A stretch of 64,000 nucleotides of DNA, taken from IMG/VR virus record IMGVR_UViG_3300028840_001395, positions 248,001 to 312,000 of that record. The stretch is one strand, 5' to 3'. Below the pieces are notes generated by a model. That model had not been told where the DNA came from and searched no databases. It saw only the letters and a program-made list of their open reading frames with translations. Position 1 is the first letter of the stretch. Every line of letters begins with the position of its first letter. Shown piece by piece: positions 1 to 64,000 of this stretch. Made by a program: the position numbers and the translations under genes.

Positions 1-334
1 TCTGTCCGTTCATGCAGCCCTCGATCTCTTCCAGCGCCTTTGCCCGCTTGGCTTCCTGGCGCTCGACGCCTTCGGCCACATACTCCAGTAGCGTCTTGCC
101 CCGTAGACGGGCGACGATGAACATGACCACGAACAAGGGCCAGCGAATGAACGCTCCGAGAGCCTTCATCAAGGGGATACCCCCCTCGGACTCGCCCAAG
201 ACCTTACGGAGCCAGTCACGGAAGCTCGCGCCCCTCGATTGGACGAGGGCGACCTCGAACAAGATCACTGTGGGCAGCGCGAAGGTGCCCACGAAGAGAT
301 ACCCGAGTGAGATATTGAGGAAGGTGTCCATCAT
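1..334 (-). CDS. Putative membrane protein (partial, runs off window start)
   Basis: Manual translation MMDTFLNISLGYLFVGTFALPTVILFEVAL... with two hydrophobic stretches; ATGA overlap with the upstream gene's stop. Confidence 0.6.
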   Translation of the reverse strand, partial: MMDTFLNISLGYLFVGTFALPTVILFEVALVQSRGASFRDWLRKVLGESEGGIPLMKALGAFIRWPLFVVMFIVARLRGKTLLEYVAEGVERQEAKRAKALEEIEGCMNGQ

Positions 335-771
335 TCCTCCGCACTTTGGCGGCGGCGCATCACCAGGAGGGCGTCACGCTTCTTGTTGATGCTCTCGATG
401 GCCTGTTGCATCTTCGTCCAGACCGAGGCGTTGTCCGAGTGAATCCGGATCTCGTCCGGTATCACGTCCAGGTTCTCGTGGACGGCGATCTGCTCCTCCA
501 ACCACGTCAACACGTCGTAGCCCGTGCGGCCTTCGGGGTCTGGTGTCCCGAACCCGTAGCAGCCACCCAGGTCGTGATCGAGCGAGAGGATGCCGACCTC
601 GCCGGTCTCCAGCATGGCGATGGTGTCGGCCACAGACCGAACCACGAGCCAGGTCGTCGGTGAATCCTTGATGTACTCGGGCGGATGCTCGACCCACACG
701 CCCTTGTCGTCCGGCACACCCCGGATGTCGTCCAGGTAGACGTTGACCTTGTTGTCACCCATAACGCTCAA
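331..771 (-). CDS. Cyclic-phosphate processing receiver-domain protein
   Basis: Motifs VYLDDIR, SLDHDLG, TGYDVLTWLEE and IHSDN match this family, which is common in large phages. Confidence 0.75.
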   Translation of the reverse strand: MSVMGDNKVNVYLDDIRGVPDDKGVWVEHPPEYIKDSPTTWLVVRSVADTIAMLETGEVGILSLDHDLGGCYGFGTPDPEGRTGYDVLTWLEEQIAVHENLDVIPDEIRIHSDNASVWTKMQQAIESINKKRDALLVMRRRQSAEE

Positions 772-788
772 CCCTCCCTGGCTCTATT

Positions 789-1250
789 CTACACGGCAAC
801 CTTGCGACGTTCCAGTTCCGCCAAGATCGCCTCCAGGGGCACCTCCCGCAGCCCGTAGGGGTCGAGAGGCTCGTCGGGGTCGGTGAGGCACGCCTGGAAG
901 CTCTCGGCCTCCTTCACGGCGGTCTTCGGTCCCTTGGAGGGCATCAGGACGAGCTTGTCCGCGTGAACCTCGGTGATGACCCCCCACATCCGGTCGCGGC
1001 TGCGTCGGCCCCCGCCCGAGATGTAGTCCCCGGCGAACTCGACCGGGACTCCGGGTTTGGCCCACTCGGGAATCAGGTAGTAGAAGTCGTCCCCCCGCGC
1101 CTTGTCTGCGAAGTGGCGCTTGAGGCCACCGGGGGCGGTCGGGTCGATGGCGATCTTGGCCCACCAGTTCTTGCCCCGCTTGTGGTTCTCCCACTTGGGA
1201 ACCTCGGTCAGTGCGCCGTGCTCGATGGCCAGGGTGATGGTGTCGCTCAT
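789..1250 (-). CDS. Hypothetical protein
   Basis: ORF from MSDTITLAIEH; ATGA overlap with 1247..1429. Confidence 0.65.
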   Translation of the reverse strand: MSDTITLAIEHGALTEVPKWENHKRGKNWWAKIAIDPTAPGGLKRHFADKARGDDFYYLIPEWAKPGVPVEFAGDYISGGGRRSRDRMWGVITEVHADKLVLMPSKGPKTAVKEAESFQACLTDPDEPLDPYGLREVPLEAILAELERRKVAV

Positions 1251-1429
1251 CGCCCGATCCCCTTGAAGTTGTAGTTGCCCGCCCGGATTGCCGCCTCGTC
1301 GGCCCTCCGTGCCTCCTCGAAGCGCGGATCCTCCCGCTCCTTGTCGGAGCAGTCGAGGCAGATCTCCTGGGTGTTGAACATCGACATGATGTGGCAGCTT
1401 GTCTCTTTCCCGCATCGCTGGCAGCGCAT
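1247..1429 (-). CDS. Small Zn-finger-like protein (CxxC...CxxC)
   Basis: MRCQRCG...MSMFNTQEICLDC; GGAGG RBS upstream. Confidence 0.65.
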   Translation of the reverse strand: MRCQRCGKETSCHIMSMFNTQEICLDCSDKEREDPRFEEARRADEAAIRAGNYNFKGIGR

Positions 1430-1442
1430 CGTGACCTCCCGG

Positions 1443-2216
1443 CTAGCTCGCGTTGGCCTTGCGGAAGCGGTCGTAGCACTCGGACTCGGTGACCTCGCGG
1501 CCCAGCTCCTTGAACAGCGCCCGGAGCGCCCGGTTGTAGGCGGTGGACCGGCGCTGGACCTCGGAGCGGCTGCACTCGCCGTCGCAGGTCAGGTTCTCGG
1601 GCGACAGGTTCCCGTACACCCGGTCGATGTCATCGAGGATGTCATCCTCGTCGCGCTTGCCGGTGAGCGGGGTCACGTCGCTGCGCTTGGGGGTCCGGGT
1701 CTCGCCCGTGGTGAGCAGGAGCCGGACGCGCCCGTCGCCCAGGAAGCCCTCGACCGTGCCGGTCTCGGTGCCGTTGAAGGGGTTGGTGTAGGTCACCCGG
1801 TCGCCCACCTTGAAGTCGTGGTTCGCGCCGCCGTCCGCGTCGGGCAGGTTCGGAACCACCTGGGAGACCATCATCTTGTAGCGGCCCCCGCGAGCCCCCT
1901 CCACCAGGATGGGGTACTTGCGGTTGCGGGGCTTGAGCCCCGTGATGGTGAACTCGCGCCCCTCGCACTGGAACTTCGCGCCGAAGTGCTCGGGCTTGAG
2001 GCCGAAGCGTCCGCAGTGCTTCTCGAAGTCGGCCCGCTGGTTGTCCTTCGGCACCGTCAGGGCGACCTTGGTGTGGGTCGCCGTGTCGGAGAACTTGAAC
2101 CGCTCGGGCGTGTACTCCAGCCCGAACCGCTCGGCCACCTCGCGCATCGCCTTGCGGATGGCCTCGTTGACCTCGCCCACGTTTCTCCGGTCGAACTTGG
2201 TGATCTTGGTCGTCAT
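1443..2216 (-). CDS. Hypothetical early protein (probable SH3-like modules)
   Basis: 257-aa ORF with AGGAGG RBS and class I promoter; segments FTITGLKPRNRKYPI and FKVGDRVTY. Confidence 0.65.
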   Translation of the reverse strand: MTTKITKFDRRNVGEVNEAIRKAMREVAERFGLEYTPERFKFSDTATHTKVALTVPKDNQRADFEKHCGRFGLKPEHFGAKFQCEGREFTITGLKPRNRKYPILVEGARGGRYKMMVSQVVPNLPDADGGANHDFKVGDRVTYTNPFNGTETGTVEGFLGDGRVRLLLTTGETRTPKRSDVTPLTGKRDEDDILDDIDRVYGNLSPENLTCDGECSRSEVQRRSTAYNRALRALFKELGREVTESECYDRFRKANAS

Positions 2217-2234
2217 CGCGTGTTCCTCCTGTCC

Positions 2235-2263
2235 AGACTACTCTGTGGTCGAGTCGAGTAAGA
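2235..2263 (-). promoter_or_regulatory. Class I promoter TCTTAC-N17-TAGTCT
   Basis: Copy of a 7-fold repeated motif directly upstream of the RBS and ATG at 2216. Confidence 0.75.
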
Positions 2264-2275
2264 CCCCGCCTCCGG

Positions 2276-3067
2276 TCAGGCGCAGCGCTTGATGGTGTCG
2301 AGCAGGTCGTCGGTGGCGACGAAGCCCTGCTTGACCGCCTCGGCAGCCGCCGTGCCACCGGCCCGCAGGATGAAGTCCGTGCCCGGCTCCAGCCTGTAGG
2401 ACACGTAGCGCCGCACCGGCAGCTTGCTGCGGAGCAGGCCCTTGGCGACCGTCTTGGCCTTCGACTTGGCCTTCGGCACCGGGCCGTTCGGGGCCGGGGT
2501 GATGACCGTCTCGTGGATCTTCAGCCCCTGGAGGTAGATGGTGCCCGGCAGCGGGGCCTTGGCCTCGCCGGGGTTGCACTCGCGGCACTGGCAGTTGGCC
2601 TTGCCGCTGCACTTGTAGACCCGCGCTCCCCGGACGGGCTCGCCGTCGAGGGTCAGGCCGTCGAACACGTCCTGGGTGGTGGAGGTGGACTCGGCGTTGG
2701 GGTCGAGCGTCCGCTCGAAGCTGGCGACCAGCTCGTCCCGCGCCGCCGTGAAGTCGGCCAGCGTCAGGGCGTTGCCCTTGCCGTCCACGATGCCCTTGGC
2801 GGTCGCGTCGGCCAGGGCGGCGTCGAGGTCGGCGTCCCGCACCTGCTCCAAGGAGCGGCGCACCAGGTTCTCGTAGCGGAAGCCGGTCAGGATGACGACG
2901 TGAACCTCGTCGTCACCGTAGGTCTTCCGGGCCGCGCCCCGCCCGCGCTCCGTGCCGCGCTTGCGGGTGATGAGGCCGGTGAAGGTGCCCTTGCGGGCGT
3001 CCTTGAGCAGCAGGCCGAGCAGGTCGGAGTTGCTGTTGCTGCGGGCCGTGCGAGTCGTCGTTGCCAT
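2276..3067 (-). CDS. Hypothetical early protein
   Basis: 263-aa ORF, AAGGAG RBS, CxxxxxCxCxxC cluster, class I promoter upstream. Confidence 0.7.
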   Translation of the reverse strand: MATTTRTARSNSNSDLLGLLLKDARKGTFTGLITRKRGTERGRGAARKTYGDDEVHVVILTGFRYENLVRRSLEQVRDADLDAALADATAKGIVDGKGNALTLADFTAARDELVASFERTLDPNAESTSTTQDVFDGLTLDGEPVRGARVYKCSGKANCQCRECNPGEAKAPLPGTIYLQGLKIHETVITPAPNGPVPKAKSKAKTVAKGLLRSKLPVRRYVSYRLEPGTDFILRAGGTAAAEAVKQGFVATDDLLDTIKRCA

Positions 3068-3092
3068 CTTCGTTCTCCTTTCGTCCTCACCT

Positions 3093-3121
3093 AGACTACT
3101 CTGGCCCAGACCGAAATAAGA
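3093..3121 (-). promoter_or_regulatory. Class I promoter TCTTAT-N17-TAGTCT
   Basis: gtcttatttcggtctgggccagagtagtctag on the minus strand. Confidence 0.8.
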
Positions 3122-3178
3122 CCGTCCTAAGACGGTTTTTTCTTTCTAAGGAACGCGCGTCCCGCGTAGAGAAAAGGG

Positions 3179-3207
3179 TCTTATCTCGGCCCACCACAGA
3201 GTAGTCT
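3179..3207 (+). promoter_or_regulatory. Class I promoter TCTTAT-N17-TAGTCT driving the structured RNA
   Basis: tcttat ctcggcccaccacagag tagtct; divergent partner of 3093..3121. Confidence 0.8.
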
Positions 3208-3212
3208 AGGTG

Positions 3213-3902
3213 AACGGGGAGCGAAGCATAGAGGCAAGCTCCCAAGCTCTGTGAGAAGTCAAGACTATGGGCGGCTTGGAGGGCTCGGTAGGCGGCTCCG
3301 AAAGGGGTAACCTCCGCCGGTTGCAACCTGGACGGGGTACCGAGTCGAGGGTTCAATTCCACTCCCGCTCACACACGAAGAAGTCGGTGCCCCGAGGGGG
3401 TGCCGATAGGATAGACTGCCAGAGGCTTCAACCAAGGAGGGTTCAGCCGATGGGCTAGAGTCAGCCCTACGATGTCCCTGAACTGGTCCTGGGGCATCGT
3501 GGAAAGACGCTCACCACCCTTGAGGAGAGCGTCCTGGGCAACGAGGTTCAGGGGCCTCCCGGAACCCCCCGAGGCCAGCTTGCAATGGGCGAGCTGGGGC
3601 TGGTACTCGGGCCGGGGGGATGGTATAGACCAGGCAAGGTTGACAGCTCCGGCCCCAACCCTCGGCGGAGGGATTCGAGCACGGACGACGCTAGGCCCGC
3701 TCTGCGTGGATGTCGCGTGACAGTCGGCTCGATACCCGGTGATGTGCGAGGCCCAAGTCGAGTGAACGGTGCCGAGACTAGCGGCACCCTCACTTGCACC
3801 CCCGAAGCGGACTGGAGTAGAGTGACCCCATGATCTTCGCACTCATCGGAGCCGACTTCCAACGGACGTTCGCGCGGGTTACGCCCGCGCCCGTTGGAGG
3901 TC
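3213..3902 (+). ncRNA. Candidate large structured ncRNA or long structured leader (~690 nt), family unassigned
   Basis: Own promoter; no credible ORF; more than 10 helices found by eye (3217-22/3238-43, 3268-74/3365-71, 3283-90/3338-45, 3383-3407, 3469-78/3491-3500, 3506-12/3527-33, 3575-83/3589-97, 3722-30/3849-57, 3768-74/3782-88, 3854-65/3891-3902); T-loop GGTTCAATTCC. Confidence 0.65.
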
Positions 3903-3905
3903 AAC

Positions 3906-4253
3906 ATGGCACGAGGAATCGCGTTTCGTAGGCACCACACCCATCGGGTCTGCCACAACCGCCGAACCCTTCACCTGGCCCTCATGTCGGATCTGACTGA
4001 GGCTGACATCGGACGGTGGGGTTACCCCACCTGGTACGACAAACGGTGTCTCTTCGGGTGCAACTGCTCGGCCAAGACTCCGGGCCGTCCCCGCCGGGGT
4101 CATGGGGTTTGTCGCACGGGTCAGCGGGATCGCATCTACAACTGGCGTCGTGAGGCCGTCCGCATCGGTCATCTGTCTCGGTTCTACTCGGGTGTGGACT
4201 GGGACTCGGATGAGGTGGTGCTGGCTACTTCGGGGACTGACTACAGCTACTGA
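3906..4253 (+). CDS. Small basic Cys/His-rich protein
   Basis: GGAGG RBS, then MARGIAFRRHH...CLFGCNC...GHGVC. Confidence 0.6.
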   Translation: MARGIAFRRHHTHRVCHNRRTLHLALMSDLTEADIGRWGYPTWYDKRCLFGCNCSAKTPGRPRRGHGVCRTGQRDRIYNWRREAVRIGHLSRFYSGVDWDSDEVVLATSGTDYSY

Positions 4254-5300
4254 TCACTTCAGGGTGATGTAGGTGTAGATGTTGCTCTTCTCGCCATCGT
4301 GGACATCGACGCTCTTGATCTTGTCCTTGAAAGGCCGCAGGGCCGGATCGAGCTTGGAGTGGTACCGCTTGAGTTCCTCCTCGACCATCTCCTGATACCG
4401 CTGCCACCCATACTCGGACTCACCCTCCTTGGGGAGCCAGTCGGAGCGATACCCACCCTCGATCCTGAGATTGTCCTTCGAGATGGTGGTCTCGTGACGA
4501 CTCCAGGACATTCCCATGTCATCGGTGATGCGCTTCAGGACGGCTGCGATGGCCTGTGCCGTTTCCGCCCGAGCAGCAGTGGCATCGGCTTCGCCCTTCA
4601 TTCCAGGCCAGCCCCGAAGCAACTCAAGGAAGTTCAGGGCGACAGCCTTGGCGTCCTTGACAGTGGCCGCACCCATGCGGCCCACGTTCATCTGGAGGCC
4701 TTCCTTCTGGCCCGTGTTCTCCCAGACGGTGAGCTGTGCCGGAATCCCGTGGGACTGGTGCTCGTCAATGCGGAAGGTGACCAGGAAGGTGTGACCCGGC
4801 CCGCCGTAGCGGTAGTGCCCCTCGGGCTTCTGCCAGGCTTCGATCTGGAGCTTCTTCGGGTCAACGAGCTTTGCCTTGATCATGCGAGCCGCTGCAGCGG
4901 TGACCTTCTTCAGCGCCGGAGGCATCTGCTTCTTGGAGAGCCTCTGGATCATCTTGGTCGCGTCGGTGACGTGCTTCTGGAATCGCTTCACCATCGTCTG
5001 AGCGTCACGGAGAGCCCTCGCAGCCGTCTTGTCCTCGGGATAGGCTGCGATGACCTCTTCGACGCTTTGGAGAACGCCCTGCGCCGCCTTGAGGCCCGCC
5101 CTGGCCTTCTTGAGCGCATCCAACTGGGAACGCACGTCGGCATCCCCGGCAGCCATCTTGTAGTGCAGGCCGAAGGTGTCGGTCACCTCCTCGATGTTCT
5201 GGGACAGCTCATCGAGGGTGTCGAGCGTATCGAGCAGCTTCCCCATGTTGGGGAGCGCCGCCTGCTTGGCGACCCATCGAGCGGCGACGCGCTTCTTCAT
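4254..5300 (-). CDS. Putative virion/internal protein with N-terminal RVAARW motif
   Basis: True start MKKRVAARWVAKQAA after GGGAAG; helical N-half. Confidence 0.65.
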   Translation of the reverse strand: MKKRVAARWVAKQAALPNMGKLLDTLDTLDELSQNIEEVTDTFGLHYKMAAGDADVRSQLDALKKARAGLKAAQGVLQSVEEVIAAYPEDKTAARALRDAQTMVKRFQKHVTDATKMIQRLSKKQMPPALKKVTAAAARMIKAKLVDPKKLQIEAWQKPEGHYRYGGPGHTFLVTFRIDEHQSHGIPAQLTVWENTGQKEGLQMNVGRMGAATVKDAKAVALNFLELLRGWPGMKGEADATAARAETAQAIAAVLKRITDDMGMSWSRHETTISKDNLRIEGGYRSDWLPKEGESEYGWQRYQEMVEEELKRYHSKLDPALRPFKDKIKSVDVHDGEKSNIYTYITLK

Positions 5301-5302
5301 GT

Positions 5303-5848
5303 CTACTTCCCCTTGGCCAGATACCAGGCCGCAACCCGACCGGCATGACCGCCCCGGAGCCGCTGCTTGAGCAGGTACACGTTGGTCTCGTGGGCGTTCG
5401 CCAGAGCAGCCAGGTAGTCGTTCATCCCGAGCGGCAGGTTGCCCTGGTCTTCCAGGCTCTCGAACATGACCTTGAGAAGCACCTGGAGGGTCTCTTCGGC
5501 AGCCAGCGCCCGGCGGATGGGGTCTTCGTAGCCCATCCACATCTTGACGACCTCGGCCTCCCACAGAATCTGGGCGTGTGGGTCGATGGCTTCGGAGCCG
5601 TAGTAGGCGATGATCTTCTCACCCAGCGTGTCGATCTCCTCGATGGGCGGACTCTCCTCCTCGTCGTCCCCGATGTAGAGGCGCTCGAACAGAAGGTGGT
5701 CGCCGTAGAAGCTGCTCCCCTTGACCTTCCAGTGGGTCGTCCAGTGAAGCCACTGCATCGCCCGCAAGACTCCCAGCAGTTGGGTGTAGAGGCCCTGAGC
5801 ATCGGCCTGCTTCCATTGGGCGGCGAGCTTGGCCAGTTGCTTCTTCAT
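5303..5848 (-). CDS. dps: Dps/ferritin-like DNA protection protein
   Basis: HWTTHWKVKGSSFYGDHLLFERLY...EEIDTLGEKI ferroxidase-type Dps signature; C-terminal RVAAWYL tag. Confidence 0.8.
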   Translation of the reverse strand: MKKQLAKLAAQWKQADAQGLYTQLLGVLRAMQWLHWTTHWKVKGSSFYGDHLLFERLYIGDDEEESPPIEEIDTLGEKIIAYYGSEAIDPHAQILWEAEVVKMWMGYEDPIRRALAAEETLQVLLKVMFESLEDQGNLPLGMNDYLAALANAHETNVYLLKQRLRGGHAGRVAAWYLAKGK

Positions 5849-5860
5849 CGCATCCTCACT

Positions 5861-7414
5861 TCAGTTCGATGTCATGGAAGCCACGTAGCGAGCGGCTACA
5901 CGGGCGGCAAACTTGTGGACTTCGAGGCGCAGGTTACGATCCCCGAGCGCTTCCTGCGCCTGGCTCAAGAGTTCCTCGGGAACTCCCATGAGAGAGGCGA
6001 CATCCTCGGCATCGACGTGAGACATCGTTTCAGAGCCATCCTCGAACTTGACGATCCCGAGGGTGTCAGGGGCCACGTCGAAGGACACGTCCTCGACCTT
6101 GACCCCCGGTGAGGGGAAGTTCTTGGCGTCGCTGATGATGGCAGCCCGCCGAAGGTAGCGGGCTGCCACGCGAGCAGCCCATCTACCACTGCCCAGGCCC
6201 TCGATCTGTTCCAACAGGGTCTTCTGCTGACTAGGTTTCATCGCCCGCCACTGCCGCCGGTAGTAGGCGTAGGCCTGGCGCTCGGTCATGTCCAGTTCGC
6301 CGTCCTGCCAGAAGTTCTCAGGCCCCTGCTCCTTCCACTCACCGATCACTGAATTCAGTTCCGAGTCGCTCATGCGGTTGAACGGCCCTTCCTCCTCCCT
6401 GGCCTTCCCCAGTGCCACGAAGACCTTGGCGATCTTGTCCGCGATGGCGGCGACCTGCCGGGTTGTCCTGTCCACGTTGGACTTCGGAGCCACCTTGAAT
6501 GGCCGCAGGAGCTTGGCCATCTTGTCCCACTCGGCCCGGTCATTGAACCCAGTCGGGTTTACGATCAGCCGGTAGCGACCATCGGGCTGGATGGGCTGGG
6601 GTGGATTGCTCATCCGTTCGGCTGTGAAGGCCGTGTACGCATCGTGTAGGGCGAACTCCAGCCGGGCCTTGTTCCCGGCCATCTGCGGGAGCATCAGGTC
6701 AGCATGGAGCTTGACGAACCGACCCTCAAGCTCGGGCGGCAGGGTGCCGGGCTTGTACCGCAGCACGGGCATGGGCTGACGGGTGAACTTGGAGCCAGGG
6801 AAGGCCCTCTGTGCATCCCCCAGCATCCCACCGACTGCGTTGAGCATCTTCTGAACATCCGGCGCGACCTTGACCGCTGCAGTCTTCTTGTCCGCCGCTT
6901 CCATCTGGCCCACCACCTTCTCGGCCCACGCCTGCCCGGCGTCACCACCCCAGAGGAGCCAGGACACGTAGCCCTTGTCATTCCAGGGTTCGTTCTTGTG
7001 CTCCGCAGCGACGGACTTGTTCTTCTGATGCCGGGCGAAGAACGCCTTCATCTGCTTGACGACTTTCGGACTCACCGTGTCCCGGTTCTTCAGGTTGGTC
7101 GCCCGCTGCACCCCGGAGCCGATGCCCTCCTTGGACGCCTCGGAGGGAGTCAACCCGCCCCTGTTCGACGGGCTGGCCTTCTGGCGATACTCCAGACCCT
7201 TCTTCGCTGCACTGGCGACACCCGCAGGGGGCTTGAAGTTGATGTGGTCGTAGCTGGCCTTGGCGGTCTTGCGCCAGCCTCCACCCTGGTCGTTGTACCA
7301 CTTCACAGCCCACTGGCTCGCGTAGGCACTCGGATACACGTCGAAGCGACTCCGGGCCTCGTTCAGCGCCTCTTGCCAGAGAGCCTCGTCGGTCGGTTGG
7401 TTCTCGCGGGCCAT
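5861..7414 (-). CDS. Multi-module putative head/internal protein
   Basis: Start MARENQPTDE; phage modules FDVYPSAYASQWAVKWY..GGGWR and PPAGVASAA...MKAFFARH...SWLLWGGDAG; two RVAARY motifs. Confidence 0.65.
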   Translation of the reverse strand: MARENQPTDEALWQEALNEARSRFDVYPSAYASQWAVKWYNDQGGGWRKTAKASYDHINFKPPAGVASAAKKGLEYRQKASPSNRGGLTPSEASKEGIGSGVQRATNLKNRDTVSPKVVKQMKAFFARHQKNKSVAAEHKNEPWNDKGYVSWLLWGGDAGQAWAEKVVGQMEAADKKTAAVKVAPDVQKMLNAVGGMLGDAQRAFPGSKFTRQPMPVLRYKPGTLPPELEGRFVKLHADLMLPQMAGNKARLEFALHDAYTAFTAERMSNPPQPIQPDGRYRLIVNPTGFNDRAEWDKMAKLLRPFKVAPKSNVDRTTRQVAAIADKIAKVFVALGKAREEEGPFNRMSDSELNSVIGEWKEQGPENFWQDGELDMTERQAYAYYRRQWRAMKPSQQKTLLEQIEGLGSGRWAARVAARYLRRAAIISDAKNFPSPGVKVEDVSFDVAPDTLGIVKFEDGSETMSHVDAEDVASLMGVPEELLSQAQEALGDRNLRLEVHKFAARVAARYVASMTSN

Positions 7415-7581
7415 CAGGGGGTGTCTCCAGGCTTCAGAGGGTCGAAGTCCTTGCCACCGCAAGGCGGGATCGGCAGGTCTTCGAGCGGCGGGCTGGGAAC
7501 GATGCCGACCCCGTAGGGACAGGTGTTGTAGTGAGACTTCCCACAGCGGACACAGGCCGGGGGCTTCTGCTCGTCTGCCAT
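7414..7581 (-). CDS. Small Cys4 protein coupled to fibre gene
   Basis: CVRC...CP...PPCGGKDFDP; TGATG overlaps on both sides. Confidence 0.6.
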   Translation of the reverse strand: MADEQKPPACVRCGKSHYNTCPYGVGIVPSPPLEDLPIPPCGGKDFDPLKPGDTP

Positions 7582-9095
7582 CAGATCACCTTCCCCCACG
7601 TCACCGGGTCCTGGTAGGGGACAGAGGCCCAGGGCTGCCAGGTGCCTCCCCAGTCGGTCGAGAAGTCGCCCAGTGCGCCCGTGGGTGCGAAATTGGTCGA
7701 GGGGCGGTTGACCGTCCGGCCCTTCTGAATCCGGAGGCCACCCCCGGCATTCCCGGCCCCGGTCACGGCCCCGGTCCGCTCGAAATACATGTCCGAGGCA
7801 CAGCGGATGGCGTCCCGCCCACAGTTCTTGATCTCAAACGGCCCGTAGAAGCGGGCGATGCCTGCCACGTCGTAGTAGAGGCCGTCTCTTGCCGCTCCAT
7901 CGATGGTGATTGGTCCCCGGAAGTGCGAGTAGGTGGCGTCGGCCACGCTGCCCTCGTGGCTCACACCGATCCCCTGGATGTAGCTCGATTGGATGAAGGT
8001 GTTTCCTGTCAGCCAGATGTCCCAGATGGTCGGGACAGTGACCTCTATCAGACAACCTGTAATCCCGGCACCCAGGGATTCGTTGGAAAGCGCCAGAACA
8101 GTCGAGGGGGTGTCCTTGGCATAGCAGCCGTTCATCTGAGCGCCGGGAGCGGTAACGCCTCCGGAAGCGTTCTCGAAACGACAGCCGACGAGATACATGA
8201 AGTTGTCGCCCGTTGCCGGACGCCAGGTGGCCGGAGGAGTGACGGGGGCGAACTCCACGTCGGAGATGGTCATGCTGCTCTCGGCACGCGAGTTGTACAC
8301 GCCCCAGTTGGAAGCCAGGAACAGCTTGGTGGCCGGACGGTAGAACGTGATCTCACTGGTCGCGTCTGGGCGGTCGCCCCAGATGAAGTAGGGGCCTCCC
8401 AACACGTCCACCCAGTCAGAGCCGTTGTTGATCACGACCCCGACGTAGTAGGCGTTCGGGTCAGACCCCTGGCCCGCCGTGACCCGCCACTGGAGTCCTC
8501 GGAGGGAATCCACGGCCCAGCCGGGGTCAGGGGCGAACGTGATTCTGCGAGGCGTATCCGTAGCCGACACTACGGTGCCGGGAGGCATCACCTGGATGAT
8601 CTCTCGGGTTCCCTCGATGTTGAGGTCAACGAAGGTGTTGAACCGGACATCATCCGCACTCTCGTCCCACTGGCCTGCCCCGACATGGATGGTTATGGAC
8701 TGGCTGATAGTCGGATCGGGGATGTTCGGGATCAGTTCCATCAGCCGCTTGAAGGTCAACACGGGGTTTCCCACGGAGCCGTCGTTGCCATCGTCGCCCG
8801 TCTTGTCCACGTAGAGGTCGGTCATCGTCTGGGTGACAGGAGCGGAGAGCAAGACCGCCGTCAGGTAGCCATTCTGGATAAATGTGGCGATGACCCCCGA
8901 CTGGTAGCTCATGGCCACGTCATCGGTGAACACCAGGTCAATGAACCCGCTGACCGGCACGTACACGGGGCCGGGCTTCCGAACACCGGAGCCTCTGGGG
9001 CCATCCAGCCCGTCCACCAGGTCGGTGATCAAGATCGAAGTCTGGGACAACCCCGTGTGGGTCAGTCGGAGCGTCTGCTGGTTCAACGTGGCCAC
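7581..9095 (-). CDS. Fibre/spike-like protein, family A (LRLTHTG N-domain plus beta-helix)
   Basis: Shared ~80-aa N-terminus; LYVDKTGDDGNDGS..PVLTF beta-helix cap motif. Confidence 0.65.
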   Translation of the reverse strand: MATLNQQTLRLTHTGLSQTSILITDLVDGLDGPRGSGVRKPGPVYVPVSGFIDLVFTDDVAMSYQSGVIATFIQNGYLTAVLLSAPVTQTMTDLYVDKTGDDGNDGSVGNPVLTFKRLMELIPNIPDPTISQSITIHVGAGQWDESADDVRFNTFVDLNIEGTREIIQVMPPGTVVSATDTPRRITFAPDPGWAVDSLRGLQWRVTAGQGSDPNAYYVGVVINNGSDWVDVLGGPYFIWGDRPDATSEITFYRPATKLFLASNWGVYNSRAESSMTISDVEFAPVTPPATWRPATGDNFMYLVGCRFENASGGVTAPGAQMNGCYAKDTPSTVLALSNESLGAGITGCLIEVTVPTIWDIWLTGNTFIQSSYIQGIGVSHEGSVADATYSHFRGPITIDGAARDGLYYDVAGIARFYGPFEIKNCGRDAIRCASDMYFERTGAVTGAGNAGGGLRIQKGRTVNRPSTNFAPTGALGDFSTDWGGTWQPWASVPYQDPVTWGKVI

Positions 9096-9104
9096 AGGGT
9101 ATTC

Positions 9105-9263
9105 CTACGGGTCAATGGGCACGAAGTCGTTGCCCTTGCATGGCGGGGGAACTCCGATGCCGATCTGGAAGGGATCGTTGAGCAGGTCAATGTTGGCGGG
9201 ACACCCTACCTCCTCGCGGATGGCCTTCTTGCACCAATGACAGCGCTTCTTCTTCTCATTCAT
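9105..9263 (-). CDS. Small Cys4 protein coupled to fibre gene
   Basis: CHWC...CP...PPPCKGNDFVP; paralog of 7414..7581. Confidence 0.6.
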   Translation of the reverse strand: MNEKKKRCHWCKKAIREEVGCPANIDLLNDPFQIGIGVPPPCKGNDFVPIDP

Positions 9264-10798
9264 CAAAGCACCCCCGCGAGTGTGGCCGGGTTGACCAAGG
9301 GCACCGCAGCCCAGGCATTCCATACGGCTCCGCCGTCAATGGAGAAGTCACCCGACCCTCCTGTGACCACGAAGTTGGCGTTGGGCCGCTTGAATGTTAC
9401 ACCAGAGAAGATTTTGAGCCCACCCTGATTGCCCGTTCCGGACACACGCGCTCCCCCAGCAATAGCCATAGACACCGAGACATGAAAGGCAGCACCAGAG
9501 CAGTTCTCGATGACGTGTCCGTGGTGGCCCTCCAGATACATGCTGAACGCTCGGGTCGTCGTGCAATGGATGCCGTTTTGAGCACCATCGATGCGATTGG
9601 ATCCGGTGCTCGACTGGTACATCACGTAGCATTCCTTGCGATGAGGCACCAGTCGCACCTTGTTGAACACGCAGTTGCCGATGGTCATGTTCCCGGCCAT
9701 GTAGAACGCTGTCGGGGATGCAGCATCGAACAAGCATCCTTGAAAGCTGCTTGTGCCCGTAGGGGCACTTCCCTGCCAGTGCGGGACCTTGGCGTTCGGA
9801 TAATAACAGCCGATAGACGATACAGCATCATCTGCAAAGAGCGTGGCCCAAGGGCCTGGCTCTACACGACACCCGTATAGATCAAGGGGACTGTTGGTTG
9901 ACGTAACCGTATAACCGAAGCCTCCCAAGGTGCAGTTGAATACCCGTATCTTGCCAGCGAGACGCTCGATGGGCAGCGCAACCCAGTTCCCGAGGTGCAA
10001 CTGAGTGGCTGGCTCCTGTATGGTCACCTCACTCGTGTTGTCGAGTGGCGACCACTGCCAGCTCCAACCTCCCAGAACCTCGATCCAGTCGGCCCCGTTG
10101 GCTTCAATGACTCCGATGGAGTATTCACTGAAGGAACCTGACCCCGCTGTCACCATCCACTGCTTGCCGACGAGGGCACCCGGCGTCCACCCCGGATTCG
10201 GAGCGAACGTGATCCGACGAGGAGACACGTCTGGGGCCGACACGACTGAGCCGGGAGGCATCACAGCGATAGTGCTCGCCGTGCCCCTGATATCCACGGC
10301 GTAGGGCGTCCTGATGGGAGGGCCGTATTCTTCCCACACTCCAGGTCCGAAGTGAACCCGAACCACATGGTCCCATGCTTCTTCACCGAGAGGGTTGAGC
10401 GGGCTTCTGATGAGGGGGATGAGTTCCAGAGCACGTCCGAATGTCAGAACAGGCGCGGTCTGGGAACCGTCGTTGGCGTCGTTTCCGGTCTTGTCCACGT
10501 AGATGTCCACGTAGCCCGTGTCCGGCCCGACAAGAGGGCTTTCGCCCGAACTGATCAGGAATTCATGGGTCAGGTGTCCTGCCGAGATGAAACCCGCGAT
10601 GGAGCCGGACTTGAACGAGAGGGCCACGTCGTCCGTGTAGCTCAACTCGATGGTCTGCCCCACGGCGATGTAGAGCGGCCCCGACTTCCGAGGGGTACCA
10701 TAGCGCCCGTCGATGCCGTCCACCAGGTCATCCAGGAAGATGGACGACGCCGAGAGGCCCGTGTGGGTCAGACGCAGAATGATGGGTTCCGTGGGCAT
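9263..10798 (-). CDS. Fibre/spike-like protein, family A
   Basis: Full-length paralog of 7581..9095 (IYVDKTGNDANDGS, RRITFAPNPGW). Confidence 0.65.
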   Translation of the reverse strand: MPTEPIILRLTHTGLSASSIFLDDLVDGIDGRYGTPRKSGPLYIAVGQTIELSYTDDVALSFKSGSIAGFISAGHLTHEFLISSGESPLVGPDTGYVDIYVDKTGNDANDGSQTAPVLTFGRALELIPLIRSPLNPLGEEAWDHVVRVHFGPGVWEEYGPPIRTPYAVDIRGTASTIAVMPPGSVVSAPDVSPRRITFAPNPGWTPGALVGKQWMVTAGSGSFSEYSIGVIEANGADWIEVLGGWSWQWSPLDNTSEVTIQEPATQLHLGNWVALPIERLAGKIRVFNCTLGGFGYTVTSTNSPLDLYGCRVEPGPWATLFADDAVSSIGCYYPNAKVPHWQGSAPTGTSSFQGCLFDAASPTAFYMAGNMTIGNCVFNKVRLVPHRKECYVMYQSSTGSNRIDGAQNGIHCTTTRAFSMYLEGHHGHVIENCSGAAFHVSVSMAIAGGARVSGTGNQGGLKIFSGVTFKRPNANFVVTGGSGDFSIDGGAVWNAWAAVPLVNPATLAGVL

Positions 10799-10831
10799 AC
10801 CCGTGCCTCCAGGCTCTTACCCATGCGTCCC

Positions 10832-10847
10832 TATGAAGGAATTACCG
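10832..10847 (-). promoter_or_regulatory. Class II (putative late) promoter CGGTAA-N6-CATA
   Basis: Variant of CRRTAG-N6-TAT upstream of 10798. Confidence 0.5.
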
Positions 10848-10850
10848 AGA

Positions 10851-11387
10851 TCAGGCGGCGAGGTCGTCCTCGACATAGTGACGATGGAACTTGTCCTCGG
10901 TGGCACAAAGCTCCAGAAGATCCTCGGGGTCGGTTGTCTCGCGGTCGAGTTGCCGAACACGCGGAATCTGTATTGCTTCCGTGGCCTTGAGTCCCATGAT
11001 AACAGCCTCGGAGCAGAATAGACGCTTGGAGTCGCGGAAGGGATTCTTGCGCTTGATGTTGAACCAGCGCAAGAAAAGCACCCAGAGAAAGCCCAGGATT
11101 CCCTCGAAATCGTAGCGGGTTCCGAGCCAGTCGGCCACGAACTGGAGGCCCGGTTGGAGGTCATAGTCGCAGGCGTACATGGCGACGAGCTTGTTGTGGC
11201 TGGTGAACTGCTTCCAGGTCTCCACGTTGTAGCCGATTCTGGTCGCGTGCATCACCAGCGTCTTGTCCAGCGTCTCATCCCGGAAGCTGAACCAGGTGTG
11301 GCTCACTTTCGACCGGGTGAAGAACCGGATGAGCCGGGAAGAGATGGCGTTGGTCGTGCTGAAACCTACTCGGACTTCAGGTTCCAT
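10851..11387 (-). CDS. Permuted papain-like amidase (YaeF/YiiX, C92 family)
   Basis: SRLIRFFTRSKVSH, LGTRYDF and LFCSEAV motifs (His before Cys); start MEPEVRVGFS. Confidence 0.75.
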   Translation of the reverse strand: MEPEVRVGFSTTNAISSRLIRFFTRSKVSHTWFSFRDETLDKTLVMHATRIGYNVETWKQFTSHNKLVAMYACDYDLQPGLQFVADWLGTRYDFEGILGFLWVLFLRWFNIKRKNPFRDSKRLFCSEAVIMGLKATEAIQIPRVRQLDRETTDPEDLLELCATEDKFHRHYVEDDLAA

Positions 11388-12289
11388 CAGTCGCCCTTGT
11401 CCTTGCCCGTGATGAGCACGAACACGGCCTTGATGGTGTTGCCCGACCTGTTGTGGAGGGTCACCCGGAGGGTCCACTGGCGGAGCAGGCTGGAGGGCTT
11501 GATGTTCGGGTCGTGGATCTTCTGGGCACCCGAATCCCAGATAGGGAACTCATCGATGTGCTCGGCCAGCCGGATGTCCACATCGAACAGGTTGTATTCC
11601 CCTGTCTGGCTGTAGTTCGGGGTCACGTCCCCGCCGGAGTCAATGTCCCACCAGCCGTCGTTGTCGCTGGCGGGCACGGGAACCGCCGTGGTGTAGTCCA
11701 CGTACTTGTCCCCTGCCGGGTTCGGGATAACGATGTTGAACCCCTGGCCGGTCGGATAGAGGACACAGTTGGCAGGCTGACCGACCGACCCCGGATTCTC
11801 GACCTCGGTGGCCAAGGCCCAGACCTCGAAGTCCACGGAGTCCTCGAAGCCTCCGCCGTCCCACTTGATCATGCCGCCCGCGAGCATCAGGTCGCAGTTG
11901 AAGTGGGCGTCCAGAACCTTGTCCTCGATGTCGCTACTCTCGATGCGGAAATGTGTGTCCTCGTCATCGACACCCGTGATGTAGAGCAGCTTGCCCGGCC
12001 CGTAGCTGTTGATCTGGATGATGGGCCGACCATCGGAGGTCTCGGCAGTTACGGGGTCAGGGAGGGGTTCGCCACTGTGGGCCTCTACGATGTCATCAAG
12101 CTCACCCTCCCCGACCGACGAGGGGATGGCGTCCTTGAACCAGATGTTGCAGTCGTCACCCTCGGTCTCGATGTAGTCCAGGGCTACCGTGATGGGACTC
12201 GCCAGAATCTCCATCGTGAGGCGATTGATGTCAACCTTGTGGTTGGGGAAGTCGTTGTTGATGCTGTAGGTGTAGTCGGTGGCAGCCAT
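11387..12289 (-). CDS. Putative structural protein, family C
   Basis: N-terminus MAATDYTYSINNDFPNHKVD...AHSGEPLPDP shared with 12289..13050. Confidence 0.6.
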   Translation of the reverse strand: MAATDYTYSINNDFPNHKVDINRLTMEILASPITVALDYIETEGDDCNIWFKDAIPSSVGEGELDDIVEAHSGEPLPDPVTAETSDGRPIIQINSYGPGKLLYITGVDDEDTHFRIESSDIEDKVLDAHFNCDLMLAGGMIKWDGGGFEDSVDFEVWALATEVENPGSVGQPANCVLYPTGQGFNIVIPNPAGDKYVDYTTAVPVPASDNDGWWDIDSGGDVTPNYSQTGEYNLFDVDIRLAEHIDEFPIWDSGAQKIHDPNIKPSSLLRQWTLRVTLHNRSGNTIKAVFVLITGKDKGD

Positions 12290-13050
12290 CAGGAATTCCT
12301 CCGAATCTCAATCCGGGCACGACGGATGGTGACCGTATCTCCATAGAGGGAGGCATAGCGGATCTTGACCGTCTGCGTTCCCGAAGTCATGTTGATGTCC
12401 ACATAGGCTGTCACTGGCTGATACTTCGTGGTCATACCCTCCAAGCTGTTGACCTCCACCCCGTTGACCTCAAAGACCACCTTGACCCCAGGCTCGATGG
12501 TGACATTCCTGATCTTTTTCTTCTTTTTCAGCGTCGTCGCCATCTCACAGGAGAACTCAATGCGGTAGTTGCCAGTGGGCTGGTGACCCGCCCAGACTGC
12601 CTTGTCCTGAAGTGTCGTGCTGTTGGTGGACGACGACTCCTCCACGTCGGCCCGCTCGACGTTCTCGGCAGCGATGCGCCAGATGGCGGCACCCACCGTG
12701 CCGTCGAGACACGTCCAAGTGTTCAAGTCCACCGTGTTGAACCAGCACGAGCCGACCCCGAAGCCCCAGGAGTTGTCGTCGTTGACCGTGGGGTCGCGGT
12801 CGGTGCGGTTGCACTGGGGGTCGGGCATCGGCTCGCCCGAGTGGACGGCCACAAGACCGTCGAGGGTGGTCTTGTCTCCGGCGGAGAGGGCGTCCACGAA
12901 CCAGATATCACAGTCGTCATCCACAGTGTTGATGTGGCTCAGGGCAGTCGAGATGCTGCTGTAGTCGATCTCACGGGACAGCCGGGTCGAATCAACCTTG
13001 TGGTTGGGAAAGTCGCCCGAGATGCTGTAGGTGTATTTGGTCGCAGCCAT
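12289..13050 (-). CDS. Putative structural/fibre protein, family C
   Basis: Shared N-domain; DPTVNDDNSWGFGVGSCWFNT fibre module; beta-rich C-terminus. Confidence 0.6.
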   Translation of the reverse strand: MAATKYTYSISGDFPNHKVDSTRLSREIDYSSISTALSHINTVDDDCDIWFVDALSAGDKTTLDGLVAVHSGEPMPDPQCNRTDRDPTVNDDNSWGFGVGSCWFNTVDLNTWTCLDGTVGAAIWRIAAENVERADVEESSSTNSTTLQDKAVWAGHQPTGNYRIEFSCEMATTLKKKKKIRNVTIEPGVKVVFEVNGVEVNSLEGMTTKYQPVTAYVDINMTSGTQTVKIRYASLYGDTVTIRRARIEIRRNS

Positions 13051-13850
13051 CAGAGCACCTGCACAATGGTCATGTGACGATTCTGGAAGCGCATCGTCGG
13101 GGGCGGGTTGCCCGTGTCACGACGCCAGCGCATGTCAATGGCCTCGCCGTCGCCCACTGTGACCAGGACACCCGTGAGGGCGAAGGGGGTATAGGCATCG
13201 GCCTCACCAGGCTGGAACTCGACCTCGGTAAAGGCGACCTGTGTCCCCCCCGTGTAGACGCTGACCCACATGTTCCGGTTCTTCACGCTCAGGTTGATGG
13301 AACCACCTGCGAAGACCATGTAGGTCCCCGCGCCCGGCGTGTAGGTCAGCCCCGAGATGAGGGTATCTGTGGTCGCGGTCGAAGTGGTGACACCCGTGAA
13401 GGAAAGCTGCGTCGAGAACTGGGTCACTTCCTCCAAGAAGTTGACCCGCTTGGCCTTCTTCTTGTTGTTCGAGTCCTCACTGTCCTCGATGAGCATCCAG
13501 TCATCATCGACTACATCGGTCTTCTCGGTGATAGCTGCGATCTCGCCATCCACGTTGTCGTGGATGGCATGTCCAGCCAGAACCTTCTCCGCACCAGTGA
13601 ACTGGGTCGTCATGAAGACGCCAGGGGCCAAGACCTGGAGGACACCCGTCTGAGCACTTGAAAGCTCTACCGTGAACTTGTTTTTAGGATCAGCCTCATC
13701 AGATACAATGTCTGTGATCAGGTCAGCCCGAACCACATCATCGACAATGACCTGCACACCCAGGTTTTCGCGGTCAAGGTTGTGCGTGACCTCAATCGAG
13801 GACGAGCTGCTAAATGACTGCTTGTGGAGAAGATTGAGTACATTAGCCAT
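13050..13850 (-). CDS. Putative structural/fibre protein
   Basis: VTHNL..ENLGVQV fibre-type module; beta-sandwich-like C-terminus. Confidence 0.55.
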   Translation of the reverse strand: MANVLNLLHKQSFSSSSSIEVTHNLDRENLGVQVIVDDVVRADLITDIVSDEADPKNKFTVELSSAQTGVLQVLAPGVFMTTQFTGAEKVLAGHAIHDNVDGEIAAITEKTDVVDDDWMLIEDSEDSNNKKKAKRVNFLEEVTQFSTQLSFTGVTTSTATTDTLISGLTYTPGAGTYMVFAGGSINLSVKNRNMWVSVYTGGTQVAFTEVEFQPGEADAYTPFALTGVLVTVGDGEAIDMRWRRDTGNPPPTMRFQNRHMTIVQVL

Positions 13851-16800
13851 TTGGCAGCCGCTCCCCGAGAGTCCACTTCACGCCCTCGATATCAGCCGTC
13901 CAGACCAACATGTCCTTGTTTCCAGTGCCGTCGTCATCCAGCTCGACCCGGATCAACAGCATGTCGCCTTCGTAGTAGTCGCTGATGTCAATATCGTCAC
14001 TGGTGATGGAGATGATCTTGTTACTGGTGTCGAACTGAGCCGACACGGTAGTAGTTTGCGCCGCCTTGGCGGTCAAGGTCTCAGTGTTGGCCACCGTGCG
14101 CGCTACTGGAGTGAGTCCTCCTGTAGGATCTGCTTCCAGCACTCCCGCGATCTCAACAGGCAACACACTCATGATGACACTGCCGTCAGTACTCGCGCCA
14201 GAGGTAGTCACCGAGAAAGTGACGCTTACCTGAAGGGAGCAACTCGTACACGCCCCCTTGGGAATCCGACTCTGGAAATAGATCGCATCCCCATTACCGT
14301 TGAAGATGCTGTTCTTGACAGCATGATTCCAGCCCGTAGGAAGCCCACCACTACCGACCGCCAAGGACCCGCTTGTGACACCGCCGGACTCACCAAAGAT
14401 GTTTCCACCTGACAGCAGAGAATCCTTGTAGCGGGCCAAGCCATACATCGCCAGAAGACCACGCCCCGTGGTCCGCAGACGACTCGTGCCAAGCTGAAGT
14501 TGTTCAAATACTGGAGCCGTAGTCAGTGCATTTGTGACACGCACCCGAAGCCAGTAAAGATTCTTGCTGCTGATGGTCTTCTTCGTCCAGTCATCCTGCA
14601 ATGGGTAGAAGATGTCTTCATTACTGTTGGCCCGGATGAACAGTTCGTTGGCGTAACGGTAAAGATCCTCGACGGACGTTGCCATCACCGGCAGTTCAGC
14701 CCAGGCAGCCCCGTCCCAGTATTCCAGAGCGAAGCTCTTGGTCGTTGCCTCTACGGCTGCTGTGGTCTGGAAGAATCGGAGAGATGCCGTCTTGAGAACA
14801 TCGCTGGCATCGGCCCTTTCGGTCCCGATGAGGATGGTGTGGTTCGCCCCGGTTCCCTGGAAGGTGAACGTGCTTCCGCTGGGGCTGGCTGCGTCCTCCG
14901 AAACATCGGTGAGGTTTCCGCCGTCTGTGGTGCTGGTCGCCGTGCTGTCAGTGGTGATGACCACCATGTCTCTGGTGTAAGGTGCCCCCTCACCAGCATT
15001 CATGTCATTTGCACTCTCTGGGAGGCCAATGGAAAGCGCACCCGCGATGGTTTGCCCATCTTCTACAGTGCTCTCAGGGTCGAAATAGGTGGCGTTGAAA
15101 GTCGCCCCAGGCTCTACACTGATATACTCGTCCCTGAAAATTCCAGTCACGGACAAGACTGCGGAAGCGCTTTCGACCAACAGATCGTAGGCTGTGCTCC
15201 CACGACAGGTTACCGCATTTCCCTCAATGGTGGAGCCGCTTCCGGTGCTTCCGATGCGAACGGCGTTGGTGCAGTTTTCCTGTGTGACGTTGTGGGGGTA
15301 GATGATGCCCCCATCGTCGGCGTAGAGGCCGTTGGTGTTGTTCTGGCCCCCGCTGTTGTGAACCCAGATAGTGCCACCATCAGCGTAGAATGCGTTGGTG
15401 GCGTGCTGGAGTACATTGGAGCAGTCGATGCGACCACTGTTCTCGGCCAGAAGGCCGTTCGTCACACCAGGGAATGTCTTGCATTCCTCGGCCAGCAATC
15501 CACTGCCGCTGCCTGTGCAGTGGATTGCAGTCTGCCCGCTGACGAAGTTGCAGGCATTGAGTTGGACGTTGTTCACACCGCCCGCGACATAGACCGCAGC
15601 GTCGTTGGTCGGCCCGATGAAAGCAAAGCCGTCAAGGCCCGTGTTCGCCACGGGGGTGACCAGCGGGTTGTTGTTGTCTGTCGCCGCAATGAAAGCGGCA
15701 CCCGACGAATGGGATTGCAGGATGACGTACTGCTTCAGCGTCAGGGGGGCTTCGGCATAGACCCCTGCATAGACCACGATCTCGTAGGGCTTGTTCACAG
15801 AGGCGTCGGTGATCGAAGCTATGGCAGCCGCGATGGTGGTGAAGTCTCCGCCACTCTTGGCGACCGTGACCACCTGTGCAGGCTGAAGCTGGAGGCGCTC
15901 CCAGGTCGTGCCTACCGGGTAGTCCGCGTTGAGATACCAGTCGTTGTTGGTCGTGTCCCGGCACTTCTGACCGAACACGCCGTTCACCGCCCCGTCCGGG
16001 CTTCCGGCGTTGACGATGGACGCCGCACCGTACCGGGTGCTGGTGTCCGCATCCGTGATCCAGGTTGTCAGCCCGCTCTGGAAGATGTTGGGGCTGATCT
16101 CGTTCTCGTCACAGCCGCTGGCGTTGGCGATGCCCACCGTGGCGTTGTTGAGGATGTTGTTCTTGACGATATTCTGGTCGGCGTCAGCCAGGAGGGTGAT
16201 GCAACTATTGAAGCCCTGGGTGCCACCGTCCACGGTGTTGTTCGTGATGGTGTTACCCGTCGTGTCTCGGATGTACAACCCCTCGTTGTTGTTCGGGGTC
16301 GGAGACTGACACTCCACCACGCTGTTTGCGACGATGCTGTTGCCAGTCCCGCCGATCAGGGCGAGGCCGATGCCACCGTTGTTGTAGCCCACGTCACGGG
16401 CGCGGTTGTTGAAGATGGAGGAGGCGGAGCAGTCCACGAAGACGTAGCTCGTCTCCAGGTTGTACCTGATGACGTTGCCGAAGACGATGCTGTCGAAGAT
16501 CCCGTTGCCGTAGCCGTAGGTGCCCAGGGTGTTGTTACCGTCGAGGTGGACACCATCGACCCAGGCGTCGGTGCCATCGGTCGAGGACACGAGGTTGTTC
16601 AGACACAGGAAACGGCTGCTCTCTGCCGTGGTGGAGTCCGTGAACAGAATGCCGACCCGGAGGCTGGACTTGAGGGCCGTAGAGATGGCCTCGCAGCGTT
16701 CGACGTGGTTGTCGTCTCCGCCATTGACCTTGATGCCGTGGATGTTCGGCTCGACCGACACGTTGACGGCGTTCACATTGCAGTTATTGACCGGAGAGGT

Positions 16801-17862
16801 TCCGTCAGCCGCCCCGAGCTGCACAACGGCGTCGGCAGTGGTCGTCCCACCTACCCAGGTCGAGTTGAGCGCCCGGATGGTTGCCCCGTCGAGGCTCGAC
16901 AGGTGCGTGTCATCGTAGTTGATGAACACGTCGGTCGTGACATCGTGGGTGCCAGGCAGCAGCATGACCGTGCCACCACCGGCCTGTCCAACAGAATCCA
17001 GGGCAACCTGGATGCTCTCGCCCGGCGCGACGTAGAGGACGCCCTCGGGGATACCTGTCAGGGTGCCAGAGGTGCAGTCCACCCGAGCGGAGTCGTCCAT
17101 GTAGGGACTCTCCTGGGCGAACTGGAGGACGCCTGCGAAGTTCGTCCCGACGCAGATCCAGAACGGACTGGTGAAGGACGAGGCCGCATCGACCATCGTG
17201 CCGTTCTGGTCGGACTGGCCGCAGTAACGGAAGAACGTCGAGACGAATGCAGCCGGAGCCGTACAACCGAAGATGCTCTTACCCGTGTCGGGGGCGAAGT
17301 CGCACCCGATCAGGTCATTCCCACCCTCTACGACATCGAGCAACCAGTTCGGGGTGACCCCAGACGAAACGAGAAACTTGGTCCCCTCGAACTTGGTGCC
17401 GCCGATCTGGAGCTTGCCGCCGTTCTGGCATCTGACGACCGGGCGACCTTCTCCAACCGCGATGAATGCGGTTCCTCGGATGTCGATTGTGGTCGATACG
17501 TCGTGGTTGACGCCACCCTTGAGACAGAACACGGCCCCGCGTGAGCGCACCGCATCGGACAGGGCCTCTGCGATGGTCAGGTAGTCGCCGTTCCCGCCGG
17601 GATCGATCAGCGGGTGGAACCCTCGCTGTGGGTCATAGGCGGTGGTGAGGGGTTCCCACCCCCCGCCTCCGATAGACCCCTGGTCGTTGAACACTCGAAG
17701 GTGGAACTCGGTGGTGTTGAAGTAGAGCATCCCGTTCTGAGGGAAGCCCGTCCCGTCACCACTGGTGTCCCACTTGTCCGTCTGGATCTGGGTGTTGACA
17801 GCGGAGTCGCTGGCGAATTCACCGAGATAGTGAAGCTGCTCGTATGGAGTGGTCTGGCTCAT
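13843..17862 (-). CDS. Large tailspike/depolymerase-like protein (multiple right-handed beta-helix domains), family B
   Basis: 1339 aa; caps GDYLTIAEAL, PGESIQVALD..GGGTVMLLPGTH and VAKSGGDFTTIAAAI..VYAGVYAE; Asn ladders. Confidence 0.75.
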   Translation of the reverse strand: MSQTTPYEQLHYLGEFASDSAVNTQIQTDKWDTSGDGTGFPQNGMLYFNTTEFHLRVFNDQGSIGGGGWEPLTTAYDPQRGFHPLIDPGGNGDYLTIAEALSDAVRSRGAVFCLKGGVNHDVSTTIDIRGTAFIAVGEGRPVVRCQNGGKLQIGGTKFEGTKFLVSSGVTPNWLLDVVEGGNDLIGCDFAPDTGKSIFGCTAPAAFVSTFFRYCGQSDQNGTMVDAASSFTSPFWICVGTNFAGVLQFAQESPYMDDSARVDCTSGTLTGIPEGVLYVAPGESIQVALDSVGQAGGGTVMLLPGTHDVTTDVFINYDDTHLSSLDGATIRALNSTWVGGTTTADAVVQLGAADGTSPVNNCNVNAVNVSVEPNIHGIKVNGGDDNHVERCEAISTALKSSLRVGILFTDSTTAESSRFLCLNNLVSSTDGTDAWVDGVHLDGNNTLGTYGYGNGIFDSIVFGNVIRYNLETSYVFVDCSASSIFNNRARDVGYNNGGIGLALIGGTGNSIVANSVVECQSPTPNNNEGLYIRDTTGNTITNNTVDGGTQGFNSCITLLADADQNIVKNNILNNATVGIANASGCDENEISPNIFQSGLTTWITDADTSTRYGAASIVNAGSPDGAVNGVFGQKCRDTTNNDWYLNADYPVGTTWERLQLQPAQVVTVAKSGGDFTTIAAAIASITDASVNKPYEIVVYAGVYAEAPLTLKQYVILQSHSSGAAFIAATDNNNPLVTPVANTGLDGFAFIGPTNDAAVYVAGGVNNVQLNACNFVSGQTAIHCTGSGSGLLAEECKTFPGVTNGLLAENSGRIDCSNVLQHATNAFYADGGTIWVHNSGGQNNTNGLYADDGGIIYPHNVTQENCTNAVRIGSTGSGSTIEGNAVTCRGSTAYDLLVESASAVLSVTGIFRDEYISVEPGATFNATYFDPESTVEDGQTIAGALSIGLPESANDMNAGEGAPYTRDMVVITTDSTATSTTDGGNLTDVSEDAASPSGSTFTFQGTGANHTILIGTERADASDVLKTASLRFFQTTAAVEATTKSFALEYWDGAAWAELPVMATSVEDLYRYANELFIRANSNEDIFYPLQDDWTKKTISSKNLYWLRVRVTNALTTAPVFEQLQLGTSRLRTTGRGLLAMYGLARYKDSLLSGGNIFGESGGVTSGSLAVGSGGLPTGWNHAVKNSIFNGNGDAIYFQSRIPKGACTSCSLQVSVTFSVTTSGASTDGSVIMSVLPVEIAGVLEADPTGGLTPVARTVANTETLTAKAAQTTTVSAQFDTSNKIISITSDDIDISDYYEGDMLLIRVELDDDGTGNKDMLVWTADIEGVKWTLGERLPNG

Positions 17863-17887
17863 GTACCCTCTCGGGGCACTCTACCCG

Positions 17888-19333
17888 CTAGATGACGCGC
17901 CAGTCAGCGTTCGTGAGGCCCACCGCGATGTAGCGCCGGAATGGTGACGTGGTGCTGATGTAGATATCCCCGATCAGCGTCGGGGTCGTGACCCCGTTCG
18001 GGTTGACCGCTGCTCCGGACAGAATCTTCGGGAAGTTGGCGTCGATCTCGGTGAGTGCCGTCTCCACGTCGGTCGCGTTGTTGAGCCGGGTCTTGGTGTC
18101 TGTTCCGACGAGGGACGCACCCTCAGAACCACCCGTGGTCGAGCCGATCTCGGTCTCGGTGTAGTAGCGGTCGTCGTGGATGTGCTCGCCGCTCGCGTTG
18201 ACCACCCCACCGTTGCTCGTCAGGGTGTTGTACTCGGCAGAGGTCATGTGGTAGTACTCGCCGCCACCCGCAGGGGTGCCACCCTGCAGACCCGAGAGAG
18301 CGTTGTGACTGACGATGCTGCCGAAGCTCACCCAGGAGCCCGCCGGATAGGCGTCGTTGTACACGTAGGCCTTGTTCTCATCCTCGACCCACGTTGCGGT
18401 GCCCTCATCCGGAACCGTGAACTCCCAGCCGCTCCCACCGATGCTCGCGGGAATCCACTCCGCGATCTGCTCATCCTTGCCGTTCCAGGCTCCCGAGCCA
18501 CCCGCTGCGACGATGTAGCGGGCGTTGTCCACCGGAGCGAGAGGCGGCGTGTTCAGGCTCTGGGTGATGACCGACTCCTGCCAGTCGAGGCCCTGGATCT
18601 TCTGATCGACATACGCCTTGGTCGCCGCGTCTTGCGGGTTGAACGGGTCAACCACGTTGACGATCTTGTTGGTGTTCATGTCCAACTCGTCCATGATATC
18701 GACCTGGCCCGCCGTGGCGTTCGAGGTCGAGATCAGAACGAGGTTGTCACCCGCATCCGTGCCACCGTAGAGTGTCTGACCGCCGGATCGGCCCGCCAGA
18801 AGGGCGTACTGGGTGTGGTCGTCATCCAGGAGGGAGGCGGCGTTCAGTTGGCCGTGGTCGATGTCGCCCACGTCGATGAAGGAGTTGTCGAGCTGTCCAT
18901 TGGCGTCGAGAACGATGGGCTTCCCGGCGTCCCCCGCTCCCGCCGACGAGTTGATGAACTCGGTCTCACGGAAGTAGAGGCTGTCGTGGTGGTGCTGGCT
19001 GGACGCATCCCCGATTCCACCGTTGTCCGTCAGGTCATCATACTGGGTCTGACTCAGGTGGTAGTACTCGTCGCCACCGACCGAGGCCAAACCACCCTGC
19101 AGCCCGGCAAGGCTGTTATGGTTGCTCGTGCCAGCGATGGAGGCCCACTGGGTTCCGTCCCAGAGCAGGAAGATCTTGGATGTCGTGTTGTAGTAGAACA
19201 TTCCCGCCTGGGGATTGCCGGTGCCATCCCCATTGGTGTCCCAGTCGTTGGCCTGGACTTCTGCAGTCGCTGCCGCATCGTTGGCGTGCTCGCCCATGTA
19301 GTTCTGCTGCTCGTAAGGTGCGGTGAATCCCAT
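17888..19333 (-). CDS. Tail-fibre-like protein, family B (HxH repeats, DUF2793-like module)
   Basis: N-terminus shared with 13843..17862; two HNxLxGLQGG...EYYH...HxHDxxY repeats; QDAATKAYVD; RYIVAAGGSGAWNGK. Confidence 0.7.
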   Translation of the reverse strand: MGFTAPYEQQNYMGEHANDAAATAEVQANDWDTNGDGTGNPQAGMFYYNTTSKIFLLWDGTQWASIAGTSNHNSLAGLQGGLASVGGDEYYHLSQTQYDDLTDNGGIGDASSQHHHDSLYFRETEFINSSAGAGDAGKPIVLDANGQLDNSFIDVGDIDHGQLNAASLLDDDHTQYALLAGRSGGQTLYGGTDAGDNLVLISTSNATAGQVDIMDELDMNTNKIVNVVDPFNPQDAATKAYVDQKIQGLDWQESVITQSLNTPPLAPVDNARYIVAAGGSGAWNGKDEQIAEWIPASIGGSGWEFTVPDEGTATWVEDENKAYVYNDAYPAGSWVSFGSIVSHNALSGLQGGTPAGGGEYYHMTSAEYNTLTSNGGVVNASGEHIHDDRYYTETEIGSTTGGSEGASLVGTDTKTRLNNATDVETALTEIDANFPKILSGAAVNPNGVTTPTLIGDIYISTTSPFRRYIAVGLTNADWRVI

Positions 19334-19371
19334 CTTCGTTCCCCTTCCAGCCGTCCCTGCCTAGCGGCAGC

Positions 19372-19387
19372 TATTAGCAATCTACCG
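19372..19387 (-). promoter_or_regulatory. Class II promoter CGGTAG-N6-AATA
   Basis: Motif copy upstream of 19333. Confidence 0.5.
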
Positions 19388-19398
19388 AACTTCGGGGT

Positions 19399-20886
19399 CT
19401 AAACGACTCTCCAAGTCGTCCCTGGCCCCGGATCATCGATGTTCATGTACCAGCGCGTGTTGATGGTGTCCCAGTATCGCTGCCCGATCTCTCCATTCGT
19501 GACACCGTTCGGGTTCCCAGGCCCAGTCAGAATCAAGACCTGGCTCACCACCTGGAGAGCTGTAGCCGTATTCCCCGCCCCATCATCCACGCTCTCGGCA
19601 GCATCCACGATGCCGTCATTGTCGATGTCATAGACCGACTTGAGCATCACGTCCGGGTCTTGGACTCCGGCGATGGTGAGGAACAAAGTCCCGTTATCAG
19701 TCTGGTTTCCGGTCAGATGGGTCACGAACATCCGAAGTTCGGCCCCGGCATCCACGATGTAGGCATCGTTGGTGACCAGGTGCCCGACTTCGAGGTCAGC
19801 GTGTCCGCTCCGCGACCAGATGCCGAGAGCGTTCCCGACCGCAGGCCCAACCTCCTCGATGGTGTGGATATGACCCACGGTGGTTCCAGCTCCGACCCGC
19901 GACACGCCGGTCAGGAAGCCCGGCCCGGCTCCCGAAATGGTGATGGTGCCGATGTCAAGCTGCATCGTGCCCTGGTTGCTGGAATCATCCCCAACCGCGA
20001 AGCCGTTTTCTACCTCGATGCGACCGGCCTTGTAGAAAAGTGTCCCGTTCAAAGCCGTGTTCAGCGCACCAATGCCCGTTCCGTAGAGCTTGACGTGCCG
20101 GATGTCCGCCCATGAAGTCCCAGTTCCCATGAACTTGAAAACGCCAATATCATTCGAGACAATCTGACGCCCAAGCTCGATTCCGGCCTCATCTGCAAGG
20201 GTGATCGTCCCCGACAGAGTGGCGTCCGGGGCCAGGACTTCAATCCACTGGGATATATTGAGGTTCTCGATATATCTCCCGCCGTCGAGACAGACGATGG
20301 AGAAACGATTGCTCGTGGTGGGGCCTTGTGCAACAGCGGCGGTGATGGCTGCACTGAGGGTGAGCTTCGCATCGGCCCAGGAGCGACCGCTCTTGGCATC
20401 GTTGCCGTGCTTGCCGACGAAGATACTGTTCTGGGAGACCCATCCCGCCGTGGACGCGGTGCCGAGGATCTGGTTGCCCGACCGGATGAGGTAGTCGCCG
20501 TCCGCGATGTCCCCGATGTCGAGTTGAGTCGGCCCGCTGGTCTCGGTGACGCCGACGACGATGGGGTCAGGATAGGTTCCGTCAAGCTGCCCACCCGCCG
20601 GGCCAGTAGGGGTCGTGCTGATCGCGGCCAGAAACTCGGCGCTGAGGACGAACTCGTAGATGAGGTAGCCCAGGTCAATGAAGCCCTTGATCTTGCCTTT
20701 CTCGAAGGACAGGGCCACCTGGGTGGTGAAGTTGAGGTCGATGGTCTCGTAGGGCTTGATGTAGATTGGGCCGGATGTGAGTTGCCCGAACGCAGGGCCG
20801 TCCGTCGCCTCGTAGAGGTCGTCCAGATAGAGGAGATCTTCCTTGATCCCCGTGTGAGTCAGCCGCAGTGTGATGGCGGCAGGCAT
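19399..20886 (-). CDS. Fibre/spike-like protein, family A
   Basis: ITLRLTHTG N-domain; PTGPAGGQLDGTYPDP; IFVGKHGNDAKSG beta-helix cap; C-terminal GNPNGV..G..Y module. Confidence 0.65.
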   Translation of the reverse strand: MPAAITLRLTHTGIKEDLLYLDDLYEATDGPAFGQLTSGPIYIKPYETIDLNFTTQVALSFEKGKIKGFIDLGYLIYEFVLSAEFLAAISTTPTGPAGGQLDGTYPDPIVVGVTETSGPTQLDIGDIADGDYLIRSGNQILGTASTAGWVSQNSIFVGKHGNDAKSGRSWADAKLTLSAAITAAVAQGPTTSNRFSIVCLDGGRYIENLNISQWIEVLAPDATLSGTITLADEAGIELGRQIVSNDIGVFKFMGTGTSWADIRHVKLYGTGIGALNTALNGTLFYKAGRIEVENGFAVGDDSSNQGTMQLDIGTITISGAGPGFLTGVSRVGAGTTVGHIHTIEEVGPAVGNALGIWSRSGHADLEVGHLVTNDAYIVDAGAELRMFVTHLTGNQTDNGTLFLTIAGVQDPDVMLKSVYDIDNDGIVDAAESVDDGAGNTATALQVVSQVLILTGPGNPNGVTNGEIGQRYWDTINTRWYMNIDDPGPGTTWRVV

Positions 20887-20896
20887 TCAGGCCACC

Positions 20897-21250
20897 CTAT
20901 TCCGCACGTCGTCCAATGATACCCGTCTTCAACAGGATGGTGTTGGCAGCCTCCCCGAGGTATTCTTTCAGTTCATCGTAAGCATCGGGGTCACCCTCCG
21001 ACATCCCGATGTACTTCTGGGCCGACCGAGGAATCCGGAAGGCCTCCTCGAACTTGCGGGCAGGTATCCATCCCCGACTACCCTGCCGGGACAGTTCCCA
21101 GAAATACCGGGTGTAACGCCGGGCTTCCACCGGAATATCGGCGTCTTGAATCAGCTTGGTGAGGAGAGCCGCGACTTCATTCGCCGCCTGCTCAAGGAGG
21201 CCAGCCTGGATGAAGCGAGCAGCGACACGGCGAGCAGAGGGCGCGGGCAT
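20897..21250 (-). CDS. Small protein with N-terminal RVAARF motif
   Basis: MPAPSARRVAARFIQAG; AGGAGG RBS; class II promoter upstream. Confidence 0.65.
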   Translation of the reverse strand: MPAPSARRVAARFIQAGLLEQAANEVAALLTKLIQDADIPVEARRYTRYFWELSRQGSRGWIPARKFEEAFRIPRSAQKYIGMSEGDPDAYDELKEYLGEAANTILLKTGIIGRRAE

Positions 21251-21276
21251 ACCTGTACCTCCTGCAAAGGAGGCGG

Positions 21277-21292
21277 TATAGAGAAGCTATCG
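21277..21292 (-). promoter_or_regulatory. Class II promoter CGATAG-N6-TATA
   Basis: Motif copy upstream of 21250. Confidence 0.6.
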
Positions 21293-21601
21293 GATAGGGA
21301 AGCGCCCCCGAGACATATCCCGAATGATCCTCCGGGGGTTGCGGGGGTCATTTTGATGGGCAAGCCCCTCCAGATGGAGGGTCATCTGGTTCCAGAGCCG
21401 GAACTTGGCGGGCGGGGGAATCTCTCTGGCATCGGCCATCCGGCGTAGTTCGGCGGGGTCGGGCACCGCTCGACGGTCGCGGCCACCAGGAAGCAGGTTG
21501 GCGAACTCCAGGTCGTCAGCCGGGTGCCACCTGTGACGTGACATGCGCTGAAGGCGCTCGATGCGGACAGCCAGCCGTTGCAGGTCAAGAGGACTGATCA
21601 T
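21287..21601 (-). CDS. Hypothetical protein
   Basis: Start MISPLDLQ after GGAGGAG. Confidence 0.5.
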   Translation of the reverse strand: MISPLDLQRLAVRIERLQRMSRHRWHPADDLEFANLLPGGRDRRAVPDPAELRRMADAREIPPPAKFRLWNQMTLHLEGLAHQNDPRNPRRIIRDMSRGRFPIR

Positions 21602-22604
21602 CGGGCTCCTCCGTGGTGTCGTTGAAGAAGGAGAGGATGTCCTCATCCAGGCCATCATCGTCCGGGTCATCCCCCTCCGGAGGCTCGGAGTCCTCCTCCG
21701 GGGCCACGTCGGACTCCAGCGGGAACGCCGCCTCAAGCTGGGCGTCGATCTTGGCGAGGTAGTCGCGTCCGTAAGGCCCGTTCTCCAGGCCTTCGATGAG
21801 ATGGTCGGGGATGTCCTGCTCGATATCCGGGTGCTGCGAGGCTGCGGCCATCCCGATTGCCGCTACCGTGTCCACGTCACCACTCCAGCCCACGAACGTC
21901 CGGAGCAGCCCGCTCATGGTTCTCTTGTCTCCCCTGCGTGTGTTGAACGGCATCACCACCGCGTGCATCACGTTCATCGCGTCCGTGGTCACGGGGTTTT
22001 GAACGGCACACCCGAAGCTGGAGAAATCGTGGGCTCCGCACTTGCTGTCCATGTACTTGACCAGGTTGTCGTGTTGGGTCAGGTCGAATCCCCGGCGGCA
22101 GAGATGGGTCAGGAACGCCGCCCCACTGGCAGCGACCATCGCTGTCGGAGTCGCGTGGGTCAGAGAAGCCTGCCATGCGGCTCGGTCGATCACGAGCCTC
22201 TCGTCCGGCAGCAGGCCCAGGACGGGTGCCCGCATCGCGCCCCCGCACTTGGCACTGTGCGGACGCAGGCGGCGAAGTAGCTCGGTGCCGTCCTTGATCT
22301 CCATCAGGAGCTTGTAGAAGCCCCCCGAGTAGCCCGTCCGGGGGTCGCGCTTGAACGCTTCCACGAAGGCGTCGGCCAGGTTGAGCGTGGTCAAGGGCTG
22401 GCCCGACAGCATGAACTCCGCGAGGGCGAGCGACATCTGAGTGTCGTCGGTGTACATGCCGGGCTTGTGGTCGCCCTTGGAGAGCTGGTGGGGGTAGTAC
22501 TTCTCCAGGGTGTTGTGCTTGTCCACGAACTCCCTCGGGCGGAACTCGAAGCCCGCCCCGTAACTATCAGCGACAGCCATAGAGACCAGGAGTCCGTGCT
22601 TCAC
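21585..22604 (-). CDS. ADP-ribosylglycohydrolase (DraG/ARH family)
   Basis: AVADSYG, YTDDTQM, GGAMRA, LTH and GDVDTVAAI motifs; GTG start overlapping the upstream stop. Confidence 0.88.
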   Translation of the reverse strand: MKHGLLVSMAVADSYGAGFEFRPREFVDKHNTLEKYYPHQLSKGDHKPGMYTDDTQMSLALAEFMLSGQPLTTLNLADAFVEAFKRDPRTGYSGGFYKLLMEIKDGTELLRRLRPHSAKCGGAMRAPVLGLLPDERLVIDRAAWQASLTHATPTAMVAASGAAFLTHLCRRGFDLTQHDNLVKYMDSKCGAHDFSSFGCAVQNPVTTDAMNVMHAVVMPFNTRRGDKRTMSGLLRTFVGWSGDVDTVAAIGMAAASQHPDIEQDIPDHLIEGLENGPYGRDYLAKIDAQLEAAFPLESDVAPEEDSEPPEGDDPDDDGLDEDILSFFNDTTEEPDDQSS

Positions 22605-22783
22605 GATACCTCCGCCGGGGTGCAGACACCGGCCTCGATGAGACCCTGGGCCGTGCGACCGAACCAGCCCTGCAACTGCCAGCAGACGCCCGTGTCGATC
22701 AGGGTCTGCCACGCCTCGCGCTGCTTCTCCTCGTCGGCCTCGTCCACGCCCTCTGCGATCATAGTCGCGGTGAGCACGTCCAT
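22601..22783 (-). CDS. Small conserved phage protein
   Basis: AWQTLIDTG..WQLQGWFGRTA..LIEAG, a recurrent small phage family. Confidence 0.7.
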   Translation of the reverse strand: MDVLTATMIAEGVDEADEEKQREAWQTLIDTGVCWQLQGWFGRTAQGLIEAGVCTPAEVS

Positions 22784-22803
22784 CTCTCACCTCCGTCCTA
22801 CAT

Positions 22804-22864
22804 AGACTACTCTGTCGCGCCCCGAAATAAGACAGTCTTATTTTACCGCCCCCCGGAGTAGTCT
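22804..22864. promoter_or_regulatory. Back-to-back class I promoters (minus 22804-22832; plus 22836-22864)
   Basis: Both read TCTTAT-N17-TAGTCT. Confidence 0.8.
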
Positions 22865-22871
22865 AGGTGTG

Positions 22872-23972
22872 ATGGAAGCGCCGAAGATACATTACGACCA
22901 CTTCCTCGGGGTGCGACCCGAGGTGAGACGGGTCATCGCCCAAGCCCTGAATGGGGACATCTCCTCGCTGCAGCGGTCGGTGATGATCCAGGGCAGCTAC
23001 CGGCCCTCCCTGGCGATTTCCCTTCAGGCGTCCTACCAGTATGCCCACTGCGGGCAGCAGGTGTACGTGGTCGGCCCGAAGTATCAGCGCATGTTCGCGG
23101 ACACGCCCTGCGACCACATCCCCGACGTGTTCTTCAAGCTCCCGCACGACTGCTTCTACATCGCACTCCCGAACAGTGACCTGATGACCTGGGAACCCGA
23201 GTTCGGCTACCACCAGGTCGCGGGCCTCTACGTCTATCGGGCCACACCCAACGACATCCTGTTCATCATCTGGGGCAAGGAGAACGAGAAGGCCAAGGAG
23301 GTCGGAGACGACACCCTGTTCTGGCTGCGGTTGGAGCCGGACAAGACTCCGGCGACTGTGCTGGATGACGGGGTTCGCATCCTCGACCTCGACCAGCACG
23401 TCGAGGACATCATCTCCGACCGGGAGAACGAGGTCTCCGATCCCGGCCTGTCAACCCCCGATGAGAAGCGGCCCGAGCAGATCGAGTTGGCCCGCACCAT
23501 CTTGCGAATCGCCATCAATACCATCCTGCACCTGAACGGTGACAGCGCCGACACAGAGCGGGACACGAGCCGCCCAGCCCGGAAGAAGGCCAAGACGAAG
23601 GCTCTCCGAAAGAAGCTCGCCCGGAAGAAGAACCTCCGGGCGCGGGACAAGAGGAAGGCCCAGGTCAAGCTCGACTCGATGAGCGAGGCCATCGTCATCT
23701 GGCTTGGCCGGAAGATCGAGAACAATCCGAAGATCCGCGTGCCCCGTCGAGGGAACGGCAGTGGCGGAACCTGGCTGGCTCGCAAGGGCCACCGGCACCA
23801 CTACTGGGTCGGGAAGAGACACGTCAACGAGGAGGGCAAGCGGGTCGGAGAGCGCCTCATCATGAAGTGGGTCGCCCCCGTTTACAGGATGCCCGGCGAC
23901 CCGGACGCACCGACTAGAGAGCACCGATTCATCGGGGAAAAGGAGGACTACACCGACGCTCCAAAGGGGTAG
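22872..23972 (+). CDS. Hypothetical early protein (basic C-terminus with RKGHRHHYW..G...KWVAP motif)
   Basis: ORF directly after a class I promoter; start 22869 or 22872. Confidence 0.7.
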   Translation: MEAPKIHYDHFLGVRPEVRRVIAQALNGDISSLQRSVMIQGSYRPSLAISLQASYQYAHCGQQVYVVGPKYQRMFADTPCDHIPDVFFKLPHDCFYIALPNSDLMTWEPEFGYHQVAGLYVYRATPNDILFIIWGKENEKAKEVGDDTLFWLRLEPDKTPATVLDDGVRILDLDQHVEDIISDRENEVSDPGLSTPDEKRPEQIELARTILRIAINTILHLNGDSADTERDTSRPARKKAKTKALRKKLARKKNLRARDKRKAQVKLDSMSEAIVIWLGRKIENNPKIRVPRRGNGSGGTWLARKGHRHHYWVGKRHVNEEGKRVGERLIMKWVAPVYRMPGDPDAPTREHRFIGEKEDYTDAPKG

Positions 23973-23991
23973 TATCCCTGTGGAGGTCACC

Positions 23992-25170
23992 ATGCAGGTC
24001 GTGTATGCCCCCGAACGTCCGCCCGCGTCGTTCCCATCGTCCATCTTCCTGGCCGGGCCGTCACCCCGTCAGCCGGAGCACCCCAACTGGCGCATCGAAG
24101 CCCTCAAGCTCCTCAAGGAGATGGACTACGATGGGGTGGTGTTCGTCCCGCTGACCAGGGACAACCAGTGGGAGCACTCCTACACGAACCAGCTTGACTG
24201 GGAGACCGAGTGCCTCAACATGGCCGACATCGTGCTTTTCTGGGTGCCTCGTGACCTGGAGACCCTCCCGGCCTTCACGACCAACATCGAGTTCGGCACC
24301 TGGATGCACTCGGGCAAGGTCGTCCTGGGCTACCCCATCGGTGCCCCCAAGATGGGAGCCATCACCTACCACTCGATCAGGCTGGGCATCCCGACCGCCC
24401 ACAACCTGTCGGACACCTGCTACGAGGCGCTGGAACAGATCGGTGACCAGGGCCACCTCGTAGAGCGCACGGGTGGTGAGAGGGAGGTTCCCCTCCACAT
24501 CTGGCGCACGGCGAGCTTCCAGGCGTGGCTCACAGCCCAAAAGAACGCAGGGAACCGGCTCGACGCCGCCCGTGTCGAGTGGGTGTTCCGCGTCGGCCCC
24601 AAGGGGAACATCGTGTTCTTCTGGTGCCTCCATGTGGACGTATGGATCGCCGCCGAGAACCGGAACAAGACCAACGAGGTCGTGCTGTCCCGGCCCGACA
24701 TCTCGACCATCGTGGCCTACTGCAACCCGGACTCCTACCTGAACCTCGACAACTTCCTCAACATCGAGATAGCCATCGTCAAGGAGTTCCGCTCCCCCGC
24801 CGTGACCCCGGACGGCTACATCCGCGAGATTCCGGGTGGCTCATCCTGGAAGGACAAGGAGAACGCCGAGGACATCGCCGCTGACGAACTGAACGAGGAG
24901 ACTGGCCTGTCTGTCACGGGCGACCGCTTCAAGTTCATCGGCTCCCGCCAGGTCGCCGGGACGCTCTCGGCCCACCTCGCCCACACCTTCGCCGTCGAAC
25001 TGACCCCCGAAGAGATGCAACAGCTCAAGGATGACACGAGCGTCCACGGGGTCGAGGAGGACACGGAGCGGACTTACGTGGATGTGGCGACCATTCGGGA
25101 TCTGATTGGCCCCGGCGTGGACTGGGCCAACCTGGGCATGGTTTTCGCGGCTCTGATGAAGGACATGTGA
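23992..25170 (+). CDS. Nucleoside 2-deoxyribosyltransferase-like plus NUDIX hydrolase fusion
   Basis: N-half SIFLAGP..WR...WE...ADIVLFW...TTNIEFG; C-half EIPGG...AADELNEETG Nudix box. Confidence 0.8.
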   Translation: MQVVYAPERPPASFPSSIFLAGPSPRQPEHPNWRIEALKLLKEMDYDGVVFVPLTRDNQWEHSYTNQLDWETECLNMADIVLFWVPRDLETLPAFTTNIEFGTWMHSGKVVLGYPIGAPKMGAITYHSIRLGIPTAHNLSDTCYEALEQIGDQGHLVERTGGEREVPLHIWRTASFQAWLTAQKNAGNRLDAARVEWVFRVGPKGNIVFFWCLHVDVWIAAENRNKTNEVVLSRPDISTIVAYCNPDSYLNLDNFLNIEIAIVKEFRSPAVTPDGYIREIPGGSSWKDKENAEDIAADELNEETGLSVTGDRFKFIGSRQVAGTLSAHLAHTFAVELTPEEMQQLKDDTSVHGVEEDTERTYVDVATIRDLIGPGVDWANLGMVFAALMKDM

Positions 25171-26207
25171 TGGGCAACCTGCGGGTCATCGAAGGCGGGG
25201 GTGCCAGGCCGACCGACATGGGGTTGGCCACCTACATCTGGGTCACCCGGACGGGCAACATCGACTCTCGCACCAAGGTCGTCTCCATCGCCCAGACTCC
25301 CGAGGGCGACAAGGTGCCTATCATCGACCGCTGGAAGATGCGTGATCAGGTGCAGGCGACGGAGAAGTCGCGGAAGATGGGGGTCGAGGGCTGGGAGGAG
25401 ACCGAGGAGTACAAGGATGCCCTCGCCTACCAGGAGTTCGTCCTGAGTCCCTGCTACTACATCCCCGACCCCATGCGTCCACAGCCCAGCTTCATCGTGC
25501 TGTGCGAGGTCAGGACGCTGGAGGACAACCCGGACGGGTGGAACACCAGGGCGATCCTCCGCAAGTTCAAGGAGGGTGAGGCCCTTCTCCCCCACTGGGG
25601 CGTTCAGCAGCCCTTCCCCTATCTGGGGAAGGATGTCGTGGATGCGGACATGAAGGAGGAGTTCACCCTGGCCTGCTTCGACGCAGGCATCCGACTCCAC
25701 AGCGCCAACGACTTGTTCTACTGGATTGGCCCCCGGAACGTCTCCCAGGAGATCGATGCAGAGGAGCCTTGCTCCCTGGTCATCGCAGACCATGTGATTC
25801 TGGCCCGCTTCATCTACCAGCGTGTCCTGAAACGGCGAGGCCACAAGGTCGGAAAGGACGACTGGGGACACAGCGCCGTCTGCCTGTCCACTGAGAAGTC
25901 GAGGAGCAACCCCGAGAAGGTCAAAGACCTGGAGGTCGAACTCCACAACCTCCAATTCGCCAAACCTGGGGTCACTGTTGGAGGGTCGGAACAATACCGG
26001 ACGCTGCTCACCCAGTCCCGTGACCTGCGGGAGTGGGGGCATCAGATCACCAAGGAGATCTCGGTCAAGAACCAGGCCCTCAACTACATCCGCGTGACCA
26101 ACCTGCCGGGGAATGTGGACATCTATGAGGCCATGCACCGCATCCTTCGGGTGATAGTCGCCAGCCAGCCCAAACCCTCCGAGAACCCTGACTCCACAGA
26201 GGGTTAA
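25167..26207 (+). CDS. Degenerate glutamine synthetase type II-like protein
   Basis: YIW, SRTK, DPMR..IVLCEV, NTRA, ACFDAGI, IGP, DH..LARFI..RV are collinear with GSII, but catalytic residues are altered. Confidence 0.6.
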   Translation: MMGNLRVIEGGGARPTDMGLATYIWVTRTGNIDSRTKVVSIAQTPEGDKVPIIDRWKMRDQVQATEKSRKMGVEGWEETEEYKDALAYQEFVLSPCYYIPDPMRPQPSFIVLCEVRTLEDNPDGWNTRAILRKFKEGEALLPHWGVQQPFPYLGKDVVDADMKEEFTLACFDAGIRLHSANDLFYWIGPRNVSQEIDAEEPCSLVIADHVILARFIYQRVLKRRGHKVGKDDWGHSAVCLSTEKSRSNPEKVKDLEVELHNLQFAKPGVTVGGSEQYRTLLTQSRDLREWGHQITKEISVKNQALNYIRVTNLPGNVDIYEAMHRILRVIVASQPKPSENPDSTEG

Positions 26208-26510
26208 GGGGTCAACCCTAGAAAGCAAATGATCTTGGGCCTCTACGGGCCTGCTTCCGAACATTTCTCCTACTTCGCGGCCCGATAGGGCGAGAAACGG
26301 TCATCGAACCTCGATTTATCTAACTTCAGTACAAGGCGCTCATCTAAAGATGCGAAGTTCCAGCCCCCAGAAACTTGAAAGTTTCGGAAGGGGCCGATTA
26401 TTCGGGGTTTCAGAAGAGAGTGTCTGGTAGATGATAGGTGTCTTGGAGGGGTATCTAATCGAGGTGGAAGGGCCTGAAAGATGCCCTGGCAGCCCACGAG
26501 GGGCCGACAA

Positions 26511-27986
26511 TTAACCCCCCTGTTCGCCCTTCCGACGAAGAGAAATCGGGTCTATTGATACTGTGATTCCGGTTACTTCGGAACTATCCAAAACCCTATC
26601 GAGAAATGCCTGGCCGTCCACCTGGCCTCCGCCCGGATGGGCGTCGAGCTTCTTCTCGATGGCTTCCAGTCGGGCGGCGATGGGGGAGAGCAGTTCCTGG
26701 AGCTTCTGGGTGACGGCATCTTCCACGATGGAAGCGAGGGTGAGCATGTCCTCCTCGGAGGTCGAGGGAACCTGGATGATGCCGTCCGGCATGTCGGGGA
26801 TCTCGACCGGCTCGGGCACCTCCAAAGACTCCACTTCAATCTCGGAAGCTGGCTCCGGTTCCGGCTCCTGGGGAGCCGGAGCCAGGATCTTGTCAGCCCG
26901 CTCGGCCAACTCGTCCACGGCCAGCGTCGAGGTCATTGGCATCTTGCCCGTGGGAACGGACTGGAGCAGGCCACTCTTGATGAGCCCCCGGATGTCGAGG
27001 TCGAGACTGGGATAGGTCGTGTTCGCGTACTCCTGGGCCTTCTTGGCGTAGATCAGGTGGCGAGCCCACTCACCCAGCGCCTGCGCCCTGGCCTCACGGA
27101 CCGCCTCCCGAGATGGACGGACACCGAAGATCTGTTTGCAGCGGTTGTCCACCGTCCGGCTGTCCGGATAGTCCTGGCCCGACTGACTCCACCGCTTGAA
27201 CCAACGACGGAGCCAGCCCGTGATGAGCCGCTCACGGAAGGCCTTGTCCTCGGGCGACTTCCGTGTCCACCGGAGAATGGTCTCCTGGGCGATATCCTCG
27301 ATCAACGTCTGCGCCTTCCCGTAGCGGGCGTCGGTGCGCTGGGCCACGAGCTTGGCCAGGTTCCGAGCATCATGGACTCGGGAGGGATCCTCCTCGATCA
27401 AGGAAATCGTCCAGTCGCGGATCTCCTTGGCAGCGTCCGCCGGAGGAGGAACAAGGTCGCGGGGCTTGACGATGGGAGTCTCCTGGGCAGCCATGCGCTT
27501 TGCCCGTGAGTACTCGTCCTTGTAGAGCTTCGTCTTTGGCCCATGCGCCCGCTTCACCGCAGCCTCGACCTCGGCCTTCTTCGGATTGCGCCCTGTCTTG
27601 CGCTCCTCGATGATGTAGGCGAGGGCGGTCTTCTTGATCGTGGGGCGACTGACCGACTTCGGTACGTCTCCGTTCACAGCAGGGTTCAAGACCCCCTGTG
27701 CCCGGAGTAGCCCCTCGGCTATGCTCCACTTGCGGGGGACACGTCCGATGGGTATCTCGGCCTTCTTCGCGGCTGCTGCGACCTTGTTGTTCAGCGGGTG
27801 GCTCACCATGTCTATGAGGACGATCACCCCATCACATCCGGCAGGGATGCCGGTGAACGGTGACCCCTCCCCGTTGAAGTCCGAGGCGTGCCCGATGATC
27901 TCGATATCATGGCTGGCTAGCTTCCTCGATAGGTTCCCGAACACGAAGTCATCCGGCCCCCCAACCACTAAGACGTTCTTCCCCAT
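26511..27986 (-). CDS. DUF2325-like N-terminal domain protein
   Basis: VLVVGG...DGVIVLIDMVSH...AKKAEIP; class I promoter upstream. Confidence 0.6.
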   Translation of the reverse strand: MGKNVLVVGGPDDFVFGNLSRKLASHDIEIIGHASDFNGEGSPFTGIPAGCDGVIVLIDMVSHPLNNKVAAAAKKAEIPIGRVPRKWSIAEGLLRAQGVLNPAVNGDVPKSVSRPTIKKTALAYIIEERKTGRNPKKAEVEAAVKRAHGPKTKLYKDEYSRAKRMAAQETPIVKPRDLVPPPADAAKEIRDWTISLIEEDPSRVHDARNLAKLVAQRTDARYGKAQTLIEDIAQETILRWTRKSPEDKAFRERLITGWLRRWFKRWSQSGQDYPDSRTVDNRCKQIFGVRPSREAVREARAQALGEWARHLIYAKKAQEYANTTYPSLDLDIRGLIKSGLLQSVPTGKMPMTSTLAVDELAERADKILAPAPQEPEPEPASEIEVESLEVPEPVEIPDMPDGIIQVPSTSEEDMLTLASIVEDAVTQKLQELLSPIAARLEAIEKKLDAHPGGGQVDGQAFLDRVLDSSEVTGITVSIDPISLRRKGEQGG

Positions 27987-28014
27987 GCTGTCCTCCTGGG
28001 CAGTCAGTCCATAG

Positions 28015-28043
28015 AGACTACTCTATTGGAACAGGAAATAAGC
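28015..28043 (-). promoter_or_regulatory. Class I promoter GCTTAT-N17-TAGTCT
   Basis: Motif copy upstream of 27986. Confidence 0.75.
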
Positions 28044-28049
28044 CCCCTG

Positions 28050-29318
28050 CTAGAACAGGGAAAGGACAGATTCCTCTGTATCTTCGTCAGCTTCAGGGGC
28101 CGGACGGCCCGTCAGCCGGGCTCTGGCAAGCTCCAGATACTCGGGATTGAGGTCGATGCCGATGTAATCTCTTCCGTGCCGAAGGGCGACCATCCCCGTG
28201 GTGGCCGACCCACTGAAGGGGTCGAGGACGATGCAGCGTGCGGTGGGGTGGCTCCCGCACTCGCAGGTCGGCTCCCAGTGGTAGGTCTTCTTCCGCAGGC
28301 CGTCGAGGATGCGCCGCTTCACGTCGCTGGGGTTCTCGGCCCCGGTGCCCTCGTAGTCCTTCACGGCCTGTCCGGCGTAGCCGCCGGACTTGTCGGCCCC
28401 GCACGCCTTCTTGTGGGCCTCGTCGGGGTCGCCCTTGGTCACGATGCGCTGCCAGGGCGCTCCACAGGCTGCACACGCGCCAACCTCGCTGGTCCCGGCC
28501 AGAATCATCGGTTCGACTAGCTCGGGAGGCCAGACGGCGAAGTGAGCGCCCTTGTAGGGTCGGGGGTTGACGTTCCAGACGGTTCTCTTGTTGCGACCCT
28601 GGCTCGTGTTCCACTGGGAGAACCCGCCGTCCTTGGCGTTGCGGTTCCCGCACCCCTTCTGCTCGTTGCGGGCGGCTCGCTGGCGCTGCCAGTCGGGGTT
28701 GTTCTCCCTGCCCCACGAGGAGGACTCCCTGATGGCCTCCTGGTCGTAGAAGTAATGCTGATTCTTGGTCAAGAGGAACACGTACTCGTGGGCCTTAGTT
28801 GGGCGATCCCGCACCGCCTCTGGCATCACGACATTTTTCGCCCAGATCACGTCACTCCTCAAGTACCAGCCATCCTCTTGGAGGGCGAAGGCGACACGCC
28901 AGGGGATGCCCACCAAGTCCTTCGGCTTGAGGCCCGGTGCCTTTCCCCCACTGCGGTTCTGATAACGGTCGTCCACCTGCTGGAACCCACTCGACTTGCC
29001 GCCGGGGTGGCCTCCGTCCCGCCCGGCGTTGTACGAGTCACCCAGGTTCAACCAGACGGTGCCATCGTCGCGGAGGACCCGCCTGACTTCGCGGAACACA
29101 CTGACCAGGTTCTCCACGTACTCCTTGGGCGTCTCCTCCAACCCAAGCTGGCCCTCGACGTTGTAGCTCCTCAACCCCCAGTAGGGTGGAGAAGTGCAGA
29201 CCGTGTGGACATGCTTGTCGGGGAGGTACTTGAGACCCTCGATGACATCGAGCCCGTAGAGCAAGTCGGCGCTGGGCGGGTTATCCCCGAGAGGGTATTC
29301 GACAGTCTCGGGCTTCAT
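28050..29318 (-). CDS. Beta-class N4-C/N6-A DNA methyltransferase
   Basis: TSPPY (motif IV), RVLRDDG, HFAVWP, VLDPFSGSATT (motif I), IGIDLN; Zn-ribbon insertion. Confidence 0.92.
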   Translation of the reverse strand: MKPETVEYPLGDNPPSADLLYGLDVIEGLKYLPDKHVHTVCTSPPYWGLRSYNVEGQLGLEETPKEYVENLVSVFREVRRVLRDDGTVWLNLGDSYNAGRDGGHPGGKSSGFQQVDDRYQNRSGGKAPGLKPKDLVGIPWRVAFALQEDGWYLRSDVIWAKNVVMPEAVRDRPTKAHEYVFLLTKNQHYFYDQEAIRESSSWGRENNPDWQRQRAARNEQKGCGNRNAKDGGFSQWNTSQGRNKRTVWNVNPRPYKGAHFAVWPPELVEPMILAGTSEVGACAACGAPWQRIVTKGDPDEAHKKACGADKSGGYAGQAVKDYEGTGAENPSDVKRRILDGLRKKTYHWEPTCECGSHPTARCIVLDPFSGSATTGMVALRHGRDYIGIDLNPEYLELARARLTGRPAPEADEDTEESVLSLF

Positions 29319-30598
29319 GTCAGGAACTCCAGCACGTTGGGTTCATCGTCCTCTTCCTTGACCTTCTCGGGAGCAGCCCGTTCCTGCAGCCTGGCTGTCG
29401 CCAGAGCGAGATACTCGGCGTTGATGTCGATGCCGATGTAGTTGCGACCTTGCTTCATGGCCACAAGCCCCGTCGTGGCCGACCCGCTGAAAGGGTCGAG
29501 CACGGTGCAGGGGATCGTGTGGGCGTCGCACTTGCAGGAGGGCTTCCAACCCACCGTTCGGGCATCATAGCCAACCATGCTCTGACCACCCGGGATTGCC
29601 GACTTGTGACGTGAATAGGTCGGCCCATGTAGCTCCTTGCGGTCGTCGGTGACCACCGGGTTGTGACCCTTGATCCTCTTCTTCTCGATGACCCTCACCC
29701 TCGGAGCACCACAGGATGAGCAGCAACCCTCCTCGCTCGACCCAGCCAGAATCATCGGTTCCACGAGCTTCTCGGGCCAGGTGGCGAAGTGCGACCCCTT
29801 GTAGGGCTTCGGGTTCACTGTCCAGACCGTCCTCTTGTTGCGCCCGCCGGGAGGATGGAATCCCGTGGCTCCCCCCCGCAGCAGACTGGTCTTGCCCGCC
29901 TGCCCTTCATACTGGGAATCGAGTACGGCAGCATCTTCGATCTTGCGGTCACTCCAGCGGTTGAACTTGTGTGGTTCCTTGATGGCATCCTGGTCGTAGA
30001 AGTATCGCTCGTTCTTCGTGAGGAGGAACACGTACTCGTGAGATTTGGTTGGGCGATCCCGAACGGACTCTGGCATCACGGCGTTCTTCGCCCAGATGAC
30101 ATCCGACCGGAGGTACCAGCCGTCCGCCCGAAGGGCGAAGGCGACCATCCAAGGGATGCCCACCAGGTCTTTCATCTTCATCCCAGCCGGGACAGGTGGG
30201 CGCTGGGTTTTGGTGTACTGGGTCTTGACTGTCTCGGCGTACCGGGTCGAACCGGACTTCACCCCGTCGAGCCCGCACTTCGTCCCCATGTTGCCGGTCG
30301 GAGTGGAGACATAGGAGTCGCCCAGGTTCAACCAGACGACCCCATCGTCACGGAGGACTCGCCGGACTTCCCTGAACACCGAGACCAGATTCTCGACATA
30401 CTCCTGGGGTGTCTCCTCTAGCCCAAGCTGACCCTCGACGTTGTAGCTGCGAAGGCCCCAGTAGGGCGGAGAGGTCGCTACCATCTGAACAGACTGGTCA
30501 GGAAGGAGCCGGAGGGCCTCACGGACATCGATGCCGTAGTAGAGCTTCGACTGGGGCGCGTCATCGCCAAGTGGATATTCTACGATGACAGGTTTCAT
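29315..30598 (-). CDS. Beta-class N4-C/N6-A DNA methyltransferase (tandem paralog)
   Basis: TSPPY, HFATWP, VLDPFSGSATT, IGIDIN. Confidence 0.92.
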   Translation of the reverse strand: MKPVIVEYPLGDDAPQSKLYYGIDVREALRLLPDQSVQMVATSPPYWGLRSYNVEGQLGLEETPQEYVENLVSVFREVRRVLRDDGVVWLNLGDSYVSTPTGNMGTKCGLDGVKSGSTRYAETVKTQYTKTQRPPVPAGMKMKDLVGIPWMVAFALRADGWYLRSDVIWAKNAVMPESVRDRPTKSHEYVFLLTKNERYFYDQDAIKEPHKFNRWSDRKIEDAAVLDSQYEGQAGKTSLLRGGATGFHPPGGRNKRTVWTVNPKPYKGSHFATWPEKLVEPMILAGSSEEGCCSSCGAPRVRVIEKKRIKGHNPVVTDDRKELHGPTYSRHKSAIPGGQSMVGYDARTVGWKPSCKCDAHTIPCTVLDPFSGSATTGLVAMKQGRNYIGIDINAEYLALATARLQERAAPEKVKEEDDEPNVLEFLT

Positions 30599-30686
30599 AC
30601 CCCTCCTACTCCATGCTGTCGGGATCTACTCTACCAGGATGCCCGAAACTCGGCATCCCGACACTGTGACGGGATATCTGTCGGGA

Positions 30687-31142
30687 TCACTGTCGGTGAG
30701 TGCAGCCCACGGCCCGGTGAATCACGATGGAGGCGATACGCTCCCGTGACCCCCTCGGGTCGAAGCACAGAGCCACCAGCGCCTTCCGAATTCCTCGGAT
30801 CTGGCTGGCGACATCCAGCAACTTGCTCCCATCGGTGAGAGCTTCAAGCCACTGCCTCGCCTGCTCCGCCAACGCCTCGGCCATGCCCTGGTAGACCCCG
30901 AGCTTGTCGAGGGTGACCGCCTCCTCGGAGAGCGCCTCGATGGTCATCAGGTGCTTGCGGATGCAGTCCGGGCAGACCTTGTAGGCGTGGAAGAGATGAT
31001 CTTCCAACAGGATCATCTGCTTGGCGACTTCACGGAGGTTGAACTGGGGATCCATCACCGTCATGCGCCCGCCCGCTTCGTGTTGGGAGGCGACACGGAC
31101 GGCCAGAGCGGCTTCACGGCGACGCTGGATTCTGGGGTCCAT
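30687..31142 (-). CDS. Hypothetical protein (LLEDHL...CPDCIRKH metal-binding-like motif)
   Basis: 151-aa ORF; RVASQH variant of the RVAAR motif. Confidence 0.6.
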   Translation of the reverse strand: MDPRIQRRREAALAVRVASQHEAGGRMTVMDPQFNLREVAKQMILLEDHLFHAYKVCPDCIRKHLMTIEALSEEAVTLDKLGVYQGMAEALAEQARQWLEALTDGSKLLDVASQIRGIRKALVALCFDPRGSRERIASIVIHRAVGCTHRQ

Positions 31143-31387
31143 CAGTCTTTCCTGGTCGCACCGGGAAAGGTGTTGACGGTGGTGTAGCCTTGGCCGGTAC
31201 GGAAGATCTTGACCAGAGGTCGAGGGCCACGCTTGTCGAGGAACACCGAACCGTCAGGGGGGTTCTCCGGCAGGTCGCCGGAGGTGACCTCGGTTGCGTT
31301 GGCCTGCCGTGCCAGTTGGCGAGTGAGATCGAGGCCAGGATTCAAGAACATAACCTCTCCGTCAGGGGATGATATTCCCCAAGCCAT
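31142..31387 (-). CDS. Hypothetical protein
   Basis: MAWGISSPDG...; TGATG coupling to 31142. Confidence 0.45.
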   Translation of the reverse strand: MAWGISSPDGEVMFLNPGLDLTRQLARQANATEVTSGDLPENPPDGSVFLDKRGPRPLVKIFRTGQGYTTVNTFPGATRKD

Positions 31388-32774
31388 CCGTCCATTGGCC
31401 AAAGCCCATAGGGGGCGACCCACTCCATGTGAGCAGCATTCCGACACCCCCCGCACCCAGATCCATCGCATAGTACTGGAAACCGATGGGGACATTGGAG
31501 CCTGACGCTGTAGGCCGCTGATCAGGGCCTCCCGCTCCCGTAGTCCCGTAGCTCCTCAACCCCCGCCAGAGGGGCAGGATGAAGCCCTGGATGTTCCAGT
31601 TGGCCCAGGAGGCACCCATGAAACCGTCGAGTTGCACATCCCCGAGAAGAACGAACGAGGTGTTGTCAGAAAACAGAGGGACATCCGGCACTCCACCCAG
31701 AGCAGCGAGCTTCGGGGCGAACATCACCGAACCATTGACGAGCCTGATGCCATTATCCCCATTGAGCATCATATCTACCGCGATGACCGCACTGGAGTCC
31801 GCCTGGACAGCCCAGGAACCAGAACCTCCGCCGGGCGCGGAGTATCCATTGATGGAAGTGCTGCACCCGACCATGATCGAGGAGCTATTCTGGAGGATGA
31901 ACCCGTTGGCTCCGGGGTCTAGCACATCACAACCCCCGATGAACCAGGACAACCCGGCACCATCCAGGAATCCGCAGAGGCCCCCTGCTCCCCTTGTCGT
32001 GAGTCCAGCATAGGCCACTATGACGTTCCGGATGTTGCCGCCGGGATCGAGACCGAAGTTGTCCCCGAAGATAGCACGGCCATTGTTGGAGGTGTACTGG
32101 ACAGCAATGGTGAACGTCTGAGCATCTGTGAGCAGGTTCGGGGTACTTGCATCCACGATATGGATTGCCGAATCGGTCACTGTGGCAGAGGTTGACTCGG
32201 CCTCGATGCCATAGACGAGCGAGTTCTTGTCGGGGATGGTCAAGGTGTGACCCGATGCCGAAACGATGGACACCTGTTTCGTGGGGCCGAAGTTCGAGTC
32301 CCCAACGAGGCCGATGTACTCCGGCAGAACGACGTTCTCCGTGTACACGCCAGGAGCCACCTTGACCACGTATCTCTTCGTGGGAGCTTCGTCTGTGATG
32401 CTGTCCACGGCTGCCTGGATGGTCAGATAACCCCCAGCCCCCGCTGGATCGGTATCATCCCCGCCCTTGTGGACACGCACGACATTCTCCGGCGGATTCG
32501 CCCCGCCGATACCTGCGATGAACACCGGGTCGAACACGAATTCGTCGGTGACCTCACCGTTGTCGAGGAACGCCCGGATGACACCCTTGGAATAGGACAG
32601 AGCCACGTCAGAGGTGAACTGCAACTCGATGGTGCCGCCGACCGGAACGTACACGGCCCCGGCCCGCTGCTGGCCGTAGATCGGCCCATCGGTGGCTTCC
32701 CGCAGGTCAGTGATGAGGATGGAGGAGTTTCGCAACCCCCCGTGGTGCAAACGCAATACGATGCCGTAAGCCAT
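31362..32774 (-). CDS. Fibre/spike-like protein, family A
   Basis: VLRLHHGG N-domain; GGYLTIQAAVDSI...VKVAPGVYTEN beta-helix cap. Confidence 0.65.
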   Translation of the reverse strand: MAYGIVLRLHHGGLRNSSILITDLREATDGPIYGQQRAGAVYVPVGGTIELQFTSDVALSYSKGVIRAFLDNGEVTDEFVFDPVFIAGIGGANPPENVVRVHKGGDDTDPAGAGGYLTIQAAVDSITDEAPTKRYVVKVAPGVYTENVVLPEYIGLVGDSNFGPTKQVSIVSASGHTLTIPDKNSLVYGIEAESTSATVTDSAIHIVDASTPNLLTDAQTFTIAVQYTSNNGRAIFGDNFGLDPGGNIRNVIVAYAGLTTRGAGGLCGFLDGAGLSWFIGGCDVLDPGANGFILQNSSSIMVGCSTSINGYSAPGGGSGSWAVQADSSAVIAVDMMLNGDNGIRLVNGSVMFAPKLAALGGVPDVPLFSDNTSFVLLGDVQLDGFMGASWANWNIQGFILPLWRGLRSYGTTGAGGPDQRPTASGSNVPIGFQYYAMDLGAGGVGMLLTWSGSPPMGFGQWTDGLGNIIP

Positions 32775-32799
32775 GACACCTCTCCTACCAGAGAGGCAA

Positions 32800-32815
32800 G
32801 ATAGGAAAGCTACCG
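32800..32815 (-). promoter_or_regulatory. Class II promoter CGGTAG-N6-TATC
   Basis: Motif copy upstream of 32774. Confidence 0.6.
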
Positions 32816-33409
32816 GCCCGCACCATCCTCGTCGGCCTTGTCCTCGGCATCCGCGAGCTTCGCAGCCTCCTCCGCCCGAACTTCCTTGGCCTGGCTGTCC
32901 ACGATCTTGAGCAACCGCTTCTTCTCGGTGTCGAGGTGCATCGTCCCGGTATCACTACGCTCTCCGGTGTCCTTGTCGATGCGTCGGGAGGTCAGGCCGT
33001 GGGCTCCGGGCTTGATGGACTTCACGAAGGCGGGATCCATGTGGTCGATGGCGATATCCCACTGGAAGTCGAGGAACACCCCGGCCATGACCTGCACAGG
33101 CGGGTTGATCGGCATCTTCTGGCGGAAGATGCTCTGGCCGTTGGCCCGCCGTAGTTCCAGGTCGAGGAAATGGAGAGGGACGGGGGCGGACGGGCGGTTG
33201 AAGTCGAGCCGGAACTTGATGCCGACCCGAAGGTCACCCGCAAGGAGGTTCGGGTTCTCCAGGATGGCCCAGCCGTGGATGACCAGGACGAGATCCTTGG
33301 TCTCGATCAGTCGCTGGATGACCTCCTGCTCATCCTCGGACATGGGGACATAGAGGCCGTGGGGGTTCTTGCCGCCGAAGGGGTTCTGATCCTGGCTCAT
33401 GTTGGACAC
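32810..33409 (-). CDS. Hypothetical protein
   Basis: 199-aa ORF in operon context. Confidence 0.6.
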   Translation of the reverse strand: MSNMSQDQNPFGGKNPHGLYVPMSEDEQEVIQRLIETKDLVLVIHGWAILENPNLLAGDLRVGIKFRLDFNRPSAPVPLHFLDLELRRANGQSIFRQKMPINPPVQVMAGVFLDFQWDIAIDHMDPAFVKSIKPGAHGLTSRRIDKDTGERSDTGTMHLDTEKKRLLKIVDSQAKEVRAEEAAKLADAEDKADEDGAGR

Positions 33410-33885
33410 ACCTTTACGTGACAGGCTCGGGGTCGTCCTTGCCGGGTGCCAGCGTAGAACATGACCCTCCCACCTACGATAGGGATTCGGTCTTCGAGTA
33501 GCTCGCTCTTGTGGAGATGATAGGATATCCCATCATCACCCATAGCGAACCCAAAGGCCCTGGAGATATCGAACGCCTCAACCTTGCCCTCGACAGCAAT
33601 GGGAGCCGTGATCCGAACAACCTGGGAGGCCCTTGGTGCCCTCCCAGGCTGGGCCAGGGTGAAGTCCACATCCACGTCAACAAGCTCACCCAGAATCGGC
33701 GGTGGCGGCTTGGCCCAGGAACAGCCCGAACGGGGACAGACCTGGCACCGACGGTGCTCCATCCATCCTACGCCCGGCTGGAAGGCCCCAAGATGAAAGA
33801 AGGCCTGTTGGCCCGTCTCAGGGTCCGTAGTGAAGCCGTAGAGCCGAGCGGGGACATACTTGCTCACCCGCATCGATACGGGCAC
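33397..33885 (-). CDS. Tandem cold-shock/OB-fold nucleic-acid-binding protein
   Basis: Two RNP1/RNP2-like pairs: YGF...FFH and FGF...YHLH. Confidence 0.6.
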   Translation of the reverse strand: MPVSMRVSKYVPARLYGFTTDPETGQQAFFHLGAFQPGVGWMEHRRCQVCPRSGCSWAKPPPPILGELVDVDVDFTLAQPGRAPRASQVVRITAPIAVEGKVEAFDISRAFGFAMGDDGISYHLHKSELLEDRIPIVGGRVMFYAGTRQGRPRACHVKVCPT

Positions 33886-33897
33886 TTGAGCCCCCTG

Positions 33898-34368
33898 CTA
33901 CTTCCAGCTCTTGGCTGCCTTCTTGAGCGCCTTGAGGATGTCCACCTTGGTGTTCCGCATGGTGAGGCCCTTGGCTTTCATCCTCTTGGCCACCTTCAGA
34001 AGCTGCTCCTTGGTCATGTCCTTGTCGAACTTCGGGACAGGACGCGCCTTGGGCTTCGGGGCAGGCTTCTTGGCCGGAGCAGGCTTGGCCTTTACCGGGG
34101 CGGGCTTGGGCTTCGGCGGAGCAGGCTTCGGCTTCGCCGGGGCGGGCTTCGAGGGCTTGATCTTCACCTCGTCGTCCGCCGTGCCCAGCTTGCCGTCCGG
34201 CCCCGCTGTGACGGTCGCGGTCATCGCACCGACCTTGACCTCCACCTTGGGCTCCTTGGCGGCCTCGACAGCCTCTTGCTCGGCCTGGCGGGCTTCAGCT
34301 TCGACCTGCTGTGTCCGCTGCTGCTTGATCTGGCGCATCCGCGCCGAAGGGGGTCTGTAGCCTGGCAT
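33898..34368 (-). CDS. Pro/Lys-rich protein with C-terminal Rho-N/HeH-like domain
   Basis: KPAP repeats; MTKEQLLKVAKRM...TKVDILKAL. Confidence 0.6.
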   Translation of the reverse strand: MPGYRPPSARMRQIKQQRTQQVEAEARQAEQEAVEAAKEPKVEVKVGAMTATVTAGPDGKLGTADDEVKIKPSKPAPAKPKPAPPKPKPAPVKAKPAPAKKPAPKPKARPVPKFDKDMTKEQLLKVAKRMKAKGLTMRNTKVDILKALKKAAKSWK

Positions 34369-34381
34369 GGCTCCTCCCTTG

Positions 34382-34771
34382 CTAGGCGCTGAGAAGGCCC
34401 TTGATCAGTCCGGCAAGGATCTGGCCCAGAATCTTCGAGGTCTTGGCCAGGAAGTCGTTCACTGCGGACTTCTGGTCGGCCTCGGCGTTCTGGAGCTGTG
34501 CCACGATGTCACTCGCAGTCCGCAGATCCGCCCAGTCGATCTCGGGCAACTCATCGCCGTCCATGAGCTTGTTCACGTAGTCGAGGGCGAGCTGGATGCC
34601 GTCTACGCCGTGGCTCTCGATGGCGTTGATGAGCAGGTTCATCACCGTCTTCTTCCACGCCTCGTCCATGCCCTCGGTCAGGCCCTTCAACTCGTCAGCC
34701 AGGGCATCCACCCCAGCCTGTCCGAGAATCGGCACCAGTTCGTTCAGCATCTTCATCAGGGCGTCCATCAC
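34382..34771 (-). CDS. Hypothetical helical protein
   Basis: Operon-coupled ORF. Confidence 0.55.
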   Translation of the reverse strand: MMDALMKMLNELVPILGQAGVDALADELKGLTEGMDEAWKKTVMNLLINAIESHGVDGIQLALDYVNKLMDGDELPEIDWADLRTASDIVAQLQNAEADQKSAVNDFLAKTSKILGQILAGLIKGLLSA

Positions 34772-35214
34772 TCACCTCCCTCGGTGGCCGGTGCTTCGGG
34801 GGCCGCTTCCGGTGCGGGTGTAGGCTCCGGCGCTGCCGGGGGCGGCGGCTCGGGAGCCGCCGGGCAGAGGGTCTCGATGGCCGGGATCTCCGGAGGATCC
34901 TTCGGCGGACGCTCCTCGGTCAGACCCGCATTGTAGAGGGACATCGCCTTGTGCCACGGTAGCCGGGTCTCGATGACCAGCACCAGGTCGGCAGCCTTCT
35001 CGCAGTCCTTCGTGGTGAACTTGCCATCCGCACAGGCGCACTCCAGAGTGATGAGCTTCTTCAGCGATGCAGCGCTCTGCATCGACATCTGACCCATCAA
35101 CTCCAGTTCGGCCTTGTAGGCGTTCGCGTCACGCACCACGGTCTTGTTGCAGCTCGACCCCAGCAGCATCGGCACCAGAGTCAGAACTGCGAGCAACAGA
35201 ATCCAACGTCTCAT
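34768..35214 (-). CDS. Predicted lipoprotein
   Basis: Signal peptide with lipobox-like LLGSSC. Confidence 0.65.
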   Translation of the reverse strand: MRRWILLLAVLTLVPMLLGSSCNKTVVRDANAYKAELELMGQMSMQSAASLKKLITLECACADGKFTTKDCEKAADLVLVIETRLPWHKAMSLYNAGLTEERPPKDPPEIPAIETLCPAAPEPPPPAAPEPTPAPEAAPEAPATEGGE

Positions 35215-35255
35215 CTCATCTCCCTGTTTGCCCTCTCCACGGGGCTGTTGACACT

Positions 35256-35594
35256 CTACCCAGGCTTTTCGGTATCGTTCTCACTCTCGGGCTTCTTCCC
35301 ACCCTTGAGAGACACACCCTTCATCACCACATCCTGGCCCGCGTTGGCCGCGATCTGAGCCACCTGGATGTAGCGGTCAAGAGCCGCCTGGCCCCCGATG
35401 TACAACGCCTCCACGAACCCAGCCACCAGGATAACGGCAATCATGATTGCCCAGACCTGGTGCGGGATGGCGTCCTTGCCCCAGAACAGAACGAGGAGCA
35501 GGACAACCTTCCATAGCACTTCCGAGATCAGGAAGGCGATGAACTTCTTCGACTGCAAGGGCGACTTGGAGTGCCCGTTTCCCTCATCCATCAC
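35256..35594 (-). CDS. Holin-like two-TM membrane protein
   Basis: SKKF followed by two hydrophobic helices and a charged C-tail. Confidence 0.5.
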   Translation of the reverse strand: MMDEGNGHSKSPLQSKKFIAFLISEVLWKVVLLLVLFWGKDAIPHQVWAIMIAVILVAGFVEALYIGGQAALDRYIQVAQIAANAGQDVVMKGVSLKGGKKPESENDTEKPG

Positions 35595-36154
35595 GAACCT
35601 CCTCTTCCACCACGAGGCGGAGGACGCGCTCCGGCACGTCCATTTGCCCCACCACCCAATCCACCAACCCCGCCCTTCGGCCCCTTCGTCTGGATGCCCA
35701 CGGTGTTCTGGCTCGCCTGAAAATTGTCCTCGATGAACTTGGGGTCATCCACCACGTAGGTCACGATTCCTTGGAGGATCTCATCCAGGCGGGCTCTTTC
35801 TTCGGGAAGCAGCTTGGGGTAGAGACGGTTGAAAGACTCTCGGGCCTCGGGGATTTCCCGCAGGATGTCGTAGATCATCGCAGCTTCAAGGCGGGGTGGA
35901 TTACAGTCGTCGCCCTCGACGCCCTTCAGCGTGTTGTCTCCGATGTTGTTGATCCACCACTCATTGCCCCAGTCGATGAGATCGACCGCACAAGAGCCAA
36001 TGGAACCGCCCCCGACACTGCCACCCCCGACACTGCCACCCCAACCCGCTCCTGGATCTGGGCACGGAGGAAGGGGCGGAGCGCCGCCGCCACCCCCACT
36101 GCCGCCGCCGGGACTACCCGGATTTCCGGCTTTGAGATTGGAGCAATCGGCCAT
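35591..36154 (-). CDS. Gly/Pro-rich hypothetical protein
   Basis: ORF after class II promoter 36189..36204. Confidence 0.55.
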   Translation of the reverse strand: MADCSNLKAGNPGSPGGGSGGGGGAPPLPPCPDPGAGWGGSVGGGSVGGGSIGSCAVDLIDWGNEWWINNIGDNTLKGVEGDDCNPPRLEAAMIYDILREIPEARESFNRLYPKLLPEERARLDEILQGIVTYVVDDPKFIEDNFQASQNTVGIQTKGPKGGVGGLGGGANGRAGARPPPRGGRGGS

Positions 36155-36188
36155 GCCTGTCGCACCCCCGTCCTACTTTCGGGGGTGT

Positions 36189-36204
36189 TATAGGCGAGCA
36201 ACCG
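36189..36204 (-). promoter_or_regulatory. Class II promoter CGGTTG-N6-TATA
   Basis: Motif copy. Confidence 0.55.
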
Positions 36205-36208
36205 AGAA

Positions 36209-36865
36209 TCAGTCCTTGGATTCGTCCAGAATGGCGTCCAGATCGAGGCCATCACTCTCGTTCATCGCGGCCTGCATGTCGGGCTGCTGGGGAGGGTCAT
36301 CGAGCAGGTCAGCAGGGAGGTCGGAGGACTCATCGAAGGGGAGTTCGGAAGGGTCTACCACCCGAGGAGGCGTGATGGCATCGCCGGTCTTCATCCGCTT
36401 CTTCTTGGCCTTTCGCTTCGTGGGAGGCTTCGACGCTTTGGCGTCCTGCAAGGCAGCGAAGATCTTGCGCTTGGATCGACCCAGGCCCGAGATGTCCACC
36501 CCGAGCCTCTCGGCCTCGGCCCGGAGTTCCTTGATGGAAGGGAGGTTGGACATCCAGGTGCGCTTCTCCCCAGCCTTCTTCGGCGTGACTTCGAGGAGGA
36601 TGGTGCCATTCGAGTTGACCGTGATGGTGCAGGAACCACCCCGGCCAGCCTCCCGAGCCGCCGCCTCGGCTACGACCCCGGTGAGCGGATTCTCTTCCAG
36701 GTGCTTCTGGCAGCGCCGGATGGAGTCCGCAAGCTCATCCTTCTTGGCCTGGAGATAGGCGTAGAGGGAGCCCCCGCTGTGCGGGTCACGTTCTGCGAGG
36801 AGCGACTGAGCCCATTCCTCTCGGAGGGGCTCCTGGTGAACTTTCTTCGAGTACTTTTTGCCCAT
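36209..36865 (-). CDS. Hypothetical protein with HeH-like segment and acidic tail
   Basis: LPSIKELRAEAERLGV...KRKIFAAL; DLDAILDE tail. Confidence 0.55.
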   Translation of the reverse strand: MGKKYSKKVHQEPLREEWAQSLLAERDPHSGGSLYAYLQAKKDELADSIRRCQKHLEENPLTGVVAEAAAREAGRGGSCTITVNSNGTILLEVTPKKAGEKRTWMSNLPSIKELRAEAERLGVDISGLGRSKRKIFAALQDAKASKPPTKRKAKKKRMKTGDAITPPRVVDPSELPFDESSDLPADLLDDPPQQPDMQAAMNESDGLDLDAILDESKD

Positions 36866-37002
36866 CGGACTCTCCCGAGGCAGTTTGTCCCGAGATGTTT
36901 ACCCTACCACCCACCCCGACGTACCCCCGAAAGTTTCCGGGCGAAACTTTCATAGCCCCCCATGTCGCCTCGTGGGTGTATTATGACCCAGGAGGTCAAC
37001 GC

Positions 37003-37608
37003 ATGAGCCAGTCGAAGAAGGTGCCCCTACAGGACAAGCCCCTGGTGTTCGTGGACGTGGAGACTTCGGGCCTTGACCCGCAAGTACAGGAGATACTTGA
37101 GTTCGCAGCGGTGAGGGATACGGGGGAGAGCATGGTCACCAAGATCAAGCCCAAGCGCATCGAGACCGCCTCGGAGTATGCCCTCAAGCTCAACGGCTAC
37201 AACGAGGATGACTGGGCAGACGCCCCGGAGATGGCGGACATCCTGCCCGAGATCGTGGAATTCCTCAAGGATTCCGTGATTGCGGGACAGAATCCTCGCT
37301 TCGACGCGAGCTTCATCAACGCTGCCAGCAAGGAGCATGGCATCGACCTGAAAGTGGACTACCACGTCATCGACGTGGCCACGTTGACCTACGAGCATCT
37401 CTTCCCGTGTGGAATCGAGAGTCTGTCTCTGAAGAACGTCTGCGAGTTCCTGGGCATCCCGCCGGAGCCCAACGTCCATCGGGCCTTGAACGGCGCTCTG
37501 ACGGCCCGGAGGGTGTATCACATCCTGTTGCGGGCGAACTGCCTGCAGAGGCTACAATGGCGTGTGAGGGGGGCGCTCAGGAAGAGACAGCGAGGAACGA
37601 ACCCCTAG
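37003..37608 (+). CDS. DEDDh 3'-5' exonuclease (DnaQ-like)
   Basis: DVETSG, N.RFD, D, SL, HRAL motifs; GGAGG RBS; final Asp appears replaced (HRALNGA). Confidence 0.85.
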   Translation: MSQSKKVPLQDKPLVFVDVETSGLDPQVQEILEFAAVRDTGESMVTKIKPKRIETASEYALKLNGYNEDDWADAPEMADILPEIVEFLKDSVIAGQNPRFDASFINAASKEHGIDLKVDYHVIDVATLTYEHLFPCGIESLSLKNVCEFLGIPPEPNVHRALNGALTARRVYHILLRANCLQRLQWRVRGALRKRQRGTNP

Positions 37609-38525
37609 ACGGGACCGACTTCCTTGTCCAGTTCGTCCATCATCTTCTCGATAGCACCCATCCCCTTGAGGGCCTTGTCCTTGCTGTTCTTGGCGATACG
37701 GGTGCGCTCCACGAACCCCTTGAGCCACTTCTTCAGGTCACCCGTGAACCCCAGGATGCGCTGCATGATGGAGTTGGTGCCGCCGACAATCCACTCCTTG
37801 ATGGAGACCACGGTGTCCACGAGGCCCGCGTTCTTCATGATGCCCGGCGGGACACTGGCGGTCTTCGCCACGATGTCGATGGCCTGGCCAGCCTTGGAGT
37901 AGTGGGTGCCGTCCTCGATGGCAGCCTCGATCACGGTGAGGATCTGATCGGCCACCTCCTTCTCGAAGGTGTTGAGGATGCGGTTCCGCAGGTCGCCAGC
38001 CTTGCCCGACTTGATCTCATCGGGAGCCGCCATGAGCTGCTTGGAGCCAGGGCGCTTGCGCTGGAGGACGACCCGGAACTTCAGGAGATACTTCTCCAGT
38101 TCCATCATGTAGTTGGTCTTCTCCGCCAGATTCCCACCGGCTTCCTTGATCTTGGCGAGGCCTGCCTTCTCCTCCTTCTCAAGCTGCTTGATCCGCTTGT
38201 AGTCGTCTCCGACACGGGCGAGGATGGTCTCGGACTCCTGCCGGATCGCTGTGAGGCTATCCAGGAGGGCCACCAACTGGCTGTTGCTCATCGGTGGCAG
38301 AGCCTTGATCTCCACGGTCGGGTTCTTCTTCGCCGCCGTCTTGGAGGTCTCGGTCGCCATCACCTCACGGTGGGTGGCGATGGCCTCAGCCAGACCCGCC
38401 CGCTGCTCGGAGGACAGCTTGTGGGCCTTCTTCTTGAGGACGGGAAGCAGCTTCTTCCGCAAGCCCGGATTCTCGTAGGCCTTGCGGACGAGCTTGCTCC
38501 GTAGGGACTTTGCGGAAGCGCTCAT
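37605..38525 (-). CDS. Putative virion/internal coiled-coil protein
   Basis: LRSKLVRKAYENPGLRKKLLPVL leader; KTAA/KTAS/KNAG sites; class II promoter. Confidence 0.6.
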   Translation of the reverse strand: MSASAKSLRSKLVRKAYENPGLRKKLLPVLKKKAHKLSSEQRAGLAEAIATHREVMATETSKTAAKKNPTVEIKALPPMSNSQLVALLDSLTAIRQESETILARVGDDYKRIKQLEKEEKAGLAKIKEAGGNLAEKTNYMMELEKYLLKFRVVLQRKRPGSKQLMAAPDEIKSGKAGDLRNRILNTFEKEVADQILTVIEAAIEDGTHYSKAGQAIDIVAKTASVPPGIMKNAGLVDTVVSIKEWIVGGTNSIMQRILGFTGDLKKWLKGFVERTRIAKNSKDKALKGMGAIEKMMDELDKEVGPV

Positions 38526-38580
38526 TTTCTTCTCCTCGGGTTAAGGGCGACTCACCCTACCTATTCGTAAATGGCAGCAC

Positions 38581-38596
38581 TATAGAAGGGCTATTG
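38581..38596 (-). promoter_or_regulatory. Class II promoter CAATAG-N6-TATA
   Basis: Motif copy upstream of 38525. Confidence 0.6.
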
Positions 38597-38838
38597 AGAA
38601 TCAGGCCGTCCCTGCAATGCAGCCTTCTCCCTACGCATTTCTTCGGTCATCTCTTCAGTGAGCAGCCTGACCTGGACTCCAAGGTCGGTCAGACCCTTGA
38701 AATATGCCTGTGCGATGGCCTCCGAAGCGACGATCTTCCAGAACAACTGACCGTGACCGGGATAGTCGAGGGAGGGGTTGTCCGGCAGACCAACCGATAT
38801 CTGCGGCCCGGACGTGATGTGAAACGTCCAGACCTGCT

Positions 38839-39189
38839 TCAGGCCGAGATCTTGAACGTCTTGTCTGCCGCTTCCTGCCACTTGAGCATTGCCTCCACCC
38901 GCTTCTCCCCCTCCCATCCCACGAAGCTCGTCGTGAAATGGGTGTTATCAGGGAGGAACACGGGTTCTGTGGCGGCACAGACAGACATCCGCCCACCGCC
39001 AGAAAAGATTGCCGTGCGGCCCGAGAACTTCGCCTTGTCAGGGAGTGCCGCCGCGATGTAGCGGGAACACTCCGCCGAGACCTTCGTTGAAGGACAGACG
39101 ATGACCACCCACTCGCTGGACGCCTGGACATACTTGAGGATCTTCTGGAGCACGAAGGAGCGATTCAGGAACTTGAGGTCGATCACCAT
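38839..39189 (-). CDS. Hypothetical protein
   Basis: GGAGG RBS, 116 aa. Confidence 0.55.
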   Translation of the reverse strand: MVIDLKFLNRSFVLQKILKYVQASSEWVVIVCPSTKVSAECSRYIAAALPDKAKFSGRTAIFSGGGRMSVCAATEPVFLPDNTHFTTSFVGWEGEKRVEAMLKWQEAADKTFKISA

Positions 39190-39207
39190 CGAGCACCTCC
39201 CCTACTA

Positions 39208-40350
39208 CTACCCTATCTCGGGAAGAAGTCGAGCCGCCCACCCCACCCGGCGGTCAGGCAATCGATCCACGGTGTTCACTTCCAGAATAATCCCGCTAGG
39301 ATAACCTGTGGGAAGCTCCTTAGCCAGATGGATAGCCAGAGCCTTTGCCGCCATGTCGATCAAGGAGAAGGACACCTGGGTCGAACCAGGCCCAGAAAGC
39401 TGGACTGTCCACTCATGGTGGGCCAGGATGTCCGGGGCAGCCCGCTTCTTGTCGTAGTCCCGCTCGGTGACGGAAATGCCCTTCTTCTCTAGCTCCTGGA
39501 CGACGATCTCCCGAACTGTCACCACCGCTGTCCGGCGTCCATGCGAGGTGGAGAGGAACTTCCAGGCATTCTCCCGCTTCTCCTTGTCCATCATCTTGAG
39601 CAGGGTGGCCCCTCGGACTCGGCTGACCTTGACGGGCTTCGGAAGCTCACGCCGTCTGTAGCTGGGATGGTCGGTCTCGGGCGACCCATGAAGGAGTGCT
39701 CCAATCGGAGCCCCCTCTGCGGCCTTGGCGACAGTTGTGGCGTGCTTCTTCACCAGGGACAAGTCCTCATCGCTGGCATTGATGGGTTCGAGAGCCGGAC
39801 GGCGTTCCTGACCTTCCTCGTCCCCTCCGGCTACGTCGGAGATGACCTTCCGGCGCTCGTCCTCATGGGCATCGATTTCCTCCCGCACCCTCTTGGAAGC
39901 GGTTTCCATCTGCTTGCCGATGAGGGCCGGGTTCCGGGCCTTGGTGTCCACAGGGACAGAGGGAGCCACACCCTCAGCCAGTGGCCCTGTCCGTAGCTCG
40001 GGCATGTCGCCGTCGAACTGGGCTCGCTCGATGAGGTAGGACTCGAAGAACGGGTTGAGCTGTGGGAGGCCGTTCGGCTTGAGTTGAACGAGCCACTCCG
40101 CACGGGGATCCTCGGCCAGATTCACGGCACACTCACCCGCAGCGGGGACCATCGTGGTGTGAGCCGCTTGGAGAAGCCGTTGCTCCAGTTCGGGGTCGTT
40201 CTTGATCACCTCGGCCATCTTGGTCAGCGCATCAAGTTCGGTGAGTTCACCAGCCTTGGCCCTGTCCAGAATCTCGCCTATCTTGGGGGACTCATTGACC
40301 ACCTTCCCCAGCAGAACCGAGAGTGCCTGATACGTCTGGTCGTCCATCAC
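39208..40350 (-). CDS. Hypothetical protein
   Basis: 380-aa ORF, operon-coupled. Confidence 0.65.
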   Translation of the reverse strand: MMDDQTYQALSVLLGKVVNESPKIGEILDRAKAGELTELDALTKMAEVIKNDPELEQRLLQAAHTTMVPAAGECAVNLAEDPRAEWLVQLKPNGLPQLNPFFESYLIERAQFDGDMPELRTGPLAEGVAPSVPVDTKARNPALIGKQMETASKRVREEIDAHEDERRKVISDVAGGDEEGQERRPALEPINASDEDLSLVKKHATTVAKAAEGAPIGALLHGSPETDHPSYRRRELPKPVKVSRVRGATLLKMMDKEKRENAWKFLSTSHGRRTAVVTVREIVVQELEKKGISVTERDYDKKRAAPDILAHHEWTVQLSGPGSTQVSFSLIDMAAKALAIHLAKELPTGYPSGIILEVNTVDRLPDRRVGWAARLLPEIG

Positions 40351-41099
40351 TTCTTCCCCTTCGTAGGGGCCTCGCTCATCCTGATGGTTGCCCCAGGCTG
40401 CACCTTGCGCTCACGGGGCTTTGGCGTCCAGTCATCCTCGGATGGAGCCGGAGTCGAGGATGCCGGAGGCGGAGGCCCCCCGCCGACCATGAGGCCCTCT
40501 GCCGGGGCCGGGGTATTTCCCATCGGGTAGAGCTGAGGGGGTTCCGCTGGAGCGGGCGCTGGCTCGGGTTCGGGCTCCTCACAGTGAGCGTTCTCATCCC
40601 CCATGATCTTCTCGGTTTCCTCGATGAACTCCTGGGTGTCGGCCTCACGGGCGTCCGGCAGGGTGGGTTCCTTCTTGCCTTTGCTCCGGGCCAACTGGCG
40701 CACCGCATCGTCCACCCCGTCTGTGATGGACACCGCACTGCTCTCGACCTTGCCGTCCACGATGGGGACTTCGGGGACTTCCCAGTCTCCGCGCTTGTTG
40801 GCTATCTCCAGCTTCATCGCCTCGCGGAATCTGTCCGCGAAGTCCACCACATCGGCGTACTTGGGGAGCCGTCCATCAGCGAACTGGGGGTTGAAGAATC
40901 GTTCGGGCTGGGTCGCTACACGGGCACCGAACTTGTCCTCGACCCACTTGGCGTGGATGCAGTTGGAGTTGCGACACCGGAGACAGAACGTGTCCTGGAA
41001 CGCCTTGTAATCCCGATCAGCACCTGGAGCTGACAGGTCAGAGATGCACTCTTCAAGGAGATCAGTGCCGCCCACTGGGGGTTCCTCTCTTGACATCAC
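40347..41099 (-). CDS. Hypothetical protein (Cys cluster, Pro-rich C-terminus)
   Basis: C...CLRCRNSNC. Confidence 0.6.
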   Translation of the reverse strand: MMSREEPPVGGTDLLEECISDLSAPGADRDYKAFQDTFCLRCRNSNCIHAKWVEDKFGARVATQPERFFNPQFADGRLPKYADVVDFADRFREAMKLEIANKRGDWEVPEVPIVDGKVESSAVSITDGVDDAVRQLARSKGKKEPTLPDAREADTQEFIEETEKIMGDENAHCEEPEPEPAPAPAEPPQLYPMGNTPAPAEGLMVGGGPPPPASSTPAPSEDDWTPKPRERKVQPGATIRMSEAPTKGKK

Positions 41100-41472
41100 C
41101 CTGGTGGATGGAACGATGCCCCGACCGGCCTCGGTGAGATATCATGTCCAGCGTCGGGATGTCGGTCGTGGGGATGACCCTCTTGTCGTCCAGCGAGATC
41201 ATGCTGGGGACTCCCTCCCTCGTCTCCAGCTTCCCGGCGTGCTCGCACTGGAGACACACCTCGGGGGTCATCTCCATCTGGCCGCAGACCCGCTTCCAGA
41301 CCTCATACTGCTGGAAGCCGGTCTGGCCCAGCACCTGACGCATCTGAACGTCATCGGGGTCGAGATTCTGGGCCTTCGCCTTCTCCGCCAGGGCTGCCGG
41401 GAAATCGCGCCAGTGGAAGCAGACGAGAACGATGCCCTCGCCCCTGTGTTCAGCTTTGATCGGTCTGAGCAT
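41062..41472 (-). CDS. Hypothetical protein
   Basis: AAGGAG RBS; Cys motifs. Confidence 0.5.
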   Translation of the reverse strand: MLRPIKAEHRGEGIVLVCFHWRDFPAALAEKAKAQNLDPDDVQMRQVLGQTGFQQYEVWKRVCGQMEMTPEVCLQCEHAGKLETREGVPSMISLDDKRVIPTTDIPTLDMISHRGRSGHRSIHQGDVKRGTPSGRH

Positions 41473-41908
41473 CGTCTATCTCCTTGATTCTGGCGCTCAC
41501 GTCATGCAGCCGCTGCACCAGCCGCTCCTTCTTGGCATTCAAGACCTTGACGACTTCCTTCTGGCCCTCGGCTTCCTTGAGCGCCATGTCGATCTCATAC
41601 ATCTCTGGAATGATACCGTCCAACTCGACCCGGAGCTTGGCCCGTCGAAGCATCTTGTCGGTGACCACCCCAGCATCGCACAGCTCCTCCACCACCATCT
41701 CGGTGATGAGCACCTTCCTCTCCAGACGATTATAGTCCCTCACCAACCGTTGCACCAGGTTGTTCCGCATGGGGCAGCGTTCGGCGTTACAGGGGTCTGC
41801 AGGGCAGTCAAGGGGATCCCCGGAGCAGTTTCCTGCCGTGTCGAGGTCTATTCCAACCGCACCTTCGAGGATGCGGAGGCGGCGCTCGATGTCCTCGTCA
41901 GAGTCCAC
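41450..41908 (-). CDS. Hypothetical coiled-coil protein
   Basis: Coupled to the polymerase stop. Confidence 0.55.
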   Translation of the reverse strand: MDSDEDIERRLRILEGAVGIDLDTAGNCSGDPLDCPADPCNAERCPMRNNLVQRLVRDYNRLERKVLITEMVVEELCDAGVVTDKMLRRAKLRVELDGIIPEMYEIDMALKEAEGQKEVVKVLNAKKERLVQRLHDVSARIKEIDDAQTDQS

Positions 41909-44726
41909 GTTCCTGCGCCAGATAGTAGAACTGCTGGTGACTCACCAGAACCTCGTCCACCTTGGCTTCCCGCATCCACCCATCGAGAGAGACCCCATCC
42001 CGAGACTTGAGCCGGAGCTTCCGGGTGCCACCATTCCGACAGAGATGGATGACCTCTGCGAGCTTGATCACGGTGTCCATCACGAGCGGGGCCGAGAGCT
42101 TGTAAGTGAACTCATCACCGACCGGAACTTCGGGAGCCTGGGCTCCAATGGCCTGGGGCGTGGGAGGCGGCTCACTCCCCTCTGAGGGAGGGGAAGATGG
42201 AGGCGCGGGGGTCGGACCAGAGGGGGGGGAGCCCTGGCCCGAAACAACACCCCGCGCCTCCGGGAACAACTTGATCAACTCCTCGGGCCAGGAGGGAAGA
42301 GCGTCCCAGTCCTCGCCTTCGGGCAGGTCGTCGGGCTTGTAGTACTTCTTGTTGCCGACGAAGCGCACTTCCTTGAAGCGCATCGCGTTGAGATCCCACG
42401 GCACCGTCCAGTTGCGGCCCATCTCCACGTCGCAGGTGAACGGGATGGGCCAGTTCATCTTCATGATGAAGCTGTTGCTGGTCATCAGGGGCAGGATGAC
42501 CTCGATGGCCTCCGCGAGGATGTCGCCGTCGATCTCGAAGACCAGCTCGTCGTGCATGGTGGCTATCAACATGCACTTGTCCAACCAGCCCCGCTCCTTC
42601 ATCGCCTTGTACACCAGCACCATAGCGATCTTCATCATGTCAGCGCCCGTCCCCTGAATGGGGCCGTTGACGCTGTTCCGCTCGGCCTTCGACCGGAACC
42701 CGCCGTCCGCATGAGTGATGTCCGGCACCGGATACTTGCGGTTGAAGGCCGTCCGCACGAAGCCGTGCTGCCGACCGAAGTTGTGCTGGTATGCCCACCA
42801 GTTTCGCAGACCCCCGTAGGTACGGTCGAACTGCCGCTTGATGCGCCAGCCCTCCTGCTTGTCCACGCCCGTCGAGCGCGACACCGCCGACCCGCCACCA
42901 CCGTAGGACAGCGCGAAGTTGGTGCCCTTGGCGTTGCCTCGCAGCGCCTTCCAATCGACCTTCTCCTGGGCCTCGGCCCCGTACAGCTCGATGCCCGTCA
43001 ACGTGTGCAGGTCACCGATCTTGTCAGACCCGCAGTTGGGGCACCGGGGCGGGGGCGGCTCGGGCGTCGTCTTGCCGTCGCCCTTCGGGAACGTCCGGTC
43101 GCAGGAGGCACAGTGGAAGAACTCTGCCATCCACTTCGGCTCGCGGGACAGGTTGGTGATGAGTCGAAGCTCCTCACCCGCGTAGTCGATGGCGACAATG
43201 TAGGCGTTCTCCCGGCGAGGCGTGATGCACTCCCGCAGGCGGTTCATGCAGGCCGGGCGCTTGGGGTTATACGTCGAAGGGATGGACTGGAGGTTGACCT
43301 GCGGGAAGCCGATGAGCTTGCCACGGGCGGCGTCCTTGGCCGGAGTCGAGAAGCGCCCCGTGTCCGTCCCGTCCTGCCGGAAGTTGATTCGCATGGTGCT
43401 GTCACTGGGGTCAACGTCGAGAAGCATCGGGAACAGGTAGGACGACAGGGCCTTGTTCACCTCGCGGAATCGCTTGATCTTGCCCATGAAGGGGAACTTC
43501 TGTCCGGCCACCTCCACGATACGGTCAAGCTCGGCCTTCGAGGTCTGTACCTGCCCGGACTTCTCCGTCCGCTTGAGCCCAGGCACGCCCATCTCATCGA
43601 ACATCTTGCCAAGCTGCTGAGGCGCGTTCACGTCGTAGATTGCAGGCCACTTCTTCCCGTCCGTCTCGACCTGGGAGAGTGGGTCAGGATGGGTGGACTT
43701 CGCCTTGGCCTTGGCATCATCGATCTGTTGGGGCAAGAGGTAGTCGAAGTTGTCGCCCTCGAAAGCAGCCCTGAGCACCTTGTAGGCTCCGGGCATGATA
43801 TCTCGGCCCAGGATCTTCGATGCCTCGTCGTACACCTCCATGATGGACTCGAACCACTCGTCCTGGCCCAGCCGGACAAGCTCCTTCACCTTGTCCATGT
43901 CCACATGCAGGCGACACCGCTCCATCCAGCGAATCGCGGCGACAGCGGACTTCTCGATGACGTAGATTCCCTTCTGGGTCTTGCCGTCCGAGGCCGCGTC
44001 CAGCACCGAACCGAGGAAGTGGCCGTAGAGCAGGAAGGTGAAGATGCCGTCACCCCCGCCGTACCAGAGCACGGCCTGGTCGGTCGGGTCGAGCACAGAG
44101 AAGTCCCACGGCCCCTTGTGGTCTTCAGGGAACAGCTCCTTCAGTTCCACCTGGTCGAAACCAAGCTCCTTCTCGGTCAGGAACTTGAGTTGCTTGTTCC
44201 GGCGGCGCGAGTCCGCGAGATAGGCCAGGAGCATCGTGTCCTCCCAGCAACTCGCCCTGTCCCACTCAAGGAACGGCTCGCCACCGGGGAACTGGAGGAA
44301 CTCCTGGTCGAACTTGCCGTGGTGGAAGATGGCTCGGGTCTTGCCGTCGTCGGTGGCCTTCATCAGACGACGGAACTCGGCCTCGAAGACCGTCCACGGG
44401 ACGTTGCACTCCCGGAGCACCCGACTGCCGTCCGCCTTGATCTCGACGTGCCGGACAGGGACGTAGTAGCCCCTCACACCGTCCGGGGACAGGCAGACTC
44501 CAGCGATCTTGTCCTTGGTGTGGCCGTTGGGCTCGACCCGGTTGTCGAGGCCCGAGGTCTCCAGGTCGAGCGCATAGAGACCGGACTCGATACAGGCGTC
44601 GATACACTCTGCGATGTTCTCTTCTGTGACAAGGATGAACTCCTTGTCGTCCATCCATTCCCGCTTGCGGACTGTGGGGCTTTGAGCCTCATCGAGGAAG
44701 TCGAACAGATCAGCGCCATCACCCAT
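41898..44726 (-). CDS. polA: DNA polymerase family A with 3'-5' exonuclease
   Basis: ExoI DLETSG, ExoII KFD, TDTGRFS, NLQSIP, motif A DYAGEELR, motif B RGNAKGTNFALSYG, IQGTGAD, motif C MHDELV; start 44726 after AGGAGG. Confidence 0.95.
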   Translation of the reverse strand: MGDGADLFDFLDEAQSPTVRKREWMDDKEFILVTEENIAECIDACIESGLYALDLETSGLDNRVEPNGHTKDKIAGVCLSPDGVRGYYVPVRHVEIKADGSRVLRECNVPWTVFEAEFRRLMKATDDGKTRAIFHHGKFDQEFLQFPGGEPFLEWDRASCWEDTMLLAYLADSRRRNKQLKFLTEKELGFDQVELKELFPEDHKGPWDFSVLDPTDQAVLWYGGGDGIFTFLLYGHFLGSVLDAASDGKTQKGIYVIEKSAVAAIRWMERCRLHVDMDKVKELVRLGQDEWFESIMEVYDEASKILGRDIMPGAYKVLRAAFEGDNFDYLLPQQIDDAKAKAKSTHPDPLSQVETDGKKWPAIYDVNAPQQLGKMFDEMGVPGLKRTEKSGQVQTSKAELDRIVEVAGQKFPFMGKIKRFREVNKALSSYLFPMLLDVDPSDSTMRINFRQDGTDTGRFSTPAKDAARGKLIGFPQVNLQSIPSTYNPKRPACMNRLRECITPRRENAYIVAIDYAGEELRLITNLSREPKWMAEFFHCASCDRTFPKGDGKTTPEPPPPRCPNCGSDKIGDLHTLTGIELYGAEAQEKVDWKALRGNAKGTNFALSYGGGGSAVSRSTGVDKQEGWRIKRQFDRTYGGLRNWWAYQHNFGRQHGFVRTAFNRKYPVPDITHADGGFRSKAERNSVNGPIQGTGADMMKIAMVLVYKAMKERGWLDKCMLIATMHDELVFEIDGDILAEAIEVILPLMTSNSFIMKMNWPIPFTCDVEMGRNWTVPWDLNAMRFKEVRFVGNKKYYKPDDLPEGEDWDALPSWPEELIKLFPEARGVVSGQGSPPSGPTPAPPSSPPSEGSEPPPTPQAIGAQAPEVPVGDEFTYKLSAPLVMDTVIKLAEVIHLCRNGGTRKLRLKSRDGVSLDGWMREAKVDEVLVSHQQFYYLAQERGL

Positions 44727-44755
44727 GCCATGCACCTCCTCTTATCTATACCCCC

Positions 44756-45199
44756 TCAGAGGGAGAACTCGGCCCCCTTTGAGATGACCACATAGCGGTC
44801 ATCTCGCCAGGCCAAAGCGACCAGGGCGGCAGCGGCCTGGGCTTCCTTGGAGGGCAGGTTGGGAGGCACGTAGCAGTCCGGCATTTTCTTGCAGGGGTGG
44901 CAGTCCTTCTCCACGAACATGATGCAGTCCTTGTGCTCTGCACACTTCCGGTAGGGGTCAGGCACCATCTTGAGCAGAGCATCCGGAGGAGGGCCAATGA
45001 CCCGGATGAGAGGGTCCGCATGACCGTGGGCCGCATGAGACAGAACCAGGCCGGACACGACCGGGAGGAGGTCACCCCAGACGGTGTCCCGAAGAGGGGC
45101 GAGGTGACCCCAGTATTCGTCGCCCAGTGGTAGCGGTCGAGCCAACAGCACCTCTCCCCAATGCTGGGTTGAGAGGGTGAAGCGAACCAGATCAATCAT
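44756..45199 (-). CDS. Cys-rich hypothetical protein
   Basis: C..HKDC...CHPC....C. Confidence 0.55.
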   Translation of the reverse strand: MIDLVRFTLSTQHWGEVLLARPLPLGDEYWGHLAPLRDTVWGDLLPVVSGLVLSHAAHGHADPLIRVIGPPPDALLKMVPDPYRKCAEHKDCIMFVEKDCHPCKKMPDCYVPPNLPSKEAQAAAALVALAWRDDRYVVISKGAEFSL

Positions 45200-45800
45200 G
45201 GTCGCCTCTCAGAGCTTCCATAATCCTGGTTTTGATACCCAGAATAGCGGCCCTGGCTCGTACCTCGGGGATAAGTTCCTGGCCCACCAGATACACCAGC
45301 TTGTCCAATCCCTCCCAGAAAGCCGTGACTTCCTCCATAGATAGGTCTCGATCTCCGGTCACCGCCTCCAAAAGTGTCGCCAGGATGATCTTGTCGTCCT
45401 CGAAGGTCTTGTCGGGGTCGAGATGCTCCCGAATCTGCTCCCCCTGTGACTTCTCACGAGGAGTGTAATCCCCGGCTTCCCAGGGCAGCGGAGCAAGGTT
45501 GTATTTCTCTTCCAACCACTGGATGGCCTCGATGAATCCGAGGCCCTTGATCTCGCGGACAGTCTCGATGGTGTCCCGCATCTTGTCGCAACCGAAGCAG
45601 TACCAGGTGTTGTCGGGATAGACACGGGCGGAGGGCTTGTTGTCCTGACCGTCGCCGTGAAGGTTGCAGGGGAACTGCTGCTCCCGGTCTCCGGCCTCTG
45701 GTCGAACAAGGTAGCCGAAGTCGAACAGGAGTTGGGTGACGCTCACGTCGGCCTTCACTCGGTCGGCTCGGCGTCGTGTGCGGGAGGGCGGAGCAGCCAT
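45192..45800 (-). CDS. Stand-alone DnaG-type CHC2 zinc-finger (primase ZBD) protein
   Basis: CNLH...DNKPSA.VY....WYCFGC....D.I; no TOPRIM domain. Confidence 0.75.
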   Translation of the reverse strand: MAAPPSRTRRRADRVKADVSVTQLLFDFGYLVRPEAGDREQQFPCNLHGDGQDNKPSARVYPDNTWYCFGCDKMRDTIETVREIKGLGFIEAIQWLEEKYNLAPLPWEAGDYTPREKSQGEQIREHLDPDKTFEDDKIILATLLEAVTGDRDLSMEEVTAFWEGLDKLVYLVGQELIPEVRARAAILGIKTRIMEALRGDHD

Positions 45801-45824
45801 GCCTCATCCTACCCCATTGTGGGG

Positions 45825-45853
45825 GCTTATTTACCCCCGCCGGGGAGTAGTCT
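45825..45853 (+). promoter_or_regulatory. Class I promoter GCTTAT-N17-TAGTCT
   Basis: Motif copy before the RBS of 45869. Confidence 0.8.
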
Positions 45854-45868
45854 GGGTGAGGAGGGTCA

Positions 45869-46228
45869 ATGGCTACGTTCAAGGTCCGGGTCACCCAGCC
45901 GAAGGAAACCGACTGGGTTGAGGTCGAAGGCGAAGACCTGGTGGCTGCAATCCAGCAGTATCACTTCGACCAGATCGGATTCAACTACCGGCACATCCCG
46001 ACCGTCACCCTCTGGGTCGAGGGCAAAGAGAGGCAGCACTTCACCGAGTTCGAGACCGAGGACGGTCAGAAGCTCATCAGCCGCATCTGCCAGACCGGCA
46101 TCTGGCGCAAGGGTGGTGTCCACGCACCCGGAAGGCCCCGGTCGCTGGCGGACGTGGAGCGCATCTTCGGGGTCGAGGAAGGCCACTTGCAAGGAGAATG
46201 GATCGGAGAAGAGGAGTATCAGAGATGA
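45869..46228 (+). CDS. Hypothetical early protein
   Basis: GAGGAG RBS, class I promoter. Confidence 0.65.
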   Translation: MATFKVRVTQPKETDWVEVEGEDLVAAIQQYHFDQIGFNYRHIPTVTLWVEGKERQHFTEFETEDGQKLISRICQTGIWRKGGVHAPGRPRSLADVERIFGVEEGHLQGEWIGEEEYQR

Positions 46229-46506
46229 CCCAACTCATCGACCGTGACTCGGCCTACGACCGCGTGGAAGCCGATATCGCCAAGCTCGAACCGTCAAGCT
46301 GCCCGGACACCCGCATCACACGCACCCAGATGGACAACACCCTGGCGCTCAAGGAGGGCCTGGATATCAACCCCGACCGGGAGTTCACCTGGGGCTGGTG
46401 CGTGACCGTGGGCCGCTCCTACGAGGTCAAGCGGTTCTTCTACGGCAACACCATCCGGCAGGCCGTCGCACGGGCGCTCAAGGCCGTCGAGGAGGATGCA
46501 GCATGA
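46225..46506 (+). CDS. Hypothetical early protein
   Basis: MTQLIDRD start, ATGA overlap. Confidence 0.6.
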   Translation: MTQLIDRDSAYDRVEADIAKLEPSSCPDTRITRTQMDNTLALKEGLDINPDREFTWGWCVTVGRSYEVKRFFYGNTIRQAVARALKAVEEDAA

Positions 46507-47090
46507 GTCTGCTCAAGATGAACGCCGAAGAAGCCATCGCCACCCTGGTCGAGACAGCCCTGGAACGCGGCTCGGGCAAGGATGGGCGTGGGCTGCACAT
46601 CCGACTCGACTGCCGGATGTCCAACTACAACTGCTACCGCGAGGTCGGCACCGGCAAGCTGGTCGAGTGCGACTCCGGCGACGGCCCCTCGGAGGAAGTC
46701 CGCGAGCAGGTCGATGAGTGGCCCATCGAGGCGTCCCTCAACCTCCACATGCTGTTCTTCCGGCCCACCAACTACACCCAGGTGTACTCGTGCATCACCG
46801 ACTCCTGGGACATCCCCGACCCCGACGAGTGGGTACTCCAGAGCGACCACGACTCCTGCTGGCGCACGGACGGGATGCACGACATGCCCATCGTTGCCAT
46901 GAAGCTCCACAAGGCCGTGGCCCGCGAGGGCATCGACAATTTCCGCGACCTCAGTGAGCACTGCTGGCCCCACCCCACCCGCGTTACCATCGAGGTCAAG
47001 AAGGGGCCGGAACAGTTCGGGCCGAAGCGGTGGGAGGTCGTGAAGGTCGAGCGGGGCTGGCCGGACGGCACCGAGGCCCGCCCGATGTAG
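46503..47090 (+). CDS. Hypothetical early protein
   Basis: MSLLKMNA start, ATGA overlap. Confidence 0.6.
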   Translation: MSLLKMNAEEAIATLVETALERGSGKDGRGLHIRLDCRMSNYNCYREVGTGKLVECDSGDGPSEEVREQVDEWPIEASLNLHMLFFRPTNYTQVYSCITDSWDIPDPDEWVLQSDHDSCWRTDGMHDMPIVAMKLHKAVAREGIDNFRDLSEHCWPHPTRVTIEVKKGPEQFGPKRWEVVKVERGWPDGTEARPM

Positions 47091-47408
47091 TCACGGGTCT
47101 TGGTGATACCGGGGCTTGGCGCACTTCTTCTCTAGCTCCTCGCACTTCTCGATGGTCACGACACAGGAGGGGGCCAGGGCGAAGCCGTCCTTCTGCGTCT
47201 GGATGCAGAACTCCTCGCAGGTCGTCCCGTCCATCAAGGGCATCCCCTCCGGGCAGCCCAGCGCCCGAAGGTGGTCACAGGCAGCCCCGCACTGGTCAGT
47301 GTCATCCGGCTCGATGACGATGGGCGGAGGCTTGACCTGGCAGTGACTCCCCAAGAGGAGAGGCGACATCACCAGCAGGGCCAGCAGAATCTTGAATGCG
47401 CGCATCAC
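47091..47408 (-). CDS. Cys-rich predicted lipoprotein
   Basis: Signal peptide LLLGSHC; 8 further Cys. Confidence 0.6.
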   Translation of the reverse strand: MMRAFKILLALLVMSPLLLGSHCQVKPPPIVIEPDDTDQCGAACDHLRALGCPEGMPLMDGTTCEEFCIQTQKDGFALAPSCVVTIEKCEELEKKCAKPRYHQDP

Positions 47409-48244
47409 TCGGCTCCCTTGCTTCGCACGAACGGCTCCCAGCCGCCGACCATCACCCAGAAGTCGTGAACGTGGTCGTCACTGGCGATGTAGTCGGGGTC
47501 CATGAAGTAGAAGCCGTCATGGCCCCAGGACGACCCCCAGGAGTTCTCCCCGATGAACTGCCCGTCCTTCCAGCCCAGAATCACGGTGGCGTGCCAGCCC
47601 GTGATGTCCTTGGGGGGCCGGAGCGGCTCCTCGTGGCCCTTGATGAAGCCCCGGTAGGTGTTCCAGTTGCGGCCCACCGCTGCGCCGAACACCACCGGGC
47701 ACCCTGCAGCCAGAGCGAGGATGACGCTCTCCACCCGGTCGGCCCCGCGCGCCCGGATGGTATAGAAGGAGTCGATCTTGTGGACGAACGCCTTCCGCAT
47801 CGCCATCCACGATGGGGGCGTGTACACCTTGGCCAGGTCGAAGGGCCAGTCCTCCTCGGTGCAGACCCCGTAGCGCCGAAGGACATCACACGCCAGTCGG
47901 ATGAAGGTGCCGCCGTCGTCGTTGGTCTGGGGCGGGAACATCAGGTTGCGGGCCAGGTAGTAGACCGCCAGGCGCGACAGATCCACATGGGCGTTCGGGC
48001 CGTGCTTGAGAATGCGCTGGATCTCCAACGCCTTGACCGTAGCTTGGGCGACACAGGAGGACGAGTGCCGCTGGTTGTGCCGGGGCGACGTGAACGGTCG
48101 GAGGTCGATGTCCACATCCGTCACGATGCTCGCAGCCTTCATCTTGGGCCGGAGCTTGTCCTCGAAACCCCAGAAATCAGGGGAGTCTTCTTCGGGCAAG
48201 AAGCCGCTGCCACTGATCGGATAGTCGTTGTCAGCCATCTTCAT
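47405..48244 (-). CDS. Papain-like cysteine peptidase (C1)
   Basis: NQRHSSSCVAQA (Q/C), GWHATVILG (H), ENSWGSSWG.DG (N). Confidence 0.88.
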   Translation of the reverse strand: MKMADNDYPISGSGFLPEEDSPDFWGFEDKLRPKMKAASIVTDVDIDLRPFTSPRHNQRHSSSCVAQATVKALEIQRILKHGPNAHVDLSRLAVYYLARNLMFPPQTNDDGGTFIRLACDVLRRYGVCTEEDWPFDLAKVYTPPSWMAMRKAFVHKIDSFYTIRARGADRVESVILALAAGCPVVFGAAVGRNWNTYRGFIKGHEEPLRPPKDITGWHATVILGWKDGQFIGENSWGSSWGHDGFYFMDPDYIASDDHVHDFWVMVGGWEPFVRSKGAE

Positions 48245-48280
48245 CCCTCCTCACAAGAACAGGAGGGAAAGGCTAACTAT

Positions 48281-48859
48281 TCAAGGCATGGGGGCCTCGG
48301 GATACTCGAAGGTCACGAAACACAGGGCAACGAAGCAGGTGCCGAAGTCCTCGTCCACGACCATCTCACGGACGGAGGTCTTGAAGCTCGGCTCCAGGCG
48401 ATACTCGGGCTGGTGTCCGTAGCGGCGCTCGAAGATGCCCCGAAGGTCGGCTTCGAGAATCTTGCTGGCCTTCTCAATGGAAGCGTGACCCTCGTACTCG
48501 GCAGCAAAGCCGCCGATGGTCTTCCAGGAGCCGTCCCCCTGCTTCTTCTTGACCCAGCAGCGGCCTACCCCGGCGCAGAGGTGGTCGCCCTGGACGCCAT
48601 CGATCTGGGCCTTGATCGTCTCCAGCACAGCCCCATGATGGAACAGGGCTTCGCGCTTGGCCTCCTCGATGCTGATCTCTTCCGACTCGGGCGGCAGGAC
48701 GCTGGTGTACATCATCACGTTGAAGTTCTCGATGCCCGCGTCGAGCAGCGCGATGTCGTAGCACGAAGTCTCGTAGTGGTCAGAACCAGTGTCCGCCGAG
48801 GACTGGCCCACACCCGAGGTCACGAAGTACTTGCAAGGAATCCGACAACCTGTAGCCAT
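48281..48859 (-). CDS. pdaD: Pyruvoyl-dependent arginine decarboxylase
   Basis: P..YF.TSG.G.S...YD.ALL.AGIENFN...YT/SVLPP self-cleavage site; FAAEY; FVALCF. Confidence 0.85.
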   Translation of the reverse strand: MATGCRIPCKYFVTSGVGQSSADTGSDHYETSCYDIALLDAGIENFNVMMYTSVLPPESEEISIEEAKREALFHHGAVLETIKAQIDGVQGDHLCAGVGRCWVKKKQGDGSWKTIGGFAAEYEGHASIEKASKILEADLRGIFERRYGHQPEYRLEPSFKTSVREMVVDEDFGTCFVALCFVTFEYPEAPMP

Positions 48860-48903
48860 CTTGGCCTCCCTTCAGTTCAGCCTGACCAATGATATCCGTG
48901 GCA

Positions 48904-50909
48904 TCAGATTTCTGGTTTCCGACCCACCACGAAAGGCTCCCACGCGGGCTTCAGGGCCGTTCCATAGCCCTCGTAGCGTTGAGCCTCCTCGCTGACAGGC
49001 ACCTCGCCGTCCTTCTCATGAAAGCCCTTCTCTTCAGCCTCTCTCATCCAGGGACGATCCCCCCCTTCTATGCCATGCCCACTGTTGATGCTCTTGGGGT
49101 TGCGAACATCCTTCGCCGGAATACGAATCTTTTCCCGCACAGCTCCGGCCTTCTTGTCCAAAGCCTTGGAGATGTTCAAGGACTTCGGGAATCCCGAGTT
49201 TCCCGTGATGAAAATCTGATCCTTGCGTCGGGCCAGGAAGGCTCCCGTGGGAACACGGACACACCAGACAGGCCCCTCGTAGTGCTCTGTCACAGCGGCC
49301 TTGAGATGTCGGGCCTGAAGCTGGGTCATCGGGTTCATGTGCAGCCCAACAACGGCCTTCCTGAAGTTGATGCGACCCTGCCGATTCATCAGGTGCGCCA
49401 ACGTCTGGAACCACACGAGGTCTTCAGGATCCTTCTGATAGAATGCCCACCGACCCCGATCACAAGCTCCGTCACCTTTGAGAACGGCATCCACGAAAGC
49501 GTGCTTCTCTTCACGGGTCATCTGCCACAAGAGGTGCCAGGAAGGACGCTTCCCAGGGAGCATCTCTCGGACGTGAAGTGCCATAGGCCCCGTGAAGAAC
49601 CAGGTGTGCTCGATGTAGTCCCTGTCCTTGTAGGTACGCTCCCGCTCGTAGTGTCGATACTCGGGAATAAGCTCCTCGACCAAGGAGTAGATTTCCTGAA
49701 CGTGCTCCATGTTCACAGACGACTGGTAGATGCGAACGCCCGTGCCGTTCTGGTCGAATCCACCCTCTGTCCAGACCCAGCCCAAGAGTGCCGCCAGCTT
49801 GGTGCCTCCGATGCCAGAGCCGTCATGAACTCCAGCGAGAGGAAGTCTCAGGTTGTTCCAGCGGTCGATCTGACCAGCTTCCTCGACGTTCCACTCCGGC
49901 TCATCCCACGCCTGCCGGACACCATCGATCATCTTCCGAATGCGGTGCTTCTTGTACACCCGATGGTTGGGGGTGAGAAGCTGGTCGGTGTTGTCATTCC
50001 TGAAACAGATGAGGTCACCCTCGAAAGGAGCCTGGATGACTTCCTCGACCGGCTCCAGACGGATATCATCCGTCTTGCTGTCCCAGCAGGCGACCTTCTC
50101 GCCCACCTGGACTTCCAACCCCGACTTCCATCCTGTCTCGGTCAGGATCTCGGAATCGTCGGGGAGACAGCCGTACATCCAGGCTTCAAGGTCGAGGTCA
50201 ACGAATCCGACCTGCTCCATTGCCGCAGCCATCCGGTGGAACGTCCGGGTCGCCCCGAACACCTTGATGACACCTCCCGGTTTGAGAACGCGGAACACCT
50301 CCTCCAGCCACTGCCGATGCCACTCCTGCATCGCCCTCGTCTGCTCCAGGCGCGTGTTGGGGAAGGAGGGATTGTCACAGCGACACCGCTTGAAGCCCTT
50401 ACGGTCGTTGCCCCGCTTGCTGCCCCCACAGTTCTCGCAGATGGGATTCTGATCGCCTGTAAAGGACGGGAGGGGGCTGTCACTGAATCGCTCCGACCCA
50501 CCCGTCGTGAAGGACGCCCCGCCTGTGGCGACCTTCTTCCCTCGACGTTTGCCGACCGGCTTCCAGTGGTCATGAGGCTGCTCGCAGGTACACTTCTTGG
50601 CCCCCCGCAGACGGCCACCGCACTCGGCACAGGTGGGGTTCATCCCACCGTGCGGCAAGCTGCCCCCATGCGAAGGCCACGGGATGTTCCGGTCACCGAT
50701 GCCCACCTTGGACATCCCCGCCCCGGTCGCCCAGAGTCGATCCCAGTCCTTGCCCATGAATTCAAGTCCGTGGTATGCTAACCGTAGGGCGGGTCACAGA
50801 CGACTGCCCCGATGGACTCTTCATCCATCACCTGGAGAAGCTCGAAGCTGTCTCCAAGTCGGAGGGTGATCGTCTGGCCTGCCCTACGGCAGCCAGTCTC
50901 CTTTGTCAT
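48904..50909 (-). CDS. Catalytic (DPPY) subunit of a split beta-class DNA methyltransferase; interrupted by a 14-nt coding gap and an intein
   Basis: uORF 50909..50778 MTKE...GDS...VVCDPPYG*; second frame GLEFMGKDWD...RVLKPGG..FGATRTFHR..YG|SGFPKS...GTALKPAWEPFVVGRKPEI*; no motif I. Confidence 0.75.
49198..50169 (-). mobile_element. Intein with LAGLIDADG endonuclease in the MTase subunit (324 aa)
   Basis: YG|CLPDDSEILTETGWK ... TPNHRV ... LLGWVWTEGG, AVLKGDG ... FITGN|S. Confidence 0.9.
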
Positions 50910-50921
50910 GTGAGTTACTCC

Positions 50922-52025
50922 TTACCACAAGTCCAGCACATCGACTTCTGGCTCGGGCTCGGGGATGACGAGATCATCCAAGGGACTCTCCAATCTCCTC
51001 ATGATGACGCAGTTATTCTCCATCGTGGTGGTCTTCTCGCCATCCTTCATCGCCCTGGAAATCTTCGACACCAACTCATCCTCGAAGGAGTTGGTGACCA
51101 TTCGCTCGACATGCAAGATACCTTGGGCGGCCTCTACGACCATATCACTGAGCTTCTTGTCACGTTGAACAGGGCCAACCTCGAAGATGATGCGGCCTGT
51201 GGGTTTCACCACGCGGGCTAGCTCCGTCAGACAGTCCTTCAAGAACTGCAGGTATTTCTTGGCATCCCGGATGAACGTGCTGGGCTCCTCGGCCTTCAAG
51301 AACCACAAGCGCAGCCAGTTCTGGTCCGCGTAGTCTATCACGTCGAGAAATGGCGGCGATGTCACCACCATGTCCACAGAGTCATCGGGGAGGGGCAGTC
51401 TACGGGCATCCCCCTCCTGGATTTTTCCATCGCCCTTATGTCCCTCAACCGGAATGAACTTCACGGCTGCCTGCCGCAGGATGTATTTCACGTTACGGAA
51501 CTCGGGCTCCGTCTTGTGCTTGGCCATCGCGGTCAGCAGACTTTTCGCCCGTACCGAGAACACGTTGTAAGTTTCGGTGGAGAAAAATCCCGCAGAATGT
51601 CCATGTAGACGCCCCATCGCCAGAGCCGTCAAGGTCGGAGAACGATCCGCCTCCCGTAGATGATAGACCTGGGGCCAGGTATCAGGATGGTAAAAGGGCT
51701 CGACCTCCGGAGGAGGGGGTGGAGCCTCCCCCTCCAGGTTCAGAGCCTCTATCTCTTCCATGACCTTGGGTTGGGTGTCACAGTTGAGCTTGACGCGGGA
51801 CAGGGCGAGCGCCACAGGGTTCACGTCCGTCCCGTAGAAGGTCTTCCCCCGTATAGTCGCCTCCAGTGCAACCGTTCCCCGGCCCACGAAGGGGTCGAGT
51901 ACGGTCTGAGCCTCGGGCACTAAGTCGAGGAAAAATCCAGGAAGTTGAGGAGGGAAGCACCCCTGATAGGAGCACACTTGGTGGAGTTTGTGCCCTCGTT
52001 TCGGCTTGGTAGGCCAGAGAGTCAT
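50922..52025 (-). CDS. Alpha-arrangement amino-DNA methyltransferase
   Basis: YQGCFPP, VLDPFVGRGT (motif I) preceding VVTSPPF (motif IV), RVVKPTG. Confidence 0.85.
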   Translation of the reverse strand: MTLWPTKPKRGHKLHQVCSYQGCFPPQLPGFFLDLVPEAQTVLDPFVGRGTVALEATIRGKTFYGTDVNPVALALSRVKLNCDTQPKVMEEIEALNLEGEAPPPPPEVEPFYHPDTWPQVYHLREADRSPTLTALAMGRLHGHSAGFFSTETYNVFSVRAKSLLTAMAKHKTEPEFRNVKYILRQAAVKFIPVEGHKGDGKIQEGDARRLPLPDDSVDMVVTSPPFLDVIDYADQNWLRLWFLKAEEPSTFIRDAKKYLQFLKDCLTELARVVKPTGRIIFEVGPVQRDKKLSDMVVEAAQGILHVERMVTNSFEDELVSKISRAMKDGEKTTTMENNCVIMRRLESPLDDLVIPEPEPEVDVLDLW

Positions 52026-52027
52026 GG

Positions 52028-52246
52028 CTATCTGGTAACTGGGAGGTCAACGGTCTTGACATCTCCCGTCAGGGACACCTGAAGATCTCCTTCGTGGTTC
52101 TCAATGAGGACGGACGATTCCTCGTCCCCCACCTTTCCCAGAGAGATATGGTCATGACCCACATGCACGATTACCTGGAGCTTCTCTTCGGACTCCCCTT
52201 CGATATCAGGAAGCCCCGCGACTACGGTGACATCAGACATATTCAC
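52028..52246 (-). CDS. Small acidic hypothetical protein
   Basis: GGAGG RBS, 72 aa. Confidence 0.5.
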   Translation of the reverse strand: MNMSDVTVVAGLPDIEGESEEKLQVIVHVGHDHISLGKVGDEESSVLIENHEGDLQVSLTGDVKTVDLPVTR

Positions 52247-52261
52247 TGCCTCCTTCTCCCT

Positions 52262-52852
52262 CTAACCAAGCAATTCGTCCAAGAAATTCTCCAACGAGTC
52301 CTCATTATCCCGCGAGCGGGATGGGCGATAGGGGTTCCCGTCCCTGTCATGGCCCCTGTCCACCCGAGGCTGGAGATACATGTGCTTGCACTGACCCTTT
52401 TTTGGTCCTTTGTAGAACTTCACCATCCGGATCCCGGCCTTGTGCTGAGCGACCTTGCGCCATTTCGTCCTGCCCTTGGTAGGCAGGCTCCAGAACCCGA
52501 TGAGGTTCCCCGACGCATCGCGGAGCTTCCGGATTTTCAACGCCAACCGCTTCATCTGGTAGTACGGGATAGGCGAAGGCTCCGGGAAATGACGATAACA
52601 CTTCCCCGCATCGGGACCAGTCTCGATACCCTCCAAGTAAGAAACCCCCGTGGCCTCGACATGAACATGCCGGATCAGAAACTCGAAGGGATTGCACAAC
52701 CGCCCGCACTCAACACATCGGCGGTACAATTCCTTCACGTCGCCGCCCTTGGGGCCTATCACATTTTTTCGGGAGGCCACAAGGTCCAGAAAGATGACCT
52801 TGCCATCTTCCACCTCTACGGGGAAACTACGCCAAAAGCCAGAACGTCCCAT
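52262..52852 (-). CDS. Hypothetical basic protein with acidic C-tail
   Basis: GGAGG RBS; CVEC; SLENFLDELLG tail. Confidence 0.5.
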   Translation of the reverse strand: MGRSGFWRSFPVEVEDGKVIFLDLVASRKNVIGPKGGDVKELYRRCVECGRLCNPFEFLIRHVHVEATGVSYLEGIETGPDAGKCYRHFPEPSPIPYYQMKRLALKIRKLRDASGNLIGFWSLPTKGRTKWRKVAQHKAGIRMVKFYKGPKKGQCKHMYLQPRVDRGHDRDGNPYRPSRSRDNEDSLENFLDELLG

Positions 52853-52884
52853 ATCCAACCTCCGGCTATACTACCCCATCTGCC

Positions 52885-54327
52885 TCAATCATCATCCCCC
52901 CAGCCGAACATCGAGTCGAGAGACTCCATCTCGGGCTTCTCCACCGTCCGGTCCGAGACGATCTCCGGGCTGTCGCCCACGATGCCACCTCGGGCCTCGC
53001 GCTCCCAGTGCCGGACCCTGGAATCTGCGATCTCCAGATACTCCTCCTCGCGCTCGATGCCGATGAAGTCGTGGCCAGTGAACACGCACGCCAGGGCCGT
53101 CGTCCCGCTGCCCATGAACGGGTCGAGCACTGGCCCCTCGTTGGTCGGGACATCTTCCAAGAGCCGCCGCATCAGGCCGAGAGCTTTCACGGTCGGATGG
53201 AAGTTCTTGACGCGCTCCGCTGTCCGCCCGGCCCCCGCCGCAGGGCATTCCAGTCCATCTGAGCCCTCTTGCCGGTCAAAGCACGCCTCGGCCCCCGTCT
53301 TCCCGGCCAGGTGGTCACAGCCCGCTTCGCGCTCGCTGCGGGCTGCCTTGGCGACATAGTGGAAGCCGTCCGGCTCATCTACCCACAGGATGGAGTCTCG
53401 GATCTCGAAACCGGCGTCCTCGATCATGCAGGCTCCGGTGTGGCCTGTGGGCTCGTCATCGGGAGCGACGAGCATCAGGTGTCCGCCGGGCCGGAGGACA
53501 CGGAGGAACTCCTCGATCTGCTTCTCGGTCGGCTCGCCTTTGACCAGCAGCCCCGTGACGGACTCCTTGGCCCACTCGCCCGTATCGTAGTCGGTGCTGT
53601 CCAGGTCGAGGAACATCGCTCTGGGAGCAGGCTCTGGTGGGGAGATCATCGTCAGCAGGTAGTCGATCATCTCCTGTGGCATCTTACTCATCTCTGCTCC
53701 TTGGACTTGCCGGTAGAACCGGCTCGCGCCGCCCTCATCATCATACCCGACCATCCCACCATGCCGGGTCGTGATGCTCCCCCAGCCGTCGTATCCCTTG
53801 AAGTTGCTCTTGATGTGATGAGGCTTGCAGCCTTCGCGAGGCCCACTCTGATCATCCAGCACGACAATGAGGCACTCGGGATGACACTCCCAGGCGGGGA
53901 CTTCTTCGAGGCCGTTCTCGTCCGAGTATCCTCGACGGGTCGCCTCGGTTGGACGGAATCGCCATTGGCTCTTATCCGCCCGTCCGGCATCCCCTTCGGG
54001 TCGGGTGTCTACCCGGATGCCCTTGACCTTCTTCGTCCCGACCTGACGACACTCGGGCCGGTGTTGCAGAATCACATTCGGGGGCCAGCGGCCCTTCGAC
54101 CCACACCGCTCCTGGACTTCCTCGGCACTCATCGCGTGGATGCGGAAGGTGCTCTCCCCCTGGTAGCCCTTGGTGCCGTCAGCCCCCGACTTGTACCAGC
54201 CGGGGATGTCATCGGGGTCACGGCCAACCCGGCTGGCATCGATGTTCAGCCCCCCAGCTTCGTGGCGCAGCACGTTGTCTGCGACCGACCCGATCAAGGG
54301 CTTGCGGGCCAGGGCGATGGTCCTCAC
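52885..54327 (-). CDS. MTase cassette 4 fused to a SAM-binding subunit lacking the catalytic DPPY
   Basis: N-part LARKPL...GRWPPNV...GGASRFY; internal AAGGAG plus ATG at 53691; C-part RVLRPGG, IEDAGFEIRD, HPTVK, VLDPFMGSGTT, FIGIE; motif IV reads LVKGEP. Confidence 0.8.
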   Translation of the reverse strand: MRTIALARKPLIGSVADNVLRHEAGGLNIDASRVGRDPDDIPGWYKSGADGTKGYQGESTFRIHAMSAEEVQERCGSKGRWPPNVILQHRPECRQVGTKKVKGIRVDTRPEGDAGRADKSQWRFRPTEATRRGYSDENGLEEVPAWECHPECLIVVLDDQSGPREGCKPHHIKSNFKGYDGWGSITTRHGGMVGYDDEGGASRFYRQVQGAEMSKMPQEMIDYLLTMISPPEPAPRAMFLDLDSTDYDTGEWAKESVTGLLVKGEPTEKQIEEFLRVLRPGGHLMLVAPDDEPTGHTGACMIEDAGFEIRDSILWVDEPDGFHYVAKAARSEREAGCDHLAGKTGAEACFDRQEGSDGLECPAAGAGRTAERVKNFHPTVKALGLMRRLLEDVPTNEGPVLDPFMGSGTTALACVFTGHDFIGIEREEEYLEIADSRVRHWEREARGGIVGDSPEIVSDRTVEKPEMESLDSMFGWGDDD

Positions 54328-54842
54328 GACTCGTCCTGCGTCTGCTTGTAGAAGCGAGATGTGTCGTCCTGGTCATCCAGCGCAGCTACGGGACAACACT
54401 CATCGCACTCCCATGCTTCGACCACCTCAAGTCCATCTGCGTCGGCGTAGTCAGTGCCCTCCCGCTCGACACCGCCCCCATAGGCCCCCGTCCCTCCCAG
54501 GCTGGTCTTGCTGTGATGATGGTTCACGCTGGTCGGGACCCGCTTCTCACCGACGCACACGCACTCGGGACGGTGGTGCAGAATCACGTTCGTCGGCCAG
54601 CGCCCACCTTCATGTTGCTGGCTCCGGTAGTCGTCGCCCTCTGGAGAGGCGTTGAACACCCGGCGCTCTGTGTGCAGGCCGGGGTTGGTCTGACACGTCT
54701 GGTTGCTCGACCCCCACACCCCTGCGCCCTTGGCACCACGGACTCGGCTGGCATCGATGTTCAGTCCGCCCGTCGAATGTCGAAGGACGTTCTCCGCGAC
54801 AGAACCGACGAGGGGCTTCCGGGCCAGGGTAATGACCCTCAT
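54324..54842 (-). CDS. Stand-alone MTase variable cassette 3
   Basis: MRVITLARKPL..SVAENVL...GGLNIDASRV...GRWPTNV.LHH.PEC...WEC..C.CPV..LDDQ...SRFYKQ. Confidence 0.8.
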   Translation of the reverse strand: MRVITLARKPLVGSVAENVLRHSTGGLNIDASRVRGAKGAGVWGSSNQTCQTNPGLHTERRVFNASPEGDDYRSQQHEGGRWPTNVILHHRPECVCVGEKRVPTSVNHHHSKTSLGGTGAYGGGVEREGTDYADADGLEVVEAWECDECCPVAALDDQDDTSRFYKQTQDES

Positions 54843-55363
54843 GATCTCTTGACCTGCTTGAAGAAGCGGGAGGCTCCTCCTTCATCAGCAAACCCTCGGA
54901 CGCTCGTATCCCTGACCTCATTTGGATTCCAGGTCATCGAGACACCGGATGTTGGATAGATCGCTCGTCCTGTAGGTTGCCGGACAGTCCCTTTGATCTC
55001 CCCACTCTGGTCATCCAGGGCATCAACGGGGCATCCATCCTCGCACTCCCAGTCGGGAACCTCCTCAAGCTCCGAGTCGCCCAGTTGCGTGACCTTCTTC
55101 GTCCCGACGACCTGGCACGCGGGCTTGTGCTCCAAGATGACGTTCGCCGGGAAGCGACCCACTCGCTGCTCGTTGATTCTGTCGATGGGATAGAAGGAGT
55201 TCTTCGGGCCGTAGTATCGCTCCCCACCACCCTTGATCAGCACGTCCTTGACTCCGATGCGGCAGGCCCCGATGTTCAGCCCACCCGTGCCGTAATTCAA
55301 CACATTCTCGGCTACGCTCCCCCCCTTGGGGAGAGGCTTGCGGGCCAGGGTGATCACTCTCAT
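54839..55363 (-). CDS. Stand-alone MTase variable cassette 2
   Basis: MRVITLARKPL...GRFPANV...WECEDGCPV..LDDQSG...GGASRFFKQV. Confidence 0.8.
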   Translation of the reverse strand: MRVITLARKPLPKGGSVAENVLNYGTGGLNIGACRIGVKDVLIKGGGERYYGPKNSFYPIDRINEQRVGRFPANVILEHKPACQVVGTKKVTQLGDSELEEVPDWECEDGCPVDALDDQSGEIKGTVRQPTGRAIYPTSGVSMTWNPNEVRDTSVRGFADEGGASRFFKQVKRS

Positions 55364-55847
55364 TCCTTGACCTGCTTGAAGAAGACAGAGGTGACATCCC
55401 CGCTCTGGTCGTCCAGAGCCAGGACGGGACAATCCGGATGGCACTCCCAGGCTTCGACTTCCTCCTCTACTTGATCGATGATTTCCGTCTTGGGAGGCTC
55501 ACCGCCATAGTCAATCTTGACAACCTTCTCGGTTAACTTGACGGTCTTGGTTCCGACACAGATACAGTCAGGATGGTGTTCCAATAGAGCATTCGGAGGC
55601 CAACGCCCCATGACACTCTCGGGCCAACCAGGAGGGGGTCTCCGTGGGAGGTTTCCCCACTTTGGCACTTTCCTTTGTCTCCATGTCCTCGACACGTCTC
55701 GGGCCAGTAGGAGCACTGAGTACCCCCACCTTTTTTCCCTACCCGGCAACCATCGATATTCAAGGCCCCCACGTCTCTCTTGAGCACGTTATCGGTGATC
55801 GAGGAATCCTTCGGGAGAGGCTTCCTAGCCAGGGTGATTACTCTCAC
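55360..55847 (-). pseudogene. MTase variable cassette 1, frameshifted near 55636
   Basis: First half (LARKPL...LNIDGCRV) in ORF 55533..55847; second half (GRWPPN...WECHPDCPV...FFKQV) in ORF 55360..55749. Confidence 0.7.
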
Positions 55848-58765
55848 CTCGCTTCCAGTTCCTTCATGTCATCTTCGTCCAGGGCATCGCCCACGGATTC
55901 CTTCTGCTCCGTGGTCATCGGCACCTCGTAGCACGTCAGGATGCGCCGACAAGGCCACTCTACCCGTGAGAGGAACATCTCAAAGGGCTTCTGGTCACGC
56001 GATTTCAGGCACTGGAACTGAACACGGTTCTGGTCACGGAGGTCATCATCGACCCAGGAGGAAGTCACAATGTCAGCCGAGTTGTGCGACAACAACGGCC
56101 CCGTCTGATACTCGTGATCCCCCTCCACCTCCAAGTCCATGACCGGAGCATCAATCCCGGTGTCCCGAACCGACTCAACCTGCATTACCTGAAGCTCCAA
56201 GAGCTTTTCCAGGAACCGCGTATCCTCGTTGTCGATGCCATCCTCGGTGGCTGCCTGGAGAAGCGTCTCAATAGCCCCGCGAGGCACAAGACCCGTCCGC
56301 TTGACCTTCCGGGGGTTGTTGTAGAACGCCCGCTTGAAGCGCGTCTGCGGACTCCCAGGGGGGTGGATGAGCTTGTAGACCCGCAGGAACGTCTCGGGAA
56401 CCGGGTAGACCTGCTTGTCACAGGGGGTCTGCTTGAGCGAGTCCCACACCAGACCCATCTTGGCATCTTCAGTGAAACCGATCTTCTCCAAGAATCTCCG
56501 ACGACCCTCACGGGAGACCACCCGCAACGTGTAACCGCCGTAGGTCTTCCCGGTCTTCTTCAAGGAGGTCTCGTTGTAAGACAGGTGGGAGTCGATACCA
56601 AGACCCGTCAGGAGCATCTGAATCTGACGGAGGAAGGACTCACTCGCCTCCTTCATCTTGAGGCCAATGATGTTGTTCTTGTTGACCCACCCGTCCGTGT
56701 CGAAAAGACCCCGCAGGTAGGCGCATACCGTGCTCTCTGTCCCTTGCAGGATGCACTCCGGGACATCTCCTGCCCGCTGACCAGCGACCTGCTCGAACCA
56801 TCGCTTCAAGGGCTTCGACCACTTCACCAGATCGAAAGACCCAGGGCGAGAGGGGCTTTCCAGGAGAGGAAGCTCGTGACCGAACGTGGCCTGGAAGGCG
56901 TACCGGATGGCTTCCCGAACCTGCATCTCCAGCCGGTTCCCAGTCCACGCGAGACCGCCCGAATGAACCTTCCCATCACCATCCCACGCGCCGAGGAGGT
57001 AGGCTAAGGTGGGGGTGGTGGAGAATGGGGCGTCCAGTTCACCCTCCCCCTTCCGACCCACCAGGGTCTCATACCTCCCAGCTTCAAGATCCGGGAGCCG
57101 GGTATCCTCTTGCGCCCATCGAGAGCCCCCCTGGGACGATGCAAGATAATCCTCAGAGGTCAAATCCCGAACAGCCTTCCATCCCAACAACCCGTCCTGA
57201 ACCACCCGGACGCGATGGGGGGCAGTAGCCTCCAGGATGGAACCCCGACTGGTCTTGACCTCCCAGATACGCCGAACGCCGTTATCGAACTTGTTCAGCA
57301 CCTTCTTCCACCCACCGGAAGACCACACCGAATCCCCGATACTTATGTCCCCGATGTTAATGTAACCCCTCAAAGAAGTGACGTAAGTGCTTGAAATCCT
57401 TACACAACGCTCTGCCTCGTTAGCGTAGCTCAAATGGGTCAGGTCGTAGCTCGCCGTGCCGGTCTTCTCCTTGCGCTTGGTCGCGGCCTTGTAGCCCTCA
57501 CGGTTGATCTGGAACAAGGCGATGACGGCCATGCCCATTCCCCGCTGGAAGCTCATCGCCAGGCGCTTGCAGTCACGGATGATCTCATTGAGGCGTTCCG
57601 TCGTGCTCGACACCCACTTGCGAGGGGCCATCAGCCCAACGTGGTCGATGTAGATGGACGAGAACGGAGACTTCGAGTAGACCAACTCGGCCCGGTGCCG
57701 GAGGTCAGCCATCGTGAAGTCGGCCTTGTCCGGGTCAGCGACCTCGATGTGGATCTTGCCGAAGTTCCGGGGGTCGGGCCACGGGGTGTTGTTCTCGGAG
57801 TCGAGGGTGTGAACCATCTGCTTGCCCATGAAGTCTGGCTTTACGAAATCCGCCAGGAACTTCTTGGCGTTCGGATGGAACTCATCCAGCGTGCCGTCTC
57901 GGACGTTCGTGTAGGGCAAGCCCACGCTGTCGTTGGGGTGCTTCTGCAAGCCCAGCTTGTAGCGGATCTCCTTGAACTTGGGATGCTGGCTGTGCATGGC
58001 GAACAAGATGCGACGGCATTGCTGGTAGGGCATCTCCAGGGAGAAGATCAGGCTGCTGTGGTTGTAGAGGATGGCCTGGTTGTAGGCCCAGTTGAGCATG
58101 AACGTGGACTTCAACCCACCCGTGAACCCCGCGTGTATCCACAGCTCGTTCCGCTTGGCTCCGTTGAGGGCGGAGTCCATCTGGGTCAGGCCCGTGTGCT
58201 GGCCAATGCCCGCCAGGGGATCAGCCTCGACCCGCTCATACTCCGCCATGAAATCCTCGCCGTCCTGGGTGACTTCGCCCGAGAGGCGACCACCAAGCGT
58301 CGGGGCCACGATGTCGTGGCTCTCATCGAGGATGTGGTGAATGGCGGCATACGGCCCCTGAATGACCTTCTCTTCCTTGCCGTCCGTGACCTTGATGCCC
58401 TTGCCCAGGATGTCCGCTGCCTTCTTGAGAAGCTCGCTCACGGCCCGGACGCGGCGCTCCTCGGCTTTGGCTTCGAGGCGGGTCTTGAAGTTGCCGTCGA
58501 TCAGGACGGGAAGAACCTCAAGGGCCTTGACCCGGTTGACGACCGTTTCTTCCTTCTTGATGGTGAAGTGGGTGACTATGGCGTTGATCTCGGGCACATG
58601 GTTGTGCGTCTGGACGAACTCCTGGATGAACGTCCAGATGATCACGTCGTCGGGAACATCGAACTCCAGCCGGGACTCATGCAGAATCCTGAAGTTCCGC
58701 AGGAGGTGGGTGGCGTCGTCGTCCTTGGCGTTGACGATGAACGTGGAACGCAGGAGGGACTTCAC
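55844..58765 (-). CDS. dnaB: DnaB-like replicative helicase with intein
   Basis: TGLTQMD, Walker A GFTGGLKST, FSLEM, IYIDHVGLM, QINR, LKSRD. Confidence 0.9.
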   Translation of the reverse strand: MKSLLRSTFIVNAKDDDATHLLRNFRILHESRLEFDVPDDVIIWTFIQEFVQTHNHVPEINAIVTHFTIKKEETVVNRVKALEVLPVLIDGNFKTRLEAKAEERRVRAVSELLKKAADILGKGIKVTDGKEEKVIQGPYAAIHHILDESHDIVAPTLGGRLSGEVTQDGEDFMAEYERVEADPLAGIGQHTGLTQMDSALNGAKRNELWIHAGFTGGLKSTFMLNWAYNQAILYNHSSLIFSLEMPYQQCRRILFAMHSQHPKFKEIRYKLGLQKHPNDSVGLPYTNVRDGTLDEFHPNAKKFLADFVKPDFMGKQMVHTLDSENNTPWPDPRNFGKIHIEVADPDKADFTMADLRHRAELVYSKSPFSSIYIDHVGLMAPRKWVSSTTERLNEIIRDCKRLAMSFQRGMGMAVIALFQINREGYKAATKRKEKTGTASYDLTHLSYANEAERCVRISSTYVTSLRGYINIGDISIGDSVWSSGGWKKVLNKFDNGVRRIWEVKTSRGSILEATAPHRVRVVQDGLLGWKAVRDLTSEDYLASSQGGSRWAQEDTRLPDLEAGRYETLVGRKGEGELDAPFSTTPTLAYLLGAWDGDGKVHSGGLAWTGNRLEMQVREAIRYAFQATFGHELPLLESPSRPGSFDLVKWSKPLKRWFEQVAGQRAGDVPECILQGTESTVCAYLRGLFDTDGWVNKNNIIGLKMKEASESFLRQIQMLLTGLGIDSHLSYNETSLKKTGKTYGGYTLRVVSREGRRRFLEKIGFTEDAKMGLVWDSLKQTPCDKQVYPVPETFLRVYKLIHPPGSPQTRFKRAFYNNPRKVKRTGLVPRGAIETLLQAATEDGIDNEDTRFLEKLLELQVMQVESVRDTGIDAPVMDLEVEGDHEYQTGPLLSHNSADIVTSSWVDDDLRDQNRVQFQCLKSRDQKPFEMFLSRVEWPCRRILTCYEVPMTTEQKESVGDALDEDDMKELEAR
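56081..57406 (-). mobile_element. Intein with LAGLIDADG endonuclease in DnaB (442 aa)
   Basis: AER|CVRIS ... ATAPHRV ... YLLGAWDGDG, YLRGLFDTDG ... LLSHN|SAD. Confidence 0.92.
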
Positions 58766-59646
58766 TTCCCACCTCCATTCTTCGGCTTCCAGCCACGACT
58801 CTTGGACTCTTTTCGTGGCAGTCGATGTTCCTCGTAGGCCTTGAACCCGTCGTCATCCACTTCCGTCTCGGGGGTGTCGGCTTCGCCTTCACCTTCGGGG
58901 GCATCATCGCTGATGGTCATCATCTGAACGCCTGTCGCCTGGTTGGACACGGGCTTGGGCTTGGCCCGTTCCAAGGTGATGTGCTCCCAGTCTTCCAGGA
59001 AGTCCTCGACCTGGCCGCTATACGACCGATGACCATCTTCGAGCACGTTGGTCGGTTGATCCGTGATCCAGGTCGGCTTGCTCTCCTGCTCCCGCAGGAG
59101 GAGAGCCTCCATGAAGACCTCGGGCATCGCCGCGTTCCGGGCAGCCTTGACCCCCAGCCGGATGATGAGCAACTCCGGCGGCACTGCGATGTCCGACAGC
59201 GCCATGAACTTGCCCGACACCTGAGCCTTCCGCATCTGGTCAATGTCCGGGTCCAGCACCTCGATGCCCCGAGACAACCACGCATCCATCAAGTCCGCGT
59301 CCGACACGACCACGAAGTTCCATCGCGGCCCCATCCGACTGGCGACCTTCTTCAGATGAGACTTGAACTTCGGCGTTGAGCCGGTTATCCACAGGTTACC
59401 CCCCTCTTTTCCACAGAGGGGCGACTTCTTGAGGGGTTCGGCACGGGAGAGGCTTTTCCATCCTCTCTCCATGTTGAACACGAGGTCGCGGACGAGGACA
59501 CAGCTACAGGGCTGGGTGATCTCTCCCACCGCGAATGGCGGGAGCTGGTCACGCGGGACGGGTACTACTCCTCGACCTCGGCACTCGGGGCAGTCGGGCT
59601 TGCCATCACCTTCGGGATAGCTGCTCTCCAGTTCCTTCTCGGCCAT
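58762..59646 (-). CDS. DnaC/IstB-like helicase-loader-type protein, degenerate ATPase
   Basis: N-terminal CPECRGRG...PCSC; NLWITGS lacking GKT; ELLIIRLG at Walker B position; KPTWIT; adjacent to dnaB. Confidence 0.5.
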   Translation of the reverse strand: MAEKELESSYPEGDGKPDCPECRGRGVVPVPRDQLPPFAVGEITQPCSCVLVRDLVFNMERGWKSLSRAEPLKKSPLCGKEGGNLWITGSTPKFKSHLKKVASRMGPRWNFVVVSDADLMDAWLSRGIEVLDPDIDQMRKAQVSGKFMALSDIAVPPELLIIRLGVKAARNAAMPEVFMEALLLREQESKPTWITDQPTNVLEDGHRSYSGQVEDFLEDWEHITLERAKPKPVSNQATGVQMMTISDDAPEGEGEADTPETEVDDDGFKAYEEHRLPRKESKSRGWKPKNGGGK

Positions 59647-59647
59647 G

Positions 59648-61273
59648 CTAGTTCCCCGCCGCCTCACGGGCATCGTCCCGGAGGGCATTGAACAGATCAG
59701 AGATGTCGTTCTCGACCTCGATCACCAGGTCGTCACCCTCGCCCTTGATGCGCTTCCCCAGCACCGCCTCCACGAGCGTCATCTTCCGGCTCAAGACCTC
59801 CATGACCCGGTGGTCAACTGTCCGGCGACGCTTCCCTCTGGAGATCAGGTGGATGACGTAGCACTTGTCATGGACGGAACCAATGCGAATCATGCGCCCT
59901 ATCAACTGAAGGAAGTCACCCGCCGACCAGGGCGTATCGTAGCACACCAGGGCCTTGGCCGCTTGCAGATTGATGGACTCGCTGCCCGCCGTGGTGATGC
60001 AGCAGACCCGCACGTCCGAATCAGGGTTCTGGAACTTCTTCATCGCCTTGTCGCGCTGATCTTCGTTCTCGGTGCCGGTGATGCGGACAGCTTCGATCTT
60101 GCTCTTTTTCAGGATGGGCATCAGGATGTCCACCATCTTCCGGAACCGGGTGAAGATGATGACCTTCTCTTCCGCGAAGTCGCCCTCGGTCAGCAACTCA
60201 AGGAGGGCCTCGACCTTCGATGACTTGCCATCACAGTCGATCAGCCCCAGGTCGTCCACGATCTCCTGACAGTAGGCGATGGCCGTGAGCTTCGTGACCT
60301 CCTTGACCAGTGCCTCGCCGGTCTCATCGTCCATGCCCATCTCCAGCAAGCCGGAGAGGGCCTCGGCGTACTTGTCCTCCTGTGCGGGCGACATCGTGAC
60401 GGTGATGGTCTTGCTGGTGAGGGAAGGAAGCTCGGAGGCGACCTGGTGCTTCGGGCGACCGATGAAGTAGGGGTCGATGACCTCCTTGAACTCACGAATC
60501 TTCTGCGGGGCGTAACCGACGATGACGGGAACCTGACGATTGCTGCGGGGGAGCCTCTGCATCCGGGTCAGGCAGTAGTAGAGCATGAACTGGTTGGCTG
60601 TCATGCCGAAGAGACCAGGCATCACCACCTGGTAGATGCCGTAGCCCTCCATCAGATGATTCTTGATCAGCGTCGCCGTGAGCCCCCACGTCCTGTCCGA
60701 CTGAGACGCCATGTGAGCGCAGACCTGGTGAACCTGGGTGCGGGGGTTCTTGAAGGCGGTGGCCTCGTCGCAGACGAAGATGTAGCCGCCCCACTTCTGC
60801 ATCTTGGTGAAGTCCTGCACTGCCGAGCGGTAGCCCATGATCATCACGGTCGGGCCGGTCGCGTCAGTCCAAAGCTGCCGGGCCTTCTCCCGCTGCTTCG
60901 GGGTGCCCTTGCAGAGAACGACCTTGACTCCCAAGGTGAACTTGGCGAACTCCCGCATCCACTGCTTGGTCGCACTCTTGGTGGTCAGGACGATGACCTT
61001 GCGGTTGGGGTCTTTCTCCCAGATATAGCAGAGGGCAGCGATGGTCTCCAGCGTCTTGCCCAGGCCCGTGTCGTCACCCAGGACGAACCGCTTCATCAGG
61101 ACTAGATGGAGGATGCCCTGAACCTGGTAGTAGCGCACCTTGAGGGGCTTCTCCTGGCCGTCGAAGTCGGTGAATGTCTCCTTGAGGTGCTTGGTCGGGC
61201 GGAGCTTGAGGTCGTCGCGTTCCCGAAGGCCCTTGAGCTTGGTGTGGACTGCTTGAAGCTGGGGGTCACTCAT
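59648..61273 (-). CDS. SNF2-family helicase
   Basis: YQVQG, LGDDTGLGKT, CDEA, LTATLIKN, KVIIFT, ESINLQ, QLIGRM.RIG. Confidence 0.92.
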   Translation of the reverse strand: MSDPQLQAVHTKLKGLRERDDLKLRPTKHLKETFTDFDGQEKPLKVRYYQVQGILHLVLMKRFVLGDDTGLGKTLETIAALCYIWEKDPNRKVIVLTTKSATKQWMREFAKFTLGVKVVLCKGTPKQREKARQLWTDATGPTVMIMGYRSAVQDFTKMQKWGGYIFVCDEATAFKNPRTQVHQVCAHMASQSDRTWGLTATLIKNHLMEGYGIYQVVMPGLFGMTANQFMLYYCLTRMQRLPRSNRQVPVIVGYAPQKIREFKEVIDPYFIGRPKHQVASELPSLTSKTITVTMSPAQEDKYAEALSGLLEMGMDDETGEALVKEVTKLTAIAYCQEIVDDLGLIDCDGKSSKVEALLELLTEGDFAEEKVIIFTRFRKMVDILMPILKKSKIEAVRITGTENEDQRDKAMKKFQNPDSDVRVCCITTAGSESINLQAAKALVCYDTPWSAGDFLQLIGRMIRIGSVHDKCYVIHLISRGKRRRTVDHRVMEVLSRKMTLVEAVLGKRIKGEGDDLVIEVENDISDLFNALRDDAREAAGN

Positions 61274-61339
61274 CGTGGCTGTCTCCCATCCCGAGAGGGC
61301 TTTGTCCTTCTACACTATACGGGCAGGGAGAGTACCGGG

Positions 61340-61885
61340 TCAGGAGATGATTTTGTTGAAAACGAGATCCATGAGGTTGCTGTGGGTGTAGAGCAGCTTC
61401 GACCGCAGCGAGTCCTTGAAGATGTAGTCCAGCACCGAGAGCGCCTTGCCCTTCGGGGTAGCAGGCGAAGCCTTCGCCCAGGCCCGAGAGTACTTCTTGA
61501 GCAGCTTCATGTATTCTCGGAGCAGGATGGACGCGAACCGGGAACGCCCCCACAGAGCGAACTTCTGAATGGTCGTATTCACGGCGTTTTCGCTGCCCAG
61601 AGTGGAGGGAATCTGCAAGGCGCTCATGTAGCGAGGCACCTTGATAGCATCGATCATGACCTTGAGCATCGTGTAGACCGCACTGGTGTCCTGCTTCGAC
61701 ATCCGGGGCCAGTTGGGCTTCTGCTCGAAGAGAACGTAGTAGAGGTAGGGGAGATACTCCGACTCCAGGCCGTTCTTGTTGGCGATCTCGATCAAGGCCT
61801 GCTGGATGGTCGGAGCATGAGCGAGAATCGCGTTCGTGAAATCCTCGCCCAGTGCAGCCAGCACCTTCTCTTCTTCAGGTCTCAT
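61340..61885 (-). CDS. Hypothetical protein
   Basis: Start MRPEEEK overlapping the upstream stop. Confidence 0.6.
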   Translation of the reverse strand: MRPEEEKVLAALGEDFTNAILAHAPTIQQALIEIANKNGLESEYLPYLYYVLFEQKPNWPRMSKQDTSAVYTMLKVMIDAIKVPRYMSALQIPSTLGSENAVNTTIQKFALWGRSRFASILLREYMKLLKKYSRAWAKASPATPKGKALSVLDYIFKDSLRSKLLYTHSNLMDLVFNKIIS

Positions 61886-62646
61886 CAGTCTCCCACGTCC
61901 AGAATGACCCGACCCGGACCTTCCACGGTCAATGTCGCTCCCTGGGTCGTCTTGGTCACCTTCACCCCACCGAAAGAAGAGACCGTCAGCTTCCGGCCAG
62001 GCAACGCGATGTGCCCGACCTGTCGGGGCTGTATCTCGACTCGGGGTACGTCCATCCCTTTGAGATGCTCCAGCACCTTCGGGAACGCAGCCCGTTTGAG
62101 TCCGAGCATGTCGATGCACTCGGTTGTCCGAGGGCCGATGACCCCATCCACGGGTCCGCAGTTCCGACCAACCCGATGAAGCTGGGCCTGCACGAATCTC
62201 TCTTCGGCCTTGTCGCCCTTCCAGACCCCGGCATCCACCTGGGCAGCACAGCACATCGAGGGCCACGCCAGATGGCCACGCCCCTCGGACATGAGGCGGT
62301 CATAGACGATGCGCCACAGCCCGCAGAAGTGGAACACGTCGTCTGCACCCGACCCGGCCAGGGGATAGCGGTTCCAGGGGGTGAACCCGAGCGGAACAGC
62401 ATGACCCCAGGCTGCATTGAGCGCCTGCTGGGGGCCAGCACCCTCCTGGTGGAGTCGGAGCACCACCTGACGGCCTGCCTGGCAGAGGGAGAGAGGGCCT
62501 TCCGGGGGCGGCACGGCTGGTGGAGCCGGGATGAGACTCACCCGCCATCCATTCTCGGTGGCGTTCTCCTCCAGGGTCTTGAGGGCTTCGATGGTGTCCG
62601 CAGCGAGGGCTACCCCTTTGTGGTTGTAGAGTTGCTCTCGCATCAC
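61885..62646 (-). CDS. Peptidoglycan-binding-domain protein
   Basis: VQAQLHRVG...GPVDGVIGPRT, PG_binding_1-like; class II promoter. Confidence 0.6.
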   Translation of the reverse strand: MMREQLYNHKGVALAADTIEALKTLEENATENGWRVSLIPAPPAVPPPEGPLSLCQAGRQVVLRLHQEGAGPQQALNAAWGHAVPLGFTPWNRYPLAGSGADDVFHFCGLWRIVYDRLMSEGRGHLAWPSMCCAAQVDAGVWKGDKAEERFVQAQLHRVGRNCGPVDGVIGPRTTECIDMLGLKRAAFPKVLEHLKGMDVPRVEIQPRQVGHIALPGRKLTVSSFGGVKVTKTTQGATLTVEGPGRVILDVGD

Positions 62647-62668
62647 GGGCCTCCAATCAGGTGCGGCT

Positions 62669-62684
62669 GATAGGCTAGCTACCG
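62669..62684 (-). promoter_or_regulatory. Class II promoter CGGTAG-N6-TATC
   Basis: Motif copy. Confidence 0.6.
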
Positions 62685-62685
62685 C

Positions 62686-63414
62686 TCACACCTCGATGAC
62701 CTTCTTCCAGTCGAACCCAGCGTTCTCCTCCCGCCGGAGATAGCCGAACGGGTTGCAGATGAGCCGAGTCTTGCCGATGGTGAAGTCGTGGGAGTCGTGG
62801 GTGTGACCGTAGACCCAGACTTCGGGCTGGGCCTCCCGGATGACCCCCTCCATGTCACAGGTGAAGAAGTAGTTCAAAGGCTCACCCTTGAACCGAGGGT
62901 GACTCCCCTTGGGCGTCGGGACGTGATGCGTGACCACGATGTCGTCCGACTGGACAGTTTCCGCGAGAAACTGGCGCGAAGCCTGATTAAGTGCCGGGAA
63001 CCAGTCGGTGAACCCTCCGTTGATGATATGGAAATCATTGAGCCTTACGCGATAGGGGTGAGATTCTGGTTTGTCCTCGAACCAGAGAGTGCAGCCAACA
63101 AATCTCTGACCCTCGATGGTCACCGTGTCGTTCTCAAGGACGTGGAGGTTGGGGAGTTCCTCCTGTGCCCTTTGGAGGATACCAAGGATGCCCCGGCGGG
63201 TCGAGTGATAGAACTCGTGGTTCCCCATCACGTACACGACATGCGGCACCCGCTGACAGAGAAGGGTCAGGCAGTATCCGAGGTTGAAGTGGATACCCAA
63301 GTCCCCGGCAATGACCAGGACATCGGTGCCATCGAGAGGGATCTCATCGCAGAAGTACTTTCCCCGATCATGGTGGAATTCTGCGTGGATATCGCTCACG
63401 ATTTGGACTCTCAT
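62686..63414 (-). CDS. Calcineurin-like metallophosphoesterase
   Basis: SDIH, IAGD, GNHE, THH, GHTH motifs. Confidence 0.92.
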   Translation of the reverse strand: MRVQIVSDIHAEFHHDRGKYFCDEIPLDGTDVLVIAGDLGIHFNLGYCLTLLCQRVPHVVYVMGNHEFYHSTRRGILGILQRAQEELPNLHVLENDTVTIEGQRFVGCTLWFEDKPESHPYRVRLNDFHIINGGFTDWFPALNQASRQFLAETVQSDDIVVTHHVPTPKGSHPRFKGEPLNYFFTCDMEGVIREAQPEVWVYGHTHDSHDFTIGKTRLICNPFGYLRREENAGFDWKKVIEV

Positions 63415-63448
63415 GTCGGCCTCCTCGACCATTCTACCCTATCGAGAG

Positions 63449-63464
63449 CAATAAAGCGTCTATG
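63449..63464 (+). promoter_or_regulatory. Class II promoter CAATAA-N6-TATG
   Basis: Motif variant before 63497. Confidence 0.45.
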
Positions 63465-63496
63465 CTCGGGTATCAGTGAGACTTGAGGAGAGGGCA

Positions 63497-64000
63497 ATGA
63501 ACAAGCCGAACGCCAAGCGGGTCAGCAAGCGATACCTCAAGGGCACCATGAAGCGGACGGCTGCCCCCAGAGGGGGAGGCGGTCGTGTCACCCCGAAGAT
63601 GATGGTGGACTTCATCAACTTCGAGGTAGCCCTCGCCACCTACATCCGGTGGCTCGTCAACCAGGACAAGAAAACTGACCCCCTGGCCGCCGAGGGAAAG
63701 GCCATCCTCCGCAAGATCTTTGGCAGGGCCGTCTCCGGCATGGAGAAATACCTGGAGAGCGTGGCCCTTGAAGCCAATCTCAAGCAGATCGGCATGGCGT
63801 ACCGGAAGGCCCGTCGAGGGAAGGACGTTCGTGCCGTCCGGCTGCACGCCGAGTTCTACTCCACCCTCCTGCCCTGGCTCAAGAAGAACCAGAAGCTCAA
63901 GACCACCCTGGATGACCAGCAAGCCGTCGATCTGGCCCGTCGCATCGCCCGTATCTGTCAGGAGGAGGGTCTCGAATCCAGACTGAACCAGGCGGCAGGC
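63497..64000 (+). CDS. Putative virion/internal protein, partial
   Basis: Manual translation MNKPNAKRVSKRYLKGTMKRTAA..., open to the window end; GAGGAG RBS. Confidence 0.65.
   Translation, partial: MNKPNAKRVSKRYLKGTMKRTAAPRGGGGRVTPKMMVDFINFEVALATYIRWLVNQDKKTDPLAAEGKAILRKIFGRAVSGMEKYLESVALEANLKQIGMAYRKARRGKDVRAVRLHAEFYSTLLPWLKKNQKLKTTLDDQQAVDLARRIARICQEEGLESRLNQAAG

What the first reader, a model, noticed from the sequence alone, without database searches (positions are those of the whole stretch)
3213..3902. Unassigned ~690-nt, promoter-driven, densely structured RNA
Seen: this is the longest gap in a gene-packed genome. It starts right after a class I promoter and folds almost end to end: more than 10 stems, many with G-U pairs (which implies strand-specific RNA selection), a GAAA tetraloop at 3300, a long-range helix 3722-30/3849-57, and a possible pseudoknot CCCTGAAC 3476-83 / GTTCAGGG 3546-53 using a hairpin loop. 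Known: phages carry large ornate RNAs (GOLLD, ROOL). I do not see RNase P, group I or group II intron signatures. Inference: a new large ncRNA class, possibly partnered by the basic Cys/His protein at 3906..4253.
Basis: partly seen in the sequence, partly recalled or inferred. Interest (0 to 1): 0.8.

Follow-up and report, generated by a model that had tools for sequence, protein, structure and literature searches.

The report
New large structured phage leader RNA
A 436-kb phage from sediment carries an undescribed, intricately folded RNA of about 690 bases between a phage promoter and a small basic zinc-type protein gene; it is conserved in five or six related phages, but its function is unknown.

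Summary
Window 3068-3905 is the longest non-coding gap in this piece of a 435,804-bp phage contig. It lies just downstream of a promoter motif that recurs five times in the window. Its + strand is a conserved structured RNA.

Five to six related phage lineages keep it in the same place. A curated set of 86 base pairs is 97% canonical, 10 of the pairs covary on both sides, and G-U cells outnumber A-C cells 50 to 3. Indels are not multiples of three and no ORF is conserved. Rfam, ARAGORN and a purpose-built covariance model find no known family and no further copy.

The RNA is composite:
- a 5' hairpin;
- a variable peripheral domain of 80-325 nt;
- a core of about 400 nt with a covariation-supported pseudoknot and a 36-nt invariant stretch;
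- a 3' hairpin that pairs with the Shine-Dalgarno sequence of the 115-aa gene.

That 3' hairpin is older than the rest. It precedes homologous genes in distant phages that lack the core.

My best reading is a lineage-specific RNA module that works with the co-transcribed small protein. Function is inferred, not shown. Interest is moderate to high.

The parts
3087..3123 (-). Leftward copy of the phage promoter motif, driving the 263-aa gene operon. It is the inverted partner of 3177-3213.
   Evidence: (inverted repeat I1, 37 nt, 81% complementary)
3177..3212 (+). Rightward promoter: a GTCTTAT box, a 17-nt spacer, then TAGTCT within AGAGTAGTCTAGGTG. The start of transcription is inferred at about 3213-3215.
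   Evidence: Motif found 5 times in the window against 0.2 expected. Invariant in 5 lineages. A related motif is present in L030 and L060.
3213..3902 (+). The whole structured RNA, which is the 5' leader of the 115-aa gene. It is 553-792 nt in relatives.
3216..3243 (+). 5' hairpin P1 (GGGGAGC ... GCUCCC).
   Evidence: Kept in all lineages. L008 has GAGGGC/GCCCUC instead, a compensatory change.
3246..3255 (+). 5' strand of a long-range helix with 3841-3851 that closes the RNA in the window's minimum-energy fold. Only GUGAG/CUCAY is kept in relatives, and it does not covary.
   Evidence: weak
3256..3434 (+). Variable peripheral domain: about 80 nt in L004 and about 325 nt in L003, L007 and L011. 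It holds the GNRA hairpin at 3296-3307 and a T-loop-like hairpin at 3347-3364 that only the window has.
   Evidence: The long version has 83 predicted pairs, 10 of them covarying.
3436..3458 (+). GGAGG (3436-3440), 9 nt, then AUG GGC UAG (3450-3458): a Shine-Dalgarno-like box with a two-codon mini-ORF. It is kept in all lineages although L004 replaced the spacer.
   Evidence: meaning unknown
3452..3501 (+). Hairpins Pa (3452-3456/3463-3467) and Pb (3468-3474/3495-3501). The 20-nt loop of Pb is almost invariant.
   Evidence: Pb has 35/35 cells paired, 1 covarying pair and 2 one-sided changes.
3506..3554 (+). Hairpin Pc (3506-3512/3527-3533), whose loop 3517-3524 pairs with 3547-3554: an H-type pseudoknot.
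   Evidence: 8 bp, 40/40 cells paired, 3 covarying pairs. The outer pair of Pc changes A-U to C-G.
3555..3619 (+). Three-helix domain: Pe (3555-3562/3612-3619), Pf (3568-3573/3606-3611) and Pg (3575-3583/3589-3597).
   Evidence: Pg has 1 covarying pair; Pe has 3 G-C/G-U changes.
3659..3672 (+). Hairpin Ph (CCCUC/GAGGG), invariant.
3675..3732 (+). Central domain: helices Pj (3675-3680/3727-3732) and Pk (3684-3686/3723-3725 and 3688-3691/3715-3718). They enclose most of a 36-nt stretch (3692-3727) in which only 3 positions vary (3714, 3716, 3718). The fold of that stretch is unresolved.
   Evidence: Pj and Pk2 each have 2 covarying pairs. An alternative RNAalifold fold of this domain shows almost no covariation.
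3759..3796 (+). Hairpin Pl (3759-3765/3790-3796 and 3769-3774/3782-3787) with the conserved loop GACUAG. The loop could kiss the Pb loop (CUGGUCC).
   Evidence: The kissing contact does not covary (34/35 cells paired).
3854..3902 (+). Translational operator. The apical hairpin is 3872-3879/3883-3890. The basal helix, 3854-3859 with 3897-3902 (extended by 3860-3866/3892-3898 in the window), buries GGAGG at 3896-3900.
   Evidence: z = -5.9. The same architecture precedes the homologous gene in L030, L060 and L063, and more weakly in L059, with a different basal-helix sequence.
3906..4253 (+). Gene for a 115-aa basic protein with an Arg-rich N-terminal helix, the motif C-x-C ... G-x-C, and DWDSDE near the C-terminus. 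It is an orphan family.
   Evidence: No Pfam, PHROG, NCBIfam, PDB or fold match.

Best explanation
**Shown.** Window 3213-3902 (+) is transcribed territory behind a conserved phage promoter. It encodes no protein. Selection acts on it as a folded RNA.

It is a composite of four parts:
- a 5' hairpin;
- a variable peripheral domain;
- a core of about 400 nt with a pseudoknot and an invariant stretch;
- at the 3' edge, a hairpin that base-pairs with the Shine-Dalgarno sequence of the 115-aa gene.

This last part is an older translational operator shared by the whole small-protein family. The core and the peripheral domain are a lineage-specific addition. They sit in a variable 'cargo slot' between promoter and operator. 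In other phages that slot is nearly empty or holds small ORFs.

**Inferred mechanism.**
- The small Arg-rich zinc-type protein binds the conserved apex of the operator hairpin. This locks the ribosome-binding site shut, giving autogenous translational repression.
- Because the operator is the 3' edge of the big RNA, the same contact tethers the protein to the RNA. The two then act as an RNA-dominated ribonucleoprotein.
- The cellular target is unknown.
For: **The RNA is real.**
- Synteny holds in 5-6 lineages.
- Core nucleotide identity is 0.67-0.83. That is similar to codon positions 1+2 of the flanking genes and above position 3, which is 0.56-0.76.
- RNAalifold predicts 119 pairs, 13 with compensatory changes.
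- The curated 86 pairs are 97.0% canonical against 94.6% in shuffles (0 of 1000 reach the observed value). They have 10 covarying pairs against 5.2 (3 of 1000). Slid controls give only 36-46% paired.
- G-U cells outnumber A-C cells 50 to 3.
- The 5' domain has 10 more covarying pairs.

**It does not encode a protein.**
- There is no conserved ORF. The ORF from the conserved ATG at 3472 is 82 aa in the window but 16-25 aa in three lineages.
- Indels of 1-2 nt lie inside conserved blocks.

**The operator.**
- There is no promoter or terminator between the RNA and the gene.
- The operator folds with z of -4 to -6.4 in 7 of 9 loci.
- Its apex CGGGU-NNN-GCCCG is kept while the basal helix changes sequence.

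**The cargo slot.**
- L030 has a 35%-identical protein, the same operator, and a leader of only about 130 nt.
- The slot holds ORFs in L059, L060 and L063.

**The protein.** It has a confident helical model (pLDDT 83) with an Arg-rich N-terminal helix.
Against: - No transcript data exist: no RNA-seq run was listed.
- Protein binding is untested. The complex prediction was not run by the tool.
- The protein family is far wider than the RNA, so the protein does not depend on it.
- The core has no second copy of the operator apex.
- With only 5-6 related sequences, the covariation statistics can be inflated by shared ancestry.
- The fold of the invariant central stretch is unresolved.
- Free-energy z-scores do not separate the strands in relatives.
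Confidence: 0.45

Rival explanations
1. Autonomous RNA. The core is an independent non-coding RNA or ribozyme that merely uses the promoter of this operon. It is released by processing and acts in trans, unrelated to the 115-aa protein. GOLLD and ROOL are comparable cases.
For: - Its size and complexity exceed those of known cis-regulators.
- The operator works without it in L030.
- The same slot carries unrelated cargo ORFs in relatives.
- It has a modular variable 5' domain.
- A long-range helix may close the inserted RNA into a self-contained unit.
Against: - No terminator or recognisable processing site lies before the gene.
- No antisense target was found in the window.
- It is never found away from this gene.
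Confidence: 0.25
2. Cis-acting sensor. The core is a very large riboswitch-like or protein-sensing leader. It switches the operator open or shut and so controls translation of the 115-aa gene.
For: - The RNA and the gene form one transcription unit.
- The Shine-Dalgarno sequence is buried in a conserved helix.
- The invariant stretch 3701-3713 plus 3723-3727 could pair with 3852-3856 plus 3866-3878, which includes the 5' arm of the operator. This nested 13 + 5 bp alternative would free the ribosome-binding site.
Against: - The alternative pairing does not covary. A 13-bp G-U-rich helix is expected about 0.5 times by chance in a sequence of this size and G+C content (my estimate).
- No known aptamer matches.
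- A 400-nt sensor for one 115-aa gene has no precedent.
Confidence: 0.2
3. Ribosome-engaging RNA. The conserved GGAGG plus AUG-NNN-UAG mini-ORF loads ribosomes, and the RNA senses or perturbs termination at UAG.
For: - The mini-ORF and its Shine-Dalgarno-like box are kept in all lineages, even where the spacer was replaced.
- In distant relatives the homologous small-protein gene is followed by a truncated RF1-like gene.
- Huge phages are known to encode release factors (PMC7162821).
Against: - The same bases lie in or beside helix Pa and may be conserved for structure alone.
- No RF gene was found in the window.
- Stop-codon use is ordinary.
Confidence: 0.07
4. DNA-level element, such as a replication origin, a packaging site or a protein-binding array, rather than an RNA.
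For: It is a long conserved non-coding stretch beside divergent promoters.
Against: - Pairing is strand-asymmetric, with 50 G-U cells against 3 A-C cells.
- Compensatory changes are present.
- There are no direct repeats or iterons.
- There is no A+T-rich segment or skew change.
Confidence: 0.02
5. A protein-coding gene that was missed, or a decaying pseudogene.
For: ORFs of 82 and 157 aa exist in the window.
Against: - The ORFs have no codon periodicity.
- They are not conserved.
- Non-3n indels lie in conserved blocks.
- There are no family hits.
- The window's stop-codon use shows no sign of recoding.
Confidence: 0.01

Closest known systems
GOLLD and ROOL (large ornate RNAs often carried by phages; RNA-only assemblies seen by cryo-EM, doi 10.1101/2024.12.08.627333)
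   Same: - An RNA of about 550-800 nt carried by a phage.
- Many helices and a pseudoknot.
- A conserved part next to a variable part.
- Function unknown.
   Different: - No match to their covariance models, even at E up to 10.
- It is part of an mRNA leader with a translational operator at its 3' edge.
- It is not next to tRNA genes.
- It is known from only 5-6 lineages.
HEARO / omega RNA of IscB
   Same: A large structured RNA lying immediately 5' of, and co-transcribed with, the ORF whose product it is proposed to bind.
   Different: - The protein has 115 aa and no nuclease domain.
- There is no Rfam HEARO match.
- Nothing suggests a transposon or a guide segment.
Autogenous translational operators of small RNA-binding proteins (T4 gene 32 and regA, the lambda N leader, ribosomal-protein leaders; from general knowledge)
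   Same: A hairpin just upstream of the start codon occludes the Shine-Dalgarno sequence. It lies in front of a small basic protein and is conserved wherever the gene occurs.
   Different: - Binding by the protein is not shown.
- The operator is only the last ~50 nt. The other ~640 nt have no counterpart in those systems.
Bacterial RNase P (a ~380-nt RNA plus a ~119-aa basic protein; from general knowledge)
   Same: The size ratio is similar: a large conserved RNA core with a small, very basic protein.
   Different: - No match to the RNase P models.
- The protein has no detectable relationship to any solved structure.
- The RNA is a leader, not a separate gene.
Riboswitch and T-box leaders
   Same: A structured 5' leader whose 3' end controls access to the ribosome-binding site.
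   Different: - About two to three times larger.
- No known aptamer match.
- Mutually exclusive folds are only conjectural.

Membership tests
Any Rfam 15 family (including GOLLD, ROOL, HEARO, OLE, raiA, RNase P, tmRNA, group I and II introns, riboswitches) | A match to the family's covariance model at or near its gathering score. | tested here: not met
   There were no matches at gathering score in the window. At E up to 10 on 3000-4300 only three chance hits appeared, at 16-20 bits against cut-offs of 40-128. Nothing was found in the leaders of four relatives.
tRNA / tmRNA | A cloverleaf or tRNA-like domain with an acceptor stem; for tmRNA also a tag reading frame. | tested here: not met
   ARAGORN finds none in the window or in L003, L004, L007, L011 and L030. 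The T-loop-like hairpin at 3347-3364 is specific to the window lineage.
Structured non-coding RNA (general) | Conserved base pairs with compensatory changes, and strand-specific G-U pairs. | tested here: met
   One central domain is inconclusive.
Structured non-coding RNA (general) | No conserved reading frame. | tested here: met
Structured non-coding RNA (general) | Evidence of transcription. | not testable with these tools
   No RNA run was listed. Only the promoter motif and strand asymmetry argue for transcription.
Shine-Dalgarno-occluding translational operator | A stable hairpin whose stem contains the Shine-Dalgarno sequence of the next gene. | tested here: met
   GGAGG at 3896-3900 lies inside the helix 3854-3866/3892-3902. 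The fold has -35.8 kcal/mol and z = -5.9.
Shine-Dalgarno-occluding translational operator | Kept in front of homologous genes, with the stem changing in sequence but not in pairing. | tested here: met
   Seen in L030, L060 and L063, and more weakly in L059. The proteins there are only 33-37% identical to the window's.
Shine-Dalgarno-occluding translational operator | A repressor binds the hairpin. | not testable with these tools
Riboswitch | A ligand-binding aptamer plus mutually exclusive folds of an expression platform. | tested here: inconclusive
   An alternative 13 + 5 bp pairing with the operator arm exists but does not covary and could be chance. No known aptamer was found.

The most novel reading that the evidence does not exclude
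The core could be the RNA subunit of a new RNA-dominated ribonucleoprotein or ribozyme of huge phages that acts on translation. Three observations point that way:
- a conserved GGAGG plus AUG-NNN-UAG start-stop element;
- an obligatory small Arg-rich zinc-type protein partner;
- a genomic slot that in distant relatives holds a truncated RF1-like release factor.

Together these would fit an RNA that captures ribosomes, or senses termination at UAG, during infection.
Probability: 0.1. Interest if true: 0.85.

Novelty: new variant of a known kind. Interest (0 to 1): 0.6.

Why it matters
Conserved bacterial or phage RNAs longer than 400 nt with complex folds are rare. Those that have been explained turned out to be ribozymes, guide RNAs or self-assembling cages.

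This one adds an unrelated family from uncultivated huge phages of sediments and estuaries. It has a clear promoter, defined borders and a candidate protein partner, so it can be made in vitro and tested directly.

The work also uncovers two further things:
- an orphan family of small proteins (at least 120 clusters) that always carries the same translational operator;
- a link between that family, in distant phages, and truncated release-factor genes.

Tried and rejected
**Searches for relatives or known families**
- DNA similarity to 50,697 deposited phage genomes, near and distant modes: no match.
- Exact-pattern scans with conserved RNA segments.
  - IMG/VR returned only the source contig, plus one chance 22-mer in L058.
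  - JGI metagenomes returned the source and one known relative.
  - GTDB genomes returned 8 hits that are chance 19-mers. The best, L050, lies inside a 465-aa ORF.
- The GC hairpin pattern in IMG/VR returned unrelated terminators and coding hits.
- nhmmer and a covariance model of 3656-3804 were run against more distant huge-phage loci and the whole window: no further copies.

**Structural and functional alternatives**
- Iterons: none found.
- Antisense targets in the window: none.
- A regulon of operator hairpins: the apex motif is unique to this site.

**The small protein**
- Language-model look-alikes gave WD40 noise, which I discarded.
- The first AlphaFold model, from 7 sequences, was too poor to use.
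- The second, from 78 sequences, is confident but matches nothing in PDB, AFDB clusters or BFVD.

**Steps that gave nothing**
- Protein-RNA complex prediction was not folded by the tool.
- Two protein-profile scans of IMG/VR for the small-protein family failed.
- Reads from two DNA runs showed only fragments of relatives already in hand.

Full report
**Source and setting**

The window is part of IMGVR_UViG_3300028840_001395, a 435,804-bp viral contig. DNA runs that hold it come from sediment, seawater and estuary metagenomes.

The window encodes typical huge-phage functions:
- a family A DNA polymerase;
- a DnaB helicase interrupted by an intein;
- an SNF2 helicase;
- methylases;
- beta-helix fibre-like proteins.

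All three stop codons are used (TGA 36, TAG 16, TAA 4), so there is no sign of recoding. No deposited phage genome resembles the locus at the DNA level.

**Check of the observation**

*The gap.* Real genes here have GC3 of 0.7-0.98 and GC2 of 0.3-0.5. The ORFs inside 3096-3842 are flat (0.61/0.51/0.60 and 0.66/0.59/0.66), and sliding windows show no codon periodicity from about 3100 to 3900. The 838-nt gap between the 263-aa gene (ends 3067, minus strand) and the 115-aa gene (starts 3906) is the largest in the window.

*The promoter.* The gap begins with two inverted copies of a motif, a GTCTTAT box, 17 nt, then TAGTCT inside AGAGTAGTCTAGGTG.
- The motif occurs five times in 64 kb against 0.2 expected.
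- At the other copies a start codon follows within about 5-15 nt.
- A fragment from a relative shows the same arrangement.
- Only here do 690 nt intervene.
- No further promoter-like or terminator-like site lies between 3213 and 3906.

**Relatives**

The 115-aa protein has five close relatives at 68-77% identity. Every contig that carries one has the same arrangement: the 263-aa gene on the minus strand, a gap of 690-930 nt, then the small gene. The gaps align.
- The promoter is invariant.
- The 3' ~470 nt are well conserved.
- The 5' ~80-325 nt are variable, with whole sub-domains gained or lost.

Core nucleotide identity (0.67-0.83) equals that of codon positions 1+2 of the flanking genes. 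It exceeds their third positions, which are 0.56-0.76. The region is therefore under purifying selection.

It is not coding.
- Indels of 1 and 2 nt lie inside conserved blocks.
- The only ORF that starts at a conserved ATG (3472) is 82 aa in the window and 119 aa in L003, but 16-25 aa in three other lineages.

**Structure**

RNAalifold on seven sequences predicts 119 pairs, 13 with compensatory double changes.

I curated 14 helices (86 pairs) from an exhaustive list of conserved stacks. Across five distinct lineages they behave as follows:

| Measure | Curated helices | Control |
|---|---|---|
| Cells that form a standard pair | 97.0% | 94.6% in column shuffles (0 of 1000 reach the observed value) |
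| Pairs covarying on both sides | 10 | 5.2 (3 of 1000) |
| Covariation score | 0.195 | 0.147 (0 of 1000) |
| Paired after sliding the partner 1-3 columns | - | 36-46% |

A further 15 pairs change on one side only.

There are 50 G-U cells against 3 A-C cells, so the + strand is the functional one. The long 5' domain of L003, L007, L008 and L011 adds 83 predicted pairs, 10 of them covarying.

*Caveats.*
- There are only 5-6 related sequences, so shared ancestry inflates such statistics.
- For the central domain an alternative RNAalifold fold shows almost no covariation (1 pair; shuffles 51 of 500). The fold of the 36-nt near-invariant stretch 3692-3727 is therefore unresolved.
- Free-energy z-scores are modest and do not separate the strands in relatives.

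The GAAA hairpin at 3296-3307 is real. It has GCAA in two relatives.

GTTCAGGG (3546-53) does take part in a pseudoknot. Its partner is 3517-3524, in the loop of hairpin 3506-3533 (8 bp, all cells paired, 3 covarying pairs).

The helix 3722-30/3849-57 forms in the window. It is only partly kept elsewhere and clashes with covarying helices.

**Known families**

Nothing matches.
- Rfam 15 gives no match at gathering score. At E up to 10 on the locus there are three chance hits.
- The leaders of the relatives give nothing.
- ARAGORN finds no tRNA or tmRNA.

Searches for further copies also failed. Exact-pattern scans of IMG/VR, JGI metagenomes and GTDB genomes, an HMM, and a covariance model of 3656-3804 found no copies beyond the known lineages. 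The hits in bacterial genomes are chance 19-mers.

**The 3' end is something else, and older**

The last ~50 nt fold into a very stable hairpin (-35.8 kcal/mol, z = -5.9). Its basal stem contains the GGAGG of the 115-aa gene.

A more distant phage, L030, is informative.
- Its small protein is 35% identical to the window's, and its genome has a much lower G+C content.
- It has the same divergent neighbour and promoter motif.
- Its leader is only about 130 nt and ends in almost the same hairpin.

An exhaustive profile search shows that the small protein belongs to an orphan family of at least 120 clusters.
- The family has no Pfam, PHROG, NCBIfam or PDB relative.
- A confident AlphaFold model (pLDDT 83) matches no known fold.

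In the three further members whose contigs I could read (L059, L060, L063), the start codon is again preceded by an apical hairpin, CGGGU-NNN-GCCCG. In L060 and L063 this sits on a basal helix that buries the Shine-Dalgarno sequence; in L059 the basal helix is weak (z = -1.0). The basal helix has a different sequence in each.

This is the signature of a translational operator recognised at its apex by a conserved factor. The only component that always travels with it is the protein itself.

**The slot**

The content between promoter and operator differs among phages:

| Lineage | Content of the slot |
|---|---|
| Window clade | The 553-792-nt RNA |
| L030 | About 130 nt |
| L060 | An unrelated 360-nt leader plus a 70-aa ORF |
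| L063 | Two ORFs |
| L059 | An 82-aa ORF lies upstream; the 933-nt contig is too short to show a promoter |

The L060 leader shows no similarity to the window RNA apart from the operator. The core is therefore a lineage-specific insertion into a variable cargo position, not an ancestral part of the gene's control region.

**Interpretation**

*Shown.* This is a real, new, strand-specific structured RNA of composite build, expressed as the leader of the small-protein mRNA. It ends in a conserved operator that occludes the Shine-Dalgarno sequence.

*Inferred.* The protein binds the operator apex and represses its own translation. Being tethered to the 3' edge of the RNA, it then works with the RNA as a ribonucleoprotein (confidence about 0.45).

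*Rivals.*
- An autonomous RNA or ribozyme processed from the leader (0.25).
- A very large cis-acting sensor that opens the operator (0.2). A nested 13 + 5 bp alternative pairing between the invariant stretch and the operator's 5' arm exists but does not covary.
- A ribosome-engaging RNA built around the conserved GGAGG plus AUG-NNN-UAG element (0.07).
- A DNA element or a missed gene. Both are disfavoured.

**Comparison with known systems**

In size and ornateness the RNA resembles GOLLD and ROOL (doi 10.1101/2024.12.08.627333). In position it resembles the HEARO/omega RNA upstream of iscB. It is a member of neither, because the model matches fail. Its 3' hairpin works like classic autogenous translational operators. 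I file it as a new variant of known kinds at the level of system type, and as a new family at the level of sequence and structure.

**What could not be done**
- No RNA-seq run was listed.
- The rest of the 436-kb genome was not available to search for further copies or for release-factor genes.

Noticed in passing
L060 3374-4057; L063 1411-2104; L025 6155-6650: In distant relatives the homologous small-protein gene is followed directly by a truncated RF1-like release factor (PCRF + RF-1 domains, 215-227 aa, lacking domain 1; the prfA model scores 2.9e-58 but below its cut-off). In L025 the RF-like gene follows the divergent promoter region with no small-protein gene detected. In L063 and L025 the N-terminal ~37 residues lie in a different frame from the rest, as in the programmed +1 frameshift of prfB.
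   Followed up: partly
window 3436-3458: GGAGG, a spacer of 9-11 nt, then AUG-NNN-UAG (Met-Gly-stop; Met-Cys-stop in L004). This is kept in all lineages although L004 replaced the spacer. It could be a start-stop ribosome-loading element or simply part of helix Pa.
   Followed up: partly
window 3087-3213, 22799-22869, 45843-45858: A phage promoter motif (GTCTTAT box, 17 nt, then AGAGTAGTCTAGGTG), twice as divergent pairs. The gene at 22869/22873 would be nearly leaderless. Variants of the motif occur in L030 and L060, and possibly in L063.
   Followed up: partly
window 55844-58765 (-): A DnaB-like helicase gene interrupted by an intein with a LAGLIDADG homing-endonuclease domain.
   Followed up: no
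window 53800-55850 and 28050-30598: Two sets of repeated genes: four to five diverged tandem copies of a ~500-bp unit (small minus-strand genes next to a methylase), and two adjacent paralogous ~425-aa genes that are 74-80% identical in DNA.
   Followed up: no
window 2276-3067 (-) and L001 877-1656: The 263-aa neighbour belongs to a large family of huge-phage proteins: more than 200 clusters, on contigs up to 536 kb, with a conserved C-x-C-R-x-C motif and no annotation. The phage carries a second paralogue about 3.5 kb further left. In L060 it is that paralogue which sits next to the small-protein gene.
   Followed up: partly
L060 2344-2700: A second long (about 360 nt) non-coding leader lies behind the same kind of promoter in a distant huge phage. 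Its sequence is unrelated to the window RNA. Only identical copies were available, so its structure could not be tested.
   Followed up: partly
window 3347-3364: A T-loop-like hairpin, GAGGG-UUCAAUU-CC(A)CUC, in the variable domain. It is present only in the window's lineage, and ARAGORN does not call it a tRNA.
   Followed up: yes
window 3906-3984: The public gene call for this phage starts the small protein at Met27 (89 aa). All relatives support the upstream ATG at 3906, which has a GGAGG box (115 aa).
   Followed up: yes

What the first reader, a model, noticed from the sequence alone, without database searches (positions are those of the whole stretch)
48904..55847. Split, multi-subunit DNA methyltransferase with a tandem array of interchangeable variable cassettes
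Known: this phage beta-MTase family is normally one chain: DPPY...GSGFPKS...TALKPAxEPIxLARKPL-[variable region, GRWPAN]-GGASRFF-YxAKA...HPTVKP...DPFxGSG. Seen: here it is in three kinds of pieces. (A) 50909..48904 has DPPY and stops at EPFVVGRKPEI, with no SAM motif. (B) Four translationally coupled cassettes (55847, 55363, 54842, 54327) each start MR(V/T)I(T/A)LARKPL, end near SRF(F/Y)xQ, conserve an H-x-P-x-C...WEC...C metal site and have different loops. (C) From the internal RBS/ATG at 53691, a subunit with the SAM motif but a dead motif IV, lacking exactly the segment B encodes (W-VDEPDG-FHYVAKA). Cassettes share 18-20 nt identities (54230/54745, 54025/55091, 54849/55367). Inference: B cassettes donate the missing beta-strand plus a target-recognition region, so one A/C core gains several specificities by subunit exchange or recombinational cassette swapping. 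I know of no described equivalent.
Basis: partly seen in the sequence, partly recalled or inferred. Interest (0 to 1): 0.9.

Follow-up and report, generated by a model that had tools for sequence, protein, structure and literature searches.

The report
Split phage DNA methylase with interchangeable parts
A giant phage encodes a DNA methyltransferase in three kinds of separate pieces (a catalytic half, a cofactor-binding piece, and several different DNA-recognition cassettes). The same kit recurs in at least ten other large uncultured phages, so it is probably one enzyme core that can mark several DNA sequences to evade host restriction.

Summary
On the minus strand, 55847-48904 holds four tandem cassettes (B1-B4) homologous to the strand-7 + target-recognition segment of a beta-class N6/N4 DNA methyltransferase. 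It also holds a piece C (SAM motifs X/I, degenerate motif IV, no recognition segment) and a piece A (DPPY, motifs IV-VIII, stops right after strand 7).

- B1 is frameshifted.
- B4 is fused in frame to C, with a retained AAGGAG/ATG at 53691.
- A carries a 324-aa intein.
- A is interrupted right after DPPYG by an 11-nt stop-containing gap.

It is not decay:
- The A/B/C kit recurs in about 10 other large phage contigs, with 1 C, 1-6 A and 1-6 B each.
- All 31 other cassettes are intact, with dN/dS 0.2-0.4.
- Natural fusions exist (B-C, B-B-B-C, A-B-B-B, A-B-C).
- About 65 of the top 150 profile hits are stand-alone ~200-aa cassettes.

An AlphaFold model of a natural A-B-C fusion pairs A with C's SAM half as a canonical methylase domain.

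Best reading: a modular, probably multispecific methyltransferase that works by subunit choice. Programmed DNA shuffling is not supported.

The gap after DPPY recurs in 19 of 71 relatives with matched codons on both sides, which suggests short translational bypassing.

The parts
55360..55847 (-). Cassette B1: strand-7 + recognition module, disrupted. The N-terminal part is in one frame (stop at 55533). The GRWPPN...SVFFKQVKE part is in another frame.
   Evidence: identical in three assemblies
54839..55363 (-). Cassette B2, intact 174-aa ORF. ATG overlaps the B1 stop (ATGA).
54324..54842 (-). Cassette B3, intact 172-aa ORF. ATG overlaps the B2 stop.
53692..54327 (-). Cassette B4 (GTG start overlapping the B3 stop), fused in frame to C. 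Its variable loop 2 is conserved in cassettes of two other phages.
53689..53702 (-). Internal AAGGAG (53702..53697) + ATG (53691): likely separate start for free C.
   Evidence: The same arrangement is seen in B-C fusions of L048, L051 and L138. C starts here as its own gene in L039 and L050.
52885..53691 (-). Piece C. It has a degenerate N-half (ISPP / KGEPT instead of DPPY, catalytic loop deleted), no strand 7 and no recognition region. Motif X (FHPTVKA) and motif I (DPFMGSG) are intact.
50778..50909 (-). N-terminal 43 codons of piece A, ending in the catalytic motif DPPYG followed by TAG.
50770..50780 (-). 11-nt coding gap (TAGCATACCAC) between take-off codon GGT (50783..50781) and candidate landing codon GGA (50769..50767).
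48904..50769 (-). Rest of piece A: LEFMGKDWD, two Zn-ribbon-like inserts, motifs V-VIII, the GSGFPKS region and strand 7. It stops at EPFVVGRKPEI and has no SAM motif.
49198..50169 (-). 324-aa intein (C...N/S, LAGLIDADG-like core) inserted between MYG and SGFPKS of A.
   Evidence: The site is empty in L047 and holds a mini-intein in L039.

Best explanation
This is a functional, modular beta-class (PF01555) DNA amino-methyltransferase built from separately encoded parts.
- A carries the catalytic half-domain (motif IV DPPY to strand 7).
- C carries the SAM-binding half-domain (motifs X, I-III), joined to a catalytically dead second half-domain that lacks strand 7.
- Each B cassette carries a strand-7 handle plus a zinc-stabilised recognition region with three variable loops.

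Inferred mechanism: A docks on C's SAM half to rebuild the canonical methylase fold. One B at a time docks, probably on C's dead half-domain, and sets the DNA sequence recognised. With B2, B3, B4 and a fifth cassette elsewhere in the genome, one A/C core would then methylate several different motifs and protect the phage from several host restriction systems. B4-C is made as a fusion, and free C probably also comes from the internal start. Choice among cassettes is by subunit assembly, not by DNA rearrangement.

Shown: the parts, their complementarity, conservation, selection and natural fusions.
Inferred: the assembly topology, multispecificity and the anti-restriction role.
For: - Homology map: A, B and C align to successive parts of single-chain enzymes. 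C = N-half + C-half with the B region excised.
- The kit recurs with DnaB synteny in L039/L133, L047, L048, L049 (1 C, 6 A, 6 B), L050, L051, L131, L136 and L138.
- All 31 non-window-B1 cassettes are intact, and dN/dS is 0.19-0.41.
- Cassette starts sit at the same homologous residue.
- Natural fusions: B-C (window, L051, L131, L138), A-B-C (L048), B-B-B-C (P0074), A-B-B-B (P0081), and single chains with 2-4 tandem recognition modules (P0075-P0078).
- Profile search: 16478 cluster representatives hit, and about 65 of the top 150 are stand-alone ~200-aa cassettes.
- 42 of 71 A relatives stop right after strand 7.
- DPPY is invariant in A, and motifs I/X are invariant in C.
- The AF2 model of the natural A-B-C fusion has pTM 0.75. 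Foldseek aligns whole beta-class MTases (M.BceJIV, M1.HpyAVI, RsrI) across more than 520 query columns with target-normalised TM 0.64-0.75, meaning A + C's C-half form the canonical domain. In the B4-C model, N' + C-half do not (TM 0.21-0.26).
- Loop types are conserved across phages.
Against: - There is no experimental evidence of interaction, activity or specificity.
- The B4-C model is low confidence (pLDDT 63, pTM 0.46), and strand 7 of B4 is not placed.
- The A-B-C alignment included single-chain enzymes, which biases AF2 towards pairing A with the C-half.
- Both A and B carry a strand-7 copy, so the docking site of B is unresolved.
- dS is saturated, so dN/dS values are rough.
- B1 is broken, which shows that cassettes can be lost.
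- With B4 fused to C, it is unclear how free cassettes gain access unless free C is made.
Confidence: 0.6

Rival explanations
1. Only A plus the B4-C fusion is the working enzyme. The free cassettes are not alternative subunits. They are a reservoir of recognition modules for occasional gene conversion, or competitors that tune activity.
For: B4 is covalently fused to C here and in four other lineages. Loops are mosaic between cassettes of different phages, which shows recombination over evolutionary time. B1 is already broken.
Against: Free cassettes keep start codons at the same residue, 4-nt translational coupling, intact ORFs and dN/dS below 0.5 in about 10 phages. A silent reservoir would not need any of that. 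C is a separate gene in L039 and L050, where all cassettes are free. Fusion linkers keep an SD + ATG for free C.
Confidence: 0.15
2. The cassettes are autonomous sequence-specific DNA-binding proteins. They could be site-blocking or regulatory proteins derived from a methylase recognition domain, working without A or C.
For: They have no Pfam domain of their own. A fifth cassette lies about 40 kb away next to an HTH gene. One cassette is fused to a C5 methylase in L131. Lone cassettes occur in contigs such as L045 with no A or C within 10 kb.
Against: The most conserved parts of the cassettes are the segments that in single-chain enzymes are integral to the catalytic domain: strand 7, GRWPAN and SRFF. 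On large contigs with the array they co-occur with A and C, and they are fused to them in several lineages.
Confidence: 0.12
3. The region is debris: a duplicated methylase gene decaying by frameshifts, stops and insertions.
For: B1 is frameshifted. A has a stop after DPPYG. C has a dead motif IV.
Against: The same 'defects' are conserved in phages only about 50% identical in protein. ORFs are intact and dN/dS is 0.2-0.4. The region is identical in three assemblies.
Confidence: 0.03
4. The array is read as one polyprotein (B1-B2-B3-B4-C) by recoding at each ATGA junction, like the fused B-B-B-C protein P0074.
For: Fused versions exist. Recoding seems to occur elsewhere in the system.
Against: Each junction would need a frame change across a stop. 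There is no slippery motif and no linker, and each cassette has a proper start codon.
Confidence: 0.03

Closest known systems
Single-chain phage/prophage beta-class N6/N4 DNA methyltransferases of the DPPYGLxFMGKxWD / GSGFPKS / ARKPL / GRWPAN / SRFFY.AKA type (e.g. mycobacteriophage SG4 gp70; LR745208.1 28-29 kb)
   Same: Same motifs in the same order. A + B + C's C-half add up to one such enzyme.
   Different: Here the chain is cut after strand 7 and after SRFF. The recognition segment is multiplied. The SAM half is attached to an extra dead half-domain.
Multispecific C5-cytosine methyltransferases of Bacillus phages (SPR, phi3T, rho11s, H2) (from my own knowledge; reviewed in PMC12707154)
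   Same: One catalytic core serves several tandem recognition modules, each for a different target. It is a phage anti-restriction device. Fused relatives here (P0074-P0078, P0081) have the same tandem layout.
   Different: Those are C5 enzymes with all modules in one polypeptide. Here the enzyme is an amino-methyltransferase and the modules are separate, translationally coupled proteins.
Type I restriction-modification methylases (HsdM2 HsdS) and phase-variable hsdS loci
   Same: Specificity lies in a separate subunit. Several alternative specificity genes sit in one locus.
   Different: There is no HsdS homology and the core is gamma-class, not beta-class. hsdS switching uses inverted repeats and a recombinase, and neither is present here.
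Naturally split C5 methyltransferases M.AquI and M.EcoHK31I, and engineered fragment complementation (PMC3404938, PMC2836561)
   Same: A DNA methylase fold assembled from two polypeptides.
   Different: They have two parts only and no array of recognition subunits. They belong to a different enzyme class.
Beta-class dimers with division of labour (EcoP15I Mod2, CcrM), and the MT-A70 complexes METTL3-METTL14 and ciliate MTA1c (PMC7544214)
   Same: An active and an eroded beta-class unit work together, with recognition and catalysis on different units. MTA1c adds separate DNA-binding subunits. There are weak Foldseek hits to MTA1 and METTL3.
   Different: In those complexes each subunit is a complete fold with or without activity. 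Here the single fold itself appears to be divided between polypeptides.
Translational bypassing in phage T4 gene 60 and short tRNA hops (PMC5462505, PMC10732093, bioRxiv 10.1101/2022.08.31.505936)
   Same: A take-off codon is followed directly by a stop, then a non-coding gap, then a matching landing codon. Take-off is often Gly, and the gene is a phage gene.
   Different: Gaps here are 1-21 nt, not 50 nt. No conserved stem-loop was found. The site lies right after a Pro-Pro motif. It is untested.

Membership tests
Beta-class N6/N4 DNA methyltransferase (Pfam PF01555) | Motif IV (D/S/N-P-P-Y/F/W) N-terminal to motif I (FxGxG), in one catalytic fold | tested here: inconclusive
   Motif IV is only in A (DPPYG). 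Motifs X/I are only in C (PF01555 positions 160-219, E 8e-19). The order is right if A + C assemble, but no single polypeptide has both.
Beta-class N6/N4 DNA methyltransferase (Pfam PF01555) | Fold similarity to solved beta-class enzymes | tested here: met
   The AF2 model of the homologous natural A-B-C fusion matches CcrM, M.BceJIV, RsrI, MboIIA and M1.HpyAVI (probability 1.00, TMt 0.51-0.75). Sequence hits to the same entries.
Beta-class N6/N4 DNA methyltransferase (Pfam PF01555) | SAM-dependent methylation of DNA adenine N6 or cytosine N4 | not testable with these tools
   Needs expression and methylome reading.
Multispecific phage methyltransferases (SPR type) | C5 catalytic motifs (PCQ, ENV) in the core | tested here: not met
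   A and C carry amino-methylase motifs (DPPY, FxGxG) and no C5 motifs.
Multispecific phage methyltransferases (SPR type) | Several recognition modules in tandem serving one core | tested here: met
   Four tandem cassettes are present here, 3-6 in relatives, and fused tandem forms exist. That each has its own target is inferred only.
Type I HsdS specificity subunits / invertible hsdS shufflons | HsdS homology (Methylase_S), and inverted repeats with a recombinase | tested here: not met
   Cassettes have no Pfam hit. There are no inverted repeats between cassettes, and no recombinase gene in the operon.
Programmed translational bypassing (gene 60 type) | Take-off codon followed by a stop; cognate landing codon; reading resumes to give the conserved protein | tested here: met
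   19 interrupted junctions. 15 have a non-Tyr take-off codon, of which 7 have identical codon pairs and 13 share the first two bases. This includes the non-Gly pairs CTT/CTT and GAG/GAG. Canonical spacing is restored in all.
Programmed translational bypassing (gene 60 type) | A single polypeptide spanning the gap is made; stimulatory RNA structure or nascent peptide | not testable with these tools
   No conserved stem-loop was found in 6 sites. Only L136 has a strong hairpin, z -4.8. The junction peptide needs mass spectrometry.
Intein (class 1) | Insertion in a conserved host-protein motif, Cys at position 1, terminal Asn, nucleophile at +1, empty site in homologues | tested here: met
   MYG|C...TGN|SGFPKS. 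The site is empty in L047 and many others, and holds a mini-intein in L039. No Pfam intein hit was found for A.

The most novel reading that the evidence does not exclude
Huge phages use a combinatorial methyltransferase. A shared SAM-binding hub (C) rebuilds a Rossmann fold with any of several catalytic half-domains (A). It picks up any of several recognition cassettes (B) through exchange of a terminal beta-strand, giving many specificities from few genes. In addition, synthesis of the catalytic half is gated by a new class of very short programmed ribosomal hops (1-21 nt gaps) placed directly after the stalling-prone D-P-P-Y motif.
Probability: 0.3. Interest if true: 0.9.

Novelty: new variant of a known kind. 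Interest (0 to 1): 0.8.

Why it matters
If the parts assemble as inferred, this is the first amino-methyltransferase whose fold is naturally divided into catalytic, cofactor and recognition subunits, with a menu of recognition subunits. That would explain how very large phages with broad or changing hosts cover many restriction systems cheaply. It would also give a natural split-enzyme scaffold for programmable DNA methylation, and a test case for how enzymes evolve by fission, duplication and re-fusion.

The recurrent gap after DPPY could add many natural examples to translational bypassing, which is so far known from very few genes.

My five literature searches found no description of either feature.

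Tried and rejected
- Near-identical DNA in GenBank phages: none. The window is IMG/VR contig UViG_3300028840_001395, 436 kb.
- Sequencing error as the cause of the B1 frameshift and the DPPYG stop: rejected, because three assemblies are identical.
- Shufflon or inversion switching: no inverted repeats, and only 60-88% similar conserved blocks.
- Stop-codon reassignment or simple frameshift for the A gap: rejected, because gap lengths give all three frames and L039 has two different stops.
- A conserved RNA stem-loop at the gap: not found.
- Staphylococcus phage 'two methylase genes' as a known split: these are two complete enzymes. Mycobacteriophage SG4 gp70 is a normal single chain.
- The fifth cassette (P0014) is not inside the window.
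- Structure of B4-C: the model was too poor to place strand 7.
- Genome collection scan: only two C-type hits, both MAG contigs. The remaining 78 loci match C only from about residue 50 onward, mostly with an inserted segment, as single-chain enzymes do, and come from many bacterial taxa; their architecture was not examined.

Full report
WHAT IS THERE

All genes of interest lie on the minus strand in one tightly packed operon:
- DnaB helicase with an intein, 58765..55844.
- Cassette B1, 55847..55360.
- Cassette B2, 55363..54839.
- Cassette B3, 54842..54324.
- One 480-aa ORF, 54327..52885, made of cassette B4 followed by piece C.
- Two small unknown ORFs.
- An unrelated complete methylase, 52025..50922.
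- A 43-codon ORF ending DPPYG-TAG, 50909..50778.
- A 617-codon ORF, 50757..48904 (piece A).

Pfam sees only fragments of PF01555. A matches profile positions 26-90, C matches positions 160-219, and the cassettes match nothing.

The nearest GenBank phage is the 485-kb uncultured phage LR745208.1. It has a normal 515-aa single-chain enzyme. The window pieces align to it in order: A to the N-terminal half, each B to the strand-7-to-SRFF segment (30-41% identity), and C to the N-half plus the C-half with the B segment missing.

CORRECTIONS TO THE ANATOMY

- B1 changes reading frame inside its first variable loop. A codon-usage scan hints at two shifts.
- B1 and B4 start with GTG.
- B4 is fused to C. 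The proposed internal start at 53691 is preceded by AAGGAG.
- A contains a 324-aa intein between MYG and SGFPKS (50169..49198) and two zinc-ribbon-like inserts.
- A is interrupted: TAC GGT | TAGCATACCAC | GGA CTT GAA TTC ATG.
- The short DNA identities between cassettes are only the conserved coding blocks. There are no inverted repeats.
- The 11.6 kb is identical in three independent assemblies.

IS IT DECAY OR DESIGN?

A search with B3 found about 50 unannotated proteins of 170-280 aa, many starting MRVIT(L/V)ARKPL and ending GGASRFFKQV. Their contigs, plus scans with alignments of C and A, gave about ten other large phage contigs (37-536 kb) carrying the same kit, usually next to DnaB:

| Locus | Content |
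|---|---|
| L039/L133 | C, two B, N43 + A, one more B |
| L047 | C with an N-terminal extension, N46 + A, five B |
| L049 | one C, six A, six B |
| L048, L050, L051, L131, L136, L138 | further variants of the kit |

- All 31 cassettes outside B1 are intact ORFs, with the start codon at the same homologous residue.
- Pairwise dN/dS is 0.19-0.41. dS is saturated, so these values are rough, but they are clearly not near 1.
- C is the best conserved part: 65% mean column identity among three phages, against 50% for A.
- A profile of the cassettes hits 16478 cluster representatives, 2616 of them at E below 1e-30. About 65 of the best 150 are stand-alone cassettes of ~200 aa.
- 42 of 71 A relatives from metagenomes and the phage loci above stop right after strand 7.

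EVIDENCE THAT THE PARTS WORK TOGETHER

Different lineages fuse the parts in different ways:

| Fusion | Where |
|---|---|
| B-C | window, L051, L131, L138 |
| A-B-C in one 577-aa chain | L048 |
| B-B-B-C | P0074 |
| A-B-B-B | P0081 |
| Single chains with two to four tandem recognition modules | P0075-P0078 |

All four B-C fusion linkers examined (window, L048, L051, L138) keep a Shine-Dalgarno sequence and an ATG exactly where the stand-alone C genes of L039 and L050 start. Free C is therefore probably made as well.

Cassettes share conserved ends and three variable loops. Particular loop types are conserved between phages:
- Loop 2 of the window's B4 matches cassettes in L039 and L138.
- Loop 1 of the fifth cassette matches L039 Ba.
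- Loop 3 of L039 Ba matches L138 B3.

This is the pattern expected of specificity determinants that are shuffled over evolutionary time.

HOW IT MAY ASSEMBLE

Two topologies are possible:
- (I) C folds on itself as a dead methylase, B donates strand 7, and A is left without a SAM site.
- (II) A pairs with C's SAM half to rebuild the active fold, and C's dead half-domain holds B.

Functional logic favours II. DPPY is invariant in every A and motifs I/X in every C, and no other SAM half was found in the window or in the fetched ~10-20 kb around the kits; whole genomes were not scanned.

An AlphaFold2 model of the natural A-B-C fusion (pLDDT 73, pTM 0.75) is matched by whole beta-class methylases over more than 520 query columns, with target-normalised TM 0.64-0.75. 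That requires A and C's C-half to sit together as in a normal enzyme. In the (poor) model of the window's B4-C, the dead half-domain and the SAM half do not form such a domain (TM 0.21-0.26).

Caveats:
- The alignments are shallow.
- Single-chain sequences in the first alignment bias the result towards topology II.
- I could not inspect contacts.

Beta-class enzymes are known to work as dimers with recognition and catalysis on different units (PMC7544214), which fits a recognition unit (B + dead half of C) beside a catalytic unit (A + SAM half of C).

WHAT IT IS LIKE

- By function, the closest analogues are the multispecific C5 methylases of Bacillus phages (several recognition modules, one core) and Type I enzymes (a separate specificity subunit).
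- By construction, the closest are the natural two-part C5 enzymes M.AquI and M.EcoHK31I (PMC3404938, PMC2836561).
- It is a member of none of these. It belongs to the PF01555 beta-class family, in a new three-part, multi-cassette form.
- PHROGs has profiles that look like an N-half alone (phrog_6025) and like strand 7 + recognition + C-half (phrog_3008). Both are labelled only 'DNA methyltransferase'.
- Five literature searches found no description of such a system. A jumbo-phage survey mentions only multiple methylases.

THE GAP AFTER DPPY

The same interruption is present in L039, L047, L050 and L136. In a set of 71 distinct junctions, 19 are interrupted.
- The codon after DPPY (or the Tyr codon itself) is followed at once by a stop.
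- Then come 1-21 non-coding bases.
- Then comes a codon identical or nearly identical to the one before the stop: GGT/GGT, GGC/GGC twice, GGG/GGG, GGA/GGA, CTT/CTT, GAG/GAG, and several GGN/GGN pairs.
- After that codon, the reading frame gives exactly the canonical DPPY-x-(L/I)-x-F-M spacing.

Gap lengths put the downstream part in any of the three frames, so simple frameshifting or readthrough cannot explain the set. Seven exact matches in fifteen, at about 1/64 each, is far beyond chance.

This is the signature of translational bypassing as in T4 gene 60, on a much shorter scale. The alternative is two polypeptides with re-initiation at the conserved ATG, plus repeated site-specific insertions that duplicate the target codon. 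No conserved RNA structure was found.

VERDICT

A modular multi-subunit methylase is very likely real. Multispecificity by subunit choice is the best but untested reading. Programmed recombination is not supported.
- The system is a new variant of a known kind of enzyme and is widespread in uncultured large phages.
- It comes with a second, possibly more surprising feature: short coding gaps after the catalytic motif.

Noticed in passing
window 50783..50767 (-); also L039 5349-5372, L047 7666-7685, L050 12572-12589, L136 6990-7006, and 14 metagenome loci (L140-L200): A short stop-containing coding gap sits directly after the DPPY(G) codons of the catalytic subunit, with matching codons on both sides. 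It occurs in 19 of 71 distinct junctions. It is a candidate for programmed translational bypassing.
   Followed up: partly
window 55360..55847 (-): Cassette B1 is frameshifted (one or two shifts, near A7/G5/C5 runs) in all three assemblies. It may be a pseudogene, or it may need a frameshift to be read.
   Followed up: partly
L038 8001-8651 (same phage, outside the window): A fifth intact cassette (216 aa) lies about 40 kb from the array, followed by an HTH gene. The same cassette + HTH arrangement occurs in L041/L042.
   Followed up: partly
window 55844..58765 (-): The DnaB helicase carries an intein with a LAGLIDADG endonuclease. Relatives L039 and L047 have DnaB without it.
   Followed up: no
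window 28050..29318 and 29315..30598 (-); 50922..52025 (-): There are three further complete DNA methyltransferases. Two are tandem SPPY beta-class paralogues, and one has the order motif I then SPPF. The phage therefore carries at least four methylase systems in this window.
   Followed up: no
L131 10495-12090: A recognition cassette is fused at its C-terminus to a complete C5-cytosine (Dcm-like) methyltransferase.
   Followed up: no
L136 4169-6415 and 6960-6994: Piece C of this phage has an insert of about 1 kb just before motif X (probably another intein). A 15-bp hairpin (z -4.8) ends exactly at the take-off codon of its A gene.
   Followed up: no
window 48281..48859 and 47405..48244 (-): A pyruvoyl-dependent arginine decarboxylase homologue and a papain-like (C1) peptidase follow piece A. 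A C1 peptidase also sits beside cassettes in L043 and L050.
   Followed up: no
L001 6483-7388 (LR745208.1): An ORF with only the C-terminal (motif X/I-like) half of a methylase lies directly upstream of the complete single-chain enzyme.
   Followed up: no

What the first reader, a model, noticed from the sequence alone, without database searches (positions are those of the whole stretch)
50767..50783. Candidate programmed ribosomal bypass (hop) right after the catalytic DPPY
Seen (mRNA sense): GAC CCG CCC UAC GGU UAG CAUACCAC GGA CUU GAA UUC AUG GGC AAG GAC UGG GAU. A 43-codon ORF with a good RBS ends DPPYG-stop. Skipping 14 nt from Gly GGU to Gly GGA gives DPPYGLEFMGKDWD, the family consensus. 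GGU-UAGCAU-ACC forms a mini hairpin containing the take-off codon and the stop. Known: T4 gene 60 hops from GGA-UAG in a hairpin to a downstream GGA. Alternatives: a -1 shift giving DPPYGLAYHGLEF, excision of a 14-nt micro-intron, reinitiation at MGKDWD, or an inactivating insertion with an ACGG duplication. The take-off and landing codons are synonymous, not identical.
Basis: partly seen in the sequence, partly recalled or inferred. Interest (0 to 1): 0.85.

Follow-up and report, generated by a model that had tools for sequence, protein, structure and literature searches.

The report
Ribosome hop site in phage methylase
A giant phage's DNA methylase gene is interrupted, right after its catalytic DPPY-Gly motif, by a stop codon and a few non-coding bases. 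The same kind of interruption is kept under selection in dozens of unrelated uncultured phages, so ribosomes most likely hop over it, which would make it only the second natural family of such hops in phages.

Summary
On the minus strand, a 43-codon ORF (50909..50778) with an AAGGAG ribosome-binding site ends DPPYG-TAG. Eleven bases later a GGA codon opens the frame that reads LEFMGKDWD. Removing 14 nt restores DPPYGLEFMGKDWD, exactly as in the uninterrupted gene of mycobacteriophage ShiLan.

It is not an artefact: the same ORF sits on 12 independently assembled contigs.

It is not a one-off. About 38 distinct metagenomic loci carry an interruption at this exact spot.
- A stop codon follows the Gly codon in every locus, though the search did not ask for one.
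- The gap is 2-21 nt and falls in all three frames.
- The gap has almost no G (3 of 218 bases).
- It is followed by GGN in all but two loci, then a Leu/Ile codon that uses all six Leu codons.
- Exactly three sense codons then precede the family's conserved Met.
- Both flanking ORFs are under purifying selection.

Only a Gly-to-Gly ribosomal hop explains all loci.

No conserved RNA hairpin exists.

In 13 lineages, though not in this window, a Vsr-like homing endonuclease gene lies beside the mini-ORF. The mini-ORF plus gap behaves as a mobile cassette, as in T4 gene 60.

I found no publication describing this. No product has been shown experimentally.

The parts
50918..50923 (-). Shine-Dalgarno AAGGAG of the mini-ORF, 8 nt before its ATG; overlaps the TAA of the upstream 367-aa methylase gene.
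   Evidence: Read from the sequence.
50778..50909 (-). Mini-ORF of 43 codons plus TAG. It encodes the N-terminal strand, helix and motif IV of the methyltransferase and ends DPPYG. It carries the Arg-rich stretch CRRAGQTITLRLGD 24-37 residues before the take-off codon.
   Evidence: PHROG methyltransferase profiles match it. The identical ORF is on 12 contigs.
50784..50795 (-). Codons for the catalytic motif IV, DPPY.
   Evidence: invariant in alignments A1 and A2.
50781..50783 (-). Proposed take-off codon GGU (Gly). It would sit in the P site when the stop codon enters the A site.
   Evidence: A Gly codon directly followed by a stop codon is seen in every related interrupted locus.
50770..50780 (-). 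Non-coding gap of 11 nt, UAGCAUACCAC. It begins with the UAG stop, has no G other than the one in UAG, and contains the recurrent UAYC motif.
   Evidence: Across loci the gaps hold G at 3 of 218 bases against 33% in the flanks, and no gap contains GG.
50767..50769 (-). Proposed landing codon GGA (Gly). Decoding would resume at CUU, 50766..50764.
   Evidence: GGN occupies this position in 36 of about 38 loci.
48904..50766 (-). Resumed reading frame: LEF, then the 617-aa ORF that starts MGKDWD at 50757. It holds two Cys-rich CxxC...CxC stretches that look like zinc ribbons, the N6_N4 methylase core, an intein, and a C-terminus ending ALKPAWEPFVVGRKPEI.
49198..50169 (-). Intein of 324 aa (Cys1 ... 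Asn, followed by Ser) inserted between YG and SGFPKS of the same methylase. It is a separate interruption, removed at the protein level.
   Evidence: Intein-free relatives read YGSGFPKS.

Best explanation
**What it is.** This is a programmed translational bypass, a short 'stop-hop'.

**How it would work.**
1. Ribosomes translate the 43-codon mini-ORF.
2. Peptidyl-tRNA-Gly is on GGU in the P site and UAG is in the A site.
3. A fraction of ribosomes does not terminate. The tRNA leaves its codon and the mRNA slides 14 nt.
4. The anticodon re-pairs with the next GG-containing codon (GGA), and decoding resumes at CUU.
5. The result is one polypeptide reading ...VVCDPPYG-LEFMGKDWD..., with the catalytic motif IV and what follows it restored exactly.

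Ribosomes that do terminate release a 43-aa peptide, so the site also throttles methylase output.

**Signals.** They appear minimal:
- a Gly codon directly followed by a stop;
- a short spacer free of G, and so free of any competing landing site;
- the first downstream GGN.

The Arg-rich mini-ORF peptide may add a nascent-chain effect.

**Origin (inferred).** The insert belongs to a cassette made of the mini-ORF plus the gap, which in many relatives travels with a divergently transcribed Vsr-like homing endonuclease. The insert probably destroys that enzyme's target in the highly conserved DPPYGLEFMGK-coding DNA. The hop keeps the methylase alive. The window's phage keeps the hop site but has no endonuclease gene.

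**Shown and inferred.**
- Shown: the sequence architecture, its conservation, the selection on the flanks, the mosaicism and the linkage to the endonuclease.
- Inferred: the hop itself, its efficiency, and the immunity role.
For: 1. **Exact restoration.** Removing 14 nt gives the sequence found contiguous in ShiLan gp65. More than 120 uninterrupted IMG/VR loci read the same way.

2. **Not an artefact.** The identical mini-ORF is on 12 contigs, 9 of them 0.2-1 Mb long. L038 and L009 have the identical junction.

3. **Stop codon not asked for.** A search that required only an insert between PPYG and G-x-EFMG returned 4 viral and 29 metagenomic loci, 26 of them distinct. Every one has a stop codon directly after the Gly codon. 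The single chance hit in 185,579 genomes has none.

4. **Gap properties across 34 tabulated loci.**
   - Stop codons: TGA 18, TAG 14, TAA 2.
   - Gap length is 5-21 nt, with frame classes 18, 11 and 5, so no single frameshift or readthrough fits.
   - In L025 the +1 frame is blocked by TAA.
   - In L003 two in-frame stops would have to be read through.
   - Outside the stop, the gaps hold A83, C74, T58 and G3, and none contains GG.

5. **The codons after the landing Gly are translated.**
   - The Leu/Ile codon counts are CTG10, CTT8, TTA5, TTG5, CTC2, CTA1, ATT2 and ATC1.
   - Always exactly three codons lie between the landing codon and ATG, while the gap itself varies.
   - Loci retrieved through the mini-ORF peptide alone, and so unbiased downstream, read GLEF, GIEF, GIAF and GLKF.

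6. **No start codon.** Neither the window nor the other TAG-class loci have a canonical start codon in the landing frame.

7. **Purifying selection on both ORFs.** L006 against L013 gives dS 0.447 and dN 0.000 downstream, and dS 0.176 and dN 0.038 in the mini-ORF.

8. **Widespread.** 865 short ORFs match the mini-ORF profile. Of the top 120 cluster representatives, 89 end exactly in DPPYG.

9. **Landing-codon mutations are tolerated.** L044 has TGT and is seen on 16 contigs. L172 has AGC. A hop predicts this tolerance because the landing codon is not decoded. Both keep positions 2 and 3 able to pair with tRNA-Gly(GCC).

10. **Parallel with T4 gene 60.**
    - A homologous Vsr-like homing endonuclease starts 134-141 nt upstream of the take-off codon in 13 distinct interrupted loci. 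None of the uninterrupted loci fetched (more than 120) has a clear homologue. The only hit there is one weak match, L131 at 25% identity.
    - Near-identical genomes differ by presence or absence of the endonuclease.
    - Mini-ORFs are more alike than the downstream parts, with lower dS.
Against: - No protein, RNA or ribosome data exist, and no cultured host or phage carries the site.
- Take-off GGU and landing GGA are not identical. tRNA-Gly(GCC) would land with a G:A wobble mismatch.
- About a third of the loci share such a mismatch, and two loci lack GGN altogether.
- No conserved stem-loop exists, unlike T4 gene 60. From general knowledge, unprogrammed stop-hops in E. coli are inefficient, at roughly the percent level.
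- In the class with gap length 2 mod 3 and GGT-TGA or GGC-TGA, a TTG or CTG overlapping the stop is in the landing frame. L033 has an in-frame ATG in a TAATG. Coupled reinitiation could therefore serve some relatives, though not the window.
- Most loci came from a pattern that fixed GG, GAR, TTY and ATGGG, so conservation at those positions is partly imposed. Only about 10 loci are unbiased downstream.
Confidence: 0.7

Rival explanations
1. This is a two-piece enzyme with no hop. Ribosomes terminate at UAG. The same or new ribosomes then start at the AUG of MGKDWD, 20 nt downstream. The 43-aa DPPYG fragment and the large fragment assemble non-covalently, as other homing-endonuclease-fractured phage genes do.
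For: - The family's conserved Met gives a ready AUG 14-30 nt after the stop in every locus.
- Gene callers annotate two ORFs.
- Phage genes fractured by homing endonucleases are known, and their halves are joined at the protein level or work as two subunits (PMC2677866, read; 10.1101/2022.08.31.505936, read).
- Some relatives have TTG, CTG or ATG in the landing frame overlapping the stop.
Against: - The three codons before the AUG are kept as Leu/Ile-x-Phe through synonymous changes, always at exactly 9 nt, whereas the gap next to them varies freely.
- No SD precedes the AUG in the window.
- A stop directly after Gly and a G-free spacer are not required by this model.
- The split would fall inside the catalytic loop, and the fragment starting at Met would lack GLEF.
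Confidence: 0.12
2. The 14 nt are removed, or absent, at the nucleic-acid level. Either the mRNA is cut and rejoined (a micro-intron), or a subpopulation of genomes deletes the insert between the ACGG/GG direct repeats. Only such molecules would encode the enzyme.
For: - Short direct repeats flank the gap: ACGG in the window and GG in all loci.
- Uninterrupted relatives sit inside the main interrupted clade, so precise loss does occur over evolutionary time.
Against: - No known bacterial or phage RNA-splicing system removes 2-21 nt.
- No conserved structure exists.
- All 12 assemblies of this phage carry the insert.
- Neither version predicts an obligatory stop codon directly after Gly or the depletion of G.
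Confidence: 0.05
3. A -1 ribosomal frameshift near the stop gives DPPYG-LAYH-GLEFMGK, because the -1 frame is open across the window's gap.
For: The landing frame is open from 8 codons upstream. The class with gap length 2 mod 3 is the commonest, at 18 of 34 loci.
Against: - There is no slippery heptamer. tRNA-Gly on GGU cannot re-pair at CGG.
- A shift upstream of Gly would destroy DPPY.
- Sixteen of 34 relatives have gaps in the other two frames, with stops in the way.
- The product would carry four extra residues in the catalytic loop that no uninterrupted relative has.
Confidence: 0.04
4. This is a dead gene: an inactivating 14-nt insertion scar, perhaps from endonuclease cutting and sloppy repair, with no product spanning it.
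For: The ACGG duplication looks like a repair or duplication scar. The phage encodes other methylases next door.
Against: - The downstream frame is a 621-codon open frame that still carries an intein with intact Cys1 and Asn-Ser splice-junction residues.
- In relatives, both flanks have dN far below dS.
- The interruption persists across deep divergence, always with an immediate stop and a downstream GGN.
Confidence: 0.04

Closest known systems
Phage T4 gene 60 bypass cassette (topoisomerase subunit; mobA element)
   Same: - A Gly take-off codon is directly followed by a stop.
- Decoding resumes after a downstream Gly codon.
- The gap interrupts an essential conserved region.
- The cassette travels with a free-standing homing endonuclease that is present, decayed or lost in different relatives, while the bypass site stays. 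The source is 10.1101/2022.08.31.505936 (read).
- The upstream ORF part is carried with the cassette.
   Different: - The gap is 2-21 nt (11 here) against 50 nt, or 20 nt in one gene 60 clade.
- There is no conserved take-off stem-loop.
- Take-off and landing codons are often only synonymous.
- The host gene is a DNA methyltransferase and the hop sits at its catalytic motif.
- The endonuclease is Vsr-like and divergently transcribed upstream, not placed between two gene halves.
- The cassettes share neither gap length nor host gene. I did not align them to T4 gene 60.
- It has not been tested experimentally.
Short 'stop-hops' / tRNA hopping seen in E. coli constructs (9 nt specifying one amino acid; +5/+6 hops), as reviewed in PMC5009743
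   Same: - Peptidyl-tRNA re-pairs at a nearby similar codon across a slow-to-decode stop codon.
- It is independent of frame and needs no elaborate RNA structure.
- Relatives L173 (GGA TGA GGT) and L174 (GGT TA GGT) have exactly these geometries.
   Different: Those were synthetic or incidental low-level events. The review states that no natural in-frame stop-hop is known. Here the arrangement is conserved under selection in a gene family.
Mitochondrial 'byps' of Magnusiomyces capitatus
   Same: Many short inserts are skipped by translation. Take-off and landing codons are often imperfectly matched, with two-out-of-three pairing (PMC5009743).
   Different: - According to the review, byps have an unused codon, not a stop codon, in the A site, and their bypassing seems independent of mRNA context.
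- From my own knowledge, not checked here, byps are 27-55 nt long, GC-rich and scattered through many genes.
- Here there is one fixed site, a G-free spacer and bacterial-type ribosomes.
[quoted passage not shown]
   Same: A phage gene with a short coding gap, inferred from sequence only (PMC5009743).
   Different: It has a different gene, a different take-off codon (UUA) and a proposed SD signal, with only a few examples. Here there are dozens of diverged examples with comparative support.
Genes fractured by Vsr-like free-standing homing endonucleases (Dassa et al. 2009, PMC2677866)
   Same: The endonuclease fold family is the same. Top fold matches are Vsr 1cw0 and I-Bth0305I 3r3p, and the PHROG annotation is 'homing endonuclease'. 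The setting is also the same: phage DNA-metabolism genes in metagenomes.
   Different: In fractured genes the endonuclease sits between two halves that are rejoined by split inteins or left as two proteins. Here it sits upstream, and the break is a few nucleotides with no intein at that site.

Membership tests
Programmed translational bypassing (as defined by T4 gene 60) | Take-off sense codon immediately followed by a stop codon | tested here: met
   GGU UAG in the window. A stop follows the Gly codon in all of the roughly 38 related loci, though the search did not require it.
Programmed translational bypassing (as defined by T4 gene 60) | Downstream landing codon that the same peptidyl-tRNA can pair with | tested here: inconclusive
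   The window goes GGU to GGA: two of three positions pair, with a wobble mismatch for tRNA-Gly(GCC). Across loci, take-off and landing codons are identical in 10 of 34, about two thirds are compatible with the same tRNA, and two exceptions carry TGT and AGC.
Programmed translational bypassing (as defined by T4 gene 60) | Skipping the gap restores the conserved protein sequence of uninterrupted homologues | tested here: met
   DPPYG|LEFMGKDWD matches ShiLan gp65 and more than 120 uninterrupted loci.
Programmed translational bypassing (as defined by T4 gene 60) | Take-off stem-loop and other conserved mRNA structures | tested here: not met
   Single-sequence folds are no better than shuffles. 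The consensus structure of 29 sequences has an energy of -0.49 kcal/mol, with no helix at the gap.
Programmed translational bypassing (as defined by T4 gene 60) | Stimulatory nascent peptide | not testable with these tools
   There is a candidate only. K/R residues at -38..-23 average 2.8 in interrupted genes against 1.1 in uninterrupted ones. That retrieval was biased, and some interrupted genes lack the motif.
Programmed translational bypassing (as defined by T4 gene 60) | A single polypeptide spanning the gap is made | not testable with these tools
   This needs mass spectrometry or reporter assays.
T4 gene 60 cassette (homology) | Homologous 50-nt cassette within a topoisomerase II subunit gene, next to mobA | tested here: not met
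   The host gene is an N6_N4 methylase, the gap is 11 nt, and the linked endonuclease in relatives is Vsr-like. I made no direct alignment to T4.
Homing-endonuclease-linked mobile cassette | Endonuclease gene adjacent, polymorphic among near-identical genomes, with mosaic flanks | tested here: met
   This is met in relatives: 13 lineages carry it, and L036 against L014 shows presence and absence with a 54-nt flanking repeat. Mosaicism is shown. It is not met in the window itself, which has no endonuclease homologue.
N6_N4 DNA methyltransferase, PF01555 (beta-type order, motif IV first) | Motif IV DPPY and a match to the family profile | tested here: met
   DPPY lies in the mini-ORF. PF01555 matches the 617-aa ORF at E 6.5e-7, 30 bits against a cut-off of 26.7. 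PHROG methyltransferase profiles match both pieces.
N6_N4 DNA methyltransferase, PF01555 (beta-type order, motif IV first) | AdoMet-binding motif I (FxGxG) in the same polypeptide | tested here: not met
   The ORF ends at ...GRKPEI with no GSGTT-type motif. That motif is in a separate ORF, 54327..52885. Many relatives end at the same point, so this appears to be normal for the subfamily.

The most novel reading that the evidence does not exclude
A self-contained, horizontally moving 'mini-ORF + stop-hop' cassette is mobilised by a Vsr-like homing endonuclease. It makes bacterial ribosomes hop 5-24 nt from Gly to Gly at the catalytic DPPY-G of phage DNA methyltransferases.

This would be the second natural family of programmed bypassing in phages. 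It would also be the first natural stop-hops, working with minimal signals: Gly-stop, a G-free spacer and the next GGN, possibly helped by an Arg-rich nascent peptide. It would imply that short hops are a general way for genes to survive endonuclease-immunity inserts.
Probability: 0.6. Interest if true: 0.92.

Novelty: new variant of a known kind. Interest (0 to 1): 0.88.

Why it matters
Efficient programmed bypassing in bacteria and phages has rested for over 30 years on one case, T4 gene 60 and its homologues. The 2016 recoding review says counterparts with shorter gaps "have long been presumed" and that no natural in-frame stop-hop is known (PMC5009743).

This family would supply dozens of natural variants with gaps of 2-21 nt, in all frames, with all three stop codons and with matched and mismatched landing codons. 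That amounts to a ready-made mutational series for asking what the minimal take-off and landing requirements are.

It would repeat, independently, the link between homing endonucleases and bypass inserts. That supports the idea that hops evolve as a way to make endonuclease-immunity insertions harmless.

In practice, gene callers split these methylases into a 43-aa 'hypothetical' ORF and an N-terminally truncated methylase. At least 89 protein clusters, and possibly several hundred, are therefore probably misannotated.

Tried and rejected
- **Assembly error.** Rejected: the identical junction is on 12 contigs.
- **Repeated or mobile micro-element within the window.** There is no second copy of the gap.
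Not supported.
- **Stop-codon reassignment or a phage suppressor tRNA.** The window has no tRNA genes, long ORFs read normally under the standard code, and the window's gap is out of frame.
- **Cultured examples.** There is no near DNA match in 50,697 phage records. The genome scan gave only one unrelated chance hit. No cultured phage carries the linked endonuclease beside a methylase.
- **Single origin of the interruption.** Rejected on a short-alignment tree, where at least 5 changes are forced by supported branches. Resolution is weak, with only 130 columns.
- **Direct repeats around the endonuclease in other lineages.** Found only in the L036 lineage.
- **Arg-rich N-terminus as a strict correlate of the interruption.** There are exceptions both ways. 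Interrupted L018, L031 and P0086 lack it, and uninterrupted L087 and P0142 have it.
- **Literature.** Five of 10 searches found no description of a hop at DPPYG or in any methyltransferase.
Full report
**1. The observation**

The gene lies on the minus strand. A 43-codon ORF (50909..50778) follows an AAGGAG Shine-Dalgarno (50923..50918). It ends GAC CCG CCC TAC GGT TAG, which reads DPPYG-stop.

Eleven bases after the Gly codon comes GGA CTT GAA TTC ATG GGC AAG GAC TGG GAT, in the +2 frame. That frame stays open for 621 codons, to 48904. Removing 14 nt gives DPPYGLEFMGKDWD.

The landing frame is closed by a TGA eight codons upstream of GGA. It has no ATG, GTG or TTG before the Met of MGKDWD, and no SD precedes that ATG.

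Pfam places the large ORF in N6_N4_Mtase. PHROG methyltransferase profiles match the small and large ORFs at consecutive profile positions. ShiLan gp65, the best annotated relative, reads ...AVVTDPPYGLEFMGKDWD... without interruption.

The proposed GGU/ACC mini-hairpin is only 3 bp, is not part of predicted folds that are no better than shuffles, and is not conserved.

**2. Context and authenticity**

The window is part of a 435.8-kb uncultured phage contig, IMGVR_UViG_3300028840_001395. Neighbouring genes include DnaB with an intein, family A DNA polymerase, primase, an SNF2 helicase and several methylases. No cultured phage is close at the DNA level.

The exact 43-aa ORF is recorded on 12 contigs, nine of them 0.2-1 Mb, from independent samples. 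The junction in L038 and L009 is base-for-base identical. An assembly artefact is excluded.

**3. The same interruption in many other phages**

A 257-kb phage contig (L003) is about 50% identical in the protein match that retrieved it. It has a 43-aa ORF ending DPPYG, then TAG TCA CTC TAA, then GGT ATT GAA TTT ATG. That gap is 12 nt, in frame, with two stops.

I then searched for any insert of 6-36 nt between PPYG codons and G-(NTN)-E-F-M-G codons, without asking for a stop. This gave 4 viral and 29 metagenomic loci, 26 of them distinct. Every one has a stop codon directly after the Gly codon. The same pattern in one genome per species (185,579 species) hit only an unrelated gene, with no stop.

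Retrieval through the mini-ORF peptide alone leaves the downstream sequence unconstrained. It added these loci:

| Locus | Junction | Reading after the hop |
|---|---|---|
| L039 | gap 12 | GLEF |
| L040 | gap 8 | GIEF |
| L044 | landing codon TGT | LEF |
| L046 | gap 8 | GIAFMNK |
| L047-50 | gap 5 | GLEF |
| L171 | gap 11 | GLEF |
| L172 | landing codon AGC | LEF |
| L174 | GGT TA GGT, a 5-nt hop | LEF |
| L176-180 | TAA, gap 9 | GLKF |

A profile of the mini-ORFs finds 865 short ORFs in the 5.8-billion-protein collection. Of the best 120 cluster representatives, 89 end exactly in DPPYG. Uninterrupted genes are far commoner: more than 120 loci in IMG/VR against 4 interrupted.

**4. What is conserved and what is not (34 distinct loci)**

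- Stop codons: TGA 18, TAG 14, TAA 2, always adjacent to the Gly codon.
- Gap length including the stop: 5-21 nt, with frame classes 18, 11 and 5.
- Gap composition outside the stop: A83, C74, T58 and G3, against 33% G in the flanks. No gap contains GG.
- Take-off and landing codons are both GGN but identical in only 10 of 34 loci.
- The codon after the landing Gly: CTG10, CTT8, TTA5, TTG5, CTC2, CTA1, ATT2 and ATC1. All six Leu codons are used. Phe, Val and Met codons never appear, although the pattern allowed any NTN.
- The landing codon is always exactly three codons before the Met, while the adjacent gap varies in length and sequence (alignment A2).
- Close relatives show strong purifying selection on both sides. 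L006 against L013 gives dS 0.447 and dN 0.000 downstream, and dS 0.176 and dN 0.038 in the mini-ORF.
- No RNA structure is conserved.

**5. Mechanism**

One mechanism fits every locus. Peptidyl-tRNA-Gly, with a stop codon in the A site, leaves GGN and re-pairs with the next GG-containing codon a few bases downstream. Decoding then resumes, giving DPPYG-L/I-x-F-M-G-K.

The alternatives each fail on part of the data:
- **Frameshifting** fails because all three frames occur, and because L025 has TAA in the +1 frame.
- **Readthrough** fails for out-of-frame gaps and would add residues that no uninterrupted relative has.
- **Reinitiation at the Met** does not explain the amino-acid-level conservation and fixed spacing of the three preceding codons.
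- **Reinitiation upstream of those codons** lacks a start codon in the window and in the other TAG-class loci.
- **Decay** is excluded by the selection data.

Three features are specific predictions of a hop:
- the G-free spacer, which offers no premature landing site for an NCC anticodon;
- the obligatory adjacent stop;
- the tolerance of landing-codon mutations that are silent for the protein. L044 carries TGT and is seen on 16 contigs, and L172 carries AGC. Both keep positions 2 and 3 able to pair.

Weak points remain:
- the wobble mismatch in the window (GGU to GGA) and in about a third of loci;
- the absence of a stimulatory structure;
- unknown efficiency;
- some TGA-class relatives have a TTG or CTG overlapping the stop, or in L033 a TAATG ATG, in the landing frame. 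Coupled reinitiation may contribute there.

**6. Origin: a cassette linked to a homing endonuclease**

In 13 distinct interrupted lineages, a homologous 263-279-aa ORF is transcribed divergently. Its members are 55-62% identical to the L006 copy in the protein alignment. Its start lies 134-141 nt upstream of the take-off codon, about 10 nt from the mini-ORF start.

This ORF matches the PHROG 'homing endonuclease' family at E 8e-12. Its model (pLDDT 77) best matches Vsr (1cw0) and the homing endonuclease I-Bth0305I (3r3p). That family of Vsr-like homing endonucleases was described by Dassa et al. (PMC2677866).

None of the more than 120 uninterrupted loci has a clear homologue; the only hit there is one weak match, L131 at 25% identity. 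The window has no homologue at all.

The gene shows the full range of states:
- intact in most of the 13 lineages;
- disrupted in L022;
- reduced to 36 codons in L015;
- absent from genomes that are otherwise 96-100% identical. L036 against L014 differ by an 863-nt segment, which in L036 is flanked by a 54-nt repeat of the mini-ORF start.

Mini-ORFs of interrupted genes resemble each other more than their downstream parts do. The L027 mini-ORF is 81% identical to that of L013, but its body is nearest to an uninterrupted gene. L176-180 share L013's mini-ORF but have a different body. dS is consistently lower in the mini-ORF.

On a short-alignment tree, the interrupted genes fall in at least three places.

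All this parallels the mobA-gene 60 element, where the bypass insert protects against the endonuclease and persists after the endonuclease is lost (10.1101/2022.08.31.505936). I infer that the insert disrupts the endonuclease target in the conserved DPPYGLEFMGK-coding DNA, and that only inserts permitting a hop survive. This step was not tested.

**7. Comparison with what is known**

The 2016 recoding review states that counterparts of gene 60 with shorter gaps were long presumed. It also says that stop-hops were shown only with constructs, and that no natural in-frame stop-hop is known. Its best short-gap candidates were Streptomyces phage terminases (PMC5009743).

The 2022 survey of gene 60 homologues found them only in the topoisomerase gene. 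Five literature searches found nothing on methyltransferases or DPPY.

The site works like gene 60 in having Gly-stop, a Gly landing codon and a link to a homing endonuclease. It is not a member of that cassette family. The gene is different, the gap is 11 nt rather than 50, there is no stem-loop, and the endonuclease belongs to a different family.

**8. Verdict**

- Confidence in a functional Gly-to-Gly hop: about 0.7.
- Rivals: two-piece enzyme with restart at Met, 0.12; nucleic-acid-level removal, 0.05; -1 frameshift, 0.04; dead gene, 0.04.
- Novelty: a new variant of a known kind.
- Interest: 0.88.

Noticed in passing
window 50169..49198 (-): A 324-aa intein (Cys1 ... Asn followed by Ser) sits between YG and SGFPKS of the same methylase. 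Part of its DNA (about 12% of a 2.2-kb query) is roughly 71% identical to the intein-bearing methylase genes of mycobacteriophages such as Misha28 and ShiLan. Relative L003 has a mini-intein at the same site and L006 has none. The gene is therefore interrupted twice, by two different kinds of element.
   Followed up: partly
window 55444..52885 (-): Three tandem ORFs each begin MRVITLARKPL..SVAENVL..GGLNI. This is the sequence that follows ...EPxxxxRKP in single-chain relatives. Only the last ORF (54327..52885) carries the AdoMet motif DPFMGSGTT. The hop-containing ORF itself ends at GRKPEI and lacks motif I, so the methylase seems to be built from separate, interchangeable modules.
   Followed up: partly
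window 55844..58765 (-): The DnaB-like helicase ORF (973 aa) carries an intein with a LAGLIDADG domain.
   Followed up: no
L044/L045 2594-2691 and L172 about 205-260: Two interrupted genes have a mutated landing codon. L044 has TGT on a 418-kb phage seen on 16 contigs, and L172 has AGC. In L172 a TTG overlapping GGT-TGA is in the landing frame. These are either tolerated two-out-of-three landings or a switch to coupled reinitiation.
   Followed up: partly
L173 about 260-300; L175 about 425-470: L173 belongs to a different methylase subfamily (DPPYGTTxCKWD) and reads GGA TGA GGT ACC ACC, a classical 9-nt stop-hop geometry. L175 has the stop one codon earlier (TAT TGA AC GGG CTT GAG). Both are single short contigs.
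   Followed up: no
gaps of window 50770..50777, L007, L010, L028, L171 and others: A recurrent UAYC(A) motif lies just before the landing codon in about 21 of 37 gaps. The gap plus landing codon looks like a degenerate tandem copy of the preceding CCN-TAC-GG (in L010, CCATAC occurs twice). Its function, if any, is unknown.
   Followed up: partly
mini-ORFs, e.g. window 50909..50778; proteins P0003-P0120: The mini-ORFs of interrupted genes usually carry an Arg-rich stretch (RRxGQxxRLxLGD) 22-36 residues before the take-off codon, where uninterrupted genes have an acidic YYxDDxVTLYHGD. It could be a nascent-peptide signal or simply shared cassette ancestry. Exceptions exist in both directions.
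   Followed up: partly
L036 521-574 and 1456-1509: A 54-nt direct repeat (RBS plus the first 14 codons of the mini-ORF) flanks the Vsr-like endonuclease gene. L014 is an otherwise identical genome that lacks the 863-nt segment. This suggests a recent insertion or excision event.
   Followed up: yes
L054 (IMGVR_UViG_3300025669_002088) 49-4241: Four uninterrupted DPPYGLEFMG methylase genes lie in tandem within 4.2 kb of one phage contig. Three of them fall inside the clade that holds most of the interrupted genes.
   Followed up: no
window 48281..48859 (-) and 47405..48244 (-): A pyruvoyl-dependent arginine decarboxylase homologue and a papain-family cysteine protease lie directly downstream of the methylase.
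   Followed up: no
L003 4016-4999; L040 113-1033; L176 1891-2517; L044 4282-4875: Other free-standing endonuclease-like ORFs (HNH_3 fused to a Vsr/MTES_1575 domain, HNH_3, and a weak GIY-YIG match) lie next to interrupted methylase genes that lack the divergent Vsr-like gene.
   Followed up: no
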